The position numbers and the translations under genes are program-made. The notes below the pieces were generated by a model. It did no database searches and was not told the origin of the DNA. It worked only from the letters and a program-made list of their open reading frames with translations. This document shows positions 1 through 64,000 of a DNA stretch of 64,000 nucleotides, in pieces (the stretch's first letter is position 1; each line of letters opens with the position of its first letter). This DNA is from Naegleria gruberi (lineage: Eukaryota). Where the stretch lies: the NCBI GenBank assembly GCA_000004985.1, contig GG738877.1; one strand, written 5' to 3'.

Positions 1-3000
1 GGCATCCAGTGACAAGAAGCGTATGCTTTGTCCTGCCAAGACACTTGAATTTGGTAACTATTTGGGCTACTCTGGAACTGCTAAGAGAAGTAATCTTAAA
101 AAGACTGCTCTACAAAGCTTTGAAAGAGAAAACAGACCATTGCGTTTGTTCTTTATTCCTGAAATTGTTGAATATGTAGCCATGATAGATAGAGTTCTCT
201 GTAAAGATGGAAATTCTTTACTACTCGTAACCAAACAAGGCATTGGTAGTAGTGATATGGTTGCCCTCGTTTGTCACCTTCTCAAGTTTGAGCTATTCAT
301 TCCAAAGATGGTTGTTGGCTACTCTAGCAAGCATTTCAAGAATGATGTTAAAGCTGTTATTCAAAAAGCTGCACAAAACGAAAAAGTTTGTCTTATCCTT
401 GAAGACCACCACATGACTGACGTTTCACTTTTGGAATATGTTAATAGTCTTCTCAGTTCTGGTGAAATTCCAGGTCTCTTTACCAAGGAAGAATTAGAAA
501 TGATTCTCTCTTCTATCAAAGATGAAAGTTCAAGAGAAGGAAATCAAAGTATGAGTCCTAATGCTATCTTCATCAAACGTGTAGTTAACAACATGAGAAT
601 AGTTTTATTGATGGATCCTGATAATAGTAACTTTGATATGAAATGTAGATCAAATCCTGCCATCTTTACAAAATGTTCAATCATTTGGAAGGATAATTGG
701 TCCGCAGAAGGAATTCAACAAATTCCAAAGATGATTATAGATGAAAATGACTTGAAGACCCTATCTCTTAAACCAGATGAATTCATGCAATTGTTCGTTA
801 ATATTCACGATACTTGTACTGAAAGAAAAGCAACCCCTCTCCATTTTATTAACTTTATTGATACATTCAATAAGACTTTACAAAAGAAGAGATCTGTTAA
901 GCAAGAACAACAAGAGCACTTGAACAAGGGTTTATCAAAGTTGAAGGAAGCATCTAAGAGTGTTGATGAATTGTCTAAGAAAGCTGAAGTACAAAAAATA
1001 CAACTCAATGAAAAGCAAGAACAAAAGAAGATTGCCCTTACAGAAATTCAAAAGAGTATGCAAGAATCAGTCAAGGAACAAAATGATATTGAAAAGCTAA
1101 AGGAGCAAGTCAAGGTAGAAGATGTCAAGCTCAACGAAAAGAAGAGTTTCATCAATGGAAAACTTTCAAGTATTGAACCTCTTTTGGAGAGTGCCAAACA
1201 AGCTGTCGGTGCATTAACACCAAAAGAAATATCTGAAATTAAGAGTTTACAACAACCTCCAATTATTATCAGACAAATTTTGGAAGGTGTAGTTAGATTG
1301 ATGGGACAAAAGGATTGGAATTCTTGGAAGGGTATCCAAAACTTCTTGAATCGTATGGGTGTTAAGGATCAAATTATGAACTTTGATGCATCAACTGTAG
1401 ATAAAAAGGTACTTGATGATATCAAGAAATATCTTGCCGGTGAAGGTGCAGAATCATTCCAACCTGAAGTTGCTGCCAGAAGTAGCAAGTCAGCTTTACC
1501 TCTCGCAAAATGGGTTACTGCCAACGTTGAATATGCTGAAGTCCTCCAACAAGTTGGTCCACTTAAAAGAGAAATGGAAATTTTACTTAAATCTCAAGAA
1601 GTATTGAACAATCAATTGGCTCAATGCGAGAGTAAACTTAATACCCTCAATGAGAAGGTCAAATCTTTGCAAGATGAATACGAACAAAAGACACAAGAAG
1701 CTGAATCCCTCAAGTTTGGACTCCAACAAGCCGAAAAGACACTTTCATCAGCTAAGAGTTTGATTGGAAAACTTGGAGGTGAAAAAGAAAGATGGGAACA
1801 ACAACTTGATGCATTGGCAAAAGAAATGAAAGATATGCCATACCAAGCATTATTAGCTTCATCATTTATGACTTACCTTCCTGATGCCCCAGAAAATGTT
1901 AGAAAGGAATATATTGAAAAATGGAAGATTATTGCTAATATGAAGTCATTTGACTTCCGTTCATTCATGAGTACTGAAAGTGAAATGCTCCAATACAAAG
2001 GTGAAGGACTTCCTGGTGATGAACTTTCAACAGAAAATGCTATTGTTATTTTAGAAAGTATTAAGCATCCACTTATCATTGATCCATCCAGAAGAGCTGT
2101 TGAATGGTTAAAGACTCACTTGATGAATAAGAGCGTAGAATGTACAACTTCCCATGATACCAAGTTTAGTACAACTTTAGAATTGGCAGTGAGATTTGGT
2201 AAGACATTAATTGTTGAAGAAGTTGATCAAGTCGATCCAATCCTCTATCCACTTTTGAGAAATGAAATTATTGTACAAGGTACTAGAAAATCCGTAGTGG
2301 TAGGAGAAAAGACTGTTGATTACAGCGAAGATTTCAAGATTTATCTTGTAACAAGAAATCCAAATATTTCCCTTACACCTGATGCTTCTCCTCTTGTTAC
2401 TGTTGTCAACTTTACTGTAACAAAATCTGGTCTAGAAGGACAATTATTGAGTCAAACCTTACAACATGAAAACCCAGAAATCGAACAAAAGAAGAGTATG
2501 TTGTTGAAGAAGGAAGAAGAAAACAAGATTCAACTTAGTGATTTAGAAAAGCAACTCTTGAATGAATTAGCATCATCCAAAGGAAATCTACTTGAGAATG
2601 AATCTCTTATCACTAAATTGGCTGAAATTAAGAAGAAGAGTCAATCTATTGTTAGCAGTTTAGAAGAATCTAGTAAGACTATGAAGGAATTAGAAACAAA
2701 GAGAGATCAATATCGTCCATTTGCTGAAATGGGTAGCAACCTTTTCTTTATCATTTCTGATATGAAGAACATTAATAGAATGTACCAATTCAGTCTCTCT
2801 TCATTCATCAAGCTTTTCGATCAAGCTTTAACTTCAAGATTAGACAAGGCATCTGATGTTAATTTGAGAATTACCCTATTGAAACAAGAATTGAGTAAGA
2901 TTGCCTTTACCTACATTACTAGATCTTTATTCAAGGAGGATAGACTTTTATTTGGTATGCATATGGTTCGTGGTCTATTCCCATCAATGTTCAATCAACA

Positions 3001-5155
3001 ACAATGGAACTTCTTTATTGGTAATGTTTTGAAAGAAGCACCTACAGGAACACAAACTCCAAATTGGATTCCTCAAGATAGAGTCAAGACATTCCAACTT
3101 CTTTCAGCATGCCTTCCTGAAACCGTTAGCAAGCTTCAATTTGGTAACAGTGAGAAGTGGAAACATTGGTTAACTTCAAAGGAAGATGCTGTTTCATCAT
3201 TCCCAGTACCTGATAATTCCATCAGCTATGCTGAAAAGGTTCTTGTTATCAAAACTTTGAAACCTGATCAATTGTTTGTTGTTATCACAGATTTGGTCAC
3301 AAAGACTTTGGATATCAAGTCATTGTCAACCTCATTAAAACTTGCCAATATCCACAAGCAAGAAAGTAATTGTGCCGAACCTATTTTACTTATTACTACT
3401 GCTGGTGCTGATCCTTCACAAGAATTGAGACAAATGGCTCTTGATGTTGCTGGGGAAGCCAACTTTATTGAATTGGCTATGGGTCAAGGTCAAACAGAAG
3501 AGGCTATCCAACTCCTTAGAAAATGTACAAGAGAAGGAAAATGGTTGTTCTTGAAGAATCTTCACTTGGTAGTTTCTTGGCTTCCAACTTTGGAGAAAGA
3601 AATTGCTGTCCTTTCTGATGTAAATGAAGGATTTAGATTATGGTTGACCACCGAGACACATGATGAATTCCCAATCATTTTACTCCAACAAAGCTTGAAA
3701 TTAACATTTGAATCTCCTCCAGGAATCAAGCAAAATATGCTCAGAACCTTTGAATCACAAAATGTTACTGAATTCAAGGCATACGGAAAGAATCGTATGA
3801 GATTGTCTCTCCTTTTGGCTTGGTTCCACTCTGTTGTACAAGAGAGAAGAACATATATCCCTCAAGGTTGGTCTAAATTCTACGAATTCTCTTCTTCAGA
3901 TTTCAGAGCTGCCTCAGACATTATTGGAGCTGCAATTGAGAACGAAAATCCAGAATGGAATACTATTCTTGGACTTTTAGAAAATGCCATTTATGGTGGT
4001 AGAATTGATAATAAGTACGATGCCAAGATCTTGAGAGCTTACCTCACCAAGTACTTTAATCCAAATGTTCTTAATAATAAGGAATCTCTTTACACAAAGG
4101 GTTTATTCCTTCCTGATAATAATTCATATGAAGAATATATGAGATTTATTGAAAGATTACCAGATATTGATCAACCTGTTGTATTTGGTCTTCCACCTAA
4201 TGCTGATAGAGTTGTTCAAGTTTACAGAGGTAACAAATTAATAGAAAAACTCAAACATATTCATTCTATGAACCAATCACATCACTCCTTCAATAAGGAA
4301 GAATGGACTTCAAAATTAGTACCTATTGTACAATTGTGGAATGGACTGGTAAACCCTAACAGATCCGTATTACTTCAAACTAAGAGAAATAATGAAGTGA
4401 TTAATGATCCAGTTGACTCATTTATTACTTTAGAAATGGATAATTCTCTTGATTTGATCAAATTTATTGATTCTGAAGTTCAAAAGATTAGTGAAGTAAT
4501 CAAGGGAGTTTCCTTGATTGATGCTATTATCCATTCCAATGGTCTTTCTCTCATGGGTGGTTCAATTCCTGAAAGATGGCAACTTAAATGGGAAAATGGT
4601 CCTGGTGACAATATTACTGTTTGGTTGAACGAAATTGTCTCAAAGACCCTCAAGTTGCATGAATGTTGTACACTCGTTTCCCAAGGTAAACTATTCTCCA
4701 AGCCTCTCGAGTTGAATACACTATTCAATCCTCACATCTTCTTCAATGCTCTCAAACAACAAACAGCTAGAAAATCTGGACTTCAACTTGATGACTTAAC
4801 TGTATTGACTGCCTCTTGGGGTAATAAGAATATTTCTGGTGTTTCACTCAAAGTTGCTATCAAGGGTATTGGTATTCAAGGTAGTGAATTTGATGGTACA
4901 CTTACCAGCATTTCATCTGATTCATCACCAGCACTTATTGAATTACCACCATGTGAAGTTTACTGGCTCACAGAAAAACAAGTGGAAGATTTGAAGCAAA
5001 AGAAAGAATTCCCACAAGTTACTCTGCCACTTCCAATCTATTATTCTACCAACAGAGAATTCACAGTTGCTGAATTAACTATGCCATGTAATTCTATTGT
5101 AGATGTTGACAAGTTTATTTTAACTGGTACAGCACTCTTTGTTGATACCCAATAA
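1..5155 (+). CDS. Dynein heavy chain, cytoplasmic-type, C-terminal ~1710 aa (AAA4 end, coiled-coil stalk with microtubule-binding domain, AAA5, AAA6, C-terminal domain). The 5' end is truncated by the window edge and the reading frame is open from base 2.
   Basis: Single 5.1-kb intronless ORF. K/E-rich heptad coiled coil at about aa 300-560 is typical of the dynein stalk. Conserved dynein C-terminal blocks follow, with about 1150 aa after the stalk, which favours the cytoplasmic or IFT type over axonemal. Stop TAA at 5153-5155. Confidence 0.9.
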   Translation, partial: ASSDKKRMLCPAKTLEFGNYLGYSGTAKRSNLKKTALQSFERENRPLRLFFIPEIVEYVAMIDRVLCKDGNSLLLVTKQGIGSSDMVALVCHLLKFELFIPKMVVGYSSKHFKNDVKAVIQKAAQNEKVCLILEDHHMTDVSLLEYVNSLLSSGEIPGLFTKEELEMILSSIKDESSREGNQSMSPNAIFIKRVVNNMRIVLLMDPDNSNFDMKCRSNPAIFTKCSIIWKDNWSAEGIQQIPKMIIDENDLKTLSLKPDEFMQLFVNIHDTCTERKATPLHFINFIDTFNKTLQKKRSVKQEQQEHLNKGLSKLKEASKSVDELSKKAEVQKIQLNEKQEQKKIALTEIQKSMQESVKEQNDIEKLKEQVKVEDVKLNEKKSFINGKLSSIEPLLESAKQAVGALTPKEISEIKSLQQPPIIIRQILEGVVRLMGQKDWNSWKGIQNFLNRMGVKDQIMNFDASTVDKKVLDDIKKYLAGEGAESFQPEVAARSSKSALPLAKWVTANVEYAEVLQQVGPLKREMEILLKSQEVLNNQLAQCESKLNTLNEKVKSLQDEYEQKTQEAESLKFGLQQAEKTLSSAKSLIGKLGGEKERWEQQLDALAKEMKDMPYQALLASSFMTYLPDAPENVRKEYIEKWKIIANMKSFDFRSFMSTESEMLQYKGEGLPGDELSTENAIVILESIKHPLIIDPSRRAVEWLKTHLMNKSVECTTSHDTKFSTTLELAVRFGKTLIVEEVDQVDPILYPLLRNEIIVQGTRKSVVVGEKTVDYSEDFKIYLVTRNPNISLTPDASPLVTVVNFTVTKSGLEGQLLSQTLQHENPEIEQKKSMLLKKEEENKIQLSDLEKQLLNELASSKGNLLENESLITKLAEIKKKSQSIVSSLEESSKTMKELETKRDQYRPFAEMGSNLFFIISDMKNINRMYQFSLSSFIKLFDQALTSRLDKASDVNLRITLLKQELSKIAFTYITRSLFKEDRLLFGMHMVRGLFPSMFNQQQWNFFIGNVLKEAPTGTQTPNWIPQDRVKTFQLLSACLPETVSKLQFGNSEKWKHWLTSKEDAVSSFPVPDNSISYAEKVLVIKTLKPDQLFVVITDLVTKTLDIKSLSTSLKLANIHKQESNCAEPILLITTAGADPSQELRQMALDVAGEANFIELAMGQGQTEEAIQLLRKCTREGKWLFLKNLHLVVSWLPTLEKEIAVLSDVNEGFRLWLTTETHDEFPIILLQQSLKLTFESPPGIKQNMLRTFESQNVTEFKAYGKNRMRLSLLLAWFHSVVQERRTYIPQGWSKFYEFSSSDFRAASDIIGAAIENENPEWNTILGLLENAIYGGRIDNKYDAKILRAYLTKYFNPNVLNNKESLYTKGLFLPDNNSYEEYMRFIERLPDIDQPVVFGLPPNADRVVQVYRGNKLIEKLKHIHSMNQSHHSFNKEEWTSKLVPIVQLWNGLVNPNRSVLLQTKRNNEVINDPVDSFITLEMDNSLDLIKFIDSEVQKISEVIKGVSLIDAIIHSNGLSLMGGSIPERWQLKWENGPGDNITVWLNEIVSKTLKLHECCTLVSQGKLFSKPLELNTLFNPHIFFNALKQQTARKSGLQLDDLTVLTASWGNKNISGVSLKVAIKGIGIQGSEFDGTLTSISSDSSPALIELPPCEVYWLTEKQVEDLKQKKEFPQVTLPLPIYYSTNREFTVAELTMPCNSIVDVDKFILTGTALFVDTQ

Positions 5156-5243
5156 GATTTTGTGTAAATAATAAAAAACAACATTAAATTATTTTAAATT
5201 CTTCAACTTCACCAAACCATTTCATCAAAATAATTGAAAAAAA

Positions 5244-7682
5244 ATGTTCATGCTAAGAAAGACAAAACCAACTCACAACGATAGAGGTGAGAGAATTGAT
5301 GGAGGAAGTGATGATAATCGTTTCGGAAGTAATAGAGGAGGGGGAATTTCATCATGGAAAAGTTCCAACGGAGATGATTCTTATGATAGAAATAATAGGA
5401 ACAACAACAATAGAGGAGGAGGTAGAAGATCATATAATAACAATGATAGATATGACAATAATAGACAATCATCATATAACAATGATAGATATGATAATAA
5501 TAGACAATCATATGATAAAAACAACAGATACAATAACAAACAAGATGATAGATATAATAACGATAAAAACCAAGAAGACGAAACAAATAACGAAGATGAT
5601 CTTGTCACATTCGGAACTGAACTTTCACAGTTGAATATTGCTGAAGTTTTTGATAGTGAAGGAAAGAATCAAATTAGAACTGCAAGAAGTATCTTGTCAT
5701 ATTTTAGAAGAATTGAATCTTTGATGAATAAGGATGATTTCCCAACTAACGAAGATCGTATTCAATTTATTACAAGTGTTTTCAATTATACTATTGAAAT
5801 GAAGAATTTATTTGAAGGTACTGGTGATGAACAAGAACAAAAGAAGAAGGGAAATTATGCATTAATTGTGTCTTTGAATAATCCTGTTATTGCTAAATGT
5901 CTTCAAACAATGGTACCATTAAGCTCTTCAGAGGATTTGAGAGGATTTTTGAATGCTTGTTCGAATCATTTACATATCATTAGTAATGGTAGATTTAGTT
6001 CATTCTTAATTCAAGAAGCTTTGAAATATGTTCCAGAAGTTGTTAAAGAAGAATCACATGTCGAAAATTTAATGCAAGATGATGAACTTGATTCAAAGCC
6101 AACAATGACTGATATTATAATTGAGGCCTATAACTCATCTATTGAACCAAACTTGTTCGATATGATTTTCCATAAGAATGCTTCATTTGTTGTAAGACAA
6201 TTACCACTTTGTCTTGGATATATTAAATCCAAGAAGGAACTTGGAAAAACTCTTTTGGATCTTATGGTTGACAAGGTTATTTCATCATGTCCTATTGGTG
6301 ATATTTTGAATGATAGTATTGCTCTTGGATTTTTAACATCACTTATGGAAAATGTTTCAACATTTATGCAAATGATTGGTAAAACTGATGCAAAACTTCT
6401 CTCTAAGATTATCAAATATGCTATTGAACAAACATCAGATGAAGAATTGACAATTTCTTCTGAAACAATTACCAAACTCTTATCTAGTACACAACACAGT
6501 CGTATTGTAGAATTAATTATTAGTATTGGAGATGAAGGTATTTTCTCAAATATTGTTGAAAAGATTCTTGCACCTAATGCTGAAAGCTTTGCCACAGATA
6601 AGAATAAGTGCTATACAATTGTTAATGCAATTGAAAGAGCAAATAGAGAACAATTTATTTTACTTTTCAATGCTTTGAGAGATTCTATCAAGAAGTGTTT
6701 CTCTGAGGGAATTCTCAATGTTATTACTTGTTTGGCTAAGGGTTGTTTAAAGTTCAATACTAAGGAACAAGAATTGATCCAACAATTACTCAAAGGATTG
6801 ACAAAGGATGGAGAAAAGACAAATGAACAAGCCATTGAAGAATTACTCTATTTGGAAGATAAAACTACATGCAATAGACACGGTTGCAATTTATTATCAA
6901 CACTTTTCACATTCCAATCCAAGAAAATGTTGAATCCACTTTTGAATATTTTCAAAGAAATGGACGAAGAAAAACTCTTTACATTGTGTACCACAAAGGA
7001 AACTAGTATGGTAATTGATTCACTTGTTCAAATGAGTGATGAGTTTATCCAAAAGATCAAACCAAAGCTTGTAGATTTATCTGTAAATGTTTATGGTGCA
7101 TTCGTTGTGGAAAAGGCCATGCTTGAATGCAAAGACAGTAAATTGCACATGGAAATTGCAACAATTTTGAAAGACGCAGAAACAAAGATTAGATCTAGTA
7201 AGCCAGGTTCTGTCCTTTGGAATAAGACCAACTTGTCACAATTCAAGAGTAATCCAAATGATTGGTTACAAAGAAAGGAAGAACAAAGAAGTAAAAAGAA
7301 GAAGAATGCCAAGATGATTCAAGAAATGGCAAATGTAAATATTGCCAACAGTTCCTCAAAGAAAAAGAAGCCAAAGAAGGAAAGACCACAAAAGAAAGAA
7401 CAAGCTCCATCTACCACTGAAAATATCGAGAAAACAGAAGCTGTATCTACAATTGAAACTGCTGAACCTGTAAAGAAGGAAAAGAAACAGAAAGAAAAAC
7501 CAACAGAAGAGAAAACTGAAAAGAAAGAAAGTAAGAAGAAATCTAATGAGGATCTCAGTCTAGACTTTTTGGAAGTAATTGATGAACCAAAGAAAGATAA
7601 GAAGAGAAAGAAGGAATCAGTTGACATGTTAGATTTTGTTGATAACATTTTAGAGTCAAGTCTCAAAAAGAAGAAAAAGTAA
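5244..7682 (+). CDS. 812-aa protein. N-terminus is N/R/D/Y-rich low complexity (RGG-like), followed by a long alpha-helical repeat region (Puf/ARM-like), and a lysine-rich C-terminal tail typical of nucleolar proteins (possible NOP9/Puf-A-like). Product assignment is tentative.
   Basis: Continuous ORF starting at ATG 5244. Contains a coding tandem repeat (NNDRYDNNRQS). The C-terminus has KKKK/KEKK runs. No introns apparent. Stop at 7680-7682. Confidence 0.5.
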   Translation: MFMLRKTKPTHNDRGERIDGGSDDNRFGSNRGGGISSWKSSNGDDSYDRNNRNNNNRGGGRRSYNNNDRYDNNRQSSYNNDRYDNNRQSYDKNNRYNNKQDDRYNNDKNQEDETNNEDDLVTFGTELSQLNIAEVFDSEGKNQIRTARSILSYFRRIESLMNKDDFPTNEDRIQFITSVFNYTIEMKNLFEGTGDEQEQKKKGNYALIVSLNNPVIAKCLQTMVPLSSSEDLRGFLNACSNHLHIISNGRFSSFLIQEALKYVPEVVKEESHVENLMQDDELDSKPTMTDIIIEAYNSSIEPNLFDMIFHKNASFVVRQLPLCLGYIKSKKELGKTLLDLMVDKVISSCPIGDILNDSIALGFLTSLMENVSTFMQMIGKTDAKLLSKIIKYAIEQTSDEELTISSETITKLLSSTQHSRIVELIISIGDEGIFSNIVEKILAPNAESFATDKNKCYTIVNAIERANREQFILLFNALRDSIKKCFSEGILNVITCLAKGCLKFNTKEQELIQQLLKGLTKDGEKTNEQAIEELLYLEDKTTCNRHGCNLLSTLFTFQSKKMLNPLLNIFKEMDEEKLFTLCTTKETSMVIDSLVQMSDEFIQKIKPKLVDLSVNVYGAFVVEKAMLECKDSKLHMEIATILKDAETKIRSSKPGSVLWNKTNLSQFKSNPNDWLQRKEEQRSKKKKNAKMIQEMANVNIANSSSKKKKPKKERPQKKEQAPSTTENIEKTEAVSTIETAEPVKKEKKQKEKPTEEKTEKKESKKKSNEDLSLDFLEVIDEPKKDKKRKKESVDMLDFVDNILESSLKKKKK
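5438..5560 (+). repeat. Coding minisatellite of about 39-nt units (two near-perfect copies plus degenerate flanking copies) encoding NNDRYDNNRQS(S)Y repeats.
   Basis: Direct comparison of 5438-5476 with 5477-5513 gives about 95% identity. Similar AAYAAYGAYAGATAYGA units continue to about 5560. Confidence 0.7.
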
Positions 7683-7685
7683 ACT

Positions 7686-9179
7686 TTAATAATCGTCATA
7701 ATCTCTTTCTTGTGTTTTTTGTCTGAGTTTGACTTGATCTCTACCTTTTTGAGTATTACGTTTGGCTGTTTGAATATCTTTAACCTTGGTAAATTGCTTC
7801 TTTTTGATATCTCTCTTAACTTGTTCCTTAATGTCCTCAGCAGTAAGAGCCTTCTTCTTTCTCCTTCTTCCTGTTGCTGTTGAAACACTAGTACCAGTAA
7901 CTACTGAAGCTTGTTCATGATCACTGTCAACTTGTTCTTCTTGATTATTTTCAGTTGTTTCCTCGTTTGTTGTTGTTGATGGTTCTTCTGTTGATTCTGT
8001 TGTTTCTTCTTTTCCTTCTTCGTCCTTTTCTTTCAAAATATCATCAAACTCCTTTGCCTTGTCCTTTGTAAAACCACTAGCTTCGACACTAACATCCAAA
8101 GAAAATTCCTTTGTAATTTCAGAAAGTTTTGGATGATACCTCGAATATTCTGGATCATCCTTATCAATAACAATACCAAACTTCTTTGAAAAGAATGATG
8201 AAATACAGTCCAAATCTCTGTTAAAGTAATAATCTGCGTTTGCGTGTGATGTAGAAACCATTTGAGGGAAGTCAATTACGATAACCTTTTCACTCTTTGG
8301 TTTAACCAACAAGTTAAATTCGTTAAAGTCACCATGTACTAAACCATATTGAGCTAATTTAACAAGCAAATCTACACATTGTTGATAAACATACAATGGA
8401 TGTTTCATCTCTCTAATTTGATACAAAGGATAACCCTTAATATGTTCCATAAGAACACAATGTCTATTGCAGTCAATTGGTTTTGGTACAGGAATACATC
8501 CAGTATCATAAATAGCTTTCATAAAAGCAAATTCCTTTAAAGCACTCAATCTACTCATATATAACCAGTTAGTAGGCTTACTTCTCTTTCCTAAATAATC
8601 TCTTGTATTCTTAACAGCTCTGAATGATGATCTACCTAATCTGTGGAATTTAATAACAATTTGTTTTGCTTTATGTTCCAAATCATATCCAGCAAATCCA
8701 TCCTCTTCAAATTCAAAAGCTTCCTCATCTTCATCACTTTCTTCTTCCAAGAATTTTTCTTCCTTATCAAGAACAACTTTAACTTCATCTTCATCTTCTT
8801 CATCAACATCCTTTTCAACTTCTTCTCCTTCCTTTACAGGTGAAAGCAACAAGTAAATATCAGATTCTTTACCAACACCAATTTGTCTTCCGAATCCAAC
8901 AACATGTCCTCTTTTCATAAATGTTTTTAATGATAAAAAGTCATAACCTGGATACGTTAAATGATAACCATCATAATTCTTGGCATCGTGATGAACAAGC
9001 CTATATTTTAATAATAAAGATAATACTTTTTGTGTACCTCCGTGTCTGAGTCCTGCAATTCTCTCAATCAATGGTGTTGGTACTAATTCGTGATTTTTCA
9101 TACCCATTTCAATGGCTGTTAGCACACGGAAATCATCATTGGAGAGGTATCTAAATTTATTAGAATCTATTTTAACCAT
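7686..9179 (-). CDS. rio2: RIO2 atypical serine protein kinase (ribosome 40S maturation). N-terminal winged-helix domain plus RIO domain, with an acidic insert and a K/E-rich C-terminus.
   Basis: N-terminus MVKIDSNKFRYLSNDDFRVLTAIEMGMKNHELVPT matches the RIO2 winged-helix domain. Kinase core contains FGRQIGVGKESDIY and LVHGDFNEFN. The true ATG is at 9179; the track start at 9203 is TTG. Intronless. Confidence 0.85.
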   Translation of the reverse strand: MVKIDSNKFRYLSNDDFRVLTAIEMGMKNHELVPTPLIERIAGLRHGGTQKVLSLLLKYRLVHHDAKNYDGYHLTYPGYDFLSLKTFMKRGHVVGFGRQIGVGKESDIYLLLSPVKEGEEVEKDVDEEDEDEVKVVLDKEEKFLEEESDEDEEAFEFEEDGFAGYDLEHKAKQIVIKFHRLGRSSFRAVKNTRDYLGKRSKPTNWLYMSRLSALKEFAFMKAIYDTGCIPVPKPIDCNRHCVLMEHIKGYPLYQIREMKHPLYVYQQCVDLLVKLAQYGLVHGDFNEFNLLVKPKSEKVIVIDFPQMVSTSHANADYYFNRDLDCISSFFSKKFGIVIDKDDPEYSRYHPKLSEITKEFSLDVSVEASGFTKDKAKEFDDILKEKDEEGKEETTESTEEPSTTTNEETTENNQEEQVDSDHEQASVVTGTSVSTATGRRRKKKALTAEDIKEQVKRDIKKKQFTKVKDIQTAKRNTQKGRDQVKLRQKTQERDYDDY

Positions 9180-9240
9180 TTTTTTAAAAACAATCACCAA
9201 CAACCAACATTCAAATAATTATTGAATTATTTTTATTAAC

Positions 9241-9256
9241 ATGATATTAATATCAT
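9241..9256. promoter_or_regulatory. Perfect 16-bp palindrome ATGATATTAATATCAT in the short divergent spacer upstream of rio2.
   Basis: The sequence is its own reverse complement. It lies 62 bp upstream of the rio2 ATG. A regulatory function is inferred from position only. Confidence 0.25.
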
Positions 9257-9618
9257 CACCATCAAACTAGTTTGATGCCATCATCGCATGCACCATGGAG
9301 CATAATTTCAATAGAGGTGCATAGAGTGGCACATTGTCAGTAAATGCATTTTGAAATTGATTTTTATTTACACTAGTTCCGATAGAGTTTGTCTTTTGAA
9401 TTCCTTCCTTCGGTAATAAGAAGATTATTGCTTTGGTTTACTTTCCTCTAAATCAATCTTGATCTTTTTCACTTCTTTACTTCTCGAATATTGAACAGAG
9501 AGTGCAAAACCAACAATAGCAACACCCCAAACACCAGCTTGATATTTCCAATTCATTCCTTGTATTTTTTTTGATTGAATTAATTCGTCATATTGAAAGC
9601 ACCTGTCCCTATTAGAAT

Positions 9619-12574
9619 TCAATCATAAAAGTCATTCAATTTCACCTTCTTACTTCCAAAGTTTGGTGGAATAGATTTGTTTGGAGGAGATGAAGAGCTT
9701 TGGAGGTCATCTAGTGAAAAATCAATAATGATATCATCATCTTCTAAATCGTTTGGAGTATTTGAGGAGGAGGCCCATTTTGGTGGTGGAACATCTGAAA
9801 ATATGAGAGACGGTAAGCTATCGATTCTTCTTGTGGAGCTTACTTCATTATTGGTTGACAATTTCAAAATCTTATCCAAATCCATATGCCCATTTGTTTT
9901 GAAAGCATCCTTGCTCTTTTCTTTCATTTCACTTCTGTATTTGGTGATATCAAAGTTATCTGTTTCAGTATACCTCTTAGTATTACTCATACCAGAGGAG
10001 GATGTAGTTTGATAATGATCTGGAGTATTATCAACAGCAGAATAATCAGCAATTGGCTCGTAAATATCCTCTCCTCCAAGAGGCACAAAATCGTCCTCTA
10101 CTATTTCAATTTCCTCTTCAATATTAACTATTTGCTGAGTTTCTTCCTCCTCTTGTTCATCCTTATCAGATAACACAACTTCCTCATCCTCATCGTCACT
10201 GTCTATTATTCTCCTCTTTTTAAGTTTTAATCCCTGAATCTTTGGTGATTGGACAATTATCTTTTCTCTGACAACTTGAGGAATAATTTGATTAGGAACC
10301 ATTCTCATATTTTTCTCAAAGAACTATCATGTTAACACGAGAATACTAGTAATTATTACAAACCTTCACGTCATTATGATATGGTATTTCCTTCAATGCA
10401 TCAATAAGAACTTTTTTCTGCTTAATGGATTCTTCATAAGCATGTCGTTCTCTACCCTCAGAAAGAAGAGCAACAATGTTACCTTTTCTCTTTCTACCAG
10501 TTCTACCAACTCTCTGAATGAGTCTTGTTGGACTTGAAGCAGAATCATCTATAAAATGTCAAACTCTATTTCAATAGAAAACTTACATAAAACAATCAAA
10601 TCAATTTCTCCAATATCTAAACCCTCTTCACCGATTGGTGTTGATACCAGTACGTTAAAAATACCATCTCTAAAATCGTGAATAATAGATTTTTGCTTCT
10701 TTTGGTTAAATCCTTTCTGGGCCCTTCCTTTGCCTTGTCCAATAAATGGAGAAACTTTCAGAATTTCATGTTTTGAAAGAATTTCCACAATAATATCGAC
10801 AGTTTTTCGGAAAAGTGCAAATACCACTACTTTAGTTTCTTGAGATGCTTTTTGGAAATGTTCCAATATGACTTGTTCCATTTTTTTGAGTTTAGGATGC
10901 ACATATCCCTGACTAATAATCTTCTCACATGCTTGAAGGATGGTTTTGAAAATTGGTTGTTTGATTATTTGATTTCTACTAAGAAGGTATTGTTTCTTCT
11001 TTTTGTCTGTTGTTTCAGTTGTTATATTTTGCAGCGAATCAACAAATAGGGTCATATCTTGGGTGTGTAAATAAAACAGACCTGTATACAGAGCTATCAA
11101 TACTCTATCATATTTAAGAAAAATATTCATGTTGATAACTTACTGAAAATCACCCATATATTTGTAAGCATCCTTTTTTTTACTCTTTAAAAATTCTGGA
11201 AATTCATTAGAGAAGGAAAAGAGTTGAATACTTACTTGTCATAGCTACGTGTAATGCATTCTTAGATAAAGAAGATGGGTCACAATTATAAACTGCACCA
11301 GCTTGAATCAATCTTTCCACAAATGGTCCCACTAATTTATAGAACAAATCTATAAAGATAATTTGAATCTAAATTATGAAATAATTCATTAAAACCTACT
11401 ATCTATTATCACAGAATCTCTATCACGATTACAAATTATCGTCTTAGTTTCTTTTTCATGTAAATATTCTGCTACATCCTTGTCTGATTCATCTCTAACC
11501 TCTACATGAGAAATTCTCAAATTTGTTATCACCTTTTGAATATCGGCATGAGTTTTTCCTGGAGTGGCTGACAATCCCAATACTCTCCAATGATCATTCT
11601 TCTTTCCAATTAATTTTGTAACCACACAATAAGCATGATTACCACTTGCCTTGTGAGCTTCATCAAAAACTACAAGAACTACTTGTCTTGCTGGACAAGA
11701 TCCTGTTTCTAAATCCTTCTCCACACACTCTGGAGTACAAAAGAATACTCGTTTAGTTTTCCACAAATCTACACGCTCGTCAGGAGAAATTCTACCAGTC
11801 AATACAACTGTTTCCTCTTCTGGAATACCCATAATATTGTAACAAGCATTCATTTGCTGATCTACTAGTGATATTGTCTGAAAATTATTGTAAAAAATCA
11901 ATGTAATCTGATTGAATACCTACATGAGCCAAGAAGATAATCTTACCAATTGGAAACCATCTATAATAATTGTACATTACAACACTGGCAATGAATGTTT
12001 TACCTAAAAGTGTCACACTAATGTTCCTAATTCAATACTTACCCAAACCTGTTGGTAAACATACGAGTGTATTAGTTAGAAGAACCTTCTCACAAATTTT
12101 GAACTGATACTTTCTCTCTGTATAGTTGGTTGGATAAATCCAAGTTTTTGCTGCTTCCAAATCAATTTGAGGAAAGCTTTTAGTATTATATTTCAATTCT
12201 TTTAGCTTTTCTTTCTTTTCATTCTCATGTTTTTCCAAAATCAATTCCAATTCATCATCATCAAGATTAATATCATCAATATTAATTCCTACAGTCGAAG
12301 TTGATTGTTTACTTGGAAAGTGATCGGAAATTGTTGTTTGTACATTGGTGATTCCTTTAGAGAGTACAGGTCTTAAATTCAGTGATCTATGATACAATCT
12401 CAAACCGATCGAGTCCTTCGATGATGAAGACTGATTATTTTGATTTCCACTGTTGTTACTATTTACATTATTACTGTCTCCAGAATTAATTGCATCCTGA
12501 TTATTTGAGGAAGCACTTGTCGTTTTCAATAATAACGATCGTTTGTTATTATTACTGTTCGACTTGGAAGACAT
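9619..12574 (-). CDS. FANCM/Mph1/Hef-like superfamily-2 DEAH helicase. Multi-exon gene with at least 6 exons. The N/S-rich N-terminus is followed by helicase motifs I-VI and an acidic C-terminal extension.
   Basis: Motif [10 protein letters not shown] is split by an intron at about 12036. Motif [14 protein letters not shown] and motif [11 protein letters not shown] sit in the exon at 11389-11901. The helicase-C region contains [22 protein letters not shown] and [18 protein letters not shown] in exons at 10380-11130. C-terminal exon is 9619-10308. Introns of 39-95 nt have GTAAGT/GTAGGT donors. Interior exon boundaries are approximate. Confidence 0.7.
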
Positions 12575-12835
12575 TTTTTCTTTGGAGTGAACAACTCTAG
12601 TTTTCTCTGGAATTGTTCAACTAGGAAAAAAACTCTCGAGACTAAAATTCATTCTCTTTAATTTGCACAATATGAATGCATTCAATAAGTACTAGTAATT
12701 TATGAAATTATAATATTAAATAGTTTTCTTTCTTCTCTTGCCTCCTTTCCAAAACCGGTCCGTATATTTTTGTAAAGTTGCTCTACTCTCAAATTTTTTG
12801 TTGAAAATAAAAATACCTCGAATCTAAGCCTTCAA

Positions 12836-14166
12836 ATGCCAGCTGAAAACGTTGAAACTGTTTTGGAACAAACTGTTGATGAAACCATCGACAACCCAGA
12901 CGTCATCAAGAAGTACAAACTTGCTGCCGAAATTGCTAATGGTATGTTCTTATCGTTGGATTAAAGCTAAAAAGAAAATATTTTGCGAATTTTACATTTC
13001 GCGACGTTGCTTTAATATTCTTATTTGATGGAATTTTGTATGATGATAACAAAATAATAATATATTTACATTCTATGATGATAATATAATGGATAATATA
13101 ATGGTATTGATATAACAATAATTATGAATATTTATGAACAATAGAAACCATGAAGCATATTCAAGGTTTGATGAAGCCTGGTGTCAAGGTTATCGAATTG
13201 TGTTCTGCTGGTGATTCTTTCATGGAAGAAAAGATTAAACATGCTTATAAGAAGTCCAAGGGCATGAAGAAGGGTATTGCTTTCCCAACTTGCGTTAACG
13301 TTAACGAAACTATTTGCCACTTCACTCCACTCGACAATACACCAGAAGCTGCTATCACATTGAAGGAAAATGATGTTGTTAGAGTTGATTTGGGTGTTCA
13401 AATTGATGGATTCATCTCCAACATTGCTCAAACTTATATTTTGACTCCAAACGTCGTCTCCGGTAGAGAAGCTGACTGTCTTGCTGCTGTTCAACAAGGT
13501 ATGGAAGTTGCTCAACGTTTGATGAAGCCAGGAAAGACCAACACTGACCTCATTCAAGCCCTCCAAAAGGTTGCTCGTGCTTTCAATGTTAAATGGGTTA
13601 ACGGTGTTTTGTCACACGAAATTAAGAGAGATGTTGTTGACGGAAAGAATGTTATTTTGTTGCACGAAGATGCTGACCAAACTGTTGACGAATTCAAGTT
13701 TGAATCTAACCAAGTTTTCTGTTTGGATTTGGTTGCTTCAACTGGTGATGAAGCTAAGTTGCGTGAAGGTACTTCTAGAACTACTGTCTACAAGAGAGAA
13801 CCATCCGTTCTTGTTGATTTGAAGGTTAACGCTTCTCGTAAGGTTTATGAAGAAATCAAGGATAAATTCGGTGCTGTTCCATTCACTGTTAAGCACTTAG
13901 ATCCTAAGTTGGGCAGAATGGGAGTTTTGGAATTGTTGAACAATAGAATGATTGATCCATACCCAGTTTTGGTTGCCAAGAAGGGTGAATTTGTTGCTCA
14001 ACAAAAGTCAACAATCCTCATTGCTAAGAAGCAAGTCCAAAAGATTACTGGTTTGCCAGTCCAATCATTCCAATCTGAAAAGAGTATTCAAGATGAACAA
14101 GTTCTTGCTGTTTTGAAGACTGATTTGAAGATTGTTCCAGAAGCCAAGATGGACGAAACTGATTAA
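12836..14166 (+). CDS. Proliferation-associated protein 2G4 / EBP1-like (peptidase M24 'pita-bread' fold, non-catalytic methionine-aminopeptidase homologue). Two exons.
   Basis: Exon 1 is 12836-12941 (MPAENVETVLEQTVDETIDNPDVIKKYKLAAEIANG). A 203-nt intron at 12942-13144 runs GTATGT...AATAG. Exon 2 is 13145-14166. The GIAFPTCVNVNETICHFTPL and DGFISNIAQTYIL blocks match the EBP1/MetAP fold. Confidence 0.8.
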
Positions 14167-14202
14167 ATTTCTTTATAAAATAAAAAAAAACTTAATTAAA
14201 TT

Positions 14203-15358
14203 TTATGTCATTTTCTGGAGATACTGAACTTTCCTTAACAACTTTACAGCCCAATCTATTACAGAGTGAATATTATCCACAACTGATTCCATATCTTCCT
14301 CAGTAACAATATCTTGTGTGGGCGAAAGCATTGATTGAGGCATTTGATACAGTACAATTAAATTACAATTCATCTCCACTTGCACAATCTTTACCACCGT
14401 TGCAGTGGAGAGAACAATTTCCATTGATCTTGGTTTGTCATTAACAGCATTCACTAATGAATAGTAAGTCTCACATTAAAAAGAATTGTTAAAATACTTA
14501 CTGATATCAGTTGCATTAGACATTAAGAAATGAGAATATGCTTGAAGGTCCAAATTCTGACTTGTTGAACAAAGGACATCCTTATCTTTGCTTATCAAAT
14601 CTGCACTTATTATTCCTGTTTCATTTCTCACTAATTTGTCGATTATTTTTGAATTCTGTTGTACTAAACTTACATTCATTCAATATTGAGTGAACAATTG
14701 ATAAAAAGGTTTCTCGTAATTTGACTTGAAAAACATAAGGATCGACTCGTAATTGGAATGGTTCTTCACTCTTAATCTCTTCTTCTGACACCATTCCATT
14801 AAATCGTATTCTTGGGTAGAGAGTAATTTCTTTTCCATTCTTATTTGAGAGTGAGGGAAAAACTCTCTGTCCTGTAAAGTAGCTTGATGGTTCCATTCGT
14901 GAATATCCAAACGAATCATGAGTTTGATAATTGGGCAGTGTATTTTGTGTTAATACATCTGATTTTGTTCCTATTTGATTTTGAATTTTTCTTTCTCCTG
15001 GAATTGGTATGTTCGATGTTTGATAGAGAGTTTGCTGCGTGGATTGTTGAAGTTTGGTAGATTCCTCAATATATTTCTGAAGAGTTTGTGTTGCTATGAG
15101 TTTGGGAAATTCATTTCCAACATCAGAATCTGTAATCACAGCACAGAACAATCTTCTAGAACCATCATTTACTATTGTTAAAGCTACTCGTTGCATTTCA
15201 AAATATTCCATTGTATGAAAAAGTTCTCGTTTTCCTTTCACTAAGACGGCAGTGAGAAGGGAGGCCAACATGTTTGAGCTATTACCGACTGGGGTCATAA
15301 ATTGTTTTTCAAACAATTTTACACCCGATTCTGTGGCAATAATAAGATTATGTATCAT
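14203..15358 (-). CDS. About 380-aa protein with an N-terminal longin/roadblock-like fold (possibly a Mon1/Ccz1/HPS-type tri-longin protein or a SNARE-like adaptor subunit). Three exons.
   Basis: Exon 1 is 15358-14674 (ATG at 15358). Intron 14673-14631 is 43 nt with a GTAAGT donor. Exon 2 is 14630-14502. Intron 14501-14454 is 48 nt. Exon 3 is 14453-14203. Splicing joins three separate track ORFs in phase. The N-terminus MIHNLIIATESGVKLFEKQF has a longin-like pattern. Function is uncertain. Confidence 0.5.
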
Positions 15359-15623
15359 AGTAAAATGTGATGAAGAGGTGTGAATAATGATGATGAACAG
15401 ATAAATAATTGTGATCTTGCAAGCCTTAATAAAATTTCAAACTATTTGTCCAATTCCTGATGATTGTTGTTCGAAAGAAATTCTACTATTGTTTTTAAAT
15501 ATTTAGCCAACTTATTCCTGATCCAATTCTCTATTCTCTTTTGTTGTTCTTTTTCAACTTAAATACAATGATGAGGAAGTACAAGTCTATTTTTGAAATT
15601 TTTTTTATTTAAAAAATTAAAAA

Positions 15624-16430
15624 ATGAAAAGATTGACTAGTGCTGCTCTCCAAGTCTCCAAATCATCAAAAGTTGCCAGTTTGGCTTCGATTAGATCCGG
15701 ATTGAGAATTAATTCTTCATCATCTTTAAATAATATTAATCATCAAAATGTTTTTGTTCAAATGTGTAATTTAAATTGTAAATCATCACAACAATTTTTC
15801 CATACCCAACCAATCAAAATGGAAATGGACAAGAGTACTATGGATGGATCAAGAGATATGCACGGAACAACAGTTTTGTGTGTTCGTAAAGCTGGAAAGG
15901 TCTGCATTCAAGCTGACGGACAAGTTACTCTTGGCCATGTTGTCATGAAGGGAAATGCTCGTAAATTGAGACAAATTGGTTCCGATGTTATTGCTGGATT
16001 TGCTGGTTCAACAGCTGATGCCATCACTCTTTTTGAAAGATTGGAAGCTAAACTTGAAGAATATCCAGGACAATTAATGAGAGCATGTGTTGAAATGGCC
16101 AAATTATGGAGAACTGATAAATATTTGAGGAAATTAGAAGCTGTCATGATTGTTGCCGATAAGAATATTACTCTTATTCTTACAGGTAATGGTGACGTTC
16201 TTGAACCAAATGAAGGTGGAGCTAATGATAGTGTTGTTGGTATCGGAAGTGGAGGTCATTATGCTATTTCAGCTGCCAAAGCTCTTTTGGATGTAAATGG
16301 ATTTGATGCTGAACAAATTGCTCAAAAGGCCATGCTTATTGCTGGTGAAATTTGTATCTATACTAACACCAATTTCACAAGATTAACCTTGGAAGAAAAG
16401 GATGGAAAAGTTGAAATTACTGAGAAATAA
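15624..16430 (+). CDS. hslV: ATP-dependent protease subunit HslV (ClpQ), mitochondrial precursor. It has an approximately 70-aa N-terminal presequence before the catalytic Thr.
   Basis: Mature part [34 protein letters not shown]...[15 protein letters not shown] aligns along its whole length to bacterial HslV. The N-terminal extension [28 protein letters not shown] is basic and hydroxylated, like a mitochondrial targeting peptide. Intronless. Confidence 0.9.
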
Positions 16431-16482
16431 ACCTTGTAAATTAAATCATGATGAGGAGGATGGACAAAGATTAAATAAAAAA

Positions 16483-16966
16483 ATGCCTATTGACGTAATT
16501 GTTGATTCTCCTGCTGAATTTGATGCCACTGTTCAAGATCAATTGAACAATAATCCAGGTGCTTTGGTTTATGTTTATGTCACCGGAAAGAAAGATGCCA
16601 CTACACAAAAGAGTTGGTGTCCAGATTGTGTTGTTTCAGTATGTTGTTTTTAAATAATTTTCAATCGATTATTAAACATGATCATAGGAACCAATCATTT
16701 ATGAAGATTTTATTCCTGAAGTAGAAAGAGAAGCTTCAAAGAAAGGTGTTAAAGTAATTGTAATCAAGGCTCTCGTTGAAAGATCAGAATACAAGGGAAA
16801 TCCAAGCTATCCATACAGAACACATGCTGATTTGCGTGTGAAAGGAATTCCAACTTTCATTTTGTGGAATGCAAAGGATGAACAAAAGGGAAGAATTGAT
16901 AACTTTGAGGATTTGGATTTACTTGATGCTTTGCGTGTACTTTCAGTCAAGATTGTCAAACAATAA
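16483..16966 (+). CDS. Thioredoxin domain-containing protein 17 (TXNDC17/TRP14)-like thioredoxin. Two exons.
   Basis: Exon 1 is 16483-16638 and contains the KSWCPDCV active-site motif. A 49-nt phase-0 intron at 16639-16687 runs GTATGT...ATCATAG. Exon 2 is 16688-16966. The spliced protein matches TXNDC17 end to end. The track start at 16402 is spurious because it overlaps the hslV tail. Confidence 0.8.
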
Positions 16967-17013
16967 TAATCTGATTTAACTTTTTACAAAATAATTTTAA
17001 TATTCACAATTAT

Positions 17014-19386
17014 TTAATGTTGAGTTTGGCCTCTAGGTGTTGAAAATCTTGGTGTAAGCTTGAGTTGGTCAAAATCTATACTACTTGAGAGAGATTTGCT
17101 GTCAATTGACTTATTCAAAACATCTTTTGCTGTTTCTATTGAATCAGGATTCACTCTCTTCAATAGATATTTACTTCTTTCTAAAAGAGTTCTCTGAAGT
17201 TGTTTCTTTTCGGCCAATTCTTGCTTTCCCTTTTCAATCATTTCAACCTTCTTGTTCTTTTCCTCAATAACAGCTAATGCTTGGAGCTTTTTGAATTCTT
17301 CAACCCTCTTTGTTCTTTCAATTACTTCTGCCTTGTCCATATCTTTTAATCTTTGTTCTTCAGCCTTTCTTTGAGATTCTCTTCTAGCTTTCTCCAAAAG
17401 TTCCTTTCTAATTTGCTCTTCTTTTTGTTGTCTTGTTAAAATCTTTTCAACTTTCTTTTCAGTTTCTTCCTTATTCTTTTGAATAACTTCTAGTCTGTGG
17501 AATTCTCTGTTTTGTTCTTCTATTTTCTTTCTTTGGGTGAGCGTATTCTTTTCATTCTCAAATTTCTTTAATTGGTCTTCTGTCATCATGATTTTTTCAT
17601 TTATCTTATTCAGCTTTTCTTGTTCATTCAATTGTCCTCTTTGTTGTGCTTCTTTAACCTTTTTTTCTTTGCTCATAGCCCTTTGTTTAGTTTGGAGGAG
17701 AATTTTGCTCTTTTGGGTCTCAAATTCTTTCATTCTCTTTTCAAATTGTTCTTGTCTTTCAAGGAGAGATTGCTCTTTCAGTTTTTGATTCTGCTCATCT
17801 CTCATTTGGGTTTGTTTAATCTTATCATCCTTCTTTAACTTTAGCATATCAGTTTTACTCTTGGCATCCCTTAACCTAGCTTCAACTTGTTGTTGTCTTT
17901 TTTCATCTTTTTGATCAACAGATCTTTGCTTTTCAAGTTCTATTAATTTTCTTTCATTTCGTAATCTTTCCAATTCTTGTTGTCTTTCTAGTATGCTTTG
18001 ATCTCTCTTTCTGTTAGCTTCCATTTGTCTTTCCACTCTTTTTTGTCTTTCCTTTTCAATTCTTTCTTCTCTTTCTTTGAGTCTATTTTCTCTTTCTGCC
18101 AGTTTACGTTTTGAATCTATTTCATATTGTACTAAATGTTCAATATAGGTTCTGTTATGTTTGAATTGACTCTCTACCTTATTTTGTTCTTCTATCAGAA
18201 CTCTGTAAGAGTCTTCCATCCTTTCTTCTTCAAAATCAAATACACCTGAAATATCTTCATCCTCTATAATGATCTTTTGTCTTTCTTCCCTGACCATCAT
18301 GAGTTTTTCTTTTCTTCTGGTTTCATAGTGGGCCCATCTCATTTTACCAACCTCTTCAGAGACACCTTTGGTGAATTCTGATTCTGGTTTTTTCAAGAGT
18401 TCTAATGGGGTTATTCCTGTTCTCAAACATGCTTCAATACTTCTAGGAGATGTTAATAAAATTGGTTCTTTTGATTCCTCATCAAAACTTTCCAAACTTA
18501 TTACAGTCTTCCCATTATAACTCATTCCCATAGATTCTAGGGTTCTTTTCACTTCCAAAAAATCAGACATGCTTGCAAATGCTCCAGTTGCACCCTTAGT
18601 TGGAGGAGTAAACATTTTTGAAATTCTTTCTCTTGATTGAGATCTTCTTTTCGAATTCATTGCTCCAGGTCCTGTAGAAAGAGGATGTTTAGGAGAGAGA
18701 AGATTCAAGGACTGTCTTGTTGGAGTTTTTGGAGTTTTCTTTGGTTCATCAAATGTTGGACTGGCAGTAAAGTTTCTTTCAATTCTTTCCTTTTTGTCGA
18801 TAATTGGCTTGTCTGTGGAGTGAATTGGTTTAGATTTTTTAATCTCTTGACTATGGGAAACAGATGGTTGATTGATAGGATATTTTTCGTATCTTTGAAT
18901 AGGTGTTGAAGCTTTTGGTGATCGATTAGGAGGAAGTGAAAGCTTTGGGACAAATGAAGGAACCTTATATTGAGAGTTACCAAATGATGGACTCTCCCTT
19001 CTAATACTGTTTGTTGTTTGGGGGTGTGTTCGAGAAGGTGATGGCAGTCCCACCTTAATCAATGTTTTCGGTTTTTGTATTGCTAGTTTATCATGATAAA
19101 AATCCGAGCTGGAGTTTGCTCTAGGAGTAGATACATCATCAGCACTGAAATCATTACAATCATCCTCATAACTAGAAGTTTGATATTCTTCTTCTGTCTT
19201 TGATGATTCCTTAGTAGAGTTTTCCTCAAAAGATGATGATTGTTGATACTCCATAGTTGAATCCTCAGTTTCTTCTAGCATTGTTGCTGGTTCTTCTTGC
19301 TCACTATAATTATTGATTTCATGTTGAGGCTGAGAGTCTTCCGATGGTTCTTCACCATGGAAAGTCTTTGGCTCAGGTTGTTCCAT
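17014..19386 (-). CDS. About 790-aa coiled-coil protein. The N-terminus is acidic and S/T/P-rich. A conserved globular segment (SIEACLRTGITPLELL...MRWAHYETRRKEK) is followed by about 400 aa of E/K/R/Q-rich heptad coiled coil.
   Basis: Single long ORF. The first ATG is at 19386 (track start 19392 is TTG). Strong charged heptad periodicity. No confident family assignment. Confidence 0.6.
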   Translation of the reverse strand: MEQPEPKTFHGEEPSEDSQPQHEINNYSEQEEPATMLEETEDSTMEYQQSSSFEENSTKESSKTEEEYQTSSYEDDCNDFSADDVSTPRANSSSDFYHDKLAIQKPKTLIKVGLPSPSRTHPQTTNSIRRESPSFGNSQYKVPSFVPKLSLPPNRSPKASTPIQRYEKYPINQPSVSHSQEIKKSKPIHSTDKPIIDKKERIERNFTASPTFDEPKKTPKTPTRQSLNLLSPKHPLSTGPGAMNSKRRSQSRERISKMFTPPTKGATGAFASMSDFLEVKRTLESMGMSYNGKTVISLESFDEESKEPILLTSPRSIEACLRTGITPLELLKKPESEFTKGVSEEVGKMRWAHYETRRKEKLMMVREERQKIIIEDEDISGVFDFEEERMEDSYRVLIEEQNKVESQFKHNRTYIEHLVQYEIDSKRKLAERENRLKEREERIEKERQKRVERQMEANRKRDQSILERQQELERLRNERKLIELEKQRSVDQKDEKRQQQVEARLRDAKSKTDMLKLKKDDKIKQTQMRDEQNQKLKEQSLLERQEQFEKRMKEFETQKSKILLQTKQRAMSKEKKVKEAQQRGQLNEQEKLNKINEKIMMTEDQLKKFENEKNTLTQRKKIEEQNREFHRLEVIQKNKEETEKKVEKILTRQQKEEQIRKELLEKARRESQRKAEEQRLKDMDKAEVIERTKRVEEFKKLQALAVIEEKNKKVEMIEKGKQELAEKKQLQRTLLERSKYLLKRVNPDSIETAKDVLNKSIDSKSLSSSIDFDQLKLTPRFSTPRGQTQH

Positions 19387-19595
19387 TTTCAATTTTTTTA
19401 AATCTTCAGTTGGTTTTTTGGAGCGGATTCAAGTTTTACAATTCAGAGAAGGTCAAAAGGAAGATAAAAAACGAACCACAAATGTTTTCTTTTTTTTTAA
19501 AATTTTTTTCTAACGGGTGACCACTTTGATGCCACATCAACTACTGATGATTAACACTGTGAATGGTTGCTACTGACGATTGCGAAATGAATCAC

Positions 19596-19745
19596 AAAGC
19601 AGATATTTGGCTGATCTTTCTTTAATGCACTCTGTGTATTAAGGCCATTTTTGAACACTTAACAGCCCATGCTCTTGGAAAGCTAGGTTTGAGGTGCATC
19701 TTCTTTTTAAGGTTTGTACTGGCAGGTTGAGTAGTAGCACTATGA
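19596..19745. repeat. Copy A of a diverged ~150-bp non-coding element in the bidirectional intergenic spacer (paired with 20040-20290).
   Basis: Shared cores with copy B: tttaatgca..tattaaggccatttttgaacac matches tttgatgcaatattaagaccgtttttgaacattg, and ggtgcatcttctttttaaggtttg matches agtggttcttctttttaaagtttg. Both copies are locally GC-richer than the surrounding spacer. Confidence 0.45.
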
Positions 19746-20039
19746 TACCTGTTGAAAAGAGATAATAAAGGGATAAAGCAACAAAATCTTAAATTTCTTT
19801 TAAGAAAGTGAAATTCAACTTCTAATCAAGGAAAGTTGACTTTATTTTAATTGAACTTCAAATTATCTTTCTTCAATTCAGGCTTATTTTGATTATTCTT
19901 CAAGTATGGTTGCACTGAAATCTGTTCAATATTGGAAAAAAGTAGATTTTAGTGCAAGATTTTTTCCTAGACTTTTTACTTGAAGAATTTTCATCCAGAG
20001 TTAGAGCTGGATTTTGAGCTGCATAAATGCTACAAAATA

Positions 20040-20290
20040 CTGTTAACTATTAAAGAAAGAAATCGCCTTGCTTTGATGCAATATTAAGACCGTTTTTGAA
20101 CATTGTGGCTTGCATTCCTTATCGTCTATGCATTCTTTCATCAAGTGCATTACAGTTATTAAACAATACACTCATCACCAACGGTCGTGATTCTGAATTA
20201 GAGAAGTGGTTCTTCTTTTTAAAGTTTGAGCGTTGAATGACAGGGCATGTTTTGGTCAGATTACGATTTTATTACATTTCATTCCCTTGT
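20040..20290. repeat. Copy B of the same diverged non-coding element.
   Basis: See copy A. It lies about 300 bp upstream of the HEAT-repeat gene ATG. Confidence 0.45.
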
Positions 20291-20593
20291 GTTACTTGCT
20301 GATCTTTTATGTGTAGCGAAAGAGATAATCAAATTTACATAGTAATCAAAAGAAAAAAGAGTGCCTATTCATTTGGCCTTTATTAGCTCAGCCATTTAGT
20401 TGAAAAGCTTTTAAATTAGTGGTTCATGATTTGAGGAGGAACGCAAACAGAACGATAGGAGCATCGTGCCTCAAACTTTTTCATTTACTTTTTAATAAGA
20501 TAAACCTACCAAAATAATTCTATTACACCCGCGTCTGTACATTCCATTGGCGGGAAGTCTTCTATTGAACACAATTATCAGCTGCTATAAAAA

Positions 20594-23232
20594 ATGAATG
20601 AAAACAAAATTTCCCTCCCACACATACAATTTTCATTCCCTGAGCTCTCATCATCGATAGCTCCATCTGTTTCTGAAGTATCACTAACAGAAATCCAAAA
20701 GAATGCTCAGGTATGTAATTTTTAAAATCGTTTTGTATTAAGAATTGTATTATAAATCATACATGATTAAAATATAGAAAAAAGGACAATTATTGGAGAG
20801 GTATCTAGTGGATGAAAATTTAGGAGAAGTCGAACGAGCTGTTCTTCTTCTTTCATCAGGTACTTCTGTACAAAAATGTTCCGTACTCGAAAATCTTCCC
20901 TCTCTTTTTCAAAGACAACAACAAGCTGTTTCGCGAATAATACTTCTCTTTTCTGTAGGTTTTTAGTTGCGATTATTGCTTAATGTTTGTAATAGGATAA
21001 AATCAACAAAGAGGATGAGGATACACAAATTATGATTGGAGATTATCTTGTTCCTTGCTTTCCTTTGATGTCTGGAGAAAATTTGAAAGAGCTGTTCCCT
21101 CTTCTCCAATCAATGATTAATAACGCTAAGGATCATGTATCTTCTGTTTTTCAAGATGTTTTAATTCTTGCAGTAGAACATATCCCTATTGGGTTATTGG
21201 AAAATGAAATCATACCTTTTGCTATTCAGAAGGGTAGTCTCTCGGAGTCTGAACAGAATAGATGTTTTTGTGTCAGATTGTTTGGAGCCTTGTCCAAGAG
21301 GTTTACATTCCAAACAATTAAGGATCATTATCTCCAAAAAATCATTGATTTATGTCAAGATACATCCTTCTCTGTGAGGAAAACAATGGCCATAGAGATT
21401 CTAAATATTTCTAAAGGGCTGGGGTAAGTTTATTTACATGCTTTTGTTATTTATTGTAATTTATTCCAGACCAGAGAAAACAAAACAATACTTGTTATTA
21501 GAACTTATTCAATTAGTTAAGGACGAGACAAAATTAGTGAGACAAGCTGCTATAGAAACACTAACCAGCCTGTTAAGCTTTTTTGATGAAAAATATAGAA
21601 TTGATTACCTTCAAAAGTTCTACATCAACTGGATTAAATCACCACCAAGTGACCTCTACAGAACATTGGTTGAGCGTTTTGGAGAAATTTTCTTCTACTT
21701 GTGTTTCAAAGATGAAGGTCATCTCTCTTATCTTATTCAGTTCTTTGTGAACGCTTCAAAAGATAACTCACAAGAAATACGAGAATTTTGTGCATTCAAC
21801 TTTCCTGCTGTTGTGAAATGTGTAGGGTCCAAAAGATACGAGAAACAGCTTCATAACTGTTTGGTAGTGTTATGTGAGGATCCTTCGTCTCAAGTTAGAA
21901 TAAGGATTGCCTCTGGATTTCATGAAATTTTAAAGTTGTTAGCAGAGGATGGAACAGCAAAAGTACTGAAGAATTTATTCTTCTCTTTGCTTTCTGTAAG
22001 TAATCTTAAAATGGAAATGTTGTAACCTTAAAAGGATGTGAACAATGAGGTCAAGGACAAGATTGTACAAAACCTTACAACTATTTTAACATGCTTCAAG
22101 ACTGCTCTTGCTAAAACATCAGAACCATTTTTTGGTTTAGTAATCACTCACATCAACAAGTATCATAGTGGTGTTCAAAACAACTGGAGAAGATTGGAAA
22201 ACTACTTTTCTCACTTCCAACACTTCCACAAATACTTTTCTAAGGAACAAATCATTGAGACATTTATTCCAATTTTGAGGAAACAAATATTTGAAGGAGT
22301 TGCCATTCCAGTTAAACTTCAAGCAGCTTTATCTCTTGTTATTTTGACAAGAGGATTACATAACTTGAGCAGACAAAAGGACATTTTCAACTCATTGATT
22401 AAGGAGTTGGTAAACAGCAAATCATGGTGTAACAGAATGATGTTTTTCGATTTATGTCACCCTATTATGGAACATTTCAGTAGAAAATTCTCAAAAGAAA
22501 TACTGTTTGAAAATGTTATGAAATTGGAAAAGGATAAAATTGCAAATGTTAGGAGAAGATTTTGTTTCATGCTCCCAGAGCTAAAACAAACTTTGACATT
22601 GCCAGATGATGTTATTTTATTAGCAAAAATTAAGGAAAAACTTTCGTATTTGAGTTTGGATAAGGATCGAGATGTTAAAGAAGCAGCTGTCTCGGCTAAA
22701 AACATTCTCTCAATGATTGAAACGGAAACAAACAGAGGTTTTAGACTTAATCTTCAAACACAAGATGATATCAATGATAAACGAAAGGAAAGAGAGGAAC
22801 AAGAATGGCCAGATAAGGACTTCCTAATGACCTCACCTGTTCCAGTTATCAACTCAGCAAACAACTCCCCTCCTTCGACAACAAGTGGTCCAAGAAAAAG
22901 ACCACCTGCAACAACAAGCAATTCCAAAACAAATTTGAATATTCCAACTACATCAACTACAAAAACCAAATCTCCTAGTCCTTCTCCAACACCTTCTAAT
23001 CCTGTCAAACCAACAACTAACAAGACTGTTTCCACAGTAACAATTCCAACAACCACAACACCAAAACCAACGTAAGTTTTCAAATATTCAATTTTACTTA
23101 TTAATGAACAGAGTTACAAAACCTCTCCTGAAAGACTCCTCAAAACCCAAAAGCAAATCATCCCCAACACTCGCAACATTGGGCTCATTGTCTTCAGTAA
23201 GAACTACCTCCTCTCAATCCAAGCACCAATAA
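20594..23232 (+). CDS. HEAT-repeat protein of the PP2A A-subunit / PPP4R4 type (phosphatase scaffold-like), with a C-terminal S/T/P-rich mucin-like tail. At least 5 exons.
   Basis: Exon 1 is 20594-20710, followed by an intron at 20711-20777. Exon 2 is 20778 to about 20955, followed by an intron at 20956-20996. Exon 3 is 20997-21423, followed by a 46-nt intron at 21424-21469. Exon 4 is 21470-21995, followed by a 39-nt intron at 21996-22034. Exon 5 is 22035 to about 23075. A possible final 40-nt intron at 23071-23110 would move the stop to 23232. Recurrent HEAT signatures are present (VRQAAIETL, VRIRIASGF, VRRRFCFMLPEL). Confidence 0.6.
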
Positions 23233-23281
23233 ATATCCAATTAAGAACTAATCCAACAAATCACAAAACCTTCACAAAAAA

Positions 23282-25765
23282 ATGCCAGCACAAGAAAAGA
23301 AGAAAGTATCCGTCATCCAACAAGCACTTACCAGTGATCGGAAAATAAAGATTGATGATCAGGTAGGACAAAAAAGAATGGACATGTTGAAGCAACATTT
23401 GAATCCAGTGCTAACAACACCAACTCCACAACAGAAAAAAGAAGCAAAAGATACCAAACCACCAACTGTTGCTCCAACAAAATCTTCTGAAAAAGTTGCT
23501 GTCAAACCATCCGAAACATTTCCTTTCAATGAATTTTCAAAATTTATTTCACCATTCACCCCAAAGGAGGAAAAATCATACTTAAGAGTGATTCAAGCAA
23601 TGAAAGACAGACCCGACCTCTTTGCTGCACCTGATTTGGACATGCCAAGAATTGAACAAATGGATTATAATTATGAGAGAGTAGGTTTAAATATAATATA
23701 TAATTTAAATAGTTTATCATGAAAATGCAAATTCAAATGGGTGAATATTTTAGTTGAAATATCTAGTATTGGAAAAGAGATGTTTTTCAATTGAGACATT
23801 GGAACACGATACTGCATCATTTTTTGCTGGAGTCTTTGCTGCTGCATATTTTGATCAAGCCTTATCAACCAAAATTATGCTCCAGGTAATTATCAATGTT
23901 AATTAAATTACTGACTCGGAATAGTTTAGTTTTTGGGGAGGTACTTTATTAAGTCTTGGTACTCAAAGACATAGAAAATATTTGGAAAAAATTGACAACT
24001 TAGAATTGATGGGAAGTTAGTATGTTTTATTTCGAGTGTTTGTAATTTTCTAATAATTTTAGTGCTATTACTGAGCTTGCACACGGATCTAATGTTAAAG
24101 GAATTCAAACAACAGCTACTTATTGTAAAGAAACTGATACATTTGAAATTAACACTCCAAATAGAGAATCATGCAAATTTTGGATTGGAAACTCTAGACA
24201 TTGTCATATGTGTTTAGTATTTGCTCAACTTTATGTTGGTAATGAAAATCATGGTGTTCATTGCCTTGTAGTTCCTGTTAGAAATCCAAGCACTAATGAA
24301 ATTTATGATGGTGTAACCATTGGTGATTGTACTGTTAAGGAGGGTTTGAATAATCTCGATAACGGATTCCTTATGTTTAACAAAGTTCATGTCCCAAGAG
24401 AAAACTTGTTAAACAAGTATGGTGATGTTACACCAGAAGGTTTATATGTTAGTGAAATCAAGTCAGCCAACCAAAGATTTGGATCAATGATGTCAACTTT
24501 AACAATGGGAAGAACAACCATTTGCGTCAACTCTGCCCAAGTCCTTTCCAAAGTTTTATGTAGGTATTAGGTATTACTTTTTTATTAACCCATTTTCAGT
24601 TTTAACTTTAGGATTTTCATTTGAAAGAAGACAATTCGGTATCCCTAATCAATCAGAATATCCAGTAATTAATTTTCAATCACAAAAAACTGTATTATAT
24701 CCAATGTTGGCCAAATTCTTTGCATTTAGATTTGCCTCCAATCAAGTATTCCACTTGTACGTGAATCGTACTCCTGAAACAACTCAAAAGCTTCACATAA
24801 TGAGCGCTGGTTATAAGGCATATCTGACTGATTCCACTCAAACATGTATTGTCAAGTTGAGAGAAAAGTGTGGTGGCTTGGGCTATTCAAATCTTAATAG
24901 AATTGGACAAGCTATTTGTAATCACGATATTTACAAGACTTTTGAAGGTGATAATACTGTTCTATTGGTAAGTTTTCAATATATTCTTTTATTTTAACAT
25001 TATAAATAGCAAGAAGTATCCAAATATCTCCTTGGTAATTATAACAAGGTAATGGGCGAGAAATACTCAAGCGTTTTCTCCTCAGTTGGTTATTACTTAT
25101 TAGACTCCTTGAATGATAATGTAAAATCAAGACAATTGAAAAACTCAACCAATTTGCTTGATCCAAACTTTTACTTGTCATTATTCGACGTCAAACTTGA
25201 AAAGCAAGTTCAATCTGCTGCTCTCAGATTTAGAAATATTCTAAATGAACTCAATCTTTCCACTAAAGATAATATTCCAAAGGAGCAAAAGAAGGCACTC
25301 AATCATTTCAATGCCTGGAATATGGTACAAAATCAATTGTTGGATGCAGCAACAGCCTACATTGAAAATGAACTTTTAGCATTATTCCACAGCAAAGTTG
25401 AGGAATGCAAGAATCCAACAATCAAGAAGGTTTTAACCAAACAACTCAATTTATTCGTTGTTGATTTATTGGAAAAGAATATGACATACTTTTTAACTCA
25501 TCAATTAATTACACCAGAAGTTGGAAAACAATTGGTCAAGGAGAAATCCAAGCTTATTGACTCAATTGATTATGTTGAACTTTTGAATATTGTTAAGGCA
25601 GTTATCGATCAAGACTCAATCCCTGTCCCAATTTGTAATAATGAAGGATTAGTCAGTGGTAAAGTATCATCTGATCCATCTCCAATCTACTCTTCCATGC
25701 TCAAGGCTGCTCTCTCCAATAAGCAATTATTTGGTAATGCTTCTGCTGAAAAACTTGGTCTTTAA
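23282..25765 (+). CDS. Acyl-CoA oxidase (peroxisomal ACOX family). Multi-exon gene with at least 6 exons and a roughly 100-aa K/P/T-rich N-terminal extension.
   Basis: Exons at about 24062-24570, 24612-24968 and 25011-25765 carry the conserved blocks TELAHGSNVKGIQTTATY, KFWIGN, HGVHCLVVPVR and FEGDNTVLL, plus the ACOX C-terminal helical domain. The first exon is 23282 to about 23688. One or two short exons between 23700 and 24060 are not fully resolved. Confidence 0.8.
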
Positions 25766-25817
25766 AGAATTTTCCCAAAGCAAATAGATTTTACAAACAT
25801 TAACTCGAAAATATTTA

Positions 25818-28800
25818 TTAATATAAAAACTCATAAGAAAGATAAAGCTTTCCTTTAACTTTTTCAATTTCCTTTGGCTTCTTTTGGATTAGCAGATTTG
25901 GTTTGAGTGGATATGAAACCTCTGTACCATCAACAATGTCCTTCATATTTACAGACACTAATCCCATATAATTATCTTTTGAAATAGATTCCTTATCGTA
26001 CATATGGAATGCCAAAACTCTTGTGTCAGCTTTAATATCTCCAATCAATTTTCTAATAGATTTGATTAATTAAATAACAAAAAATAACAAACATACATCA
26101 TGAAACTTTGATTCCACACAGGATTCAAACATTTCTTAATTGGATCTGTAATAAATAAACTTGTTTTCTTCTTATTGACTTCTTTCTTTCCATCATCAAA
26201 TTTGGCTACAACATATGGATCAGAACTATATTGTGATTAGTAATTTGATTATTTGAAATACTTACTGTTTGTCATTATTGTGAGCAGGTAGATCTACTGC
26301 CTTAATAATCTTGACCATTAAATGCTTTGGTGGTTCAGGAAGCAAACAATTAAAGTCTTGCATATTTACCTTGCATAATGCTTGTGAATTAATCATTCTC
26401 GTACCAACATCCTTCATAACAGACAATACTGACAAGACATCTCCAACCTTTGCCCATCCACATTTGGAAGGATCAATTACTACTCTAAACTTTTCACCTC
26501 CAACAATTTGATCAAAATATTTCAAAACAATTATTTCACCAGGTGGAGGAACTGCAGTCAACTCAAAATTAATAACAATACCAAGCATTTGTGTTTGAAT
26601 ATCATAATCCTTATAACTAACTTCAAATCTAGAATTTTCACCTGCATAAGTAAATCTCTTTTGACTTGTAATAATTTCAACACAAAGCGGATTACCATAT
26701 CTACAATTTTGTTCAGTCAATTCAATTGCACTATTGACTGTCAAAACCTGAAGCTTTGGTTTGTATTGAATCTTTGATGCTTCAACTGCCATAACAGAAG
26801 TGACAATATCCTTATAGATATCATCAACAAATGGTGTAGAAACTGTTTCTTTTGGTGCTAAAACTCTGGCAGCAGGTCTCAAACGAATATAATCAGATAA
26901 CATTTCCTTTCTGATCTTTTCAATCCAGTTGGTTTCTCTGTTAAAATCTGCTCTCAATGGCACTACTTTCCACAAATCTGATTTGATATCTACCTTCTCC
27001 AATTTAATCATGAGCATATCAGTTTCGAATGATGGTTTAATCACTGTTTTGTCCTTAATCTTTTTGAGAGCTTCCTGTTGATCATTCAAACTCAAATCTT
27101 GAACAGTGACAGCAAATAAATCTTGATTCTTCTCCTCATCGTAAACAATAAAACGATGAGTTTCATCAACAATGGAATTAATAAATCCTTGAGAAAGTGT
27201 TCTTGGTCTAGTTTCATCCTCAAAATCACAATCATAATATGGTTTTGGTTCACCTCTGATAGTTGTTTCAGGTAATCTCAATGAAATTTTGATGAACAAT
27301 GTCTTGAGAGATGGGAAATTAGCAACCTGATCCTTCAACGCAAGTTCAAAGGCAGTATTATACTTATTTTTTGCCTGTTTGGCAGTTTCATGGTATACAT
27401 GATAGCCATACTTATCAAAATAACATAAATCCATTGTAATGAATGGTTTCTTTGAGAGTTTACGTGTGAATCCTTCATCTTCATCATCGTCATCATTCTC
27501 CACAAGATATGGAGCCAATCTTTTACCTAATCTCAATTTAACATGCAATGGTTTTTGAGTAGAAAATTCAACTGTTGTACTCATATTAGCAGAGGCATTG
27601 GAAAGGAGTGGACAAGTATCAACAGTATCAATTAGAGGAGAGACAACTGGCATATGTCTGACAGCATACTTGTAAGCACCCAAGTGACCAGACTGATCAG
27701 TGTACTGATCCATGTTATAGAGCTCCCATCTATGAGGACCATTATTCACTCTTGGCAATCTCTTTAAAACACCCCAAATCAAACAGCATTCAGTACCTGG
27801 AGAAGCAAAAAGAGAAGAAACAAGTTCCTTCTTTTCATTGTAAACTTTCATAACACTATCTCTAACTCTGATGAAATTAGTTTCAGAATTACCTTGGAAA
27901 ACTGAAACGAATAAAATCTTATCAATTCCATCAGGAACATGATTCAAATCAACAGAGAATGTACAATCAGATTTTGAATGAGTCTTTCCAACAATGACTG
28001 GTTTTTCACATGCTGGATTGAAAATAGGTTCTCCAATATGATTCATTACATAATTACCCTTATCCAAACAAGCTGCTTTTGAACTAATACTAAACTTTTT
28101 ACCAACCAAAGTATGTGAAATTTCAAAGTAAAAGTATTTAACTCCACTATTATGATGAGTTCCTTCCAAAACAACTGAATTATTCTTCTTTAATTCAAAG
28201 TATTTGTATGGTGAATGAACTAAATCATCATTTTGAGTTGGGAAAACATCTAAATTCAATTAAAAATATCAATTAATGAATCATTTGAATAATTGGAGAA
28301 CATACTTTTAGGAATTTGATCATGAATCAATCCTGTTTTGTAACATTCCATAATTGAACTTGTTTGATTTCCCAAATTCAATCCCAAAGGAGTAAATTGA
28401 CAAGTTTGTGAAGTGCTATCCATCCACAACATACTTGATAAGTAAATAACACGATTATTCTTAAATTTTGTAAGAGTGTTATATGAAAATGTGAATTTGC
28501 AATCTGATTTGAATTCTGTCTTGACATTCTTAGGTACATTATCACCATAAACATATTTTCCCCATTCAACAATTAAATTTGATTGAGGGCTGATAGCTTT
28601 ACTCAAATCACCTTCAACAAAAAAGATAAAACACTTTGCTTTACCTCTATATGTCTTTAGTGGATCGGATAAAGTTGCTCCAATATCAAATTCTTCATCA
28701 TCCATTGCTTGTTGTTTAAAAACTTCCATTTCATGAGCCACATCTAATTTACTTGCATTGAATGCTTCAATATAATTCATTCCTTTCAATGATTGTTTAT

Positions 28801-29380
28801 GAAAGTCTTTGAGAAATAGTTTAAATGGAACATCAAGTAATTCTTTTGGATTTGTAAATAATTGAGAGAGTGTTGGTTTGATGAGAAAGGATTGACTATA
28901 TTCTCCATCATTTTCTGTATGATTAGATGATTTCAATGATATGGTTTTGTGATAATTTGATAATTGATAAAGAGGTCCACTATGATCATCAAATATAACT
29001 ATTCAATTTTGAGAGTTTAGAATAAATATTTAGTTAGTCACACCATTCAACAGTTTAGAATGTGGTTGATTTTGTTGATATTTCATACAATATATAGTAA
29101 TAATAATATTATTTAATCATGTTGATGATGAAATGTTGTTTTTTGTAGACAGGTGATGAAATATTTGAATGTTTGTTCGTTAAAATTTCAATTATTATGA
29201 TGCAAGCACATTAAACAACATACCATCTGTTACAAAACCCAATTCATTCAATTGGATACATCCAAATCTAACATGTTCATTCTTTGGTGTGTTATTCTTA
29301 CTGAAGGTAAATTGAATTTCCAAAGCATCATTAGGAGGGAGAGCAACTGATGATGAATTGCTATCACCGAGGTGAGACAT
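25818..29380 (-). CDS. About 1030-aa multi-exon protein with beta-rich N-terminal and central regions and a C-terminal C2 domain. Function unknown.
   Basis: Exon 1 is 29380 to about 29222 (ATG at 29380), followed by an intron of about 215 nt. Exon 2 is about 29003 to 28306. A 56-nt phase-1 intron at 28305-28250 joins track ORFs 28256-28936 and 26262-28259. The next exon is 28249-26266, followed by a 40-nt intron at 26265-26226. The C2 domain (SDPYVVAKFDDGKKEVNKKKTSLFITDPIKKCLNPVWNQSF...) is split by one further intron before the final exon 26048-25818. Confidence 0.6.
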
Positions 29381-29615
29381 TTTATTTGGGAATTTTGTTT
29401 GTACTGAAACAGAGCTGCAGGTAAGGATTGATTGCTGACATGATGCAGTGAATCATTCTTCAGTGATGAAGAATATTTGTCCTTCTTTGCCTATTCGATA
29501 CACGTAATAAATGAAGTAAGGAACAAGCAGTGATTGCTAATCGTTGAAGTTCTCTCCAGAGCAGTGCAGTGCACATGGGTGAGTATTATCATGCTAAATA
29601 GTAGTAATCAATCAA

Positions 29616-30131
29616 TTATTTACTTTTAATTGATTTTTCACAGACAGCCATTGCTTCATGAAGGGTTTTAAATGTTGGAAAACCACATGCCAATGCATGG
29701 AGAGCGTAGGACCACTGAACGGAGGCATCTCTCACCTCCATTGCATTGTATTCCTTCTCCATCTTGTTGAAAAACTTTTCAATCTGAACATAACAAACAA
29801 TAGACTCGATAACATGAAGGGAAATAGCAATGTACCAAATCCAGACCAAATAGATCTGCTGGCTAGCCAATACGGAGAAGAGAGAAGGTAATATTGGGAA
29901 TTGATTCAAGTCGTGATGAAAGGCAACAATCGTATGAAAAATCATTCCAAACACCAAGAGTAAACACAATGGAATTTGACCAAAATTAAATTGTAAGGTT
30001 ACTGATGGTTGTATCGATGCGGATGATGAAGATGTTATAACATCTGGAGTGTTCGATTTGTTCATTGTTGTGGATGAAGAAGTTGATGGTTTAATCTTCT
30101 TCTCATCACTCACGTCTTCAAATCTAACCAT
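29616..30131 (-). CDS. 171-aa small membrane protein with 2-3 predicted TM helices and an S/T-rich N-terminus. Uncharacterised.
   Basis: Intronless ORF with ATG at 30131. Hydrophobic segments are IPLCLLLVFGMIFHTIVAF and IYLVWIWYIAISLHVIESIV. It fits neatly in the gap between two genes. Confidence 0.4.
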   Translation of the reverse strand: MVRFEDVSDEKKIKPSTSSSTTMNKSNTPDVITSSSSASIQPSVTLQFNFGQIPLCLLLVFGMIFHTIVAFHHDLNQFPILPSLFSVLASQQIYLVWIWYIAISLHVIESIVCYVQIEKFFNKMEKEYNAMEVRDASVQWSYALHALACGFPTFKTLHEAMAVCEKSIKSK

Positions 30132-30213
30132 TTTTTTATTTTAAAATATTTTTTTAAATCTAAAATTGTAACGGTAACTCAATTTTGGTGGTAATTCGAA
30201 ATTAAAGATAGAA

Positions 30214-32250
30214 TTATTTATTCATGTAGGTGTTGACTTGTTCTGTGATGGAATTCAAATCTAAGCCTAATAGGGTGGCAATTTTCTGACCGATATCAGT
30301 ATTTTCTTGATTTCCATTGAAGAGAGTTGAAGAAGGTCCATAACTGTAAACATTCACATCGACTGCAGTGTGACCACGAGTGGTAAATCCAATTCTAGCT
30401 CTTCTATTAATGACTTCATCAATGGCAAATAAGAATGGTGTTCTAATTGTTTGCATAATGTTAAATTCATCCATTGTAAGATCTGGAATACCATATGTAT
30501 TCAAAATTGAGGCAACTTGAGCAAAGTCAGTAGTGTTAGTAATTTTAGAGGCAATATATTCAGTTGACTTGGTAACTGCTCTAATCTTTTCAGTGTAGAA
30601 AATATATTGGTTAACATAATCGACATCTCTATTAATTGTTACACCTCCAGTTTCATGATCAGCAGTTGAAACAACTAAGGTATCTGGATTTTCCTTAATA
30701 TAATCCATTACATATTGGAATGCTTCATTATATTCGGTAACTTCTTGCCACTGACAGGAAATATCATTGGCATGGGCACTTTATGAATTATTAGTAAATA
30801 TTGAGAGTTGAATAACATACCAATGGTCAATTCTTGATCCTTCGACCATGAGGAAGAAACCACGATTCTTTTCAGTGCTTTCCTTTGTAATAAGTTGGAG
30901 TGCCTTCTTGGTCATTTCTGTAAGAGTTGGTTCCTTTTCAATTTCTTCATCATCTCTATCAATATTACTATTAATTTCCAACTTTTAATGAGAAAAGAAA
31001 TCATTAAATAACACATACTATTTCATTTCTTCCAAAGCAAATAATCCAAGAATTGGTAATTTTTCAATCTTGCTCAATTCATTTCTATTTTCAACATATT
31101 GATATCCAAGATCTTTGGCTGTCTATGAAAATTATTAAATTATTTAAAGATTTTTGAAAACTCACAGAAATGACGTCTGTTGAATCTTTTCTTTGACTTC
31201 CATCTGATTCCTTTGGTAAAAAGTATGCTCTGCCACCTCCCATCAATAAATCAACACCATATTTCTTAGTAGAGGTTCCAAAAATGTCAGATAACTGTTT
31301 AATTTGTTGGAAGGCAATGGTATCTTGTTTGTTTCTATGATCAACGTGTGCAGAAAATGCAGCTGGAGTAGCATCTGTCACAGGATTAGTAGCTACAAGT
31401 CCAGTAACCATTCCCTTCTTAATAGCAGCTTCCAACAATGTTCCACATCTAATTCCAATTCAATTCCAATTGATCAAATCAATAAACTTACGGTTTCTTA
31501 TTCTTATCAACTCCAATTGCATTATTGTAGGTCTTTTGTGCACATGAGAATGCAGTTGCTCCAGCAGCACTATTCAATCATTTCAATAAGAAGAAGATTC
31601 AATAAATATCCACAGAATTTTTCCACAATACACACATGAGCATTAGTAGGTCTATACTTACCTATCAGTGACATCAGAGGAGGATGAGTAAGTTTTTGAA
31701 GACCCAACCAAATACTTGTCCAATGCAAGTGTTGTGATTTTAGATGCTGAATTCTTCATCATGTATCGAGCAAAACTTTGGGCAGCAGGACCGAAACCAT
31801 CTGATAGTAGAATAAATTAATAGTATTGTGATGGATAATGAAAAAGTAGTTAGTACTAACCTCCAATCATGACTATCAGATAAATAGATAGTATTATTAT
31901 AATTATTATTGAAAATGATCATTAAACAGTTCAATCACAATGAATTATCATTATTCACAAACTTACAAATAATATTCCTTGGTTTTTGAGTAGTGTCAAC
32001 AGATGATCCCGATTTAAATTGTAGACCAATAAGAACAATATTCAAACTATTTGTATCAATTAACAATTAATGGATCAATTAGAGAATATAATGATTGTGG
32101 ATAATACATACATTATGGACAAGACAAGAATTGTGACAGAACCAATCAACCAATAGATGAGGAAACTTCTCTTTGGTGAGGAGGTCATGCCAGAATTCGA
32201 TCCATCTCTGTGATGATGGTCACTGTGATCTAACTCGTCACTGTACATTT
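30214..32250 (-). CDS. Alkaline phosphatase with an N-terminal signal anchor (type II membrane topology). Multi-exon gene with about 8 exons.
   Basis: N-terminus MYSDELDHSDHHHRDGSNSG-MTSSPKRSFLIYWLIGSVTILVLSIM with ATG at 32250. Conserved AP blocks GLVATNPVTDATPAAFSAHV, FLMVEGSRIDH|AHAND (split by a 41-nt intron), STADHETGG and GHTAVDVNVYSYG lie in successive minus-strand exons at 31091-31438, 30781-30981 and 30214-30779. Further 5' exons are at 31440-32250. Introns are 40-100 nt. Confidence 0.8.
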
Positions 32251-32423
32251 TTTTTCTAATTATGTGAAATTAGAGGTCGACACCTCAAAATAAAGATTTT
32301 GTGAAGAGTTCACTATGAATTAACTTTTGTATTGTGTTCTTTGTGTGATTTGAAACTCTGATTTTGTGGTCTTATTAATCTGTTTATTTTACAAATAATT
32401 AAAACAAATTAAAAAGGGATTGT

Positions 32424-33995
32424 TTAAGGACGAGAGCATCCATATCCAGATAGATTTTCTTCAATGTGCATTTGGAGTTTCATTCTTTCATTTCTTCTAA
32501 TAATTATAAAGAGCGCACATAACAATGGAATAAGAGTGGAACACAACACCCCACTCAAAACAGCAAATAAAATAGTTAAAGTATTACTGTTAACAAATGG
32601 CATGGCGTCAGCAAACTCCAAAGATGGAGTGAGTGTTATAATACAGGTATCATACTGGGGATTTTCTACAAGAATATAGCACCATATTGATCTAAGTTCA
32701 TCATTGTTATAGTAACCAGAAGACACAAACACTTTAGAATAATGTTGGTTACTTGGAATAGTATCTGTTGCAAGATAAATTGGCAATCCATCTGTTAGTA
32801 ATGTTGTGTCAGGAAAATTAACTTGTATCAATAGCCTGTATCCTCTTGGAATAAGTATTTTGAAAGCCTTTGATCCACCTTTAGATAAGTTAATCCTTTC
32901 AGCAGTGTTTCCTTCTAATAAGGCTGGAATCATTGAAGAGGAAATAGTAGGAATGTAGGCTGACTTGACTGCTATAAACATGTCATGATCGACATTGTAT
33001 TCTTGATTGAATAGACATGTCAAGGAGGTTGTTTCATCATTAAATCGTGATTCAAGTTGGTGAATCTTTCCTTCTATAAGGAACATGCATGTAAGTGACT
33101 CAAACGACATCTCAATTAAGTTGTTGCTTATATCGAAATCATATTTCGCTCTATTGAATCCAATATCAATTGTTGCTTCTGTCAAATTCAGAGGTTGGTT
33201 GAATAATGAAACTTGGAATCTTGCTAAAATGTAATAGCCCTCTGGTATGTCGCTATATGATACATAGTATCTACCAACAGATATAAAGGGAGATAAGGTT
33301 GGCGCAACGTAAGCAGCCTTTGGGAAGGTATATAATACAGATTTGATATTGTTGGTACACATAAAAGAAATGCTTCTTGGGTAGTGTATCGAAACAGATC
33401 TATCAAACTTAACGTTTTGTACGTCTTTAAATACAAATACTCCAAATATGAAGGAGTCATAAAGATCAATAGTGGTTGTGAAACGAGTTCCTTTCTGTGA
33501 AAAAGTCCCAGGATATTTACATGAATTATCTTGTGCATTATAGAGAGCTATCCAATACGAATACGGATCCAAGTTGAAGAAGGTGGGAACATGTGACTCC
33601 ACACCAATTTCCAAGCTTAAAGAATTCTGATTGAGATCGATCTGAGTCAAGTTTAATGAATAGAAAGCTATTTCACGGAAGGGTTTAGGGAGGATAGGAA
33701 GTGTACACTTTGATTTTAAGGAAATCTGATTCAGTGATATGTTTCCTTTCAGCATTGAATTGTCGGGAAGTGAAAAAAGGAGAGAAAACTTTAAACTATT
33801 AAAATCATATCTGACTGGCATCTCCCTACTTAAAGGATAAGATTTTTCCATATAGGTATCTTTAAATGTACAACTTGTTGCTTCTTGACCTGCAACAATA
33901 AGGCTTATTGAATAAATAACAAACTGTAGAAAGAGTAGTATGGAAAAACAACCTCCAGACTTCCCTTTAAGTGATGAAGAAGGAGTGAAGGCCAT
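32424..33995 (-). CDS. 523-aa type I membrane glycoprotein: signal peptide, about 440-aa N-glycosylated ectodomain, one C-terminal TM helix and a short basic tail. Lineage-specific, function unknown.
   Basis: Intronless ORF with ATG at 33995. Signal-like segment is ILLFLQFVIYSISLIVAG. There are many N-x-S/T sites. C-terminal TM is LTILFAVLSGVLCSTLIPLLCALFIII, followed by RRNERMK. Confidence 0.5.
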   Translation of the reverse strand: MAFTPSSSLKGKSGGCFSILLFLQFVIYSISLIVAGQEATSCTFKDTYMEKSYPLSREMPVRYDFNSLKFSLLFSLPDNSMLKGNISLNQISLKSKCTLPILPKPFREIAFYSLNLTQIDLNQNSLSLEIGVESHVPTFFNLDPYSYWIALYNAQDNSCKYPGTFSQKGTRFTTTIDLYDSFIFGVFVFKDVQNVKFDRSVSIHYPRSISFMCTNNIKSVLYTFPKAAYVAPTLSPFISVGRYYVSYSDIPEGYYILARFQVSLFNQPLNLTEATIDIGFNRAKYDFDISNNLIEMSFESLTCMFLIEGKIHQLESRFNDETTSLTCLFNQEYNVDHDMFIAVKSAYIPTISSSMIPALLEGNTAERINLSKGGSKAFKILIPRGYRLLIQVNFPDTTLLTDGLPIYLATDTIPSNQHYSKVFVSSGYYNNDELRSIWCYILVENPQYDTCIITLTPSLEFADAMPFVNSNTLTILFAVLSGVLCSTLIPLLCALFIIIRRNERMKLQMHIEENLSGYGCSRP

Positions 33996-34310
33996 TTTTT
34001 TGTGGCGTAAACACCCAGCGCGTCATTCTCACAATTATTTTACAGCCTTTGTACAGGGATCTAAGGGGCGACTAACCAGGTTTGTGTTTTAAGAGTAAAA
34101 AGTAGCTTAATTGGCGAACGAAAAAATCTTCTATGAAATGGAATCCAAAATCCGTAAATCGAAATGATGAAAATTTAAAAGAATATTATGTTTGATAATA
34201 ACTACATCAAAACACAGAATAATATTGTTATTTAAATTAATTATTAAATTGATGATGTAACAAATCTATTAAAATGATGCAAAGAGGCTTCTAAAACAAA
34301 ATCTAAAAAA

Positions 34311-35810
34311 ATGCAACCTGAGAAAAAGCGTCTGTGCTTTGAGGTGTCCCCGATGTGGACAATTATTTTTCTGTATCTTGTTTTAGCTGGTGTGTTTGGT
34401 GTTCTTGCGATCGGAGGCATATTTGGACCACCTGCTGTTGAAATTGTTGATGATAAACCATTGAATCTTGAACCATCAGTTTTTAAAGAAGTTTTAGATG
34501 GTGATAAACCACTTATTGGATTTTTTGATGATCTCTCTGTTTTTAATGATGAAGTGATTTTTACCATGACTTTCTATCCAAATGAAAGTTTAATTAATTC
34601 GATCGGATTTGAAGACATTTTGGAATTGGAAGTTACATTAACCGGAACAGATTCACAAGGAAAAAAACATGATCTTACACCAACAACAACAAAGATTCAC
34701 AAGAGAGAATTAATTTGTCGTCAAGGCCAACAAACTTGTCAACCTGTTACTCTCTTCCAATTACCTTATGTTGCATATCCAAAATATGAAACAAGAATTT
34801 CCATCAAAAATCAAAAGAAGCAAGCTGAATTGGATTTCTTCGTTCCAAAATTATATTTCAGTTATATGAGTATGAATGATAGTTTTGTCAAATTTGAAAT
34901 TGGTATGTATATTAATGATCAAAACACATCAACTAACTTGAATAGCTTTTAGATATGTCTTCTTATTCTTTAACATTCTTATATATGCTCTCTTTGTTGG
35001 ATTTACTAGATTCAAGCAACCATTCTCTGTATGGCACACTGAACAAAAGTGGATTGCTCTCATTTTGGGATTCTTGGTTCTCTATAATAGTAAGTAGTAT
35101 TTGATTTCAATTCTAAAACTGTTTTAGACCCTGTTTATGTCCTGCAATATATTTCTGATATCTGGCTATTCAGTTTGATTAATATTGTCTTTAGAGTTAC
35201 ATATATTTCACTTATTTTGTTCAGCTTTTTGGTATTTGCTCATTCCATTTATACAAAGGAAGAGAATCGTAGTGTATTTACATTCTATTTCCCAAAGGGT
35301 ATTTTAATTACCTCATTGTGGATTCTTACAACTGTTTCATTCATTATGGTCAGTCTTAACAAGCAATTTGATACAGTTTACTCATTTGAAGAATTGACAT
35401 ACCACAATTATATTACCGCAGCTATAATATTCTTATTAGCTCTATATATTTTACAACTTTTATATTATATTATTAGAGGTGTTGGAATGATGGGTGACCT
35501 TCCAACAAAGTATTCTTCCAAATTTAAGGTTATTTATGGTGTCACACTTTTTGTGCTCTTTATTGCTATTGCAACATCAGTTATTTCATATTCTCTTGGA
35601 AAGCTTACATCCTTCTTATTCTTGGCTAGTCATGCCTTGTTGAATTTGTGGCCATTTGCATTGGCTATCTTCTTCCTTCCTTCAAATGAAAAACACATTG
35701 GAGAAGATAGAGATGAAATCAGAATCCTCCAAGGCGCTGATGAAGATGATGATGAAGAACTCGAATTACGAAATGAGGATGAGCAAAGTGATGATCAAAA
35801 CGAAGAATGA
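34311..35810 (+). CDS. Multi-pass membrane protein of the TMEM181/Wntless-like family. It has an N-terminal TM, a luminal beta-rich domain, about 7 TM helices and an acidic C-terminal tail. Three exons.
   Basis: Exon 1 is 34311-34906. A 46-nt intron at 34907-34952 uses a GTATAT donor. Exon 2 is 34953-35089, followed by a 38-nt intron at 35090-35127. Exon 3 is 35128-35810. The splice restores the FSVWHTEQKWIALILGFLVLYN TM segment. Family assignment rests on topology only. Confidence 0.5.
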
Positions 35811-35876
35811 GTGTATTTATAAAATTTAATTTCAATCTATTTACATTGTTATTTAATATTTACATACTTTACACAA

Positions 35877-37298
35877 TTATTCTTGATTCAATAACTTTTC
35901 ATAATCTACACCCCTATCTCTATAAAATTCAAAAACAATTGGATTCATAAGACTGAAATACAATGGTGGAATGAAAGAGATTAAAATCATGGTTGAATAG
36001 CCGAATGGTAGTTTTGGAGATTTCTCATAAACTCTCAATTTGTAATATTCTCTGGTTGCATAGAAATGATGATCTGCATGGAAAACAATATTGAAATAGG
36101 CATAACTACTCATTCTAAACAAGGCATCAAAGCTATGAGTTTCATTCACTGGTTCATACTCACCATCATCCCTCAATTTTCTCTTCAATCCATAATGTTC
36201 AATATAATTCACACATTCAATAAGAATAATGGCAATCAATGCAGTAAGCAAGTAGGAACTCAAACCCAAAGTACCAAACTTGTAAAATACAAACGAGGCA
36301 AACAATACCAATGAAACAGTACTCCAGAACATTTCTGAGAAGAGTAAACTTGGAAGTGTTGTGTTAAATCTTCTTCTCCTTCTTTCTCTATGCTCAGTAT
36401 CAATGTGCCAAGCATTCATATATCCACCAATACAAGATCTCACAGCAAAATTGTAAAGATTTTCTCCAAATCTTGCAGTGGCAGCATCTTGAGGAGTTGC
36501 TGCTTTCTTATGATGAGAATAAACATGTTCCAGAGGGAAATGTAAATAACCATGGAAAATTAAAATAATCCTAGCACATAAATTCTCAATGAAGGTTCTC
36601 TTATGAAGTAAATCATGAGAAACTGCTCCTGATTGACCCAAAGCAACACCCAATGAAATTGAATGCATGAGAAATTGTTCAGCAGTCAACAAGTGAACTC
36701 TACTCAAAGAATAGAAAAACAAACAAGTTAATGAAATCGTATAAATGATTGGAACCATTCTATACAGGGTACTATAGTCTCTTGTTTGTGAGTCAATTTC
36801 CTTCTTATCATGTTCTTGATTCATATAGACGTACTCCTTTCCATTGTAAAAATAGTCAATCATTGGAATGATTACAAAACCAAATAATGGACCAGCCAGA
36901 AATGAAGTACAAATTACAGTTTCATCAGAAGGAAAATACTCTGAAATTATAACAGAAATGTTGTGATTATTAATAGTAGGAATCATTATAGTCTCTGGAA
37001 TTGTTGTAATTGTTTTATGAATGAAAGACAACGGCTGAGTAATGATATGTTTACGAAGAGGATGATCAACACTTTGAGATAAAGCCCACCACGAGAATGC
37101 ATGTAAACAAACAAGAATATGAATGTTAATCAAGTAGAGAATTGGGTTATTCCACAAGGGTGGATTTTGACTTGTAACATTTGAGTTGTTATTTACAATA
37201 TCACCACCACCAACTTGTGATAATTCATCATGATTATTTTGATGAATTTCATGAGTCAATGCACCATTCTCATTCTTCTGGGTTGTTGATATCAACAT
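35877..37298 (-). CDS. Integral-membrane di-iron alkane 1-monooxygenase (AlkB) family hydroxylase homologue. Intronless.
   Basis: All four AlkB histidine boxes are present in order: HDLLHKR, EHVYSHHKK, NYIEHYGL (identical to the AlkB motif C consensus) and HADHH. Several TM helices lie upstream of the boxes. The N-terminal 60 aa are N/Q-rich and eukaryote-like. Confidence 0.75.
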   Translation of the reverse strand: MLISTTQKNENGALTHEIHQNNHDELSQVGGGDIVNNNSNVTSQNPPLWNNPILYLINIHILVCLHAFSWWALSQSVDHPLRKHIITQPLSFIHKTITTIPETIMIPTINNHNISVIISEYFPSDETVICTSFLAGPLFGFVIIPMIDYFYNGKEYVYMNQEHDKKEIDSQTRDYSTLYRMVPIIYTISLTCLFFYSLSRVHLLTAEQFLMHSISLGVALGQSGAVSHDLLHKRTFIENLCARIILIFHGYLHFPLEHVYSHHKKAATPQDAATARFGENLYNFAVRSCIGGYMNAWHIDTEHRERRRRRFNTTLPSLLFSEMFWSTVSLVLFASFVFYKFGTLGLSSYLLTALIAIILIECVNYIEHYGLKRKLRDDGEYEPVNETHSFDALFRMSSYAYFNIVFHADHHFYATREYYKLRVYEKSPKLPFGYSTMILISFIPPLYFSLMNPIVFEFYRDRGVDYEKLLNQE

Positions 37299-38041
37299 AT
37301 TTACAAGATCCTCTTCTTATTCCTTACTTCCTCCAGAGTGGTGGTTTGAGTGTTTGAGTGCTTGTTGTATTTTGTAAAATAACCGAAAAAAATTGAGCTT
37401 GGCAGTGAGATTGAGTGTTGATTTGATTTTTTAGTTTGATTTATCTCTAGATGGATATTTGCCAAACTTTAATCTCGATTGAGATTGCATGGCGGAAGAG
37501 ATGTCCTCTCTCTAATTGGTTCGATAACCGAGTGAATGTTGAGCATAAATATAAATAGAGTGAATACTCGTCAATTGTGCATAATGATAATAATCGATGT
37601 TATCTTTAATTTGATTGGATTGAAATGTCTTCAACACGTTTTGCATTCGAAAGGAGTTTGATTCTTTTTTACAAATTGAAAGAGACTTTAAATCAAAATA
37701 GGAAATATTAAAAGAACATTGAACATTGGGGTGCTGTTTTTATTTTTAAAGAGAGAACATATTGAATAAGGCACATCATTGTCTGTAAGGCGTTTAACAT
37801 GATTTTGAAATTCACATTCCCTCGAAGAAGATGATGATTAGTATTTGGCTCCTCTTTAGTATTGGGTGTGAACATTTGTTATTGACCTTCGAAATTAATA
37901 AGGGTCCAAAAAATTGAGTTTCCTCCTTTTTTGTGAACAAATTATTAAAGATTGCAGAGTTAGTGCAATTTCAAAGTTCACAAATGGTGCTATTTTAAAA
38001 TTGCATTCAAACTGGAAATCAATAAAAAACAAAAGAAAAAA

Positions 38042-39451
38042 ATGAAAGACTTTGAAAAAGCAGAGCTTCCCTTTGATATTGTTCCAACTTCTGATCACTT
38101 TGATTATTTAGAAGCCTTGCAAAATGAAGAATATTATAACAAGGGAATTATTTTACAAATTATCTTTGAAAAGGAGAAGGAAGAATTTCCATCAAAAGTA
38201 TTCTCCGATTTGATGAATAGATTGGTGTTGAGAACAGATAGTTCGGTTCTCACTATTTTGTGTCCATTGTTTTCTATTGAGATGCCGAAGGGTAATTCAA
38301 AGTTTACAACTGTTCGGGATTTGTTACTTGCTATCAAATATTCAATTGATGATATGCCATCTAGTATTCAAAGTCAACTCTTGCCAAAGATTGGTGTATT
38401 TTCTGAAATTGTTAACAATGTAGATTATGTTCCTGATTGGTTCAAATTGATTATTGAAGATCCACTTGGAAATTCAAGAATTCAATGTAATAGAATAGAA
38501 AACATTTCAACATTGAAGGATTGTTACGATAGTGATCCAAATGTTCATGCTGATTTCTTTACTCGTACAGAAGCTGATTGTCTTGAATTTGATTTGATTT
38601 TGGAAATTGAAGAAAGACCAAACACACTTTATGGAGATAACGCTTTAGAAAAGATTATTGAACTCATTCAAAATTCATCTAAAATTTTGGGATTGACAGG
38701 AGCAGGTATTTCTGTTGAAAGTGGAATTTCTGCCTTTAGAAACAGTGGCAATAGTCAATTGCAAAATATTTGGGAAAAGTGGAATCAAGATGAAATGACC
38801 TACCAGAATATTCTTTCTAAAAAAAAGATAAGAGACGATTACTTTGAGATGCATGCGTTCTTGAAGGAACAAATTTCCAAGGCAGAACCAAATGGCTCTC
38901 ATCACTTGTTCGCTCAACTCAAGGAGAAAGGAAAGTTGTTGAAAGTTATCACTCAAAATATTGATGGCATGCATCAAAAAGCTGGACTTTCAGATGACAA
39001 AGTTATTGAAATTCATGGCAGCTCCAGAGGAGTTGTTTGTACCAAATGTCGTACATTGGTCGAAGATCCAGAGAAGATTTACAGTCAAGTCAAGGATTGT
39101 GTCTTAGAAGGAAAATCTTTGCCAGATGAACTGGTAACATGCAAATGTGGAGGTGTTTTGAAACCAAATACAATCTCATTCGGTGAAGAATTACAAGATA
39201 GCAAATTAATTGAAGCAAGGCAACAATGTAGAGAATGTGATTTGATGATTATTATGGGAACAAGATTGTTGGTTTCACCAGTTAATCAATTACCAAAGTT
39301 GGTGGCTGCAAGAAATGTCCCAGTTGTCATTATTAACTTGGAGAGCACACCATTTGATAGAAATAGTGTTGCTGTCATGAACGGCAAGAGTGGTGAAACT
39401 TGTAATTATATTCTTCATCGTTTAACCTCTATCAACAATCAAGAACGATAG
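38042..39451 (+). CDS. NAD-dependent protein deacetylase, SIR2/sirtuin family, with an approximately 200-aa N-terminal extension. Intronless.
   Basis: Rossmann motif LTGAGISVESGISAFR and QNIDGMH are present. The Zn ribbon is CTKC...CKCGGVLKP, followed by FGE and MGTRLLVSPV. ATG at 38042. Confidence 0.85.
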   Translation: MKDFEKAELPFDIVPTSDHFDYLEALQNEEYYNKGIILQIIFEKEKEEFPSKVFSDLMNRLVLRTDSSVLTILCPLFSIEMPKGNSKFTTVRDLLLAIKYSIDDMPSSIQSQLLPKIGVFSEIVNNVDYVPDWFKLIIEDPLGNSRIQCNRIENISTLKDCYDSDPNVHADFFTRTEADCLEFDLILEIEERPNTLYGDNALEKIIELIQNSSKILGLTGAGISVESGISAFRNSGNSQLQNIWEKWNQDEMTYQNILSKKKIRDDYFEMHAFLKEQISKAEPNGSHHLFAQLKEKGKLLKVITQNIDGMHQKAGLSDDKVIEIHGSSRGVVCTKCRTLVEDPEKIYSQVKDCVLEGKSLPDELVTCKCGGVLKPNTISFGEELQDSKLIEARQQCRECDLMIIMGTRLLVSPVNQLPKLVAARNVPVVIINLESTPFDRNSVAVMNGKSGETCNYILHRLTSINNQER

Positions 39452-39540
39452 CAATAAAAAAGCTTATTCCTTTTTTCCAGCCAATTTACACTTCCAACAA
39501 TCAAAAGAATCGTTAAATTTTTAAAAACAAACACAAAAAA

Positions 39541-42500
39541 ATGAAGAGAAAACCAACTACACAGTCATCACAAGATCAAAAGAAGAATAGACAGAAAGAA
39601 CATGAATCGGTTATTTCGAAAGGAACACCTTCTGATTTTGATGAAGAGGAAGCCAACGAAGATATTGAAGACGATGAAAATATAATGGAAACTGAAAATA
39701 TGGAAGAAGACGAATATGATGATGATGATATTGTGAATACACAACTTACACAAGGATCATTAGAAGATTTAAAAAAGTATAAACCTGTAGCACCAAAATA
39801 TGCAAACTGGTCAAGACCACACCTCAGCAAGGATTCACTCTATGTAAAAGGCACAGCATCAATTGCTTTCCAACAAATGGATGCCGATTATACATTAGCC
39901 GAACAAAAACCAGGCTATCCAGGACCTGCATCAGGCAACGTACCTATTGTTCGTTTGTATGGTGTTACTGAAGAAGGGTTCTCTGTGGCATGTCACGTCA
40001 GAGGTTATACACCTTACTTTTATATTGAACAACCAGAAAATTTCAATCCTGATCAATGTAGAAACTTTGCACAATTTTTGAATGCTAGAATGTCCGAACG
40101 AGGTATCAAGAAGGCAGGTAAAGTTGACGAATATGTTGTGAATGTTAGTATTGAAAAGAAGAAGAGTTTGATGCATTATGCATTTGATACCAAAAAATCA
40201 TTTTTAAGAATTGAAGCTAGTATCCCTCCTATGGTTCCTCACATTAGAGAATTCCTTGAAAAGGGTTTTAACGTTCCTGGTATTGGGTTTAGAAAATTCC
40301 TCACATATGAAAGTAACGTTCTGTTTGTTTTACGTTGCATGATTGATTCGAATATTTTTGGTGCTAATTGGGTAGAGCTTCCAGCAGGTACATACAAGTG
40401 GAGAAATGAAAATGATAAGACTAGTCATGCTCAAATTGAAGTTGATATTTCATATGAAGATTTAATAAGTCATGCCCCAACAGAAGAAGGCTGGCACAAG
40501 ATTGCACCTCTCAGAACTCTTTCATTTGATATTGAATGTAAAGGTAAAGATGGTCACTTTCCTCAAGCTGAATCAGATCCTGTAATTGTTATTTCCAATT
40601 ATGTTACTGTTCAAGGTAAATCAGAACCACTCATCAAGAATATTTTGTGTTTAGGAGATTGTGCACCAATAGTTGGTGTAGAAATCCATTGTTTCAAGAC
40701 TGAAAAAGAAATGTTAGAAACTTGGAGAAATTTCGTTATTGGTATCGATCCTGATATTATTACAGGTTACAACGTTATTAACTTTGACTTACCTTATTTA
40801 ATTAACAGAGCCAAAGCTTTAAAGTCTGGTTCCTTCCCATTCCTTGGTCGTATTGCTGGTAAGAGATCTCAAATGAAAAATAGTACCTTTTCTTCAAAAG
40901 CATACGGTACCAGAGAAAGTAAGGATATTAATATTGAAGGTAGAATCCAACTCGACGTTATGCAAGCAATTCAAAGAGACCACAAACTTTCCTCATACAC
41001 TTTGAACTCGGTATCAGCTCATTTCCTTGGTGATCAAAAAGAAGAAGTTCACCACTCTATTATTTCTACACTTCATGAGGGTAGTGATGAAGATAGAAGA
41101 AGATTAGCTTCATACTGTCTTAAAGATGCTTTCCTTCCAATTAGACTTTTGGAGAAATTGTTGATTATTATTAATTATATTGAAATGGCTCGTGTTACTG
41201 GCATTCCAGTTTCTTTTATTTTAAAGAGAGGTCAGCAAATTAAGGTTATTTCTCAATTGTTGAGAAAAGCTAAGAAGGAAGAATATTTAATGCCAACTAT
41301 TTCTAAAAGTGGAAAGAAGGAATCACTTGATGAAGAAGGTGAAACATCAGAAGAGACTTATGAAGGTGGTTTCGTTTTGTCACCAAAAACTGGCTATTAT
41401 GACATTCCAATCACAACTCTTGACTTTGCTTCTCTGTATCCATCCATTATGATTGCTCACAATTTATGTTATACTACCCTCTTAAAGAAAGAAGATTTGG
41501 CCAAATTGAGTGAAGATCAATATGTAAAAACTCCTAGTGGTGACTATTTTATCAAGAGAGAAGTTCAACAAGGTTTACTTCCACTTGTTTTAGAAGAACT
41601 CTTACAGGCAAGAAAACAAGCTAAAAAGGATATGGACAAGGCAACCGATCCTCTTGAAAAGGCTGTTATGAATGGTAGACAGCTTGCCTTGAAGATCAGT
41701 GCCAACTCTGTGTACGGTTTCACTGGTGCCCAAGTCGGTATGCTTCCTTGTCTTGAAATTTCACAATCTGTAACTTCTTTTGGTAGAGAAATGATTCAAC
41801 ACACAAAGGAAATGGTTGAAGAAAATTATACTATTAAGAATGGTTATGAAACTAATGCTGTTGTTATTTATGGTGACACAGACTCTGTCATGGTAAAGTT
41901 TGGTACAAAGGATATCAGGAAAGCGATGGAACTTGGTCTTCATGCTTCTCAAGAAATTTCAAAGACTTTTGTCAAACCCATCAAACTTGAATTTGAAAAA
42001 GTTTATTATCCATATTTACTTTTGTCCAAGAAGAGATATGCTGGTTTGTTGTGGACAAAACCAGAAAAGTTCGATAAGATGGACGCTAAGGGTATTGTCA
42101 CAGTCAGAAGAGACAACTGTGCCTTGGTGAGAAACCTTGTAAATACTTGCCTCCATTTAATTTTGATTAAGAGGAGTATTGAATCTGCTGTAAATTATGC
42201 CAAATCAGTAATTTCTGATCTGTTGATGAACAGAATGGATATCAGTATGCTGGTTATTACAAAAGCTCTAGTCAAGAAGAGTGATAAATACAAAGCTAAA
42301 CAATCTCACGTTGAGCTTGCAGAAAGAATGAGTAAGAGAGATCCTTTAACTGCACCTCGTGTCGGTGACAGAATTCCATATGTTATAGTTAAAGCTCACA
42401 AAGGTGCTAAAGCTTATGAAAAGAGTGAAGATCCTATCTGGGTTTTAGAAAATAGTATTCCAATCGATGCACAATATTACTTGGAACATCAAATTAAGAA

Positions 42501-42936
42501 ACCTCTCGAACAAATTTTCCAACCTATTATTGATAACACACAATCACTCTTTAGTGGTGATCACACCAGACAAATTGCAGTACCAACACCTTCCAAAGGA
42601 GGTATTATGAAGTTTGCTCAAAAGCAATTAAGATGTCTTGGATGTAAAGTTGTTCTTCCAAAGAATGGTGGTACAACAATTTGTTCTGATTGTTCTCAAA
42701 AAGGTGTAGCTCCAAAAATTTATGAATCTGCCATCAATAAGAGAAACCACTATGAAGATATTTACAGTAGAGTTTGGACTCACTGCCAAAGATGCCAAGG
42801 TAGTTTGCACTCTGATGTTCTTTGTACAAATAGAGATTGTCCAGTCTTTTATATGAGAAAGAAAGTACAAAAAGAATTGGCAGACAATCAAGAAATTCTT
42901 AACCGATTCGATGAAGAAGTTATTCATGATTTTTAA
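39541..42936 (+). CDS. pold1: DNA polymerase delta catalytic subunit (B-family polymerase, POLD1/Pol3), 1131 aa. Intronless.
   Basis: Exonuclease motifs are FDIEC and YNVINFDLPYL. Polymerase motifs are DFASLYPSIMIAHNLCYTT, KISANSVYG and YGDTDS. The C-terminal CysA/CysB zinc modules are CLGCK...CSDCS and CQRCQG...CTNRDC. Confidence 0.95.
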   Translation: MKRKPTTQSSQDQKKNRQKEHESVISKGTPSDFDEEEANEDIEDDENIMETENMEEDEYDDDDIVNTQLTQGSLEDLKKYKPVAPKYANWSRPHLSKDSLYVKGTASIAFQQMDADYTLAEQKPGYPGPASGNVPIVRLYGVTEEGFSVACHVRGYTPYFYIEQPENFNPDQCRNFAQFLNARMSERGIKKAGKVDEYVVNVSIEKKKSLMHYAFDTKKSFLRIEASIPPMVPHIREFLEKGFNVPGIGFRKFLTYESNVLFVLRCMIDSNIFGANWVELPAGTYKWRNENDKTSHAQIEVDISYEDLISHAPTEEGWHKIAPLRTLSFDIECKGKDGHFPQAESDPVIVISNYVTVQGKSEPLIKNILCLGDCAPIVGVEIHCFKTEKEMLETWRNFVIGIDPDIITGYNVINFDLPYLINRAKALKSGSFPFLGRIAGKRSQMKNSTFSSKAYGTRESKDINIEGRIQLDVMQAIQRDHKLSSYTLNSVSAHFLGDQKEEVHHSIISTLHEGSDEDRRRLASYCLKDAFLPIRLLEKLLIIINYIEMARVTGIPVSFILKRGQQIKVISQLLRKAKKEEYLMPTISKSGKKESLDEEGETSEETYEGGFVLSPKTGYYDIPITTLDFASLYPSIMIAHNLCYTTLLKKEDLAKLSEDQYVKTPSGDYFIKREVQQGLLPLVLEELLQARKQAKKDMDKATDPLEKAVMNGRQLALKISANSVYGFTGAQVGMLPCLEISQSVTSFGREMIQHTKEMVEENYTIKNGYETNAVVIYGDTDSVMVKFGTKDIRKAMELGLHASQEISKTFVKPIKLEFEKVYYPYLLLSKKRYAGLLWTKPEKFDKMDAKGIVTVRRDNCALVRNLVNTCLHLILIKRSIESAVNYAKSVISDLLMNRMDISMLVITKALVKKSDKYKAKQSHVELAERMSKRDPLTAPRVGDRIPYVIVKAHKGAKAYEKSEDPIWVLENSIPIDAQYYLEHQIKKPLEQIFQPIIDNTQSLFSGDHTRQIAVPTPSKGGIMKFAQKQLRCLGCKVVLPKNGGTTICSDCSQKGVAPKIYESAINKRNHYEDIYSRVWTHCQRCQGSLHSDVLCTNRDCPVFYMRKKVQKELADNQEILNRFDEEVIHDF

Positions 42937-43201
42937 TCTCATGGTGTTGATTGTATCTCACCTAAACGAATTCAAAATAATGAATAAGACAACTACTTAG
43001 ATAAATTTCCATTTAAATTATTAAACCCATCTTACAATAGATTTCCTCAAATCCATTTCACTAACTTGTAAAATCTGATTGGTGTTGCTTTACTTTCAAT
43101 ACCTTTAGATATTTCCAATTTTATTTGGAGATGACTTAATCGTTTCGAATAAACATAATCACCATTCGGAGAGACATGTTGTTCATTATGTATAAATAAT
43201 T

Positions 43202-44197
43202 CTAAAAGACAAAATCATTAAACATGAAAATAAATGTTTCTATAGATGCCTTAATCTCGGCAACGTTTCTCTTATCTTTTGGGTTGTCATGGTACCCGTT
43301 AATTCCTCCTACATCCAGATATTTCAAAGACCTAGAAATAGTCTTATTGTTGACTAATGCTCTACATACTTCCAAGTTCGAAGCATGGATTTTTAACTTT
43401 TCCAGTTGAAGAGTGCATTTGATATTCAAGACTTTATCCCTATCTTCAATTCTATAACAAGAGAATTCCAATTCTTTCAAATTTACCCAGACAGAATTAG
43501 TAAGTATATTTGAAAAATCCTGTTCTTGTATCCAAATTTTAAGGACAAGCTTTCTCAAATTAGAAAAAAGCTGGTTCCTGCACATTAGTTGAATGTCTTC
43601 TGTTTTTACATGTTCAAAATCCAATGTTAATTCACTTAAATTACATAAGTTGAATGTCCCTAAACTAGCAATTCCAAAATTATTAAACTCATTATTAGAC
43701 AAAGTAAGGGTTTTGAGTTTTTTCAAAAATGGGCTGTTAAAAATATCTGACAGACCTGCATTGCCCAACTTGTGTGAAGAAATCGCCAAAATTTCCAAAT
43801 TGGAAAATGTTTCACAATTAGCAATCAGCCCAATCTCATCCCCAAGACTCATATCTTCGTAACTATTTTCCTCATCCATAAATCCTTCAAACCTACTCAA
43901 ATTCGTCAAATGCAATTCTTTCAAATTTTTCAAATGAGGATTTTGAATAAATTTTCTAAAGCCTTCTAACTTTATATTTTCCATTACAGCCAACTTGGAA
44001 ACATGCTCCATCAATCTGTTCTCGGTAATTTTACAGAATTTAGGAAAATCTCTGAACAATGATAATTCAATCTGGTGAAAATGTTTACTAGCTTCTAGCC
44101 AAGATTTAGAAATAATTCGTAAACTGAAGGCCTCGTTTCCTCCGATCAATTCCATAACTATTAGGCAAATGTCAGGAATAAAAATCTCTGTTTGCAT
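43202..44197 (-). CDS. Leucine-rich-repeat (RNI-like) protein, 331 aa, possibly an F-box/LRR adaptor.
   Basis: Intronless ORF with ATG at 44197. Repeated LxxLxLxxN/C LRR units are present (LKELHLTNLS, LKTLTLSNNEF, LSELTLDF, LRKLVLKI). Confidence 0.55.
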   Translation of the reverse strand: MQTEIFIPDICLIVMELIGGNEAFSLRIISKSWLEASKHFHQIELSLFRDFPKFCKITENRLMEHVSKLAVMENIKLEGFRKFIQNPHLKNLKELHLTNLSRFEGFMDEENSYEDMSLGDEIGLIANCETFSNLEILAISSHKLGNAGLSDIFNSPFLKKLKTLTLSNNEFNNFGIASLGTFNLCNLSELTLDFEHVKTEDIQLMCRNQLFSNLRKLVLKIWIQEQDFSNILTNSVWVNLKELEFSCYRIEDRDKVLNIKCTLQLEKLKIHASNLEVCRALVNNKTISRSLKYLDVGGINGYHDNPKDKRNVAEIKASIETFIFMFNDFVF

Positions 44198-44237
44198 TTT
44201 TTTTGTAAAATTAAAAAAACTCTAATGAATTTCCAAG

Positions 44238-45686
44238 TTATTCCAATAATGAGTACTTTCTTTCAACTTCTGAGAGTTGTTGTCGTAATTGATCTATTTT
44301 GAGTTTAAGATTCTGACAAATATAATCATTCATGAACAATTCGTTGTCATCATCGTTAATGTCTATTGTCACTAGAAAATCCTCTTGCAAGTTAGAAGAG
44401 TTTTCTTTGTAGGAAGATATTGAACAGCTTGATTTTTCAAGTCCAAGTTTCGTTTCGATTTCTTCTTCATCAATGAATTGAATTTGCTTGCTTTCGAATG
44501 GTAATTCATCCAGTGATTCTAATGACTGAGTAACTGGCATTTCCGACAAACCTGCAATGGAGGATGTTAAAGGTTTGTTTTCCATACCCTGTTTTGTTAG
44601 CATGTTATCTCTAATTAACATTTGTTCAACAAGGTTTCTTTCTTTCATAAGCTCCTCAACTTTGTTAAATACATCATTTTTTTCATCCCCTATTATTTCA
44701 TAACTATTTGGATTGAGATATGATTCGTGTAGACCTATTGATTGCAAACGTGACAGAACACTCTGTCTAAACATTTCATCAAGATGATCATCGCCTGAAT
44801 CTATCAAAATATTGCTTTTTTCAGTAGAAACTGAGTTTGAGATTATTGAATCCAAATTCTTAACTTCAGTACTTTCTAGAGCCATTCTACTAATTTCTTT
44901 AATATCAAAATCAATTGCATCTATGGAATCGATTGATTCTTTAATAGAATTATCACCCTGTTTGAAATTAGATGCCTTTTTCTTCCTAGATGGTAATATT
45001 TCATCCAAAATAATATTTGTATCCAATTTACCTAAATTGTCAAGATCGTCCAGACCCTTCCGTTCAGTCCTTTTTGTGGGTGGTGCTGTTCTGAACCTCT
45101 TAATATATTCTGCAATTCTTGCTGGTCTGGTTGAACCCTGTTTTTCCACATACCTCGGACTTGACTTTAACGATTCATGTGAGCTATTACCACTCTTTCC
45201 TCCAATCGATTGGTTACTTGAAATTGAATCTCTTAAATCTCTTTCTCTTTGTTTTTTGAGAGGCATCGAATCTCTTGACAAAGTTAATTCATGATTTGAT
45301 TTTGCTGAAGAAAAGCTATTCCTACTACTAGAAGTTGAACCAAGCTCATTTAAAGACTGTGCTTGATCATTTACAGACATTACTTCCATATCCTCATCTT
45401 CATCCAACATGAAAGAAAGAGATTCCTTCTCATCATTCTCTTCATCTTCCTCTCCAATATAATGAAAATTTAATTGTTCATCCTTAGATTGCTTCTGAAC
45501 AGGAAGCTTGCTTGAATCCTCCCTAGATGATAAAGAATTACTTGAACCCCTCATTGCCTTACTAGAATTATTAAACTCGAAATTCCTTTGTTCAAACTCC
45601 ACCGATGATGAAGGGAACTTTTGAATTCTCATCTCTTGCTCCGAAATTACCCTTGAAGAAGTTGTTGGTCTTCCATTTCTAAACAT
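44238..45686 (-). CDS. 482-aa S/E/D/N-rich low-complexity protein with a short C-terminal coiled coil. Function unknown.
   Basis: Intronless ORF with ATG at 45686. Compositionally biased, no recognisable domain. Confidence 0.4.
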   Translation of the reverse strand: MFRNGRPTTSSRVISEQEMRIQKFPSSSVEFEQRNFEFNNSSKAMRGSSNSLSSREDSSKLPVQKQSKDEQLNFHYIGEEDEENDEKESLSFMLDEDEDMEVMSVNDQAQSLNELGSTSSSRNSFSSAKSNHELTLSRDSMPLKKQRERDLRDSISSNQSIGGKSGNSSHESLKSSPRYVEKQGSTRPARIAEYIKRFRTAPPTKRTERKGLDDLDNLGKLDTNIILDEILPSRKKKASNFKQGDNSIKESIDSIDAIDFDIKEISRMALESTEVKNLDSIISNSVSTEKSNILIDSGDDHLDEMFRQSVLSRLQSIGLHESYLNPNSYEIIGDEKNDVFNKVEELMKERNLVEQMLIRDNMLTKQGMENKPLTSSIAGLSEMPVTQSLESLDELPFESKQIQFIDEEEIETKLGLEKSSCSISSYKENSSNLQEDFLVTIDINDDDNELFMNDYICQNLKLKIDQLRQQLSEVERKYSLLE

Positions 45687-45835
45687 TTTTTAATTCTTTT
45701 CAAAATATTGGCGCCAAAACAGAATGTATGTGATGGAACAAGTTATTTTGTTTTTCCATCCAGCATTCGAACTCTATCAACACAAGCTTTTATGCTTCAA
45801 CCAAAAATTATTAAAAAAAATTGTCCCATTCAGTG

Positions 45836-47230
45836 ATGGCCCGTTATTCAACACGTTCTGCTAACGTTGTTGCAAAAAACAAGAAGAAAAACTACAATTC
45901 TGTAGAAATAAGTGATGAGAGTAGCGATTGCTCTTCGGAGTCGTCACTTGATGATAGTATTATTGTATCCGATGAAGAGGAAGAAGCTACAAATGTAAGA
46001 AATGATGAAGAGGAAGAAGAAGAATATGAGAGTGATGAAGAGGAAGTTGACAATGTGGAAACTAATGATGAGGAGGGTGATTCTATGATAAAACCAATTT
46101 TAATTGATGATGATGAAGAAGAAGAAATTGTCCAACTCTCTCCAGCACATCAGTTAGACCTTGATGATGATGATGTTGTGGTTGTGACTGGTTTAAATAC
46201 ACCAAAGACACCTTCCCAAGATGATAATACTATCACACAACATGAAGAAGAAGAATCCAATTCTAATAGAATGCACGATGATATCACGCATGAAATGGGA
46301 GGATTAGATAGACCAGAGCTTGAAGAAGTACTGGCAGAAGCTAATCAATTACCATCTGATCATGAAGATGATCAATTCACAACACTTCCACCAAACATTA
46401 TAATTCCTCAACAAACATTTAACAACTCAAAAACCTCATCATCAAATCAATACCCCTCCAATTCCTCACCATCTTCCTCAAATTCTAGTAAGGAAATCTT
46501 CTCTTCAACCTCATCAACTCCTAATGTAATCAATAATTCCACCACTCCTACTACTAACAGTTTCAACTCATCAGAGAAGAAAACCAACAATGATTGCACA
46601 TTGGATTTACCTCCAAACTCTAAAAAAACATCAATGACACCTCCAAGAGAAATTCTCATGCCAGATGAAACTCAACACTCACAAACTCCACACTCAAATA
46701 TTATTCCACAATCTCCTCATCCATCACCATATACTCCTTCCTGTACAATATTCAATTCACCAATAACTTCACCATCATCATCTCAATATTCCCTTAATAA
46801 TTCCCAATATTCCCCTCAATCCCTTCCAACTCATCTCAATAGTAATAGTCAAACTGAATCATTAATTCAATCCCGAAAGAGTTTACCCTCAATTAGTTTC
46901 GGCCTCTCAGAAATATTCAAGAGTAGAACTATGACTCCAATTCAATATAGAAGAGATAGCCAACAATTAGATTATCAAGATGATGACGAAAAGAAAGAGG
47001 AAGATGATGAATTATGGCCAGAAATTAATAATTCATTTATACACAAGGCCAAAACATCAAGTAGTGAAAGAAGAGTTGTTCGTCATCCTTCCTTGGAAAA
47101 ACAATTTGAAAAGGAACAAAAACAACAAAGAGAACTAAAGAGGAATCTGAAAAAGAGAGTAGAAACCGATGCATGGGATCCAAATATTCATTCGGATTCA
47201 AAAAGAAAAAAGAAAAAGACTAAAAAATAA
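45836..47230 (+). CDS. About 465-aa acidic protein with polyE/D runs, an S/T/P/N-rich middle and a basic KRKKKKTKK C-terminus (nuclear-type low-complexity protein).
   Basis: ORF with first ATG at 45836 (track start 45821 is TTG). No conserved domain recognised. Confidence 0.4.
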   Translation: MARYSTRSANVVAKNKKKNYNSVEISDESSDCSSESSLDDSIIVSDEEEEATNVRNDEEEEEEYESDEEEVDNVETNDEEGDSMIKPILIDDDEEEEIVQLSPAHQLDLDDDDVVVVTGLNTPKTPSQDDNTITQHEEEESNSNRMHDDITHEMGGLDRPELEEVLAEANQLPSDHEDDQFTTLPPNIIIPQQTFNNSKTSSSNQYPSNSSPSSSNSSKEIFSSTSSTPNVINNSTTPTTNSFNSSEKKTNNDCTLDLPPNSKKTSMTPPREILMPDETQHSQTPHSNIIPQSPHPSPYTPSCTIFNSPITSPSSSQYSLNNSQYSPQSLPTHLNSNSQTESLIQSRKSLPSISFGLSEIFKSRTMTPIQYRRDSQQLDYQDDDEKKEEDDELWPEINNSFIHKAKTSSSERRVVRHPSLEKQFEKEQKQQRELKRNLKKRVETDAWDPNIHSDSKRKKKKTKK

Positions 47231-47386
47231 ACCTTACTCTATTCATTAAATTGATATTTAATATAATAATATTATTCGCCTTATTCTGCTGCAAAACTTT
47301 CTCATGCGACAATGAAAGTTTCAAGTGGGTATGGAACTTGTCTCAACTAATTTATTTTAAAAGATCAATAACATTACAATAAAAAA

Positions 47387-48019
47387 ATGGAACAAGATGA
47401 GGAGAAAACCATCCTAAAACTTGATCATCACATCGGATCTAGAGTTTTAACTAATTTTTATAGGACCACTGCCAAGTTTGCCAAGTTGGAAAGTAAACTA
47501 ATCAACTATTCGCAATATCTTTCACTATTCAAGGGTGAATTAAATATTCACTCAAGTACAAAATTATTATTCAGATCGAGTAGAGATGGATTTTCACTTT
47601 CTGATTTTCATTCTCGATGCGACAATCAACCAAAACTTGTAATTATTGTCAAGGCACAAAGGGGAGAGTTATTTGGAGGATACACAAGTCAGAATATCAA
47701 CGTAGCATTGAATTGTTCATCTGACTCTGTGAGGGATAATGATTCCTTTACTTTTCAATTTGGTGGCGAAAAATTGTACGTTTTCAGATTGTTGCCTTCG
47801 AGATTGGAACATGCATTGCATCGATATTCTTCAAGCTATCTTTTTGCTTTTTCTTTCTCTTTCTGGATTGGTGACAATGCCAACCATCAGACACTATCCA
47901 GTTCACATGGCCAAACAGAAGAAAATATTCTTCCTGAAGGTAGATTACCACCAGGGAAACAGTATTTTGGTGGAATGAATTTTCTTATTGAGGACATGGA
48001 GGTTTTCAAGATTGAGTAA
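47387..48019 (+). CDS. TLDc-domain protein (OXR1/NCOA7/TBC1D24-type TLD domain), 210 aa.
   Basis: Diagnostic TLDc blocks are present: LLFRSSRDGFSLSDFHSRCDNQPKLVIIVKAQRGELFGGYTS ... AFSFSF ... GG.NF.IEDMEVFKI. Intronless, ATG at 47387. Confidence 0.7.
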   Translation: MEQDEEKTILKLDHHIGSRVLTNFYRTTAKFAKLESKLINYSQYLSLFKGELNIHSSTKLLFRSSRDGFSLSDFHSRCDNQPKLVIIVKAQRGELFGGYTSQNINVALNCSSDSVRDNDSFTFQFGGEKLYVFRLLPSRLEHALHRYSSSYLFAFSFSFWIGDNANHQTLSSSHGQTEENILPEGRLPPGKQYFGGMNFLIEDMEVFKIE

Positions 48020-48771
48020 TAAAGAAAAGAGAGTGTTGGCTCAATCAACTGTGTAAAGTTCATAAATTATTTTTTGAATTGTCCCAACAGAAGGGAATTC
48101 AAAAATTTGCAATGTGGATTAGTGTGAAATTAGTGGAATTTTTTGTAGAAGGTGATTAGACGAAACCTGTTCGTTTAAATGTTGGAGAATTTGAGTTAAA
48201 CCGTATTAATAAAGATATTTATTCAGTTTTACTATCAAGAGATAATTACTCAATCCCAATACTTGCCAAACATACTCAGATTCCCTAGTAATTTTGTAGA
48301 AATTGAGAAATTGGAAGAAATTAACTACAAAAGTGATGACTTGTATTTACTTATTTGATAAGAGGAGAATAAAAGTTTCTAACAGTATTATCGGAAAAGC
48401 AAGATGAGAGAATAGAATTAATTTGACAAACTCCTATTACGAATATATTGACACTCATCCTTAGTACACTATTCCCCAAGCCATAAATATTAGAGACTCA
48501 CCATGAACAAGAAGAAAACCTTAAACGACGACATTCACACGTGTGTTTGAAAAATTTAAACAACCTCCATGAATGTTGTTGCCTTTCATTATAATACGTT
48601 CACAATAAGTCTTTGAGTAAAAAAATTCCACGATGATTATTTACTGTTAATTGGATAATTATTTGAGGGTGAACCAATCCCAACCACAATCATCCATTCC
48701 TAAAAGAGAAAGTGAACGAACACAACAAGATAAATTGGGAGGAAAAGACAAAATTCACTACACATAAAAAA

Positions 48772-50278
48772 ATGCACCCACATCATCACCTGCCAGCACA
48801 TTCATCATCAACACACCAACAATTTAATGTTTCATTATCGAGTAGCCTTCGAAGATTATCCGAATCTACTTCATGTTTACTGTTAATTATCATTGCGAGT
48901 ATTGTGCTACTACAATCAATGAATGTTGTTTATGGAGCATTTCCTGCTAATAATATGGAAGTGATTGGAGGTGGAGGAACCTTTGCAGAAGAAGTTCAGT
49001 ACGTATCAGTTTCTTTCTTTTTCTAATATTCGAAACTTTATAGCAAAGGATGTGGTCAATCATTCTTTATTAAACATTTTTCAAATAACATTGAAATGAA
49101 TTACAATGCTACAGGTAAATATTGTCACATTTCAATTTCTAATACTTTCGAATAGGTAGTGGTACTGGTTTATTGAACTTGATCAATTATACATCAACAC
49201 CTTTCGATTATGCAGCTGGTGAATTAATTCCAACCGATGCTCAATATGCTGCTAATCCAGGTTTACAATTACTTCCATTTATTGGTGTAAACGTTTTAGT
49301 TGTTTTCAATTTACCTGGAATTTCTTCTTTAACCTTAAATAGACAAGTAATTGTTGACATTTTTGCTGCTCGTGTGACGTAGGTATTTTTTTACTGTTTT
49401 TGATTTAGTTTACAATTAAAGTAAATGGAATGATGCTTCAATTGCTGCATTAAATCCTTCAATTACTTTGCCAGATGCCAAAATTAAAAGAGTTGTGAGA
49501 TCTGACAGTTCAGGTACTACTGAACTTTTCACATCTGCATTGGCTGCATTTGCTTCAAGTACTGGAGTTTCATGGACACCTGGTGTGCAAAGTATTTTAA
49601 CATGGCCAAGTGAAGCATCAGATAATATCTCAAAACAAAAAGGTACATCTGGTATTTCAAATTACTTGTACCAAACTCCATATACTATTGCATATAATAC
49701 ACCTTCTGCTGTATTTTCATTCACATCAGCAACTATTATTAACAAGTATGGAACTCCAGTTGATGCTTCTGAAACAACTTGTAAGAATGCCATGACAGAT
49801 TTTCAAGATGCATTCGATTCTAAATTCTCTGCAACAATTGTAGATGCTCCAGGTCAAAATTCATATCCAATCTCTGGTTATTCATATCTTATTTATAAGA
49901 GTTCATCAATTGAAGAGTAAGTAGTTGTGAGATGATATTTCATTTATTAACATTTTTAATAGATGTAGCTTGGCTCAAGTCTTGTACAGATATTTCTCTT
50001 ATTTATATAGTGGAAATGTTGATACAATTATTACTGCTGCAAGCTTTGTTCCATTACCAAATAATGTTAAATCTAAAGCACAAGCAACTTTGGATAAATG
50101 GGTTTGTTCCTCGGGCGAAACTGCAGTGACATCTGAAATTGAGATTGTTGCAGTTGTCTTGTTATCTATTGCTGGTGGTTTTGTTTCGGTTGTTTCTCTA
50201 GGTATTGTTTTTGGTGTTTCAGTATATGCTCAATGGAAGAAGAGAAAGGATAGTGAAGAATCTACTGAAACTGACTAA
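48772..50278 (+). CDS. PstS/DING-family phosphate-binding protein (periplasmic-binding-protein type II fold), anchored at both ends by an N-terminal signal anchor and a C-terminal TM helix. Five exons, including a 71-nt micro-exon.
   Basis: Exon 1 is 48772-48998 and ends ...VIGGGGTFAEEV. A 45-nt intron at 48999-49043 has a GTACGT donor. Exon 2 is 49044-49114 (KGCGQSFFIKHFSNNIEMNYNAT). A 41-nt intron lies at 49115-49155. Exon 3 is 49156-49378 (GSGTGLL...VVFNLPG...IVDIFAARVT). A 43-nt intron lies at 49379-49421. Exon 4 is 49422-49916 (KWNDASIAALNP...VVRSDSSGTTELFTSAL...). A 45-nt intron lies at 49917-49961. Exon 5 is 49962-50278 (...LPNNVKSKAQATLDKW plus TM AVVLLSIAGGFVSVVSLGIVFGV). Every splice phase is consistent. 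The spliced protein is colinear with E. coli PstS through all conserved blocks (GSTF, NYQSIGSGAG, NLPG, DIYLGKI.KWND.AI..LNPG, RRADGSGT.F.FT.YL, LP..V...V...W). Confidence 0.8.
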
Positions 50279-50304
50279 GCCCATTTTATTGTACAATATA
50301 AATT

Positions 50305-52697
50305 TTATTGCATGAAATTATTAATTGACCTTAATCCATAGATTATCTCAACTTGCTTTCTTGCTTCGATTGCTAATAAACAAATGTGAATTTTTTCCCT
50401 CGTTCTTAATTTCACACCAGTATTTACAAATTGCTCCTTGGTACATCTTTCTGGATAGCAAACAACAGTCTTGATGTACTTTTTAAGATCAATATTAAGA
50501 AGCTTGTTGACCTTTTCATAATTGAAATCATCATGAGACACACCAAATAGTCTGTGAACATAACACCATATAGCAGCTCTGAATGAAGTCGTATCTACAT
50601 CCTTGATATCATAACATCTATTATCTGTCATGTTATAAATAAACTCAAACTCAGTATCTAATAAATCAGCAGCACCATAGTAAAATCTACTCAATAAAGA
50701 GAATGCATTTTCTTCCCAATTGAAATCATGAATAGAAGTAGTTTCATATTCCTTATTCTTTACATCAAAATCTTTGTAAGTAAAGTCATACTTGTTATGT
50801 TTGTACTTTTTAAGTTTAAGTGAGCGTTCTCTATTGTTAGAGTTTCGTTTGTAAACACCAGATGTGTTAGAGCTTATAAAGGTATGTCCTGCACTTGGTA
50901 TCAGACCCTCACTATCTGATTTCTTTGTGGCTCCTTTCATCATATCCTGTTTTTGAGCTTCCCAGAAAGTAACTGATGCAAAGTTTGGCGTTGAGAAGCA
51001 ATCAAAGTTGTTATAATTACTATATAAATGGTTTGGTACAATTTTAGATGAGTTGTCATTAGTTTCAGTACATTCAAAAGCTTTTTCTCTTTGATGTTTG
51101 TCTATTGGTGTATCGTCATCATCAGCAGTCCTTGTTAATGTTTCAACAAGCCTTTGAGTTTCATTCTTTTGTCTTTGTTTTGATTCCTCACTTTCAGTAA
51201 CAGAGCTGATAATATCTGCAATTGGTGTATCATCATCATCTGGTAAAATACCAATACCATAAATGAATCCCGACAGTGCATGGAAATGAGTCATTATTAT
51301 TACAGCATGAACTAGCTCGGCCATAGTCCATGCATTTTCTCCAACACCATTATTGCTTACTAATTCAGAGATGCTATCTTCATTAAGCATCCATGGCATG
51401 TGGCAAAGTAGTGAATTGAATTTCAATAACTTTTTCAGCTTTTGTGGAATAAACTCGATTCCTTTCAACCACTCCTCATTTCCACCATTTAGTAAAAATT
51501 CTACTTCAAGTCTTCTCACTAAATATTTACAACTATGTCTTGATGCAGCCAAAATAGCAATGTAAGATCTCCAATCTAATGGCAGAGGACCGTTTGATTT
51601 CATCAAAAAATTATATGACTTGTAGTAAATCTCTGCAAAATGGGCGTGTGTGAAAAGAGCTTGAGAAAGATGAGGAATCACACCATTATCAATGAAAATA
51701 GTTTTGAAATGTTCTTGAATGATATGTAAATCATTGAATTGATCACTACCTGATGCCATTTTGTAAATTGGTTTGAAAGAAAGTGGTGAAAAGAATTGAG
51801 AAATTGCTCTCAAATGTCCCGAATTGCAATCTACTTTTTGAATACATTTTACACCATAATTCTTATCTAAATCCTCAATTAATTTTAAAAAGGTTGTTGA
51901 AATATCCTCAAAAGGACTCTCATAAGCAAATCTAGATATAAGAGGAGAATATCTTTGGAAGAAGAGACTTGGCTTCAATGAATCTTCATCATCTCCTGTA
52001 TCCGCTGCATAATTTCGTTCCTTCCAAAGTTTAGCATGGTTTAATATTATTTGTATAACATTATTAATTCCAATCCTTCGTTTCTCAGCTGATTATAAAT
52101 TCATCATTAAATTATTAGCAAATCAAAGAACAAACATACCAATTGGATGTAATATTTGTCTAAAAAAGTGATTTTCTGATAATAAAACACCTTCATCATA
52201 CTCATCAGAGTAAATTTCGTAAATATCAAAGGGATGGTGTGAATCGTGGGTGTGATTAGGTGTTTTAATAGAATGTTGTTGATGTTTAGAATTGTGAACA
52301 GTATTAGTTTGATGTTGATGTTCTTCATCACGTAAACCATTAGGAGAAAAGACAGAATCATCCTCGTGTTGATCGTTAGAGTTACTCAGCCACTGTGGTT
52401 CTTCATCATCATCATGTTTTTGAAACAATTGTTGAGAATTATCCATTAAATGATGACTTTCAGAAGGAGATGTCATTGGTATGGAAGAAGAGAGCCAATC
52501 TGGAGTGCCACCACTGTGATGACTTCCCTGTGTTGGGGATTGTATAAATGATGATGAAGAAATATCAACAGCCAACGATGATAGTGAGAATGGATTGTTG
52601 GGTGATGTGTTGATATTAAGTCGTGAGTTATTATTATTATTCGCTTGATGATTTGATGATGAAGGAAAACCAAACATTTTGTTGTTGATCCGAAAAG
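50305..52697 (-). CDS. Sestrin (PA26 family) homologue with an N/H/Q/S-rich low-complexity N-terminal exon. Two exons.
   Basis: Exon 1 is 52697-52140 (first ATG at 52697; track start is TTG). A 51-nt intron at 52139-52089 has a GTATGT donor. Exon 2 is 52088-50305. Sestrin signatures: LSQALFTHAHF, WRSYIAILAASRHSCKYLV, ELVHAVIIMTHFHALSGFIYGIG, and C-terminal LLDTEFEFIYNMTDN...DVDTTSFRAAIWCYVHRLFGV...CYPE. Confidence 0.75.
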
Positions 52698-53208
52698 ATG
52701 ATTCAAAGTTGAATGTCTTCACAAAGACTCTTTTTATCGGAGGACTTTGTGTGTGATTATTGGACAATTTAATTTAGATAATAATATGAAGTCTGGACTT
52801 TAAACTTTGGTCTGACTTGATAATTATCAACACCTTTTCTCTCTATCTTTTGCTTTTTTCTTGTTGTGTGATGAACAAAAATAGACAATTTTTTTAAAGC
52901 TTAATACTCTATAGAATTGCACCACCACAGTAAATGATAACACTCTTGGGTAGCTTACATACCACAACTATAAACACTTATAAATTTCTCGGGAATAAGA
53001 TAACAATGTAAAAAGATATTTGGAGTTGGAAAATTGAAATTTTACGTCTTCATTTCTTGAAATGATTTCAATGGAATGAGATGAGGAAAATTCCAGCTAT
53101 CGTGTCACATCAAAATTAGTGTGCTTTCATAATTTGGCGCCAAAACAAACTACAATATTGAGATGAATTGCGTTAGAAAACTTCAAGAAAAAAAACAATT
53201 GATTTGAA

Positions 53209-53982
53209 ATGAAGAATAAGATCTTGATTTTAGGTTTAGTTGCCAGTGTATTATTCATTGTTTTCATCTCTTCAGTTAAGGGTGAAGAGCCAAAGATGAA
53301 GAAACTTGCCTATTCTATTGTTGATGAAAGAAATAGGGCTAAAGAAGTTTGTTCAAAGGTTCTTGATGCTGATAAGAATCAAAAACTCTTCAAGAGATGT
53401 GTTAAGGATCTTGTTGTTATTGCAAAGAAGAGAATTAAGAAGGAGGCTCAAAAGAAGAAGAGAAAGCTTGTCAAGAATTATAAGAAGAATATTGCTCTCT
53501 TGTTAAAGTCAATCAAGGCATCAATGGCAGCTCAAACTGAAAAAGTAGATAAGCTTGTTGAATCTTTAAAGCAAAATCTTGAAAAGGAACAAGCCAAGAA
53601 GTGTGAAGTCCCAAAGCCAGCTGAAAACTCTGAAAAGAAAGTTGACGAAAAGAAGGAAGAAAAGAAACCAGAATCTCAACCATCTCCTCAATCTCCATCA
53701 AACAATCAACAACCAGCAAGTAATAACTCTCAAAATAATTCCTCCAATAATCAAAAACCAAAGAATATCAACAAGCCAACTGGAAAATCAAGAAATTCTT
53801 CCAATAAGAAGGTTAATTCTTCTTTCAAGAAAATCAAACAATTTACAAATAATACAAAGCAATCCAATACTAATTCCAATAAGAAACTTGCCAAAATTCC
53901 AAAAGCAAAGGCAGTCCAACAAGCAATTAGCAAGAATAAGCCTCTCCAAGTGAAGAATTCTTCAAAGATTATTAAGAAATAA
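53209..53982 (+). CDS. 257-aa secreted lysine-rich, S/N/Q-rich low-complexity protein with a signal peptide. Function unknown.
   Basis: Intronless ORF with ATG at 53209. Signal-like segment is ILILGLVASVLFIVFISSVKG. Composition is highly K/N/S biased. Confidence 0.4.
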   Translation: MKNKILILGLVASVLFIVFISSVKGEEPKMKKLAYSIVDERNRAKEVCSKVLDADKNQKLFKRCVKDLVVIAKKRIKKEAQKKKRKLVKNYKKNIALLLKSIKASMAAQTEKVDKLVESLKQNLEKEQAKKCEVPKPAENSEKKVDEKKEEKKPESQPSPQSPSNNQQPASNNSQNNSSNNQKPKNINKPTGKSRNSSNKKVNSSFKKIKQFTNNTKQSNTNSNKKLAKIPKAKAVQQAISKNKPLQVKNSSKIIKK

Positions 53983-54050
53983 ATTACTCAATGTAAATTT
54001 TAATATTCTGAGTAATTTTTAAAATAATTGGAAAATCAATTACAAAAAAA

Positions 54051-54758
54051 ATGACAACAAAACGTAGTAAGAGGAGTGTTACCGAGAAGAAAAAAATAAT
54101 ACTAGATGAAGATGATGAATTAAATGATCTATCGGAAGAAGAGGAAGAAAAAGTTGATGAAGATTCCGATTATGAAGAATCTAAAAAGAAAAAATCGAAA
54201 AAGGACAATAAAAAGGAAACCAAAAAGGAGACAAAGAAGGATAGTAAGAAGGAAAGTAAAAAGGATACAAAGAAAGATAGTAAAAAAGAGTCTTCTAAAA
54301 AAGAATCAAAAAAGAAGGAAACAAGAGAAGTTAAAAAGAAAGAAACAAAGAAGGAAACAAAATCTTCATCATCATCGGATCAAACAGCAACTTCTACAAC
54401 AAAAGGTTTATTACCTTTCAAATTAAAATTAGGATTTACAAAAGGAAAACGAAAGCGATCATTCAGACAAATTGTTTCAAAACAAGATTTAGCTAGCGAG
54501 GATGTTGATGAAAATGAATTGGAAAATCAAGATAATACAAATGGAAATCAACAACAAAATTTGACCTATTCTTCCATACAGGTTGGAAGTTTTTCACTCT
54601 ATCCTAAACCAAAATATTGTGATATTACTGGACTCTTATGTAAATATACCAATCCACACAACAAATTACAATATCATTCATCATGTATTCATCCATTAAT
54701 TTCCTCACTTTCAGAAGAAAAGATACAGCAATATCTTTCTGTGAGGTCTTTAAAATAA
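54051..54758 (+). CDS. YL1_C-domain protein (INO80 complex subunit C / Ies6-like) with a long K/E/S-rich N-terminal region.
   Basis: C-terminal YSSIQVGSFSLYPKPKYCDITGLLCKYTNPHNKLQYHSSCIHPLI fits the YL1 C-terminal (Vps72/INO80C) motif. Intronless, ATG at 54051. Confidence 0.6.
   Translation: MTTKRSKRSVTEKKKIILDEDDELNDLSEEEEEKVDEDSDYEESKKKKSKKDNKKETKKETKKDSKKESKKDTKKDSKKESSKKESKKKETREVKKKETKKETKSSSSSDQTATSTTKGLLPFKLKLGFTKGKRKRSFRQIVSKQDLASEDVDENELENQDNTNGNQQQNLTYSSIQVGSFSLYPKPKYCDITGLLCKYTNPHNKLQYHSSCIHPLISSLSEEKIQQYLSVRSLK
54181..54370 (+). repeat. Imperfect 15-nt coding tandem repeat (AAR AAR GAN AGY AAR) encoding (KK[ED][ST]K)n.
   Basis: At least 10 consecutive K-K-E/D-S/T-K pentapeptides are seen in the YL1_C protein, and the DNA periodicity is visible directly. 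Confidence 0.6.
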
Positions 54759-54858
54759 ATATTTTGTAAAATTGAAGAAATTTGAAATTGTAAATTGAAA
54801 CTTCAACGATAAATTTGGAACTAGAAAGATCTGATTTTAAGAAAAACAACAATAAAAA

Positions 54859-55668
54859 ATGTCGTCATTTGATTTACTTGCAGATGAAGATTTAATTTAT
54901 CAAAAAAAGCAACCAACAAGAAATAAGAAGAAAACAAAACAGCAACACTATGAAAAATCAATCATTCCAGAGACAGAATTTACAAAAATACACTTGAGCG
55001 AAGTTTGGGTTGTAATTTTGAAATATTTTGATTTTAAATCTCTGTATACTTCCTTTCTGTTTGTTGATAAGAAAGTGTGTGAAATTCTATACTCCCTTGA
55101 ATTCCAGAAATATATTCTTAATAGAGAATTTGAGGATGTTCTTTCTGGAGAATATGAATCAGATCACTCAGCTCTATACTCTCAAAATCAAAGCCTTCAA
55201 AGAAGTCTTATGAGAGTATTGGAAATTAATGATCGATTAAATATATTCGAATTAAGAAAGACTCATTCCAAACCAAAATCTGATCATCCACACAAAGTAT
55301 TTGAAAATTTGTTTTTTGGATTATTGAACAAGAGAACAAATTTCACAAACAGAAATATGATATTGAGGAAACTCATCAAAGTAAAGGTCAGTATTGGAAC
55401 AAGATCTGAGGTGGAATTCGACTCTTACAAAAGAGGGAAAATGAAATTATTCAGATCAGCTAATGAGAATGGTTTTGGAATGGTAGAAACAATTCCAGAT
55501 GTTCACAAAGAGGAAAGAAAACAAATGGAATGTGAACATTTCAACATTCTTGTATCAAGGAATGGAAATGATCCAGATTATCCATTCACTCTCCGTTGTA
55601 AAACATGTGATGCAACTGGACTACCTTGGCGTGATACTGTACAGAAACAAATCCAAAAGTATTTATAA
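54859..55668 (+). CDS. 269-aa protein with an N-terminal F-box-like motif and a C-terminal Cys/His cluster. Function unknown.
   Basis: Intronless ORF with ATG at 54859. IHLSEVWVVILKYFDFKSL resembles an F-box. The C-terminus contains CEHF...CKTCDATG. Confidence 0.4.
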   Translation: MSSFDLLADEDLIYQKKQPTRNKKKTKQQHYEKSIIPETEFTKIHLSEVWVVILKYFDFKSLYTSFLFVDKKVCEILYSLEFQKYILNREFEDVLSGEYESDHSALYSQNQSLQRSLMRVLEINDRLNIFELRKTHSKPKSDHPHKVFENLFFGLLNKRTNFTNRNMILRKLIKVKVSIGTRSEVEFDSYKRGKMKLFRSANENGFGMVETIPDVHKEERKQMECEHFNILVSRNGNDPDYPFTLRCKTCDATGLPWRDTVQKQIQKYL

Positions 55669-57243
55669 AACCTTGTGTGGATTCATAATATTGTTTGGAT
55701 CGAGAGTTTTCTTGATTGATTTCATCAAATTGAGTGCAACATTGGTTTGTGAATAGTGGAGATAATTCTTTTTCAAAACTCCAATACCATGCTCTGCTGA
55801 AATACTTCCTCTATGCTTGCTTGTCCATTCATAGACATATGGTTCAATAGTTTCCTTAATTTGTTTTTCAAATTTTGGTGAGACAATGTTCAAGTGGAGA
55901 TTTTCATCACCCAAATGTCCAAAACTGTAAACCTTTGCTTGTGGGAAGACTTTCATTCTCTCCTTCATATCCAATACAATGTCATACATTTTGGCGAGTG
56001 GAATTGAAATGTCATACTTGTACACATAGCCATCCTTTTTCAATGATTCTGAAACCAACTCTCTAAATTTCCAAAGATATTGCGATTGTTTTTCATCAAA
56101 TGCTAAACTTCCATCAGTGGCTACTCCTTCTTCTAAGGCCTTTGCAAAGAAATCATTTAATTTTTCTTCATCGTGCTCTTTAGAACTTCCTTGTGTTTCA
56201 ATGACGAGATAGAATGGATGTTCTCCCTCAACTGGTGGTTGAAGAGTTTCATGATTTAATCTCATTACCAATTTCATACTATCACTATCAACAAACTCAA
56301 CAGCAGATAATATTTCACCCAACTCTCTCTTTGCCATTAAAATTAATTCTTGAACTTTTTCAAATGATTCAACGGAAATAAGAGCTACATTGACAGATTT
56401 TGGTTTGATTGGAACTTGAAGAGCTACTTTTGTAATAATTCCCAAAGTTCCTTCACTTCCAACAAATAAATGTGATAAATGATAACCAGTATTATCCTTT
56501 CTAATTTCCTTAATTGAATCCATAATTGAGCCATCTGGTAAAACACATTCCAAACCAAGTAAATTCGAATGTAATGAACCAAATTTAACATATCTAATAC
56601 CTCCAGCACCTGTTGCAATATTACCACCAATTTGACAACTTCCTTTAGCAGCCAAATCAAGTGGCATTTGATATCCCTTCTCTTCCAAAGTATGATTTAA
56701 ATGTTCTAAAATACAACCAGATTGACAAATCAATTTTCCACTCTTATCATTAAATGAAATAATTTCATTCATTAAATTTGTACTCAAAATGATTTGAGGT
56801 CTATGTTCAATTTGTTCATTTACAGGTATTCCACCACCTACTAAACCAGTATTTCCTCCCTGTGGAATAATAACAATATTATTCTCATTACAATATTTTA
56901 CAATTTTTGAAACTTGTTCAGTTGTTCTAGGTCTCAAAACAAGTTCGGAAGCTCCTTTAAATTGACCTGTCCAATCATGATTAAAAGCCATATCAATTTC
57001 ATTAGGATTATATAAAACTTCACCTCCTTTCTTTGTTGTTGAAGTGTCCTCATCAAAAATCCTTTTAATTTCATCTACATGTTTCCTATCGAGAGTTAGA
57101 GCAATATTATTGGAATGAAACAATCGTTGGAATGTTGTGCTCATTCCCTTGCCACTAGTATTTTTCAATTTGAATAGAAGATGATGATTATTATTATTTG
57201 ATGCTAATAAAACAGCACGACAAAGGCTTTTATGAATAAACAT
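55663..57243 (-). CDS. FAD-linked oxidase of the D-2-hydroxyglutarate / D-lactate dehydrogenase family, mitochondrial.
   Basis: FAD-binding PCMH domain contains IIPQGGNTGLVGGGIPV. The C-terminal FAD-oxidase domain contains the HLGDENLH and AEHGIG blocks. The N-terminus MFIHKSLCRAVLLASN is presequence-like. Intronless, ATG at 57243. Confidence 0.85.
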   Translation of the reverse strand: MFIHKSLCRAVLLASNNNNHHLLFKLKNTSGKGMSTTFQRLFHSNNIALTLDRKHVDEIKRIFDEDTSTTKKGGEVLYNPNEIDMAFNHDWTGQFKGASELVLRPRTTEQVSKIVKYCNENNIVIIPQGGNTGLVGGGIPVNEQIEHRPQIILSTNLMNEIISFNDKSGKLICQSGCILEHLNHTLEEKGYQMPLDLAAKGSCQIGGNIATGAGGIRYVKFGSLHSNLLGLECVLPDGSIMDSIKEIRKDNTGYHLSHLFVGSEGTLGIITKVALQVPIKPKSVNVALISVESFEKVQELILMAKRELGEILSAVEFVDSDSMKLVMRLNHETLQPPVEGEHPFYLVIETQGSSKEHDEEKLNDFFAKALEEGVATDGSLAFDEKQSQYLWKFRELVSESLKKDGYVYKYDISIPLAKMYDIVLDMKERMKVFPQAKVYSFGHLGDENLHLNIVSPKFEKQIKETIEPYVYEWTSKHRGSISAEHGIGVLKKNYLHYSQTNVALNLMKSIKKTLDPNNIMNPHKVL

Positions 57244-57424
57244 TTTTTAATAAATTTAAATTTTAGAAATTAAAAATCGATAAATTGGAATTTTAAAAGG
57301 ATTTTTTTATTGCACGAAGAGGTTGTGATGATTTTCTCCGTGTATTGTGTTAGAATAATTTAACTTCTAATTAATTATGTACACACCAATATTATTTTCC
57401 TTAATAATTTAAGTCTCTCTGAGT

Positions 57425-58863
57425 TTAATGATCCGAGTAGTCACCATTCTCATGGTTTTGTTCATTGTCAACATGTTGATGAGGATGATGAAGTGTATCA
57501 TGAGTTGTTGGAATGAGGTTGGTAGTTGAAGGATTAATGCCAGGAACTATTGGGTCATGTTTCATGAGCTTTCTTTGTCTACGTTCTTCTGAATGTTCAT
57601 GGTCAGAATCTTCATCACTTGACGACCAATCATTCTTTCTTCGTTTCTTATCATTTTCAGTCATATCTGTGAAAGGTTTATGATGAGCTCCCAGCGTCGA
57701 TGTTGGTTCTTTTTTCTTGGTTGATTTGGTCTTAGAGGAATATTGTGGTTGACTATAATATGGATCAGTAATTTGTGCAACTGGAGGGAATTTAGAACTT
57801 TGAGCTAAATGGTTTACAGCATATTGACCTGTACCAGTTGCTGGATTGATTGAGGGAGCTGTTGACGCGTAAGCTTTACCTCCTCCCAAAATTGGAGTCC
57901 TAGATGGATTAATACGAATATTTCTATTTCCAAGAAGTGTACCAGAACATTCTAAAGCTTTGTTTCTAGATTCCATATGTAAAAATTCCACAAATGCAAA
58001 TCGTGCACTATGTACTGCATCTCCAGCCAAAACAACTTTAGTAACAGGACCACAATTAGCATCAAAAAATTCTTTAAGATCATCTTCTGTCAATGAAATA
58101 TCAGCATTTCCTACATAAACAGTTCTATTAATTTGATCATGATGGGCAGGAGTAAATGAATAAACAGCACCATTTCCAACAGCACCTGGTGTAGGCTGAA
58201 TTGGTGTCCTCGATCCTAAAATGCGTAGGGCATATCTTCCAAGAAATTGACCAGACAAGGAAACAGCTGCTTGTGCACTTTCCTTCTGTTCAAATTCAAA
58301 AAAGGCAAATCTTGTTGGATGTTGAGTGTCTCCACATACTCTGTAATTTACAATTCTGCCACAGTATGAGAAGAACTCACATACTTGAGCTTCCAATATT
58401 TGTGTATCAATACTTGTTACATAAATTGTTCTCTTGATTTTATCATCTTCCTCAGCCTTCCTCTTTAATTCCGATTCTGAAAGAAATTGATATTTTGTTG
58501 CATTATCATCTGTAGGTGAAATTTGAGTTGGATTTGATTGTACAGGTGTTGGATTAGAGATTGGACTACGACTTAGGGATATTTTCAAATGTTTACCAAG
58601 AATTTCTGTTCCGCTAAGTTCGATAGCTACTTTTGCCTCCTCACTTGATGAGAATTCTACAAATGCGTATTTATTTGTTGGCTCTCTAATCATGGTTGTA
58701 TTTTGTTGTTGTTGTTGATATTTCCCCATAATACAATTTTTTCATGTACTTACCCAGCTATCTTTACGTTGCAAATAGTCCCGCAGTCGTCAAAGAAAGT
58801 TTTGATTAACTCTTCGTTAAATTCTGCTGGAAGATTGGAAACGTAGATTGTGCGTCCAGACAT
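57425..58863 (-). CDS. RNA-binding protein with three RRM domains and a basic, S/H-rich C-terminal tail. Two exons.
   Basis: Exon 1 is 58863-58754 (MSGRTIYVSNLPAEFNEELIKTFFDDCGTICNVKIAG). A 68-nt intron at 58753-58686 has a GTAAGT donor. Exon 2 is 58685-57425. Three RNP-1 like cores are present (KYAFVEF, RFAFFEF, RFAFVEF), each followed by an SR[ST]PI motif. Confidence 0.7.
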
Positions 58864-59263
58864 TTTTTTTGCAGTTGTTTATTGTTGGAATGATTTTTTA
58901 CTTTCCGTCGCTGTTGTAACCTCTTTAATAAATTATTCTGTATTCACTCTATATTGTAATAATATTAATATTGAATTGATCGTCATCATAGTTCTTGCTT
59001 CTTGTTCCGATAACTTATCACATTATTTAAAAATCTCTCATCAAATAGATGAATTGACCAACAATGAACTGGATATGAAAGAGGCTCATTCAGTTTCTGA
59101 ATAAAGACCACATGACGAAAGTATCAATAGATATTATATTATTACAATTTTATTCTCTATAGAAATTTACAGGTAGATTATAAATTAATCTTGATCTAAA
59201 ATAATTTTGTTCAATTAATTTAGCAAATAATTATGTGATTTGTTATTGATGATCAAGATCGTC

Positions 59264-59695
59264 CTAGTAGAATCTTCTGAAAAGATTAAATCCTCCTTCC
59301 ATTGGTCTAGCAGGAGTACTTGTTTCTTCCTCTTCCGATTTTGTATTATTATCAACAACAGTGACAGTGGTGCTATTATTTGATGATGTTATTACTGGTG
59401 TTGTAGTATTACTATTAGATGATTCTGATTTTTGAACAACATTTGGTGTGGCTTGTTTAGTAATGACGATCGTCTTTTCCAACTCATCTTCATTTGTCTT
59501 ATCGGATGCTGACTGTTTTTCTTCCTCTCCTTCTGTTGTAGATTCCTTGAAAGAAAGAGCCTCTTCAGCCTCCTTTTTCTTTGCTTCAATAGCAGCAGCA
59601 TCAAAGTACAAGTGAAATTCTCTGCCTGCATATCCACCTATTCCTAATCCTAAAGCTGAACCCAACAGCACTGCTCGCATACCAAAATTATTCAT
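59264..59695 (-). CDS. 143-aa protein with an N-terminal TM/glycine-zipper segment, then an acidic and S/T/N-rich region. Uncharacterised.
   Basis: Intronless ORF with ATG at 59695. GxxxG-rich hydrophobic N-terminus is AVLLGSALGLGIGGYAG. No recognisable domain. Confidence 0.35.
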   Translation of the reverse strand: MNNFGMRAVLLGSALGLGIGGYAGREFHLYFDAAAIEAKKKEAEEALSFKESTTEGEEEKQSASDKTNEDELEKTIVITKQATPNVVQKSESSNSNTTTPVITSSNNSTTVTVVDNNTKSEEEETSTPARPMEGGFNLFRRFY

Positions 59696-59822
59696 TTTTT
59701 AAAGTTTATTATTCACAACTTGACGAGGACAAAAATATTGTGTGGATCTATTTTCTAATCAGATTCTTGCATGTAGCCAAAATGTTTTCCAAATAGTCTG
59801 GAATAGTCTTATTGGAGGAGTA

Positions 59823-61739
59823 TTATTCTTGATTATTTTCAGTAGAGTTTTTAACAATTTGCATTTCTTGTTTTCTTTTAAAAACTACTTGTTTCAATTC
59901 ATCTGAGAGAGGATTATTTGAGAGAGATGATCTTTGAGTTCGAATGGGTATTGAATATGTCGTTGGTTTTGATTCTGTTTCAGTTGTTGAATTATTCACA
60001 GAAGAGGAAGTTTCAGTAAGCTTTGATTTGTGCATAATTGGTGGCATTCTAAATCTTGACCCAAGGCTGAGAGGTTTTTCAGGTTCTGGCATTTGATTTT
60101 CGCATTCATACACATTAACAACTTTCTTCTCAATATTAAGGAATGGTTTTTGGCTGGAAGCACGAGGTGAAAGAGATTCTTCATGATAAAATCTTCTATC
60201 GAGAGTTTCTCTTTCTTCAGAATTAAAGGGGATTGTTGAAAATTCCTCAAAATAGCTATCAATACCTTTATCAGTGCTATCCAAAGACTCTAGTTTAGGA
60301 TAATAAAAGTTCTCAACCTCTTTACATAAAAGCTCAATCTTGTACTTTAAATTGCCAACACTTTCCATTAATGATGACTCAGTTCTTTTTAATTGATCTT
60401 CTGGTTGTTTTTCTGTCATCAAATATACGTATGATTTGAGAGTATCCATACAACTTTCAATTTCTTTTTTATATTGCGAGAAATACTCAAAATCGCTCTC
60501 TTCACTAACCTCATTCAATTTTTCAATTTTTTCTAATATTTTGAAACTGATTGATCCAATTTTACCCTTTTCAGAAAACTCATGCAATACTATTGATTGA
60601 TTAATTAAATATTGATTAAATATTACGTACGCTTCTCCTTTAACTGAATTGTTATCTCAGTATTTTTAGAAAAGTGAATTATAGTTGTAAGCAAAAATTC
60701 ATCCAAATCATAATTTACAGTAATTAAATCACTAATTGATGCAATACTGTTGGTATTTAAACTATCCAAAAATGTATGAATGTCCAAAATTTGTGGAATA
60801 GGTTCTTCAGTTAAGCTCTCAAAAAACGAAAGAACACTTGTTTTTGTGTGAATGGTAGACTTTAAAGAATCTACCAAACTTTTCCTCATGTATTTACATT
60901 TCATCATACTTTCAGGAGTTTTCATCTCAATTCGAGAAATAGGTGCATTATGGAGATTGTCACTATTTATATTTAATAAATTGAAAAATTAAAACTTTAA
61001 CCTACATGAAATATCCTCTTGAAGTCAACTCTATCTCTTTAATAGTTTTTAAAATACCATTACATTTCTTGTGGTATAATCTCATTGATCTAATGATTCG
61101 TTTCAAATTTGTACATGTATTTTCATTCAAAATTTTTAATTTATACAATGAGTTCTTTTCTTGTTTTAGTATTTTAATTTTCATTAAGTAACCTACCTCA
61201 AATTCTCTATACTTTACAATTAATAAAAACAAGCCAGCTACAAGCATCATTGTAATAAGGGATGGCAGATAATCTGCTGTAAAATGAAATAAAACTAATA
61301 TACAAAATAATAAAATTATCAAATATGAATTAGGCTCTGTAATATTTGGAAATACTTCATTATCTGAAGATAAATATTCAATTGTATTTTCAATACTTTC
61401 AGATTTCTCCTTTGCTAAAACATAACAATATTGTTCTAAATAGGATGTAATAGCATTATCCAAATAGTATTGATCATAATCAAATAAAACAAATGATATC
61501 TTTTTCCAATAATATCGAGACATCTTTAAAGATAACGAAATTAGTTGGTTCATCAAAAGGTAGAAATGGTTTGTTGATTTTGAAATATTATCAATGGATG
61601 ATTTTGTTTGTTCTCCCTTTAATGATGAAGTAGGATCGGATAGACTCGACATGGCTTGCTCACCATTTTGCTCCTGATCCTTTAATCGACTTTGCAGCAA
61701 ATCATGCATTGGTGTTCCCGGCCTTATGACTTTGTACAT
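59823..61739 (-). CDS. Multi-exon gene with at least 3 exons. It encodes a roughly 570-aa protein with an N-terminal soluble region, two central TM helices and a long helical/acidic C-terminal region. Function unknown.
   Basis: Three adjacent same-strand ORFs (61002-61760, 60623-60925, 59823-60587) are separated by short AT-rich gaps that carry GTAGGT/GTACGT ... AG splice signals in phase. First ATG is at 61739. The central TM pair is LIILLFCILVLF / LITMMLVAGLFLLIV. Confidence 0.35.
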
Positions 61740-61910
61740 TTTTTGTGATTGTTCATGCAAATCTTGTATTCGTTGTAGACAATCTTGATTGTGTTAATTC
61801 TAATTGCGTTTCTAAATCATTATTATTATTAATAGAGAATACATTGTTTTAGAAGTTTAAATAAGATGGTAAATATGATGATTATTTGAAGAAGAATATT
61901 AATGATGAAT

Positions 61911-62533
61911 TTAATGTTCTTGTTCTTCACAATACTTTTGATAAGCATCCTTGGACATTAATTCTTCAGCTTCTTGTTCGAATTCCAACTTGATCATCCA
62001 ACCATCAGCTTCAGCACTTTCGTTGACGACACCTGGGTTATCATTCAAAACAGCATTGACTGCAGTAATCTTACCAGAGACTGGTGAGTAAACTTCAGAA
62101 ACAGACTTGACAGATTCAACTTCACCAATAACACTGCTGGCTTGAATAACATCACCAACCTTTTATCATCATGCACATTCCGAAATTATTTTGTAAGCAT
62201 GATACCAGATTAATTTTCATCATCGCCGTTAGCAATTTAACATTTTCAATAATAATAAATTTAAATAATATTTAAACAGAAAATTAAGTGAGTACTGATG
62301 AAGAGAAAATCACATACCTTGACGGACAAAGCAACGTGAACAATTTCACCAAGCTTTGATTGGGCTTCTTCAGAAATACCAACAACAGCTTGCTTTCCAC
62401 TTTCAAATCTAACCCATTCGTGATCCTTTGAATATTTAACAGTGGCATATGATTGTCTTTGAACAAAATTCAAAGATTGCAATTGTCTGAAATTTCTAGA
62501 GGTATTCTTGGTGATTCTAGCGAGAGAGAACAT
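61911..62533 (-). CDS. gcvH: Glycine cleavage system H protein (lipoyl carrier), mitochondrial precursor. Two exons.
   Basis: Exon 1 is 62533-62318 and includes the KDHEWV block. A 157-nt intron at 62317-62161 has a GTATGT donor. Exon 2 is 62160-61911 and contains the lipoyl-lysine context [18 protein letters not shown] and ADGWMIKLE. The N-terminus [18 protein letters not shown] is presequence-like. Confidence 0.85.
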
Positions 62534-63077
62534 TTTTTTTTCTTCAAGGTTGCCTGCTGGAACGTTTTGCCGATTATTAGCTGGGCTTTGATGTTAAAAT
62601 AGGCACAAATTAATACAAGGCAATCCCAAAGCTTCTGAAATATTACTCTATAATTTATTATAAAACATTGCAAATTTGCTTGAAAGTGGTGGATGATGTG
62701 ATATGGTTGTCGGTGGTAATTAGTATCAACTTGAAGTAATAAATTCAACCCAGTGAATGAAACTGGAATTTCAAATTGATTGACTCCCTGCTGTTTCACA
62801 AGAAGTGATAATGAGGTAGATGATGACTATTCGCAACAATAATGACGTTATTCTTGATTCCTTTGTTACATTGATTAAAGATGTTGTTCAGTTTTTTTGC
62901 AAGGTTGTATCATTATGAGAGATTGTGTAAACTTTTTTTTCTGATAAAAACTGGAAAACCGCTTTCCACCAAACACAAGAAGAAAAAATGCCTACACCGC
63001 TGTTGATATTCTATTCATAGCAAACGCTGCTTGTCAATGCTCAAGAAAAAAAGAACACAACACTGCTAATCATCAAC

Positions 63078-64000
63078 ATGCCATCAACACAACCACGTAA
63101 ATCAGTGTCATTTACATTGGAAGATGAATTTACCTTTGAGGATGATGAACCTAAAACATCCGTTAATAATAATTTTTCATCATTTTATGATGATGATTTA
63201 TCGGATGGAAATCGTTCACCTGTATTGACAAACAACAGTACAATTGCACCACCTTCTCCAGAACTTGATTTTGATGAGGATCTAGATAATATGTCTGATT
63301 ATAACTATGAAAACAAACAGTATGAGGAAAACTTGTCACAATCACTCTCTGATATTTTGGAAAATGATGAAAAACAAGTTAAAACTGAAATAGACGAGTT
63401 ATTTGATGAATATGAAAAAGAGCAGGAAGAAGAAGAAGAAGTATCAGTTAAATCACCAATTCTTTCAATTAGATTTACTGCTCAACCAACTCAATATACT
63501 GTTTCTTCACCTACTGTTTCTAGCCCTGGCTTAAGTCAATATCAAAAAGAACAAAGAAATATTTATCAATACGATGATATTAATCAATTGTCAGTACCTA
63601 GTCAACAATCACCAAAAATCAGTCAACCAGTTGTTGAAATTGTACAAAATTCAACAATGCAAGATGATAACGAGGAAGAAAGTGCCTTTCACAAACTAGA
63701 TCCTTCTGTAAAATGTAACCCAGAAAATATTCCTACTACCAATTGTACAGAGAATAATTCACCTAAGTCACCTATTATTGTTGGTGAACAAAAGACAGTT
63801 CCCCAACCATCACAACAACAACAACTCCCTCAATCAAACCAACAACAAACAGTAATTCCAGATTCTCAAGAAATAGATATTGATTTTTCTCAATTAGAAG
63901 AAGCTTTAAATCAACCAGAAACTCCTAATGTAAATAATTCTACAATTGAAGAGGAAGTTCCAAAATCATCTCCTATTGAAATTCTAAGATCTAAAATTCC
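63078..64000 (+). CDS. 5' part of a gene encoding an acidic, S/N/Q/P-rich low-complexity protein. The 3' end is truncated by the window edge.
   Basis: Open reading frame from ATG 63078 to the last base with no stop. It is absent from the ORF track only because it lacks a stop inside the window. Codon bias matches neighbouring genes. Confidence 0.4.
   Translation, partial: MPSTQPRKSVSFTLEDEFTFEDDEPKTSVNNNFSSFYDDDLSDGNRSPVLTNNSTIAPPSPELDFDEDLDNMSDYNYENKQYEENLSQSLSDILENDEKQVKTEIDELFDEYEKEQEEEEEVSVKSPILSIRFTAQPTQYTVSSPTVSSPGLSQYQKEQRNIYQYDDINQLSVPSQQSPKISQPVVEIVQNSTMQDDNEEESAFHKLDPSVKCNPENIPTTNCTENNSPKSPIIVGEQKTVPQPSQQQQLPQSNQQQTVIPDSQEIDIDFSQLEEALNQPETPNVNNSTIEEEVPKSSPIEILRSKI

What the first reader, a model, noticed from the sequence alone, without database searches (positions are those of the whole stretch)
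15624..16430. Mitochondrial-targeted HslV threonine protease encoded in the nuclear genome
Nuclear-encoded HslV with an N-terminal presequence is a patchily distributed eukaryotic trait. It is known in kinetoplastids, apicomplexans, amoebozoa and several other protists, and is absent from animals, fungi and plants. It points to a mitochondrial HslVU machine and is also a strong taxonomic marker for this contig. The partner HslU ATPase is not in this window.
Basis: partly seen in the sequence, partly recalled or inferred. Interest (0 to 1): 0.5.

Follow-up and report, generated by a model that had tools for sequence, protein, structure and literature searches.

The report
Naegleria gruberi mitochondrial HslV protease gene
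This is the ordinary nuclear gene of the amoeba Naegleria gruberi for HslV, the proteolytic half of a bacterial-type mitochondrial protease already known from many protists; the only new point is that the reference annotation probably merges it wrongly with the next gene.

Summary
Window 15624..16430 (+) is an intact 268-codon ORF. Residues 82-268 are a full HslV domain: they score above both NCBIfam HslV equivalog cut-offs, are about 58-60% identical to E. coli HslV, and the predicted fold matches T. brucei HslV at TM 0.92. Thr1, Thr2, Asp17, Lys28, Lys33, Gly45 and Ser124 are all conserved, and dN/dS is 0.03-0.05.

The 81-residue N-terminal extension has two parts. Residues 1-70 are basic, rich in Ser/Thr/Asn/Gln, almost free of acidic residues, fast-evolving and predicted disordered, as expected of a mitochondrial presequence. 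Residues 71-81 ([11 protein letters not shown]) are identical in four Naegleria sequences and end in the HG|TT junction also found in alphaproteobacterial HslVs.

The window is nuclear N. gruberi DNA. No HslU lies in it, but N. gruberi HslU (XP_002673356.1) sits on another contig and was detected by mass spectrometry in purified mitochondria.

Nothing here is novel: HslVU is well known in protist mitochondria, and the gene is already in the databases. There it is NAEGRDRAFT_69289, a 414-aa model that splices out the HslV stop codon and fuses it to a TXNDC17-like thioredoxin. Orthologue evidence suggests that fusion is an annotation artefact.

The parts
15624..16430 (+). Complete HslV (ClpQ) coding sequence, 268 codons plus TAA, with no intron
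   Evidence: ORF. NCBIfam HslV equivalogs above cut-off. Orthologues of 276, 274 and about 265 aa end at the homologous stop.
15624..15833 (+). Residues 1-70: presumed mitochondrial targeting part of the presequence (MKR..., basic, rich in Ser/Thr/Asn/Gln)
   Evidence: 9 K+R and 2 D/E, both acidic residues at the very end, with 40% S+T+N+Q. Only 17-23 residues are identical between species, yet the frame is open in all three sequenced loci (chance by base composition 0.0046 per 70 codons). pLDDT below 50..
15834..15866 (+). Residues 71-81: conserved pro-segment [11 protein letters not shown], ending in Gly-1 before the catalytic Thr
   Evidence: Identical in N. gruberi, N. fowleri, N. lovaniensis and a third Naegleria-like sequence; the three DNA sequences compared differ only by 1-3 synonymous changes. 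HG precedes TT in 111 of 119 homologues, alphaproteobacteria included.
15867..16427 (+). Residues 82-268: mature HslV Ntn-hydrolase domain. Thr1 = T82 (15867-15869), Thr2 = T83, Asp17 = D98, Lys28 = K109, Lys33 = K114 (15963-15965), Gly45 = G125, Ser124 = S209 within GSGG
   Evidence: Alignments and E. coli numbering map. AlphaFold pLDDT about 90. Foldseek best match 4hnz_A (T. brucei HslV), TM 0.92, rmsd 1.6 A. dN/dS 0.029-0.049.
16218..16232 (+). Five-residue insertion GANDS (residues 199-203; GSNDS in N. lovaniensis) in the loop before GSGG, specific to Naegleria
   Evidence: Present in the Naegleria sequences and absent from the other eukaryotic and bacterial HslVs aligned.
16410..16458 (+). 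The 49-nt stretch that reference model NAEGRDRAFT_69289 treats as an intron. It holds the last six HslV codons (VEITEK), the stop codon and 28 nt of spacer; most likely not an intron
   Evidence: Exon reconstruction of the 414-aa model. Tail and stop are conserved in the orthologues with mostly synonymous differences. The 5' end is GTTGAA, against GTATGT in the real intron at 16639-16687.

Best explanation
This is the N. gruberi nuclear gene for the proteolytic subunit (HslV/ClpQ, peptidase family T1B) of the mitochondrial HslVU protease.

Proposed mechanism, with each step marked:
- The 268-residue precursor is made in the cytosol and imported into the mitochondrial matrix through its basic, acid-free N-terminal 60-70 residues (inferred from sequence properties and from experiments in T. 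brucei).
- The presequence is removed, and the conserved pro-segment [11 protein letters not shown] is cut at Gly81|Thr82. The cut is most likely autocatalytic, as in proteasome beta subunits, and exposes Thr82 as the N-terminal nucleophile (inferred).
- The mature 187-residue subunits assemble into a double hexameric ring (inferred from family membership).
- HslU, encoded on another contig as XP_002673356.1, is a mitochondrial protein by mass spectrometry (shown in the literature). Its C-terminal ...KKFIL tails dock in pockets between HslV subunits that include the conserved Lys28. HslU unfolds substrates with ATP and feeds them to the Thr1/Lys33 active sites (inferred from the bacterial, trypanosome and Plasmodium systems).

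The gene descends from the alphaproteobacterial ancestor of mitochondria rather than from a recent transfer.
For: - Family: NCBIfam HslV equivalogs at 254 and 244 bits, above their cut-offs. PDB HslV chains match at E 1e-47 to 1e-56, with Thr82 = Thr1. The predicted fold matches T. brucei HslV at TM 0.92.
- Active site and HslU-contact residues are invariant: T82, T83, D98, K109, K114, G125, S209.
- Purifying selection: dN/dS 0.03-0.05.
- Nuclear and native: eukaryotic neighbours; a neighbouring ORF 100% identical to an N. gruberi protein; GC3 equal to neighbours; gene order helicase / M24 peptidase / unknown / HslV shared with N. fowleri.
- Presequence. N. gruberi HslU has the same kind of N-terminus, with its first acidic residue at 46.
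- Partner: N. gruberi HslU scores 540.6 bits on TIGR00390, has Walker A/B motifs and the ...KKFIL tail, and has orthologues in N. fowleri, Willaertia, Acrasis and Andalucia. It was detected in purified N. gruberi mitochondria (PMC8134430, supplement 4).
- Precedents: in TbHslV, T20, T21 and K53 are needed for activity, and deleting the targeting signal leaves the protein in the cytosol (PMC2277460). In Plasmodium, pro-PfClpQ of 22 kDa and mature PfClpQ of 18 kDa are both seen (PMC3223699).
- Ancestry: the best bacterial hits are alphaproteobacteria (Parvibaculum and others) at 64-71% identity, against 58-60% for E. coli. They share the [W/M]-H-G|T-T junction.
Against: - No localisation, processing or activity data exist for this protein itself.
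- Neither its peptides nor its accession occur in the held part of the published N. gruberi mitochondrial proteome table. That file was cut when stored, so this is uninformative.
- No MPP-type arginine motif sits at the Gly81|Thr82 junction (the nearest Arg is at -5), so the cleavage route is uncertain.
- To my recollection, Bacillus CodW keeps a short N-terminal extension and uses an N-terminal Ser, so removal of a pro-segment is not universal in the family.
- The reference annotation gives a different product, a 414-aa fusion.
- At 81 residues, the extension is long for a presequence.
Confidence: 0.88

Rival explanations
1. The reference gene model is right. N. gruberi splices out 16410-16458 and makes a 414-residue HslV-thioredoxin (TXNDC17-like) fusion protein, always or as an alternative isoform.
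For: NAEGRDRAFT_69289 / XP_002675554.1 is annotated this way. The removed stretch has GT...AG ends and is 49 nt, the same length as the genuine intron 16639-16687. Only 52 nt separate the HslV stop from the next ATG.
Against: The six codons and the stop inside the supposed intron are conserved in N. fowleri, N. lovaniensis and a third species, with mostly synonymous differences. Those species have no TXNDC17-like gene downstream of HslV. The thioredoxin part is complete from its own Met, matching PF06110 profile positions 7-101 of 119. The 5' end GTTGAA departs from the GTRAGT-type consensus (established knowledge) and from the neighbouring GTATGT. The 414-aa product is not found on any independent contig.
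Confidence: 0.07
2. Translation starts at an internal Met (Met73 or Met79). This would give a short-pro-segment HslV like the alphaproteobacterial ones, not imported into mitochondria.
For: A metagenome gene caller chose exactly this start for the closest relative (P0002, [11 protein letters not shown]...). Alphaproteobacterial HslVs begin 9-17 residues before Thr1.
Against: The upstream 68-78 codons are open in three species, begin with a shared MKR and have a stop just upstream; the chance of an open frame is 0.0046 per 70 codons. They keep presequence composition despite sequence divergence. The partner HslU is mitochondrial. A eukaryotic ribosome normally uses the first AUG (established knowledge).
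Confidence: 0.03
3. It is a bacterial contaminant, a recent horizontal transfer, or a decaying or repurposed non-catalytic copy.
For: The mature domain is 64-71% identical to alphaproteobacterial HslVs.
Against: The gene is embedded in 64 kb of eukaryotic genes, some with introns. Its GC3 is the same as its neighbours. It is syntenic with N. fowleri. It has a eukaryote-type N-terminal extension. There is no excess of bacterial promoter or terminator signals. The ORF is intact, all catalytic residues are present and dN/dS is 0.03-0.05. Other heteroloboseans, jakobids and oomycetes carry orthologues.
Confidence: 0.02

Closest known systems
Trypanosoma brucei mitochondrial HslV (TbHslV; PDB 4hnz/4ho7) with TbHslU1/U2
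   Same: Both are nuclear-encoded with an N-terminal targeting extension directly followed by Thr-Thr, and both have Lys33. The fold is the same: it is the best Foldseek match, TM 0.92 at 52% identity. Both belong to Discoba.
   Different: The T. brucei extension is only 19 residues, against 81 here with a conserved 11-residue pro-segment. T. brucei has two HslU paralogues; only one N. gruberi HslU appeared among the best 120 hits. The kDNA-replication role is specific to kinetoplastids. Pocket residues differ: I/F/E here at E. coli positions 54/57/114, against I/M/T in T. brucei.
Naegleria fowleri FDP41_008960 and N. lovaniensis C9374_003329 (named HslV by UniRef)
   Same: These are direct orthologues. 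The mature domain is 94% identical (N. fowleri). The pro-segment, the Naegleria-specific insertion position (GANDS; GSNDS in N. lovaniensis), the C-terminal tail and the upstream gene order are shared.
   Different: The targeting part has diverged (23 of about 70 residues identical, with indels) and the downstream neighbour differs.
Alphaproteobacterial HslV (for example Parvibaculum)
   Same: 64-71% identity, the same [W/M]-H-G|T-T junction before the nucleophile, and the same active site.
   Different: The bacterial proteins have only a 9-17-residue N-terminal pro-segment and no targeting sequence, and they lack the five-residue insertion. In the E. coli locus fetched here hslV is directly followed by hslU; in N. 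gruberi the two genes are on different contigs.
20S proteasome beta subunits
   Same: Both have the Ntn-hydrolase fold with a Thr1/Lys33 mechanism, and both have Gly-1 before Thr1, which in beta subunits marks autocatalytic propeptide removal.
   Different: This protein is not a member: it scores 31.7 bits on the archaeal beta model (cut-off 224) and 22.3 bits on the bacterial one (cut-off 191.9). Foldseek matches are at E about 1e-10 with TM about 0.7. HslV rings are six-fold, not seven-fold (established knowledge).

Membership tests
HslV / ClpQ (peptidase T1B) | Scores above the curated cut-off of the HslV equivalog models | tested here: met
   NF003964 254 bits (cut-off 137); TIGR03692 244.1 bits (cut-off 157.75).
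HslV / ClpQ (peptidase T1B) | Catalytic Thr1 (plus Thr2), Lys33, Asp17, Gly45 and Ser124 in the GSGG loop | tested here: met
   T82, T83, K114, D98, G125 and S209 are invariant in alignments A1 and A2 and map to the E. coli numbering.
HslV / ClpQ (peptidase T1B) | Thr1 is exposed as the free N-terminus of the mature protein | not testable with these tools
   This requires removal of 81 residues. Gly-1 and a conserved pro-segment are consistent with it. Pro and mature forms are seen in Plasmodium. There are no data for this protein.
HslV / ClpQ (peptidase T1B) | Ntn-hydrolase alpha-beta-beta-alpha fold closest to solved HslV structures | tested here: met
   AlphaFold model with pLDDT about 90 over residues 82-268. 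The top 23 Foldseek PDB hits are all HslV/ClpQ entries (TM 0.86-0.94); proteasome subunits follow.
HslV / ClpQ (peptidase T1B) | Double hexameric ring; ATP- and HslU-dependent peptidase activity | not testable with these tools
HslVU two-component protease | A cognate HslU AAA+ ATPase with a C-terminal docking tail in the same genome | tested here: met
   N. gruberi P0241 / XP_002673356.1 scores 540.6 bits on TIGR00390 (cut-off 362.45). It has Walker A GPTGVGKT, Walker B IVFIDEIDK and the C-terminus DLKKFIL. It lies on a different contig from the window. HslV Lys28 (K109), which I recall contacting the tail carboxylate, is conserved.
Nuclear-encoded mitochondrial matrix protein | The gene lies in nuclear DNA | tested here: met
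   Neighbouring nuclear genes, spliceosomal introns and 100% identity to an N. gruberi nuclear contig protein.
Nuclear-encoded mitochondrial matrix protein | An N-terminal presequence: positively charged, poor in acidic residues, hydroxylated, poorly conserved in sequence | tested here: met
   This was a heuristic composition test only; TargetP and MitoFates were not available. The amphipathic moment is moderate (muH 0.36).
Nuclear-encoded mitochondrial matrix protein | Experimental presence in mitochondria | tested here: inconclusive
   HslU is in the N. gruberi mitochondrial proteome. HslV peptides and its accession were not found in the held, truncated table.
20S proteasome beta subunit | Scores above the cut-off of the beta-subunit models | tested here: not met
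   31.7 bits against a cut-off of 224, and 22.3 bits against 191.9.

The most novel reading that the evidence does not exclude
The annotated 414-residue product is real, at least as an isoform. N. gruberi would then splice the HslV reading frame onto the adjacent TXNDC17-like thioredoxin domain, giving a mitochondrial Thr-protease subunit with a redox-active CxxC module on its C-terminus, an architecture not described for any HslV. A milder novel reading is that the [W/M]-H-G|T-T junction shared by alphaproteobacteria and mitochondria marks proteasome-like autocatalytic maturation of HslV.
Probability: 0.07. Interest if true: 0.45.

Novelty: already known. Interest (0 to 1): 0.14.

Why it matters
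Little is at stake scientifically. Mitochondrial HslVU has been documented in kinetoplastids, apicomplexans, amoebozoans, jakobids, diplonemids and others, and the Naegleria orthologues are already named HslV in UniRef and listed in a published N. fowleri peptidase table.

The practical value is curatorial.
- The N. gruberi reference entry ('predicted protein', 414 aa) is probably a merge of HslV with a thioredoxin-like gene.
- That would hide the HslV identity from name-based surveys, and proteomic searches would use a wrong C-terminus.
- HslVU is absent from humans and has been proposed as a drug target in trypanosomatids and Plasmodium. The orthologue in the pathogen N. fowleri could be considered in the same light.

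Tried and rejected
1. I first concluded that the gene was missing from the N. gruberi annotation. No N. gruberi hit appeared, and six start variants were absent from the collection. One search showed this was wrong: the N. gruberi model is a non-representative member of a 90% cluster. The lesson is that representatives can hide members.
2. Exact-product look-ups for six window proteins and for P0121 and P0363 all failed. The gene-position index evidently does not hold the N. gruberi assembly, so these negatives say nothing.
3. Searching supplements for HslV peptides or the accession in the N. gruberi mitochondrial proteome found nothing, but the file was truncated. The Andalucia supplements had no HslU or HslV text.
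4. The bacterial promoter/terminator scan and the Rfam scan around the gene found nothing above background. Neither is relevant to a eukaryotic gene.
5. No MPP arginine motif (R-2, R-3 or R-10) could be placed consistently in the three species, so I did not assign an MPP cleavage site.
6. No formal phylogeny was built. The domain is short and the best hits are saturated with near-identical alphaproteobacteria, so the ancestry statement rests on hit ranking and on the literature.

Full report
**1. Observation**

The window has an uninterrupted ATG-to-TAA ORF of 268 codons at exactly 15624..16430 on the + strand.
- It scores 254 bits on NCBIfam NF003964 (cut-off 137) and 244 bits on TIGR03692 (cut-off 157.75), the two HslV equivalog models. 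The proteasome beta-subunit models stay far below their cut-offs.
- Pfam sees the Proteasome domain over residues 80-252.
- Against solved structures, the best matches are bacterial and trypanosome HslV chains (E 1e-47 to 4e-56). Every alignment starts with query Thr82 on the mature Thr1.
- E. coli HslV, taken from the K-12 record, matches 15867..16367 at 58% identity.

**2. Whose gene, and is it nuclear?**

The other long ORFs of the window encode dynein heavy chain, a NOP9-like PUF protein, RIO2 kinase, an M24 peptidase, DNA polymerase delta, a Sir2-family protein, sestrin and a D-2-hydroxyglutarate-dehydrogenase-like flavoprotein.
- The last of these is 100% identical to N. gruberi NAEGRDRAFT_69307, so the window is N. 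gruberi nuclear DNA.
- Composition is uniform at about 33% GC. The HslV gene has GC3 of 0.22, within the 0.21-0.28 range of its neighbours.
- In N. fowleri the order helicase / M24 peptidase / unknown gene / HslV is the same; the downstream side differs.

Contamination and recent transfer are excluded.

**3. Anatomy of the protein**

*Mature domain (residues 82-268).* Two alignments, of 12 and 26 HslVs from heteroloboseans, oomycetes, other protists and alphaproteobacteria (the first also including E. coli), show these residues as invariant: T82, T83, D98, K109, K114, G125 and S209 in GSGG. They correspond to E. coli Thr1, Thr2, Asp17, Lys28, Lys33, Gly45 and Ser124.
- An AlphaFold model has pLDDT of about 90 over residues 82-268 and below 50 over residues 1-78.
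- Its best PDB match is T. brucei HslV 4hnz (TM 0.92, rmsd 1.6 A). The top 23 hits are all HslV/ClpQ entries, and 20S subunits follow at E of about 1e-10.
- Between N. gruberi, N. fowleri and a third Naegleria-like sequence from two environmental assemblies, the mature domain has dN/dS of 0.029-0.049. dS is saturated at 1.3-1.7, so the ratio is approximate.
- A five-residue insertion (GANDS, residues 199-203; GSNDS in N. lovaniensis) before the GSGG loop is peculiar to Naegleria.

*Extension (residues 1-81).* It has two parts.
- Residues 1-70 hold 9 K+R and only 2 acidic residues, both at the very end, with 40% Ser/Thr/Asn/Gln. The first acidic residue of the protein is at position 67, the latest among all 33 long ORFs of the window. 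The runner-up, at position 52, is the D-2-hydroxyglutarate dehydrogenase homologue, a family that is mitochondrial elsewhere. Only 0.47% of 66-residue windows in these ORFs lack Asp/Glu.
- The corresponding parts in N. fowleri (78 residues) and the third species (68 residues) share only 17-23 identical residues, with indels. All three nevertheless start with MKR, keep the same composition and keep the frame open. In the third species a stop lies just upstream, and the gene caller had wrongly chosen an internal Met. By base composition an open 70-codon frame has probability 0.0046. Conserved properties without conserved sequence is how mitochondrial presequences behave.
- N. gruberi HslU has the same kind of N-terminus, with its first acidic residue at position 46.
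- Residues 71-81, [11 protein letters not shown], are identical in N. gruberi, N. fowleri, N. lovaniensis and the third species; the three DNA sequences compared differ only by synonymous changes. The motif ends in His-Gly directly before Thr-Thr. Of 119 homologues examined, 111 have HG at this place. These include alphaproteobacterial HslVs, which carry 9-17 residues before it, typically ...P-I-x-W-H-G|T-T.

**4. The partner**

No HslU lies in the window: tblastn gives a best E of 2.3 with E. coli HslU and 2.0 with N. gruberi HslU. N. gruberi does have one.
- The mitochondrial-fraction proteomics table of Horvathova et al. 2021 (PMC8134430, supplement 4) lists XP_002673356.1 with 37 unique peptides and 68.1% coverage. 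Its best named homologue there is Cyanidioschyzon HslU.
- The full protein (P0241, 505 aa) lies on a 339-kb contig, whereas the window's genes map to a 394.7-kb contig.
- It scores 540.6 bits on the hslU equivalog TIGR00390 (cut-off 362.45).
- It has Walker A GPTGVGKT, Walker B IVFIDEIDK and the C-terminal tail DLKKFIL; E. coli has DLSRFIL.
- Orthologues exist in N. fowleri, Willaertia, Acrasis and Andalucia.

**5. Mechanism**

*Shown here:* family membership, an intact active site, a conserved HslU-contact lysine, purifying selection, nuclear location, presequence-like properties, and the existence and integrity of the partner.

*Shown in the literature for relatives:*
- TbHslV needs T20, T21 and K53 for activity. 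It is mitochondrial and becomes cytosolic when the targeting signal is deleted (PMC2277460).
- Plasmodium shows pro (22 kDa) and mature (18 kDa) ClpQ, and ClpY binds through its C-terminal residues (PMC3223699).
- HslU C-terminal peptides activate Leishmania HslV through pockets between subunits (PMC6429459).

*Inferred for this protein:* import through residues 1 to about 70; removal of the presequence; a final cut at Gly81|Thr82; dodecamer assembly; ATP-dependent degradation together with HslU. I favour an autocatalytic final cut for two reasons. Gly-1/Thr1 with a conserved pro-segment is the arrangement of proteasome beta subunits. Alphaproteobacterial relatives have the same junction but no import machinery. 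No arginine motif for the matrix processing peptidase lies at the junction. This step is a hypothesis. To my recollection, Bacillus CodW is reported to keep a short extension, so processing is not universal in the family.

**6. The gene model**

I first thought the gene was unannotated, because the homologue search returned no N. gruberi protein and none of six start variants is in the collection. That was wrong. The cluster represented by P0002 contains NAEGRDRAFT_69289 / XP_002675554.1 / D2VK69, a 'predicted protein' of 414 aa.
- Its exons are 15624-16409, 16459-16638 and 16688-16963.
- Its first 'intron' (16410-16458, 49 nt, GTTGAA...GGAG) removes the last six HslV codons and the stop. It joins HslV to the downstream TXNDC17-type thioredoxin protein (PF06110).

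Five points argue against this fusion.
- The tail and stop are conserved in the orthologues (LEITEK* in N. fowleri...LEITEK at the end of the N. lovaniensis protein, VEIRDQ* in the third species) with mostly synonymous differences.
- N. fowleri has no TXNDC17-like gene within 10 kb downstream, and the short stretches (about 140-200 nt) available downstream in the third species show none.
- The thioredoxin protein is complete from its own Met at 16483.
- The supposed 5' splice site is poor compared with the genuine GTATGT intron at 16639-16687.
- The 414-aa product is not seen on any independent contig, although this index seems to lack N. gruberi altogether.

I rate the fusion at about 7%. Transcript data would settle it.

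**7. Comparison with what is known, and novelty**

Mitochondrial HslVU is established in kinetoplastids, Plasmodium, Acanthamoeba, jakobids and diplonemids. It is described as absent from animals, fungi and plants (PMC7050145; PMC12699882; PMC13632651).
- 'Plants' should be read as land plants. Li et al. cite 'plantae' among the carriers, and a red alga has HslU.
- N. fowleri HslV appears in a published peptidase table (PMC8296547).
- UniRef names the N. fowleri and N. lovaniensis proteins HslV.

This is therefore an already known kind of gene in an already sequenced and annotated genome. It is a well-behaved member, with a probable gene-model error as the only added value.

**8. Verdict**

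The finding is ordinary, and I score its interest at 0.14.

Noticed in passing
window 16410-16458 (and 15624-16966 as a whole): Reference model NAEGRDRAFT_69289 / XP_002675554.1 (414 aa, 'predicted protein') fuses HslV to the downstream TXNDC17-like thioredoxin gene through a 49-nt GTTGAA...AG 'intron' that removes the HslV stop codon. Orthologue evidence suggests two separate genes.
   Followed up: yes
window 16431-16482; 16402-16653; 16483-16966: Only 52 nt separate the HslV stop from the ATG (16483) of the TXNDC17-like gene (exons 16483-16638 and 16688-16963, real intron 16639-16687 GTATGT...CATAG). The thioredoxin reading frame is also open back to an ATG at 16402, inside the HslV 3' end. 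This is an unusually tight tandem arrangement, and how the two mRNAs are separated is unknown.
   Followed up: partly
window 55663-57243 (-): The D-2-hydroxyglutarate-dehydrogenase-like ORF is 526 codons, but reference protein NAEGRDRAFT_69307 has 493 residues and starts at an internal Met. The 33 extra N-terminal residues are basic and acid-free (first Asp/Glu at position 52), so the reference model may have cut off part of a mitochondrial presequence.
   Followed up: partly
L004 227-1024 and L005 6-803 (ENA ERZ27315067; Logan SRR636569): A third Naegleria-like HslV (mature domain 90% identical to the window's) sits on short environmental contigs. Its gene was called from an internal Met (P0002, 196 aa). 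The real ORF extends 69 codons upstream to an MKR... start.
   Followed up: yes
homologues P0004-P0120: Alphaproteobacterial HslVs carry a conserved 9-17-residue N-terminal pro-segment ending ...W-H-G before Thr-Thr, and mitochondrial HslVs keep M/W-H-G at the same place. This suggests an inherited, possibly autocatalytic, maturation site. I found no experimental report on it in the papers read.
   Followed up: partly
window 16218-16232: There is a five-residue insertion (GANDS; GSNDS in N. lovaniensis) in the loop preceding the GSGG active-site loop. It is shared by the Naegleria sequences and absent from all other HslVs aligned. Its structural consequence is unknown.
   Followed up: no
L002 1-20831 versus window 1-19400: Synteny with N. 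fowleri holds upstream of HslV (helicase, M24 peptidase, unknown gene) but breaks downstream: a weak PEPCK-family gene there, TXNDC17-like and a 790-aa coiled-coil-like ORF here. NOP9 and RIO2 lie between the dynein gene and the helicase gene only in N. gruberi.
   Followed up: partly
P0241 and one search hit list: Only one N. gruberi HslU appeared among the best 120 hits, whereas trypanosomatids have two HslU paralogues and Diplonema has three (PMC4106860 abstract; PMC12699882). Whether Naegleria has a second, more divergent HslU was not resolved.
   Followed up: no

Follow-up and report, generated by a model that had tools for sequence, protein, structure and literature searches.

A TerD-like domain and a C-terminal C2 domain in a protein family of Naegleria and Willaertia

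The gene and its genomic context

The window analysed here is a stretch of 64,000 nucleotides from the genome of Naegleria gruberi (contig GG738877.1), with a G+C content of 33%, in keeping with the species. Its minus strand carries, at positions 25818-29380, a real and intact gene that codes for a protein of 1065 amino acids (122 kDa, pI 7.1). The spliced open reading frame comprises 3198 nt and runs from an ATG at 29380 to a TAA at 25820-25818. Exons, introns and the regions of the encoded protein are compiled in Table 1.

Table 1. Positions of the gene, its exons and introns, and the encoded protein regions in the window.
Feature	Position	Strand	Remarks
Whole gene, ATG to stop	25818..29380	-	5 exons, 1065 codons + TAA; aligns end-to-end with N. 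lovaniensis and N. fowleri proteins, also with Willaertia magna
Exon 1	29224..29380	-	Residues 1-52 and first base of codon 53
Intron 1	28999..29223	-	225 nt, GTATGT..AG
Exon 2	28306..28998	-	Residues 53-284; helical segment, then β-rich segment
Intron 2	28250..28305	-	56 nt, GTATGT..AG
Exon 3	26266..28249	-	Residues 284-945
Intron 3	26226..26265	-	40 nt, GTAAGT..AG; within C2 domain
Exon 4	26097..26225	-	SDPYVVAKFDDGKKEVNKKKT...; part of C2 domain
Intron 4	26053..26096	-	44 nt, GTATGT..AG
Exon 5	25818..26052	-	C-terminal part of C2 domain and stop codon
TerD-like β-sandwich domain	27651..28217	-	Residues ~295-483; acidic Ca2+ loop of TerD deleted
β-rich region without detectable family	26343..27650	-	Residues 484-919; may contain another TerD-like sandwich
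C2 domain	25821..26342	-	Residues 920-1065; coordinates include introns 3 and 4; Pfam PF00168 and matches to solved C2 structures

All four introns are of the GT..AG type, start with either GTATGT or GTAAGT, and keep the reading frame. Every splice junction is crossed without a gap in a three-way alignment with the proteins XP_044549533 (N. lovaniensis) and XP_044557449 (N. fowleri). The start of exon 1 (MS..) and the junction GFVTD/V are conserved in these orthologues, and exon 1 of N. lovaniensis likewise ends after residue 52. An insert specific to the window is absent from the alignment, which leaves no room for the boundary of a sixth exon. In an earlier, sequence-only reading of this DNA, six exons and a length of about 1030 amino acids had been proposed; spliced frame and orthologue alignment give five exons and 1065 amino acids. 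The coordinates, strand and quoted peptides of that reading agree with the spliced frame from 29380 to 25818, and the 56-nt and 40-nt introns had been placed exactly. Scans for Rfam families and tRNAs gave no match anywhere in the window, intron 1 included.

Around the gene lie an exon of an acyl-CoA oxidase, a TMEM254-like ORF and an alkaline phosphatase. The upstream side is shared with the orthologues: alkaline phosphatase comes first, then the TMEM254-like gene. The latter is a conserved upstream neighbour, present before the gene in Willaertia as well as in N. gruberi and N. lovaniensis. In these two Naegleria species, the alkaline phosphatase is found still further upstream. The ORF at 32424-33995 of the window is identical to N. 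gruberi XP_002675643.1 (NAEGRDRAFT_69294).

Relatives and distribution

The orthologues from N. lovaniensis and N. fowleri are each annotated as one protein, of 1081 and 1082 amino acids, respectively; they share 57% identity with the window protein at 100% coverage, and have the same domain order. Both are listed as hypothetical, under the name 'C2 domain-containing protein', with the TerD-like domain unannotated. The same full-length architecture is found in a paralogue from N. lovaniensis (XP_044552975; ~40% identity to the window protein, for the N-terminal region of the paralogue) and at the Willaertia magna locus JBEGDK010000097 (KAL9649141 and flanking gene calls; 26-38% identity). In both of these more distant members, TerD is matched below threshold at the same position, and the C2 domain at the C-terminus has largely lost its Ca2+ ligands. 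The modular order is unchanged across the Naegleria-Willaertia divergence. A literature search on the orthologue accessions yielded no publication on any family member.

The distribution of the family rests on an exhaustive HMMER search, in which a 900-position profile of the N-terminal region was compared with 1.84 billion representative proteins. Only four matches were obtained. The paralogue from N. lovaniensis, with 1054 aa, has an E-value of 6e-235; the others are a fragment from a metagenome that corresponds to exon 2, a W. magna protein of 262 aa, and the window's own exon-1 ORF. This shows that the protein family is confined to Naegleria and Willaertia, and bears out the earlier suggestion of a lineage-specific protein. 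The first reading had suggested a search for orthologues in Amoebozoa, which is off target for N. gruberi, a heterolobosean (Discoba). A relationship to the kinetoplastid proteins FAZ28/FAZ30 was a lead from the literature only; the same HMMER search gave no sequence link. Remote searches were run with exon translations and the N. lovaniensis orthologue as queries instead of the spliced protein. The word-index protein search is lossy, having missed the paralogue (P0006) and once even P0001, and absence from its results is weak evidence.

At the W. magna locus, the annotation lists three neighbouring gene calls, with 181, 262 and 617 aa. Together with the fact that database searches returned no N. 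gruberi protein for 25818-29380, this could be taken to mean that at least two genes, or a decaying pseudogene, occupy the locus, and that the 1065-aa protein arises only from the artificial joining of ORFs. Such a reading is extremely improbable. The three calls lie just 38 nt apart and, taken together, are collinear with the window protein over residues 13-1065; they are one orthologue split by annotation. No junction breaks the collinearity with the single models from N. lovaniensis and N. fowleri, the introns are canonical (4/4) with the frame kept, and the 57% identity, evenly distributed from end to end, speaks for purifying selection. For the N. gruberi locus itself, the searches returned only prokaryote-style ORF fragments, from metagenomes (P0009, P0011 and P0012, the last being the exon 2 ORF). 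The earlier view of a single gene for a large, non-enzymatic protein with one C-terminal C2 domain is thus upheld.

The TerD-like domain

Pfam detects TerD (PF02342) at residues 376-432 of the window protein, with 19.5 bits and an E-value of 7e-4, below the gathering score of 25.3. The other four members, i.e. the two orthologues, the paralogue and the reconstructed Willaertia protein, all give TerD matches at the equivalent position, again sub-threshold (20.4-24.3 bits). When a profile of residues 285-483 from the five members was compared with all PDB sequences, TerD proteins were the only credible matches (3IBZ, E 6.4e-5; 2KXT, E 0.003). Identity to the solved TerD structures amounts to 12-13%. 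On these grounds, the β-sandwich fold of TerD can be assigned to residues ~295-483, and the conclusion that this region is one diverged TerD-fold domain is sound. One of the two segments in which a TerD/CAP-like fold had earlier been suspected, CTFSVDLNHVPDGIDKILFVSVFQG, lies inside this domain; the other, RVIYLSSMLWMDSTS (residues ~235-249), has no sequence support.

The domain differs from its bacterial counterparts (TerD/TerE/TerZ; PF02342; 2QZ7, 2KXT, 3IBZ) in more than its low identity and sub-gathering-score match. In the hmmsearch alignment, 6-8 residues are missing where TerD has its acidic Ca2+ loop GDNxTGEGxGDDE (..vktdsks......ditf..), and the residues on either side of this gap (K/T/S/D) are non-acidic. 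Judged by this alignment, the known metal site of TerD is lost from the Naegleria domain. In addition, it is embedded in a eukaryotic protein of 1065 aa, with no ter operon: only eukaryotic neighbours, and no ter genes (terZABCDEF), were found near the locus. As the match is below the Pfam threshold and this operon context is missing, the domain is named TerD-like and is not counted as a member of the TerD family.

Residues outside the TerD-like and C2 domains

The remainder of the protein is also rich in β-structure, as had been noted before and as DSSP on the structure models agrees. The model of residues 1-294 consists of β-strands (pLDDT 70-85) with a helical segment between them that is poorly predicted; residues 484-919 are β-rich in a poor model with a pLDDT of 49.8. 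Overall, confidence in the models is low to moderate (pLDDT 50 and 62). Pfam searches on four slices, with E-values up to 10, gave no family besides TerD and C2; a PDB profile search with residues 481-915 gave no match, and Foldseek against the PDB with the low-confidence model of the C-terminal half gave no significant one. Internal repeats were detectable neither by BLAST on slices nor by hhalign with profiles of 3-5 sequences. The best internal match spans 15 residues (KTEFKSDCKFTFSYN against KTHSKSDCTFSVDLN) and is not significant (E 0.1).

No kinase, phosphatase, GAP, copine or other catalytic module was matched in the Pfam and PDB searches, in line with the sequence-only reading; C2 and the sub-threshold TerD match are all that Pfam returns. 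Given that ~700 residues are without an assigned fold and that the models reach pLDDT values of 50 and 62, an unrecognised activity may be hidden there. The 1065-aa protein contains neither a signal peptide nor a transmembrane segment (maximum 19-residue Kyte-Doolittle value 1.39). A secreted or adhesin-like protein was considered and rejected on account of these absences, and of C2 being a cytosolic domain type.

A second TerD-like sandwich in residues 484-919 is possible. A more far-reaching proposal is that the N-terminal 900 residues are for the most part a tandem array of three to four extremely diverged TerD-fold sandwiches, all without Ca2+ binding, fused to a C2 anchor; this is improbable. 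Were it true, the array together with C2 would form a eukaryotic membrane-associated 'poly-TerD' sensor or scaffold without a described counterpart, and might, in heteroloboseans, link a membrane site with a small-molecule signal.

A related idea, considered improbable, is that the protein senses a small molecule, such as a nucleotide or a cAMP-like compound: the TerD-like module or modules would bind the metabolite, a role also put forward for bacterial TerD and for CapA/B of Dictyostelium, and C2 would localise the signal to a membrane. A TerD fold is indeed present in residues ~295-483, and a second one may exist. TerD domains are regarded as ligand-binding modules and viewed as sensor domains (PMC7824862), and the Dictyostelium cAMP-binding proteins CapA and CapB carry a TerD-derived half (PMC3188802). 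Against this, TerD has no defined ligand-binding residues to check against, the identity to solved TerD structures is only 12-13%, genes of the Ter system are absent nearby, and the exhaustive search gave no link to CapA/B.

The C2 domain

The C-terminal C2 domain is certain: residues 926-1032 match PF00168 with an E-value of 3.7e-18 (66.1 bits against a cut-off of 22), far beyond chance, and the orthologues, the paralogue and the Willaertia protein also score above the cut-off. Among solved structures, the C2 domains of synaptotagmin-7, -3 and -1, dysferlin, NEDD4 and PKC are matched (best E-value 1.6e-14). The closest C2 relatives are synaptotagmin C2A and C2B.

The first reading had described this as a clear Ca2+/lipid-binding C2 domain. 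The C2 assignment stands; the Ca2+ part was overstated. At the positions of the five Ca2+ ligands of synaptotagmin-1 C2A (D172, D178, D230, D232 and D238), the window protein has N, D, D, E and N, so that three of five positions are acidic where the Ca2+-dependent subclass of C2 domains has five acidic ligands. In the five-member alignment, the equivalents of D178, D230 and D232 are K, S and K in the N. lovaniensis paralogue, and D, G and K in Willaertia. This decay indicates that a Ca2+ switch is not conserved across the family. In the Ca2+ loops of the window protein and its direct orthologues, D, D and E remain, along with two Asn; judging from these residues, these proteins could bind Ca2+ weakly.

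A second feature of the domain is better kept across the family than the Ca2+ ligands. The polybasic strand of synaptotagmin binds PI(4,5)P2 without the need for Ca2+. In the alignment, KKEVNKKKT of the window C2 domain falls on the polybasic strand GKRLKKKKT of synaptotagmin-1 C2B; by sequence, the polybasic strand of the PI(4,5)P2-binding C2 subclass (β3-β4 region) is thus present, with NKKKT in place of KKKKT. The Lys-rich motif reads KKKT, KKKT, KKKT, AKKN and IKKT in the five family members, with at least KK in all five. The pI of the C2 domain is 9.2. Aligned strand and basic pI together suggest electrostatic binding to acidic membranes, with a Ca2+ dependence that is at most weak and not conserved; by analogy with synaptotagmin, the KKKT strand would be the site of lipid binding. 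C2 domains sometimes mediate protein-protein contacts in place of membrane binding.

These data also bear on whether the protein might be a Ca2+ sensor of the synaptotagmin/copine type, with a rise in Ca2+ driving C2, and perhaps the TerD-like domain, onto membranes. The C2 domain is most similar to Ca2+-binding synaptotagmin C2 domains, SDPY and the YDKE loop still hold D, D and E in N. gruberi as well as in the orthologues from N. lovaniensis and N. fowleri, and bacterial TerD binds Ca2+, according to the title of PDB entry 2KXT. Nevertheless, a Ca2+ sensor is rather unlikely: two of the five canonical ligands are Asn; the Asp of loop 1 is missing; most ligands have gone in the paralogue and the Willaertia orthologue although the rest of the protein is kept; and the Ca2+ loop of TerD is deleted.

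Proposed mode of action

The leading reading, held with about as much confidence as doubt, is that of a cytosolic, non-catalytic scaffold composed of several β-sandwich modules and held on acidic membranes by C2. The basic C2 domain would tether the protein to membranes containing acidic phospholipids, mainly via the Lys-rich KKKT strand, and this tethering would depend on Ca2+ weakly or not at all. The N-terminal 900 residues may then serve as a rigid platform that binds partner proteins or a small ligand at the membrane; this platform would include the TerD-like module, minus the Ca2+ loop of TerD. The term 'membrane-recruitment scaffold', proposed from the sequence at the outset, would be a reasonable description.

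Comparison with known systems and significance

The principle proposed for this putative cytosolic scaffold, with C2 anchoring a larger protein to acidic membranes, is that of synaptotagmin, E-Syt and copine; its C2 domain is nearest to those of synaptotagmin, including the aligned KKKT strand. Unlike these proteins, the Naegleria protein has a single C2 domain, in which the Ca2+ site is incomplete, and lacks a transmembrane anchor; Pfam matched neither SMP nor vWA in the window protein. A C2 domain at the C-terminus of a large protein had been called unusual, which in itself it is not; C-terminal C2 domains also occur in RIM, E-Syt, class II PI3K and Munc13. The Dictyostelium proteins CapA and CapB (CABP1) are likewise eukaryotic, cytosolic and equipped with a TerD-derived domain (PMC3188802), but lack C2, are far smaller and come from another supergroup, Amoebozoa; a sequence relationship to the Naegleria family was not detectable in the exhaustive HMMER search.

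A fusion of a TerD-like domain with C2 is described neither in the literature searched nor among the database matches. The protein is lineage-specific and built from known domain types in a new combination; it is not a new kind of system, and since its parts are known, current concepts are unchallenged. With it, the few eukaryotic TerD-fold proteins gain a defined family. Naegleria and Willaertia include the brain-eating amoeba N. fowleri, and the family could serve as a lineage-specific marker or give a handle on amoeba-specific membrane biology. Annotation is corrected in two places: a locus without a retrievable N. gruberi model now has one, and the Willaertia orthologue is restored from three gene calls.

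Representation of the C2 gene in databases and in Willaertia magna

The gene encoding the TerD-like/C2-domain protein is represented in the 15-billion-protein collection solely by fragments, namely the metagenome ORFs P0009, P0011 and P0012, the last corresponding to exon 2; its exact spliced product is absent from that collection. No N. gruberi protein model for the locus was found among the matches of the protein searches. In the reference annotation, the gene may be absent, or may have been given another model. In Willaertia magna (locus L002), annotated genes of 181, 262 and 617 amino acids lie side by side, with 38 nt between them. These three gene calls are a single full-length orthologue of the C2 gene; the annotation has therefore been broken at short introns.

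Features of the window and of the related loci L002 (W. magna JBEGDK010000097) and L003 (N. lovaniensis)
Feature	Location	Strand	Details
HEAT-repeat ORFs	window 21438-22025 and 22038-23075	both +	Pfam HEAT, E 7e-12
Acyl-CoA oxidase C-terminal exon	window 25052-25765	+	Pfam ACOX, E 3e-15
C2 gene	window 25818-29380	-	
Intron 1 of C2 gene	window 28999-29223	-	225 nt
Upstream neighbours of C2 gene	window 29616-30131 and 30214-30708	both -	
Single-exon ORF	window 32424-33995	-	523 aa; identical to XP_002675643.1
Counterpart neighbour regions	L003 1-4690; L002 4407-4952		
Split orthologue of C2 gene	L002 5357-8829	+	

Gene order and intron 1

N. gruberi and N. lovaniensis share the order alkaline phosphatase, TMEM254-like small membrane protein, C2 gene, and the TMEM254-like neighbour is also retained in Willaertia (tblastn E 9e-8). 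Within the C2 gene, intron 1 is 4-5 times as long as the other three introns (40-56 nt), and its N. lovaniensis counterpart measures approximately 430 nt. Rfam and tRNA scans of intron 1 gave no match.

A divergent paralogue

The N. lovaniensis protein XP_044552975 (P0006), encoded outside the window, has the same architecture as the C2-gene product; in its C2 domain, the SDPY motif and the acidic residues of loop 3 have been lost. Hence, each Naegleria genome has at least two members of this family, whose C2 domains have diverged in their chemistry.

Other genes in the window

The single-exon ORF is without a domain in a Pfam search; its identical N. gruberi entry (NAEGRDRAFT_69294) is annotated as 'predicted protein', and this match assigns the window to N. 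gruberi. On the other flank, the acyl-CoA oxidase exon is convergent with the C2 gene and ends just 52 nt from its stop codon; at this spacing, the 3' UTRs of the two genes must abut or overlap. The two HEAT-repeat ORFs probably belong, as exons, to a single larger gene located upstream of the one for acyl-CoA oxidase.

Follow-up and report, generated by a model that had tools for sequence, protein, structure and literature searches.

What is a gene for a bacterial-type alkane hydroxylase doing among the genes of Naegleria gruberi, and how did it get there? The question is raised by one open reading frame (ORF) of contig GG738877.1, from which a stretch of 64,000 nucleotides (the window) was analysed. 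The nuclear genome of N. gruberi contains a single, intact gene of the AlkB family, whose members are integral-membrane monooxygenases with a di-iron site. A preliminary description of the DNA had placed the ORF at 35877-37298; it is intact and lies at exactly these coordinates on the minus strand (Table 1). The product is 100% identical to an N. gruberi "predicted protein". A sirtuin gene in divergent orientation across a 740-bp spacer had also been described, and this arrangement was found, but the spacer measures 743 bp. The Pfam-identifiable neighbours in the window are all typical eukaryotic genes (dynein, RIO2, a proteasome subunit, ACOX, sestrin, DNA polymerase delta).

Table 1. Features of the AlkB-family gene, its protein and the adjacent locus in the window.
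Feature	Position	Strand	Remarks
AlkB-family CDS, single exon, complete	35877..37298	-	473 aa; ATG start; stop codon 35877-35879
Disordered Asn/Gln-rich N-terminal extension, residues 1 to about 47	37158..37298	-	pLDDT below 50 for residues 1-45
TM1, residues 52-74	37077..37145	-	helix in AlphaFold model
TM1-TM2 inserted loop, residues 75-130	36909..37076	-	alignment; short helices, low-to-medium pLDDT
Gly140 codon, chain-length gate position	36879..36881	-	mapped by hand from HMMER alignment to 8f6t, 8sbb
His box 1 HDLLHKR, residues 228-234	36597..36617	-	ligands H228, H232
His box 2 EHVYSHH, residues 257-263	36510..36530	-	ligands H258, H262, H263
Basic patch HRERRRRRF, residues 303-311	36366..36392	-	predicted cytoplasmic face; manual mapping
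Codons E361, C362 (intron junction of orthologues; no intron in N. gruberi)	36213..36218	-	
HYG motif NYIEHYGL, residues 364-371	36186..36209	-	Glu367, His368 are metal ligands
His box 3 HADHH, residues 407-411	36066..36080	-	ligands H407, H410, H411
Divergent intergenic spacer, AlkB gene/sirtuin	37299..38041	.	743 bp
Sirtuin with N-terminal ZPR1 jelly-roll domain	38042..39451	+	Pfam SIR2 3e-39, jr-ZPR1 1.2e-8

Family identity and metal site

The HMMER comparison with Pfam FA_desaturase (PF00487) proposed in the preliminary description gave an E-value of 7.6e-25 (88.6 bits, cut-off 29.7), and an NCBIfam scan returned no family at E up to 0.01. When all PDB sequences were searched with phmmer, the sole matches were the AlkB structures 8sbb (2.2e-44) and 8f6t (1.6e-43), aligned over residues 135-459; no desaturase structure in the PDB was matched at E up to 0.01. 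The AlphaFold model (pLDDT 78, pTM 0.77) contains six long helices, and this predicted structure has the six-transmembrane-helix AlkB fold. A Foldseek comparison of the model with the PDB found 8f6t (E 2e-15, target TM 0.71) and 8sbb (E 4e-14, target TM 0.79); no other fold match in the PDB, and no desaturase, was detected at E below 1e-3. Outside Heterolobosea, every named homologue is a bacterial "alkane 1-monooxygenase" with 30-38% identity (120 listed of the 180 matches found, most of those listed being without a name), and the close homologues have the length of bacterial AlkB. Judged by sequence and predicted fold, the N. gruberi protein is a true AlkB-family alkane monooxygenase homologue and not a eukaryotic desaturase, as had been proposed. 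A eukaryotic acyl-lipid, stearoyl-CoA or sterol desaturase was ruled out, the sequence and fold matches in the PDB being to AlkB only.

All four motifs read from the DNA in the preliminary description (HDLLHKR, EHVYSHH, NYIEHYGL, HADHH) were found in that order. They had been taken for an eight-histidine signature: the AlkB assignment stands, but the ligand count does not, the metal ligands of FtAlkBG being nine histidines and Glu271 (PMC10113152). All ten ligands are kept in N. gruberi (H228, H232, H258, H262, H263, E367, H368, H407, H410, H411). An alignment of 62 sequences contains ten invariant columns, among them H228, H232, H258, H262 and H263; the other ligands (E367, H368, H407, H410, H411) reach a conservation of 90% or more.

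Of 60 columns conserved to 90% or more in the bacterial relatives, 21 are altered in the eukaryotic clade. The clade-wide changes beside the metal ligands at bacterial-invariant positions are G261S, W390F/Y, N391D, L401Y and R406F/Y. Ser261 of His box 2 is found throughout the clade where bacteria have an invariant Gly, and Phe406 precedes His box 3 in N. gruberi where Arg is invariant in bacteria. The N-terminal extension is N/Q-rich, as had been pointed out (28% Asn/Gln in the first 50 residues by direct count), and is modelled as disordered; its sequence varies among orthologues and, in the alignment, it is missing from bacterial AlkB. A motif LPxWN(H/N)P precedes TM1 and is kept in all heterolobosean orthologues. 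The loop between TM1 and TM2 is specific to Naegleria, being missing in W. magna and bacteria, and contains a conserved N-I-S sequon.

Reaction, substrate and electron supply

The favoured explanation, with a probability of about 0.6 for the whole, is that a transferred AlkB hydroxylates long alkyl chains with electrons from an acidic carrier other than AlkG. Six transmembrane helices would anchor the protein in an internal membrane, most likely that of the ER, and its two irons would be bound by nine His and one Glu at the cytosolic face. A hydrophobic alkyl substrate would enter laterally out of the bilayer and, with O2 and two electrons, be hydroxylated at its terminal methyl group. Candidate substrates are long n-alkanes and alkenes derived from prey or the surroundings, and lipophilic hydrocarbons of other kinds such as plant terpenes. 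The alcohol would be converted to a fatty acid and enter the beta-oxidation on which Naegleria relies; lipids are the preferred fuel of N. gruberi (PMC6205838). Hydrocarbon or lipid omega-hydroxylation, named as a possibility in the preliminary description, is thus a putative role of AlkB in Naegleria.

The gate position is Trp55 in P. oleovorans AlkB and Ile54 in FtAlkBG, and a small residue there extends the chain-length range (PMC10113152). The N. gruberi protein has Gly140 at the gate, and chains longer than C13 are therefore expected to fit into the channel. In N. fowleri, the gene NF0077100, annotated as alkane 1-monooxygenase, was upregulated after exposure to pine-leaf extract (log2FC 6.35; PMC11150922), and such strong induction looks like a response to an exogenous compound. 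For W. magna, K00496 is listed as expressed at both the transcript and the protein level (PMC7285305).

The changes at bacterial-invariant positions near the ligands, together with the long branch of the eukaryotic clade, could mean an altered reaction or substrate. A neo-functionalised AlkB would act on an endogenous membrane lipid and not on exogenous hydrocarbons, by omega- or in-chain hydroxylation or by desaturation of a fatty acyl, ether-lipid or sterol side chain. Such an enzyme would fit the Naegleria-specific loop, which is predicted to be luminal and carries the conserved sequon, as well as the maintenance of the gene under purifying selection in all lineages, the mammalian pathogen included. 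The desaturase/hydroxylase superfamily is known to switch both outcome and substrate (PMC9485055). However, all ligands and the AlkB-typical NYxEHYG motif are retained, the gate residue is of the long-chain alkane type, and the extract that strongly induced the annotated N. fowleri gene is rich in hydrocarbons. An endogenous lipid as the true substrate is rather unlikely.

The AlkB family works with rubredoxin (AlkG) and rubredoxin reductase (AlkT), which are fused or separately encoded. The N. gruberi protein has no rubredoxin domain. No rubredoxin-like ORF was found in the window or at the loci of the orthologues, and the 77 closest bacterial alkB genes have none within a distance of 8 kb. 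For this search six-frame ORFs were compared by phmmer with the Clostridium pasteurianum rubredoxin and scanned for the pattern CxxCG...CxxCG; the sole match was an unrelated Fe-S protein. Pfam scans detected no redox partner among 30 further ORFs of the window, and there is no cytochrome b5 HPGG motif near the eukaryotic AlkB genes. Seven Bacteroidota alkB loci have an adjacent reductase of the FNR-ferredoxin type (FAD_binding_6 / NAD_binding_1 / Fer2).

The predicted docking surface is also changed. Manual mapping in the numbering of PMC10113152 indicates that two of the six AlkG-docking arginines are kept (R234, R306) and four are replaced (N239, Y260, E380, P383). By the same kind of mapping, R234 in His box 1 is the counterpart of rubredoxin-docking Arg143 of FtAlkBG. 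Docking Arg215 of FtAlkBG aligns within the segment 303-311, a stretch rich in Lys and Arg in every orthologue, and despite the arginine losses a strongly basic patch remains on the protein. Less firmly than the steps above, it is proposed that the electrons probably do not pass through a classical AlkG rubredoxin, and that the more likely donor would be an acidic carrier that is itself supplied by an FNR-fold flavoprotein: a ferredoxin or, as a eukaryotic pair, cytochrome b5 with b5 reductase. In vitro, ferredoxin and its reductase can substitute for rubredoxin and rubredoxin reductase (PMC4021335). That heterolobosean amoebae, N. fowleri included, run a bacterial AlkB on cytochrome b5 and b5 reductase or on ferredoxin, not on rubredoxin, is possible and is put forward tentatively.

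Conservation and origin of the gene

Orthologues are present in N. lovaniensis (61% identity), N. fowleri (FDP41_008978), Willaertia magna and one environmental (metagenomic) lineage. The N. gruberi gene is intronless, as had been described, but this state has little value as a hint of transfer: it is not distinctive, because single long ORFs in the window also encode the neighbouring sirtuin, DNA polymerase delta and a dynein fragment, and because the orthologues have introns. GT..AG introns interrupt the AlkB gene of N. lovaniensis, N. fowleri, W. magna and the environmental relative, so that among the five lineages only N. gruberi has an uninterrupted copy. At the E361/C362 junction such an intron is 48 nt long in N. 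lovaniensis, 72 nt in N. fowleri and 34 nt in the environmental lineage. In N. lovaniensis the gene stands head-to-head with the same ZPR1-SIR2 sirtuin (63% identity by tblastn) across a 606-bp spacer, and in W. magna the proteasome-subunit and PBP_like_2 genes flank it on either side, as in N. gruberi. The arrangement with sirtuin and acyl-CoA oxidase is kept in N. lovaniensis and not in W. magna. The sirtuin is a synteny anchor for the AlkB gene; a functional link between the two is unproven, as is a coupling to the nearby acyl-CoA oxidase, which was also considered.

Codon usage of the gene is fully host-adapted, in agreement with the preliminary description. Its RSCU values correlate at 0.95 with those of 11 further long ORFs in the window, and its GC3 is 0.27; for bacterial alkB genes the correlation with the Naegleria host ranges from -0.13 to 0.71. 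The gene is under strong purifying selection (dN 0.092 and dS 1.32 for the pair N. lovaniensis/N. fowleri, giving a dN/dS of about 0.07). Eukaryotic flanks, introns in the orthologues, host codon usage and synteny among species together place it in the nuclear genome.

The distribution of AlkB in eukaryotes appears to be narrow, as both the homologue listing and a cluster scan support. When 1.84 billion cluster representatives were scanned exhaustively with HMMER, only four clusters exceeded the bacterial plateau (N. fowleri, W. magna, the environmental lineage and an N. gruberi-like fragment), and lower scores belonged to bacterial-length sequences. A EukProt source tag is found only on the N. 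gruberi protein among the matches listed.

A phylogeny with bacterial AlkB, which had been suggested as a check, was built by neighbour-joining (simple distance correction, 200 bootstraps) from sequences pre-selected for similarity to the query. This unrooted tree contains 75 labelled bacterial AlkBs, among which the eukaryotic clade forms a long branch; the clade is monophyletic in 200/200 bootstraps. Bacteroidota are its sister group in only 40/200 bootstraps and therefore are not established as donors; a cluster of Alpha-, Myxo- and unclassified proteobacteria takes this place in 37/200. No donor lineage stands out, and the affinity to Bacteroidota is weak. An amoeba-associated donor, Legionella, was considered because L. 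rubrilucens is among the top matches (35% identity), and was rejected: it groups with other Gammaproteobacteria, away from the eukaryotic clade.

Orthologues, synteny, introns gained in the orthologues, host codon usage and the low dN/dS bear out the ancient, domesticated horizontal transfer that had been suggested. They support a scenario in which a bacterial alkB entered the common ancestor of Naegleria and Willaertia and was inherited vertically from then on. Alternatively, AlkB was present in an early eukaryote or arrived with the mitochondrial ancestor and was lost outside Heterolobosea. The unresolved donor, with a proteobacterial cluster among the candidate sisters, and the large divergence from every bacterial AlkB (30-40% identity) would be compatible with such a history, but it requires many independent losses, and the four clusters above the plateau and the single EukProt tag speak against it; it is very improbable. 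An artefact, whether through bacterial contamination, contig chimerism or the decay of a recently transferred gene, might be suspected from the otherwise bacterial distribution of the family (PMC4021335) and the intronless N. gruberi copy, but its probability is negligible: the flanks, whose continuity had been marked for checking, carry eukaryotic genes on both sides in one continuous window, synteny is kept in two other genome assemblies, orthologues have introns, codon usage is that of the host, the ORF is intact and selected, and transcripts or proteins known by annotation as alkane 1-monooxygenase occur in N. fowleri and W. magna, so that contamination or chimerism of the contig is excluded.

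Wider meaning and comparison with known systems

A conserved, selected and, by annotation, expressed AlkB in one eukaryotic lineage broadens the view of AlkB as a bacterial enzyme. Alkane oxidation in eukaryotes is attributed to P450s. A large AlkB survey found the family in four bacterial phyla only and not in archaea, eukaryotes being outside its scope (PMC4021335). Databases already name the orthologues "alkane 1-monooxygenase". Literature searches for eukaryotic AlkB or Naegleria rubredoxin returned only two passing mentions, in expression studies, and no study of the origin, partner or substrate of heterolobosean AlkB.

Naegleria AlkB may be regarded as a natural experiment in re-plumbing a membrane di-iron enzyme to a new electron donor, and the leaning of Naegleria metabolism towards lipids and hydrocarbons may be due to it in part. 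Since it has no human counterpart, it is a conceivable marker or drug target in N. fowleri. A rubredoxin-independent AlkB of the long-chain type would serve biocatalysis. If a eukaryotic electron chain does feed the enzyme, long-chain alkanes or terpenes would be oxidised independently of P450s to supply a lipid-based energy metabolism; no AlkB before it would have been shown to function in a eukaryote or to have a remodelled surface for partner docking.

The P450s CYP52 of yeasts and CYP4 of animals hydroxylate terminal positions of alkyl chains in the ER and feed beta-oxidation, a role that Naegleria AlkB is expected to share. They form an unrelated family, with a haem-thiolate centre in contrast to a histidine-ligated di-iron site, and receive electrons via cytochrome P450 reductase. 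Stearoyl-CoA, sterol and sphingolipid desaturases share with Naegleria AlkB the Pfam FA_desaturase superfamily and a His-box di-iron site. Cytochrome b5 is the typical electron donor of eukaryotic membrane desaturases and hydroxylases. What sets the AlkB family apart is the NYxEHYG motif together with its six-transmembrane topology.

Bacterial AlkB (P. oleovorans/putida GPo1; FtAlkB/FtAlkBG of Fontimonas thermophila, 8sbb/8f6t) has the same six-helix membrane fold as that predicted for N. gruberi, the same di-iron site of nine His and one Glu, and the four signature motifs in the same order. Structural alignment with 8sbb and 8f6t gives about 27-28% identity, at a sequence E-value of about 1e-44. 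In both, the cytoplasmic side also bears a patch of positive charge as the docking place of the electron carrier. Unlike bacterial AlkB, the Naegleria protein belongs to a eukaryotic host, carries an extra disordered N-terminus and a TM1-TM2 loop of about 55 residues, has no fused or neighbouring rubredoxin, and has lost four of the six AlkG-docking arginines. It further differs by second-shell changes (G261S, W390F, N391D, R406F) and by Gly in place of Trp55. Most similar to the eukaryotic clade are the AlkBs of Bacteroidota (cluster V of Nie et al. 2014; Saprospiraceae, Flavobacteriaceae, Cyclobacteriaceae), with 33-40% identity. These are shorter than the Naegleria protein, at about 345-365 aa, and lack the N-terminal extension; some of their genes are adjacent to an FNR-2Fe2S reductase or a TetR regulator. 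Like Naegleria AlkB, they have a small gate residue (Ala or Gly) and no rubredoxin gene nearby.

Fold, metal ligands and clade-specific replacements

The preliminary description of an uninterrupted ORF for a bacterial-type AlkB homologue (an integral-membrane di-iron alkane 1-monooxygenase) is correct in the position of the ORF, its four motifs and their order. The product is 100% identical to the NCBI/UniRef entry "predicted protein [Naegleria gruberi]". Pfam assigns it only to the broad FA_desaturase superfamily (7.6e-25), and finer tests identify it as AlkB rather than a eukaryotic desaturase. The sole phmmer matches among all PDB sequences were the alkane 1-monooxygenases 8sbb (2.2e-44) and 8f6t (1.6e-43), aligned over residues 135-459. 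The AlphaFold model (62-sequence input alignment; pLDDT 78, pTM 0.77) contains six long helices, and Foldseek matched it only to these two structures (E 2e-15 and 4e-14, target TM 0.71 and 0.79); the next-best structure had an E-value of 0.19.

The eight-histidine AlkB signature claimed earlier was right in substance, but the full ligand set is larger. In FtAlkBG, the AlkB-AlkG (rubredoxin) structure of Fontimonas thermophila, the iron ligands are nine histidines and one glutamate (PMC10113152). The N. gruberi protein has the same set, with all ten kept (H228, H232, H258, H262, H263, E367, H368, H407, H410, H411). The AlkB catalytic core is shown to be intact.

Heterolobosean AlkBs have a non-conserved N-terminus, predicted to be disordered, and, running into TM1, a conserved LPxWN(H/N)P motif. 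Only Naegleria has a TM1-TM2 loop of ~55 residues with a conserved N-I-S sequon. Of 60 columns at least 90% conserved in bacterial relatives, 21 are altered in at least one heterolobosean. The 21 include bacterial-invariant sites beside the ligands: G261S, W390F/Y, N391D, L401Y and R406F/Y. In every heterolobosean sequence, sites invariant across 75 bacterial AlkBs are replaced: the Gly of EHxxGHH by Ser, the Trp-Asn of HSWN by Phe/Tyr-Asp, and the Arg of RHxDHH by Phe/Tyr. Mainly because of these changes, an altered substrate or reaction on the AlkB scaffold is kept as a less likely rival reading.

Coordinates of the AlkB gene, its motifs and associated features
Feature	Location	Strand	Remarks
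AlkB ORF	window 35877-37298	-	473 aa
HDLLHKR	residues 228-234
EHVYSHH	residues 257-263
NYIEHYGL	residues 364-371
HADHH	residues 407-411
Replaced residues 261, 390, 391, 401, 406	within window 36066-36530	-
Sirtuin	window 38042-39451	+	SIR2 3e-39; N-terminal ZPR1 jelly-roll (Pfam jr-ZPR1, 1.2e-8) fused to SIR2
TMEM181 GOLD and Wntless-like ORFs	window 34311-34952, 35175-35810	+
Acyl-CoA oxidase	window 23264-25762	+	multi-exon; peroxisomal beta-oxidation
Long ORFs (226-665 aa)	window 26262-28936, 32424-33995, 43202-45686	-	no Pfam match, E up to 1e-5
Long ORF (same size range)	window 45821-47230	+	no Pfam match, E up to 1e-5
N. lovaniensis sirtuin	locus L001 7976-9394	-
N. lovaniensis acyl-CoA oxidase	locus L001 5328-7903	-
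Rieske + PaO oxygenase	environmental contig L084 777-2295	-	pheophorbide-a-oxygenase type
Bacteroidota FNR-type reductase	locus L004 6738-7856	-

Orthologues, nuclear residence and origin

Orthologues (search matches with P-handles) were found in four further lineages: N. lovaniensis (P0002, 61% identity), N. fowleri (P0270, FDP41_008978; match P0003 is its first exon), Willaertia magna (P0121, ABK040_009445) and an uncultured lineage in two metagenomes (P0122 and P0269). When 1.84 billion cluster representatives were scanned exhaustively with HMMER, only these orthologues and an N. gruberi-like fragment stood above the bacterial plateau (430, 322, 282 and 200 bits); the first bacterial-length sequence scored 229 bits. 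The 1441-bp Logan contig P0127, from a public sequencing run, encodes a 132-aa fragment which is 90% identical to N. gruberi residues 41-139 and differs at the N-terminus. A different member of the N. gruberi species complex is its probable source.

The N. gruberi gene has no intron, as first described. Its orthologues have spliceosomal introns: a phase-0 GTAAGT..AG intron lies directly 5' of NY(V/I)EHYGL in N. lovaniensis (48 nt) and N. fowleri (72 nt), one of 34 nt (GTATGT..AG) falls at the identical codon junction in the environmental lineage, and W. magna has a different one (45 nt) close to the 3' end. The lack of introns is therefore specific to the N. gruberi copy and does not characterise the family; nearby, the ORFs for the sirtuin, DNA polymerase delta and dynein are uninterrupted too.

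The divergent sirtuin is separated from the AlkB gene by 743 bp (740 in the preliminary description), and the N. lovaniensis gene has the same head-to-head arrangement with the ZPR1-SIR2 sirtuin. In W. magna it sits between the same proteasome-subunit and PBP_like_2 genes as those that flank the N. gruberi gene, at 15.8 kb and 49 kb in the window. This synteny in N. lovaniensis and W. magna supports one ancestral location.

Other features of the loci were also recorded. The acyl-CoA oxidase gene lies ~10 kb from the AlkB gene, and its N. lovaniensis counterpart just past the sirtuin, on the side away from alkB; the neighbourhood is rearranged yet has stayed together between the species, which may be no more than residual synteny. 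The two ORFs matching the TMEM181 GOLD domain and the Wntless-like transmembrane domain look like exons of a single gene with a ~220 bp intron, which stops 66 bp short of the AlkB stop codon. The long Pfam-less ORFs may be lineage-specific Naegleria genes. On the heterolobosean-like contig L084, the gene that runs divergently to the AlkB homologue encodes the Rieske/PaO protein, a second non-haem iron oxygenase.

In codon usage the gene cannot be told apart from its host, as had been proposed: its RSCU correlates at r = 0.95 with 11 other ORFs of the window, and GC3 is 0.27. For bacterial alkB genes r is -0.13 to 0.71. G+C across the window is uniform (29-36%) and all Pfam-identifiable neighbours in the 64 kb are typical eukaryotic genes. 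Between N. lovaniensis and N. fowleri, dN is 0.092 and dS 1.32, near saturation (omega ~0.07). Contamination, chimerism and a pseudogene are ruled out by the eukaryotic neighbours, synteny, orthologue introns, codon usage and this omega. AlkB is a resident nuclear gene of old standing in Naegleria and Willaertia.

Outside Heterolobosea, all 593 tblastn-confirmed genomic matches are bacterial, as are all named proteins among the matches listed. The nearest of those listed are Bacteroidota (Saprospiraceae, Chitinophagales, Cyclobacteriaceae, Flavobacteriaceae; 33-40% identity), with Proteobacteria close behind (Legionella rubrilucens 35%, Acinetobacter 35%, Alcanivorax 32%). In a neighbour-joining tree (5 eukaryotic and 75 labelled bacterial sequences, 347 columns) the eukaryotic clade was monophyletic in 200/200 bootstraps, on a long branch, and its attachment point among bacteria varied between replicates. 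The sister group was Bacteroidota-only in 40 of the 200 replicates, Alpha/Myxo/unclassified proteobacterial in 37 and mixed in 107; distances were slightly smaller for Bacteroidota. This tree does not single out a donor. The most parsimonious reading is one bacterium-to-eukaryote transfer before the Naegleria/Willaertia split, and the proposed ancient, domesticated transfer is supported by orthologues on both sides of that split, their introns, synteny and host codon usage.

Predicted substrate range and candidate electron donors

When the HMMER alignment was mapped onto the numbering of PMC10113152 (deposited chain offset +3), the chain-length gate, Trp55 in P. oleovorans AlkB and Ile54 in FtAlkBG, was found to be Gly140 in N. 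gruberi. Every heterolobosean sequence keeps the glycine, and in the Bacteroidota relatives the residue is Ala or Gly. Since bulky residues there limit chain length and small ones lengthen the range (PMC10113152), long-chain substrates are expected. Lipids are the preferred fuel of N. gruberi (PMC6205838), and an alkane-to-fatty-acid route would suit such a metabolism.

In UniProt, the orthologues of both N. lovaniensis and N. fowleri go under the name "fatty acid desaturase domain-containing". Alkane 1-monooxygenase (K00496) is among the expressed xenobiotic-metabolism genes of W. magna (transcriptome/proteome; PMC7285305). A putative orthologue in N. fowleri, annotated "alkane 1-monooxygenase NF0077100", is one of the top 20 genes that pine-leaf extract induced in RNA-seq (log2FC 6.35; PMC11150922). 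A survey of alkB distribution detected it in four phyla of bacteria and no archaea, and never mentioned eukaryotes (PMC4021335). Literature searches turned up no study of where a eukaryotic AlkB came from, of its partner or of its substrate. The protein is a eukaryotic addition to a well-known enzyme family, auto-annotated already yet unstudied.

The rubredoxin partner sought at locus level did not appear: there is no rubredoxin domain in the protein, and no rubredoxin-like ORF in the 64-kb window, in the orthologous loci or within 8 kb of alkB in the 77 closest bacterial loci. Seven Bacteroidota loci (L004, L006, L022, L049, L059, L067, L082) contain a FAD_binding_6/NAD_binding_1/C-terminal 2Fe-2S ferredoxin reductase near alkB, directly adjoining it in at least six (gap 3 to 192 nt in six). 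Together with the lack of rubredoxin-like ORFs in the 77 loci, this suggests a rubredoxin-independent AlkB subgroup. In vitro, ferredoxin and its reductase can replace rubredoxin and its reductase (PMC4021335).

In the eukaryotic ER, the obvious candidate donors would be cytochrome b5 and its FNR-fold reductase; the locus-level search found no cytochrome b5 motif near eukaryotic AlkB genes. For a specialist the finding is moderately surprising, because a eukaryote has inherited AlkB vertically and shows no evident rubredoxin; it also poses a clear, testable question of redox-partner rewiring. Compared with the AlkG-docking surface of FtAlkBG (arginines 143, 148, 169, 215, 284, 287), N. gruberi keeps two of the six (R234, and R306 inside a RERRRRR run), while the other four are replaced (N239, Y260, E380, P383). 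An acidic electron carrier would still be expected, but probably one different from the AlkG rubredoxin.

Follow-up and report, generated by a model that had tools for sequence, protein, structure and literature searches.

A gene located at positions 48772-50278 (+) of the 64-kb stretch of Naegleria gruberi DNA analysed here (the window) comprises five exons and four introns and encodes a protein of 443 aa, which contains a classical PstS-type Venus-flytrap domain of the type II periplasmic-binding-protein class, about 335 aa long. On the basis of its sequence, the locus is a host-adapted, intron-containing, expressed-type nuclear gene of Naegleria gruberi, and the predicted protein falls within a large clade of PstS ectodomains that are tethered to the membrane and of eukaryote type, a family that has not been formally described. 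The gene is regarded as a well-supported case of a bacterial binding protein domesticated in a protist, a type of event already documented in Heterolobosea.

Gene structure and splicing

The coding sequence of the spliced gene has 1332 nt and is in frame. The four introns are short (45, 41, 43 and 46 nt), each of them has the form GTA...AG, and their GC content is 21-27 %. The features of the gene and of its predicted product are the following:

48772..48998 (+), exon 1, 227 nt, with the start codon, the n-region, the signal sequence and the first ligand block
48874..48939 (+), hydrophobic N-terminal segment (aa 35-53) and likely cleavage region (VYG/AF, aa 54-56)
48976-48981 (+), codons in the ligand block GGGGTF, T69/F70 corresponding to E. 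coli T10/F11
48999..49043 (+), intron 1, 45 nt, GTACGT..ATAG, phase 2
49044..49114 (+), exon 2, 71 nt, coding for HKGCGQSFFIKHFSNNIEMNYNAT(G), colinear with the orthologues
49115..49155 (+), intron 2, 41 nt, phase 1, splitting the Gly codon that precedes the ligand Ser101
49156..49378 (+), exon 3, 223 nt, with the GSGTG block that includes Ser101, and Glu122
49158-49160 (+), codon of Ser101, corresponding to E. coli S38
49221-49223 (+), codon of Glu122, at the Asp56 position
49379..49421 (+), intron 3, 43 nt, GTAGGT..AAAG, phase 2
49422..49916 (+), exon 4, 495 nt, with KWNDASIAALNP, the ligand block R200-T206 and the sequon N242-I-S
49498-49518 (+), ligand block R200-S-D202-S-S204-G205-T206
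49917..49962 (+), intron 4, 46 nt, GTAAGT..ATAG, phase 2
49963..50278 (+), exon 5, 316 nt, with the end of the PstS domain, the stalk, the TM helix, the cytoplasmic tail and the TAA stop
50144..50224 (+), C-terminal TM helix, about aa 400-426, Kyte-Doolittle 19-residue mean 2.57
50225..50278 (+), cytoplasmic tail YAQWKKRKDSEESTETD and stop codon, 17 aa, basic cluster first and then an acidic, Ser/Thr-rich end

The orthologues from N. fowleri, N. lovaniensis and Willaertia magna, which are annotated as spliced, align colinearly with the spliced protein at 55 %, 56 % and 46 % identity, respectively. In N. fowleri and N. lovaniensis the orthologous genes have introns 1, 3 and 4 at the same place and in the same phase, intron 4 being also common to the W. 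magna orthologue, and intron 2 is missing in all three; its position and phase coincide with those of intron 1 of a Willaertia paralogue that has a PstS-TM-cyclase architecture. Deeper intron sharing was not found: the fungal (Calcarisporiella) and mollusc (Nucella) members that were compared have no intron position in common with the window gene. A metagenome (environmental) contig was 99.3 % identical, with 9 differences, 2 of them in intron 2 and 7 in exons (3 in exon 4 and 4 in exon 5), and none of the 7 exonic differences changes an amino acid when the spliced frame is read. Purifying selection acts on the gene.

The preliminary description, made from the DNA letters, had proposed five exons separated by four short GT-AG introns, and this structure is upheld by the colinearity with the orthologues, the shared introns and the exclusively synonymous exon differences. 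The length of 71 nt given there for exon 2 was also correct; the term micro-exon was not, since 71 nt corresponds to a small exon and not to a usual micro-exon. Host-like introns and codon usage had been claimed as well, and both were borne out by the introns shared across genera, by the correlation of the codon usage of the gene with that of neighbouring genes (r = 0.95) and by its GC3 of 0.18, which contrasts with 0.86 in the nearest bacterial gene.

Family assignment and predicted fold

A profile search places the spliced protein within the PstS/type II periplasmic-binding-protein family, as the preliminary description had anticipated. The match to Pfam PBP_like_2 (PF12849) has an E-value of 1.1e-17 and 65.1 bits (gathering cut-off 27), and in the match to the NCBIfam PstS profile TIGR00975 (E = 1.5e-50) residues 66-381 are aligned with profile positions 3-310 of 315, although the equivalog cut-off of TIGR00975 is not reached (172.1 bits versus 205; an Anaerolineales homologue scores 291 bits). 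Solved PstS structures are matched with E-values down to 3e-26, and the homology to PstS, much stronger than chance would give, crosses every exon junction. A PstS fold was also obtained by structure prediction on the N. fowleri orthologue, which is 55 % identical to the window protein: its model (pLDDT 87.6, pTM 0.80) can be superimposed on the E. coli, Burkholderia and Yersinia PstS with TM scores of 0.89-0.90 and an rmsd of 2.7 A, and the PstS structures that it matches are phosphate-bound.

Fold and full-length colinearity are shared with bacterial PstS proteins, especially the lipoprotein forms of Anaerolineae/Chloroflexota, at about 35 % identity, and the pair Cys340 and Cys387, encoded in exon 5, is also present in Anaerolineae PstS. 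The N. gruberi gene differs from the bacterial ones in its spliceosomal introns, N-glycosylation sequons, eukaryotic codon usage and score below the equivalog level. The anchor is also different, consisting of a C-terminal TM helix in the window protein and of an N-terminal lipid in bacterial PstS. In addition, the protein lacks a pstCAB partner: neither a pstC/A homologue nor any ABC-transporter partner was found in the 64-kb window or at the loci of the orthologues, whereas the nearest bacterial homologue, from Anaerolineales, is located in a pstS-pstC-pstA...phoU operon.

Phosphate-ligand positions

At the positions equivalent to the E. coli ligands T10, F11, S38, D56, R135, D137, S139, G140 and T141, eight of nine residues are identical in the window protein, which keeps T10, F11, S38, R135, D137, S139, G140 and T141 of bacterial PstS and has Glu122 instead of Asp56. 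The preliminary description had stated that the protein is colinear with PstS through every conserved block; colinearity does hold over the whole length, but conservation of all the blocks does not, on account of this replacement. Asp occupies the Asp56 position in all 109 bacterial sequences compared, and the Willaertia orthologue retains Asp there too. The carboxylate at this position selects protonated phosphate over sulfate, and a Glu residue keeps the carboxylate. The change from Asp56 to Glu could alter the geometry of the pocket and the ligand bound. Several ligands have been lost in P0174 and P0229, the closest metagenomic relatives, and from these degenerate sets it follows that phosphate binding would not be universal in the clade.

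Topology

The N-terminus of the window protein begins with a His/Ser-rich n-region of 34 aa, followed by a hydrophobic segment with a Kyte-Doolittle 19-residue mean of 2.48. The N-termini of the orthologues have short n-regions and then small residues (VTA/A, VTA/S, VNG/Q; VYG/A in the window protein), which are typical of a cleaved signal peptide and make a type I topology likelier. The segment had previously been described as a eukaryotic N-terminal signal anchor, and the comparison of orthologues does not support this, but rather favours a cleavable signal peptide; the segment is thus probably of the cleavable type, with AFPANNMEVIGGGGTF as the predicted mature N-terminus, and the ectodomain would span about aa 57-392. 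The C-terminal TM helix, also described previously, was confirmed by hydropathy and by its conservation in all four orthologues, spanning residues 388-427 in the model of the N. fowleri protein. The signal peptide-like segment and the N-glycosylation sequon are conserved in all four orthologues, and the basic-then-acidic pattern of the tail recurs in them. After the TM helix the window protein has just the 17-aa tail, with no intracellular signalling module; many members of the clade have such a module, though some do not.

Eukaryotic relatives and phylogeny

An exhaustive search with a profile built from the three orthologues revealed eukaryotic relatives in which a TM segment comes after one to five stretches that match PstS. 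They include N. gruberi paralogues and proteins from Willaertia, Andalucia, Chromosphaera, Parvularia, Calcarisporiella, Haliotis, Nucella, Tubulanus and Palpitomonas, so that the clade spans Discoba, Holozoa, fungi, molluscs, a nemertean, Palpitomonas and other groups. A TM segment follows the domain in 74 of the 87 clade proteins (85 %), versus 11 % outside the clade. Three Pfam architectures were found among these relatives. PBP_like_2 is combined with Guanylate_cyc in Naegleria, Willaertia and Andalucia (adenylyl/guanylyl cyclase modules occur in the clade), with Pkinase and Guanylate_cyc in Haliotis (abalone) and Tubulanus (nemertean), where the proteins carry the automatic name 'ANP receptor-like', and with the class-C 7TM module 7tm_3 in Calcarisporiella. 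Proteins with a PstS-TM-cyclase layout include N. gruberi EFC48490 and Willaertia P0127. The window protein shares with these receptors its neighbour-joining clade, most of its ligand set and the 'domain then TM' layout, but they carry signalling modules, whereas it ends 17 residues past the TM helix.

The phylogenetic tree was a distance-based neighbour-joining tree of 243 domains and about 300 columns with 100 bootstrap replicates. The Heterolobosea clade was recovered in 99 % of the replicates, and in 100 of 100 every member of its sister group came from the exhaustive search and none was a bacterial PstS of the word-indexed search. The bacteria-free clade around Heterolobosea had a median of 96 sequences, and the first bacteria reached were Anaerolineae in about 61 % of the replicates, which gives moderate support to Anaerolineae as the nearest bacteria; long-branch attraction among fast-evolving eukaryotic sequences may affect a distance tree of this kind. 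In pairwise BLAST comparisons the Anaerolineae proteins are as similar to the window protein as the eukaryotic paralogues are. A tree of word-indexed matches had placed Heterolobosea as sister to Anaerolineae PstS (82 %), which was read as a lineage-specific transfer, and this conclusion was dropped after the exhaustive search because the word-indexed search had missed all the eukaryotic relatives.

The rarity attributed to the window gene in the preliminary description is not supported: the gene is not unique, and nuclear PstS homologues of eukaryotes are already on record. The N. gruberi paralogue EFC40147 (P0164), annotated as 'periplasmic phosphate binding protein-like protein', is a nuclear PstS homologue of the same sub-clade, 29 % identical to the window protein; its hydrophobic C-terminus has no tail and resembles a GPI signal, whereas the window protein has a tail. 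The Chlamydomonas PSTS gene (Cre01.g044300), likened to the window gene by annotation as a nuclear PstS homologue, is induced by PSR1 (PMC10413257), and in diatoms pstS serves as a phosphorus-stress marker. Receptors with the PBP_like_2 + 7tm_3 architecture have been described in Spizellomyces punctatus (SPPG_06488, PMC3251606) and Plasmodiophora brassicae (PMC4815078). A literature search found nothing on PstS in Naegleria, on the locus tag of the N. fowleri orthologue or on PstS-cyclase fusions.

Origin of the gene and relationship to DING proteins

The gene would derive from one old eukaryotic acquisition of an Anaerolineae-like bacterial pstS, to which a signal peptide, a TM anchor and introns would have been added and which would then have undergone domain shuffling. 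We infer that the transfer was not a recent, Naegleria-specific one, in agreement with the neighbour-joining tree, in which the protein is nested in the eukaryote-type clade instead of being placed as a recent bacterial acquisition. A recent bacterial transfer, an assembly contamination or a pseudogene is considered highly improbable. In favour of such readings, the eukaryotic paralogues and the best bacterial matches (Anaerolineales, 35 % identity) have equal pairwise scores, and the word-indexed search gave only bacteria apart from the three orthologues; they are opposed by four spliceosomal introns with positions common across genera, by the host codon usage, by flanking genes that are eukaryotic (TLDc, sestrin and DNA polymerase delta), by an intact ORF with exclusively synonymous polymorphism and by the nested position of the protein in the eukaryote-type clade. 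The proposal that the locus is the long-sought gene of a eukaryotic DING protein seems hardly credible. DING proteins such as PfluDING and HPBP belong to the same PstS superfamily and share the phosphate-binding Venus-flytrap principle, and the mature N-terminus of the window protein holds an IGGGGT motif that superficially resembles DINGGG, but they constitute a distant sub-family of soluble proteins with a DINGGG N-terminus and extra loops. The window protein, unlike these secreted soluble proteins of about 40 kDa, lacks a DINGGG N-terminus and is anchored in the membrane by its C-terminal TM helix. DING structures match only residues 110-219 of the spliced protein (E about 1e-10), and the model of the N. 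fowleri orthologue gives TM scores of 0.64-0.71 and an rmsd above 5 A with DING/HPBP, so that both sequence (E about 3e-26 over the full length) and fold are nearer to classical PstS; the nearest bacterial relatives are likewise Anaerolineae PstS and not Pseudomonas DING. The link to DING proteins made in the preliminary description has therefore failed, the gene is uninformative on the problem of the 'missing DING genes', and the locus is taken out of that debate.

Proposed function

A role as surface phosphate sensor or scavenger, suggested in the preliminary description, is still the most reasonable reading, and it is strengthened by the receptor-fused relatives. The explanation that we favour, tentatively and with somewhat less than even confidence, is that a domesticated PstS may sense phosphate as a tethered protein, or serve as a co-receptor, and be read by a membrane partner. 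Once the signal peptide is cleaved, the product would be a glycoprotein that crosses the membrane once in type I orientation, its flytrap facing the cell exterior, or the lumen of endocytic compartments, and this flytrap would close on inorganic phosphate via Thr69, Phe70 (NH), Ser101, Arg200/Asp202, Ser204, Gly205 and Thr206, with Glu122 replacing Asp56. Since the protein has neither a signalling domain of its own nor an ABC permease with which to dock, its ectodomain, once loaded with phosphate, would be read by a partner within its own membrane. The likeliest partner is a paralogous PstS-receptor cyclase or another receptor, and with such a partner the protein would act as a tethered sensor or co-receptor. 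A precedent is provided by CtpL of P. aeruginosa, a receptor activated by phosphate-loaded PstS (PMC8050422). Both in this system and in bacterial Ser/Thr-kinase-PstS fusions (e.g. P0067) PstS is a sensor module with a role beyond transport, but the PstS proteins involved are soluble or fused to bacterial kinases, and homology of their partners with those of Naegleria is not implied. The 17-aa tail could be equally fit for trafficking.

Hand-over of phosphate to a transporter is a close second possibility. As a scavenger without signalling, which we consider rather unlikely, the tethered flytrap would concentrate phosphate at the surface or in the phagosome/endosome lumen and deliver it to a secondary transporter (PHO84/PiT/Pho89-type) or by endocytic cycling. 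Its anatomy would be identical to that of a sensor, PstS originally served high-affinity capture for uptake, its algal homologues are induced together with phosphate-uptake genes, the very low GC3 (0.18) could fit a well-expressed gene, and the basic-then-acidic Ser/Thr-rich tail may recall acidic-cluster trafficking signals. However, no eukaryotic transporter is known to be loaded by a binding protein, signalling rather than transporter modules are found in most relatives, and a membrane-tethered 1:1 binder yields little flux unless it is recycled. It is distinctly unlikely that the site has drifted to another ligand (arsenate, phosphite, a phosphoester or other anion) or to none, the product then serving in adhesion, as a decoy or as a structural component of the surface. 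The Glu at a position where Asp is invariant in 109 bacterial PstS, the score under the PstS equivalog cut-off (172 versus 205 bits) and the ligand loss in P0174 and P0229 point in that direction; against it, seven of eight ligand positions and the Arg-Asp salt bridge are kept in four species that are 46-57 % identical, Glu preserves the carboxylate and Willaertia has Asp.

The perception of extracellular phosphate by eukaryotes is poorly understood. In the clade described here one PstS flytrap, often with intact ligands, precedes three kinds of signalling module, and these PstS-receptor fusions are concrete, clonable candidates for dedicated phosphate receptors. An improbable extension, held with less confidence than any of the above functional readings, would be an ancient pan-eukaryotic system of extracellular-phosphate sensing derived from a single Chloroflexi-like pstS and formed by stand-alone tethered PstS proteins together with cyclase, kinase-cyclase and 7TM fusions, in which the window protein might be the phosphate-loaded co-receptor, or a modulator, of the paralogous PstS-receptor cyclases of N. 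gruberi. If this were true, external phosphate would be coupled through cAMP/cGMP to feeding, chemotaxis or the amoeba-to-flagellate switch in N. gruberi.

Genomic neighbourhood

The window ORF at 47387-48019 is exactly EFC42816.1 of Naegleria gruberi. The word-indexed protein search returned no N. gruberi protein for the PstS-like locus among its matches, and neither a second copy of the gene nor tRNAs were found within the window. Synteny with the N. fowleri, N. lovaniensis and Willaertia loci is limited to the gene itself, with one exception, a fatty-acid desaturase homologue located close to the Willaertia gene.

Gene structure and conservation

The window is AT-rich throughout (GC about 33%). 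Removal of four GT-AG introns from the PstS-like gene leaves five exons and an open reading frame of 1332 nt (443 codons), and the exon and intron coordinates, including the second exon of 71 nt, agree exactly with those of the preliminary description.

Exons and introns of the PstS-like gene
48772-48998, +, exon 1
48999-49043, +, intron 1, GT-AG
49044-49114, +, exon 2, 71 nt
49115-49155, +, intron 2, GT-AG
49156-49378, +, exon 3
49379-49421, +, intron 3, GT-AG
49422-49916, +, exon 4
49917-49962, +, intron 4, GT-AG
49963-50278, +, exon 5

Four independent lines, namely orthologue colinearity, introns, synonymous polymorphism and codon usage, indicate that this gene model is real. The spliced protein was 55%, 56% and 46% identical to the annotated spliced models of the N. 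fowleri, N. lovaniensis and Willaertia magna orthologues, respectively, and colinear with them across every junction. The introns are 41-46 nt long, start with GTA and have a GC content of 21-27%. When the orthologue exon structures were mapped onto their genomic loci, introns 1, 3 and 4 were found at the same codon and phase in N. fowleri and N. lovaniensis, and the position of intron 4 was also common to Willaertia. Intron 2, the source of the 71-nt exon, was found in none of the three orthologues; it has the position and phase of intron 1 (3188-3232 of locus L085) of a Willaertia paralogue with a PstS-TM-cyclase layout. This phase 1 site lies within the Gly codon preceding the GSG ligand Ser, and the intron either is old and has disappeared from the orthologues or was gained in parallel at an AG/GT site.

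The N. fowleri model carries an additional 204-nt phase 1 intron (8946-9149 of its locus, L001) at WYLGTV/PLPSAW, which is present neither in N. lovaniensis nor in the window gene; it is either specific to this lineage or an artefact of annotation that cuts out a variable loop. In N. lovaniensis (PYSW02000041.1) the annotated orthologue, of 393 aa, stops early at ILLAILVD, and the remaining transmembrane (TM) helix, the KKRK cluster and the acidic tail were located in another frame at about 9585-9720 of its locus (L002), which points to a 1-nt frameshift from assembly or annotation and not to a real truncation.

A metagenome contig (ENA ERZ929261, PRJEB11402; 1346 bp) was 99.3% identical to window positions 49106-50451, introns included, so that the sample contained an organism very closely related to the sequenced N. 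gruberi strain. Two of the nine differences fall in intron 2 and seven in exons 4 and 5; all seven exonic changes are synonymous in the spliced frame, which fits purifying selection on precisely this reading frame. Prokaryote-style gene calling on this contig divided the gene into ORFs of exon size, P0132 among them. The host-like codon usage described previously was borne out by its correlation with that of neighbouring genes (r = 0.95) and by a GC3 of 0.18 versus 0.86 in the nearest bacterial gene.

Family assignment

Membership of the PstS/type II binding-protein family was confirmed by an above-threshold match to Pfam PBP_like_2 and by an end-to-end match to the PstS model TIGR00975 (E = 1.5e-50), at 172 bits versus an equivalog cut-off of 205. 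Solved PstS structures matched residues 59-380 (E down to 3e-26), whereas the DING proteins PfluDING and HPBP matched residues 110-219 only (E about 1e-10). A confident structure prediction for the N. fowleri orthologue, used as a stand-in (pLDDT 87.6, pTM 0.80), superposed on phosphate-bound PstS with TM 0.89-0.90 at 2.7 Å, and on DING proteins with TM 0.64-0.71 at more than 5 Å. The full-length PstS matches and this superposition preference therefore identify a classical PstS-type domain; the DING label given earlier is not retained, nor is the special significance attached to it for the DING problem. DING, contamination and pseudogene readings of the window gene are effectively excluded.

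Protein organization and phosphate ligands

A hydrophobic N-terminal segment is present in all four orthologues, as is the previously noticed C-terminal TM helix; behind this helix each of them has a KKRK basic cluster and an acidic end (in the other frame in N. lovaniensis). The orthologue N-terminal segments start within the first ten residues and have small residues after them, which fits a cleaved signal peptide better than the signal anchor originally suggested; N. gruberi simply has an extra His/Ser-rich n-region of 34 aa. The protein would therefore be type I, with an external ectodomain, a single TM helix and a tail of 17 aa. All four species share the N-glycosylation sequon N242-I-S.

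Conservation of every phosphate-binding block had been claimed, and it holds for the E. coli PstS ligands kept as T69, F70, S101, R200, D202, S204, G205 and T206, but not for Asp56, replaced by Glu122. This position is Glu in both other Naegleria species and Asp in Willaertia; Asp was invariant in the bacterial sequences compared (109/109), and Glu occupied it in 18 of 129 PstS domains matched in the exhaustive search.

Eukaryotic relatives and phylogeny

Beyond the three orthologues, a word-indexed homology search returned bacterial PstS only, with the best matches (32-36% identity) in Anaerolineales/Chloroflexota, where the homologue lies in a pstS-pstC-pstA...phoU operon. This search listed no eukaryotic relatives, though several would outscore most of the bacterial ones listed, and the 99%-identical fragment P0132 escaped it as well; closest relatives judged from it alone would have been wrong. 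An exhaustive HMMER search was carried out with an orthologue profile, and most of the best 150 cluster representatives were long proteins in which a TM segment comes after one to five stretches matching PstS (a maximum of four with the domain HMM).

Eukaryotic members and architectures
N. gruberi EFC40147 (P0164): annotated 'periplasmic phosphate binding protein-like protein'
N. gruberi EFC48490: TM-then-cyclase layout by eye, as in Andalucia
Further protists: Willaertia magna, the jakobid Andalucia godoyi, the ichthyosporean Chromosphaera, the nucleariid Parvularia, Palpitomonas
Fungus and animals: Calcarisporiella; the molluscs Haliotis and Nucella; the nemertean Tubulanus
PBP_like_2 + Guanylate_cyc (Pfam): Willaertia
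PBP_like_2 + protein kinase + Guanylate_cyc (Pfam): Haliotis, Tubulanus, others
PBP_like_2 + 7tm_3 (Pfam): Calcarisporiella, others

In Andalucia the same cyclase module was found after the TM segment by a seed-based search. In Nucella the gene extends over 29 kb and has seven introns, hence these relatives are genuine animal genes. The lophotrochozoan receptor guanylyl cyclases P0142 and P0147 (Haliotis) and P0159 (Tubulanus) have a PstS-type ectodomain (PBP_like_2) and no ANF_receptor domain by Pfam, and P0142 keeps the full ligand set (S F S D R D S G T). The three are candidate phosphate-regulated guanylyl cyclases and have been auto-named 'atrial natriuretic peptide receptor-like' or 'retinal guanylyl cyclase-like'.

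The nearest paralogue-type relatives (P0164, P0174, P0185 and P0229) end in a hydrophobic stretch without cytoplasmic tail that looks like a GPI-anchor signal. Several phosphate ligands are lost in P0174 and P0229, so this sub-clade appears to hold differently anchored, possibly non-binding members. In P0121 (Chromosphaera perkinsii, 2386 aa), four to five tandem PstS domains precede Cys-rich repeats of EGF/ephrin-receptor-like type and a multi-pass membrane region.

A neighbour-joining tree was built from 243 domains (about 300 columns, rooted on E. coli). The Naegleria/Willaertia orthologues formed a clade in 99% of replicates, and their sister group consisted of exhaustive-search sequences only, with no word-indexed bacterial PstS, in 100/100. 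The bacteria-free clade around them had a median of 96 sequences, and the Anaerolineae group was the first bacteria reached in about 61% of replicates. The architecture goes with this clade: a TM segment follows the domain in 85% of its proteins versus 11% outside. Since the tree comes from a distance method, and pairwise BLAST showed the Anaerolineae proteins and the eukaryotic paralogues to be equally similar to the window protein, the topology is indicative, not proven. Domestication of bacterial genes through added signal peptides and introns is described in Heterolobosea (PMC11589745).

The rarity attributed to nuclear eukaryotic PstS genes did not stand, as homologues were already recorded: EFC40147, Chlamydomonas PSTS, induced by the phosphate-starvation regulator PSR1 (PMC10413257), those of diatoms, where pstS transcripts serve as phosphorus-stress markers, and PBP_like_2 fusions to class-C 7TM domains listed for Spizellomyces (PMC3251606) and Plasmodiophora (PMC4815078). 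The Naegleria orthologues have database entries named 'PBP domain-containing protein'. The literature search yielded nothing on the Naegleria/Willaertia orthogroup, nor on receptors of the PstS-cyclase or PstS-kinase-cyclase type. The remaining interest lies in the uncharacterised family that contains the window gene, eukaryotic flytrap receptors of PstS type that are testable candidates for extracellular phosphate receptors.

Possible function

As judged from sequence, this is a conserved, selected and spliced gene for a membrane-anchored protein with a PstS-fold ectodomain and a near-complete phosphate ligand set, closely related to receptor-fused versions of the domain. The PstS domain would face the cell exterior or an endocytic lumen and close on inorganic phosphate, and the protein would act through a partner because it has neither a docking permease nor a signalling domain of its own. 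A sensor or co-receptor role is tentatively favoured, since the recurrent fusions in the family are to signalling modules and a bacterial precedent exists, phosphate-loaded PstS activating the CtpL chemoreceptor (PMC8050422). Scavenging or hand-over of phosphate, perhaps assisted by endocytic cycling via the acidic tail, is a close rival, itself rather unlikely. That ligand specificity has drifted or been lost seems improbable, although the Asp56Glu replacement and the degenerate sites of the nearest metagenomic relatives speak for it.

Genomic neighbourhood

Around the PstS-like gene lie ordinary eukaryotic genes for DNA polymerase delta, a TLDc protein, sestrin/PA26, an FAD-linked oxidase and an RRM protein, and no ABC-transporter partner was found within the 64-kb window.

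Features near the PstS-like gene
35880-37316, -, fatty-acid desaturase ORF, about 11.5 kb upstream
47387-48019, ORF identical in sequence to N. gruberi EFC42816.1 (NAEGRDRAFT_69302), identifying the window as nuclear DNA of N. gruberi
50305-51978, -, sestrin (PA26, E = 1.5e-125), convergent

At the Willaertia locus, a desaturase homologue (35% identical; 2733-4037 of L003) lies about 4 kb upstream of the orthologue and is the only neighbour common to both loci, by either residual microsynteny or chance. Sestrins are nutrient-signalling proteins; their adjacency is not kept at the N. fowleri, N. lovaniensis and Willaertia loci and is probably a coincidence. The sestrin gene ends 26 bp from the PstS-like stop codon, so the 3' UTRs must overlap.
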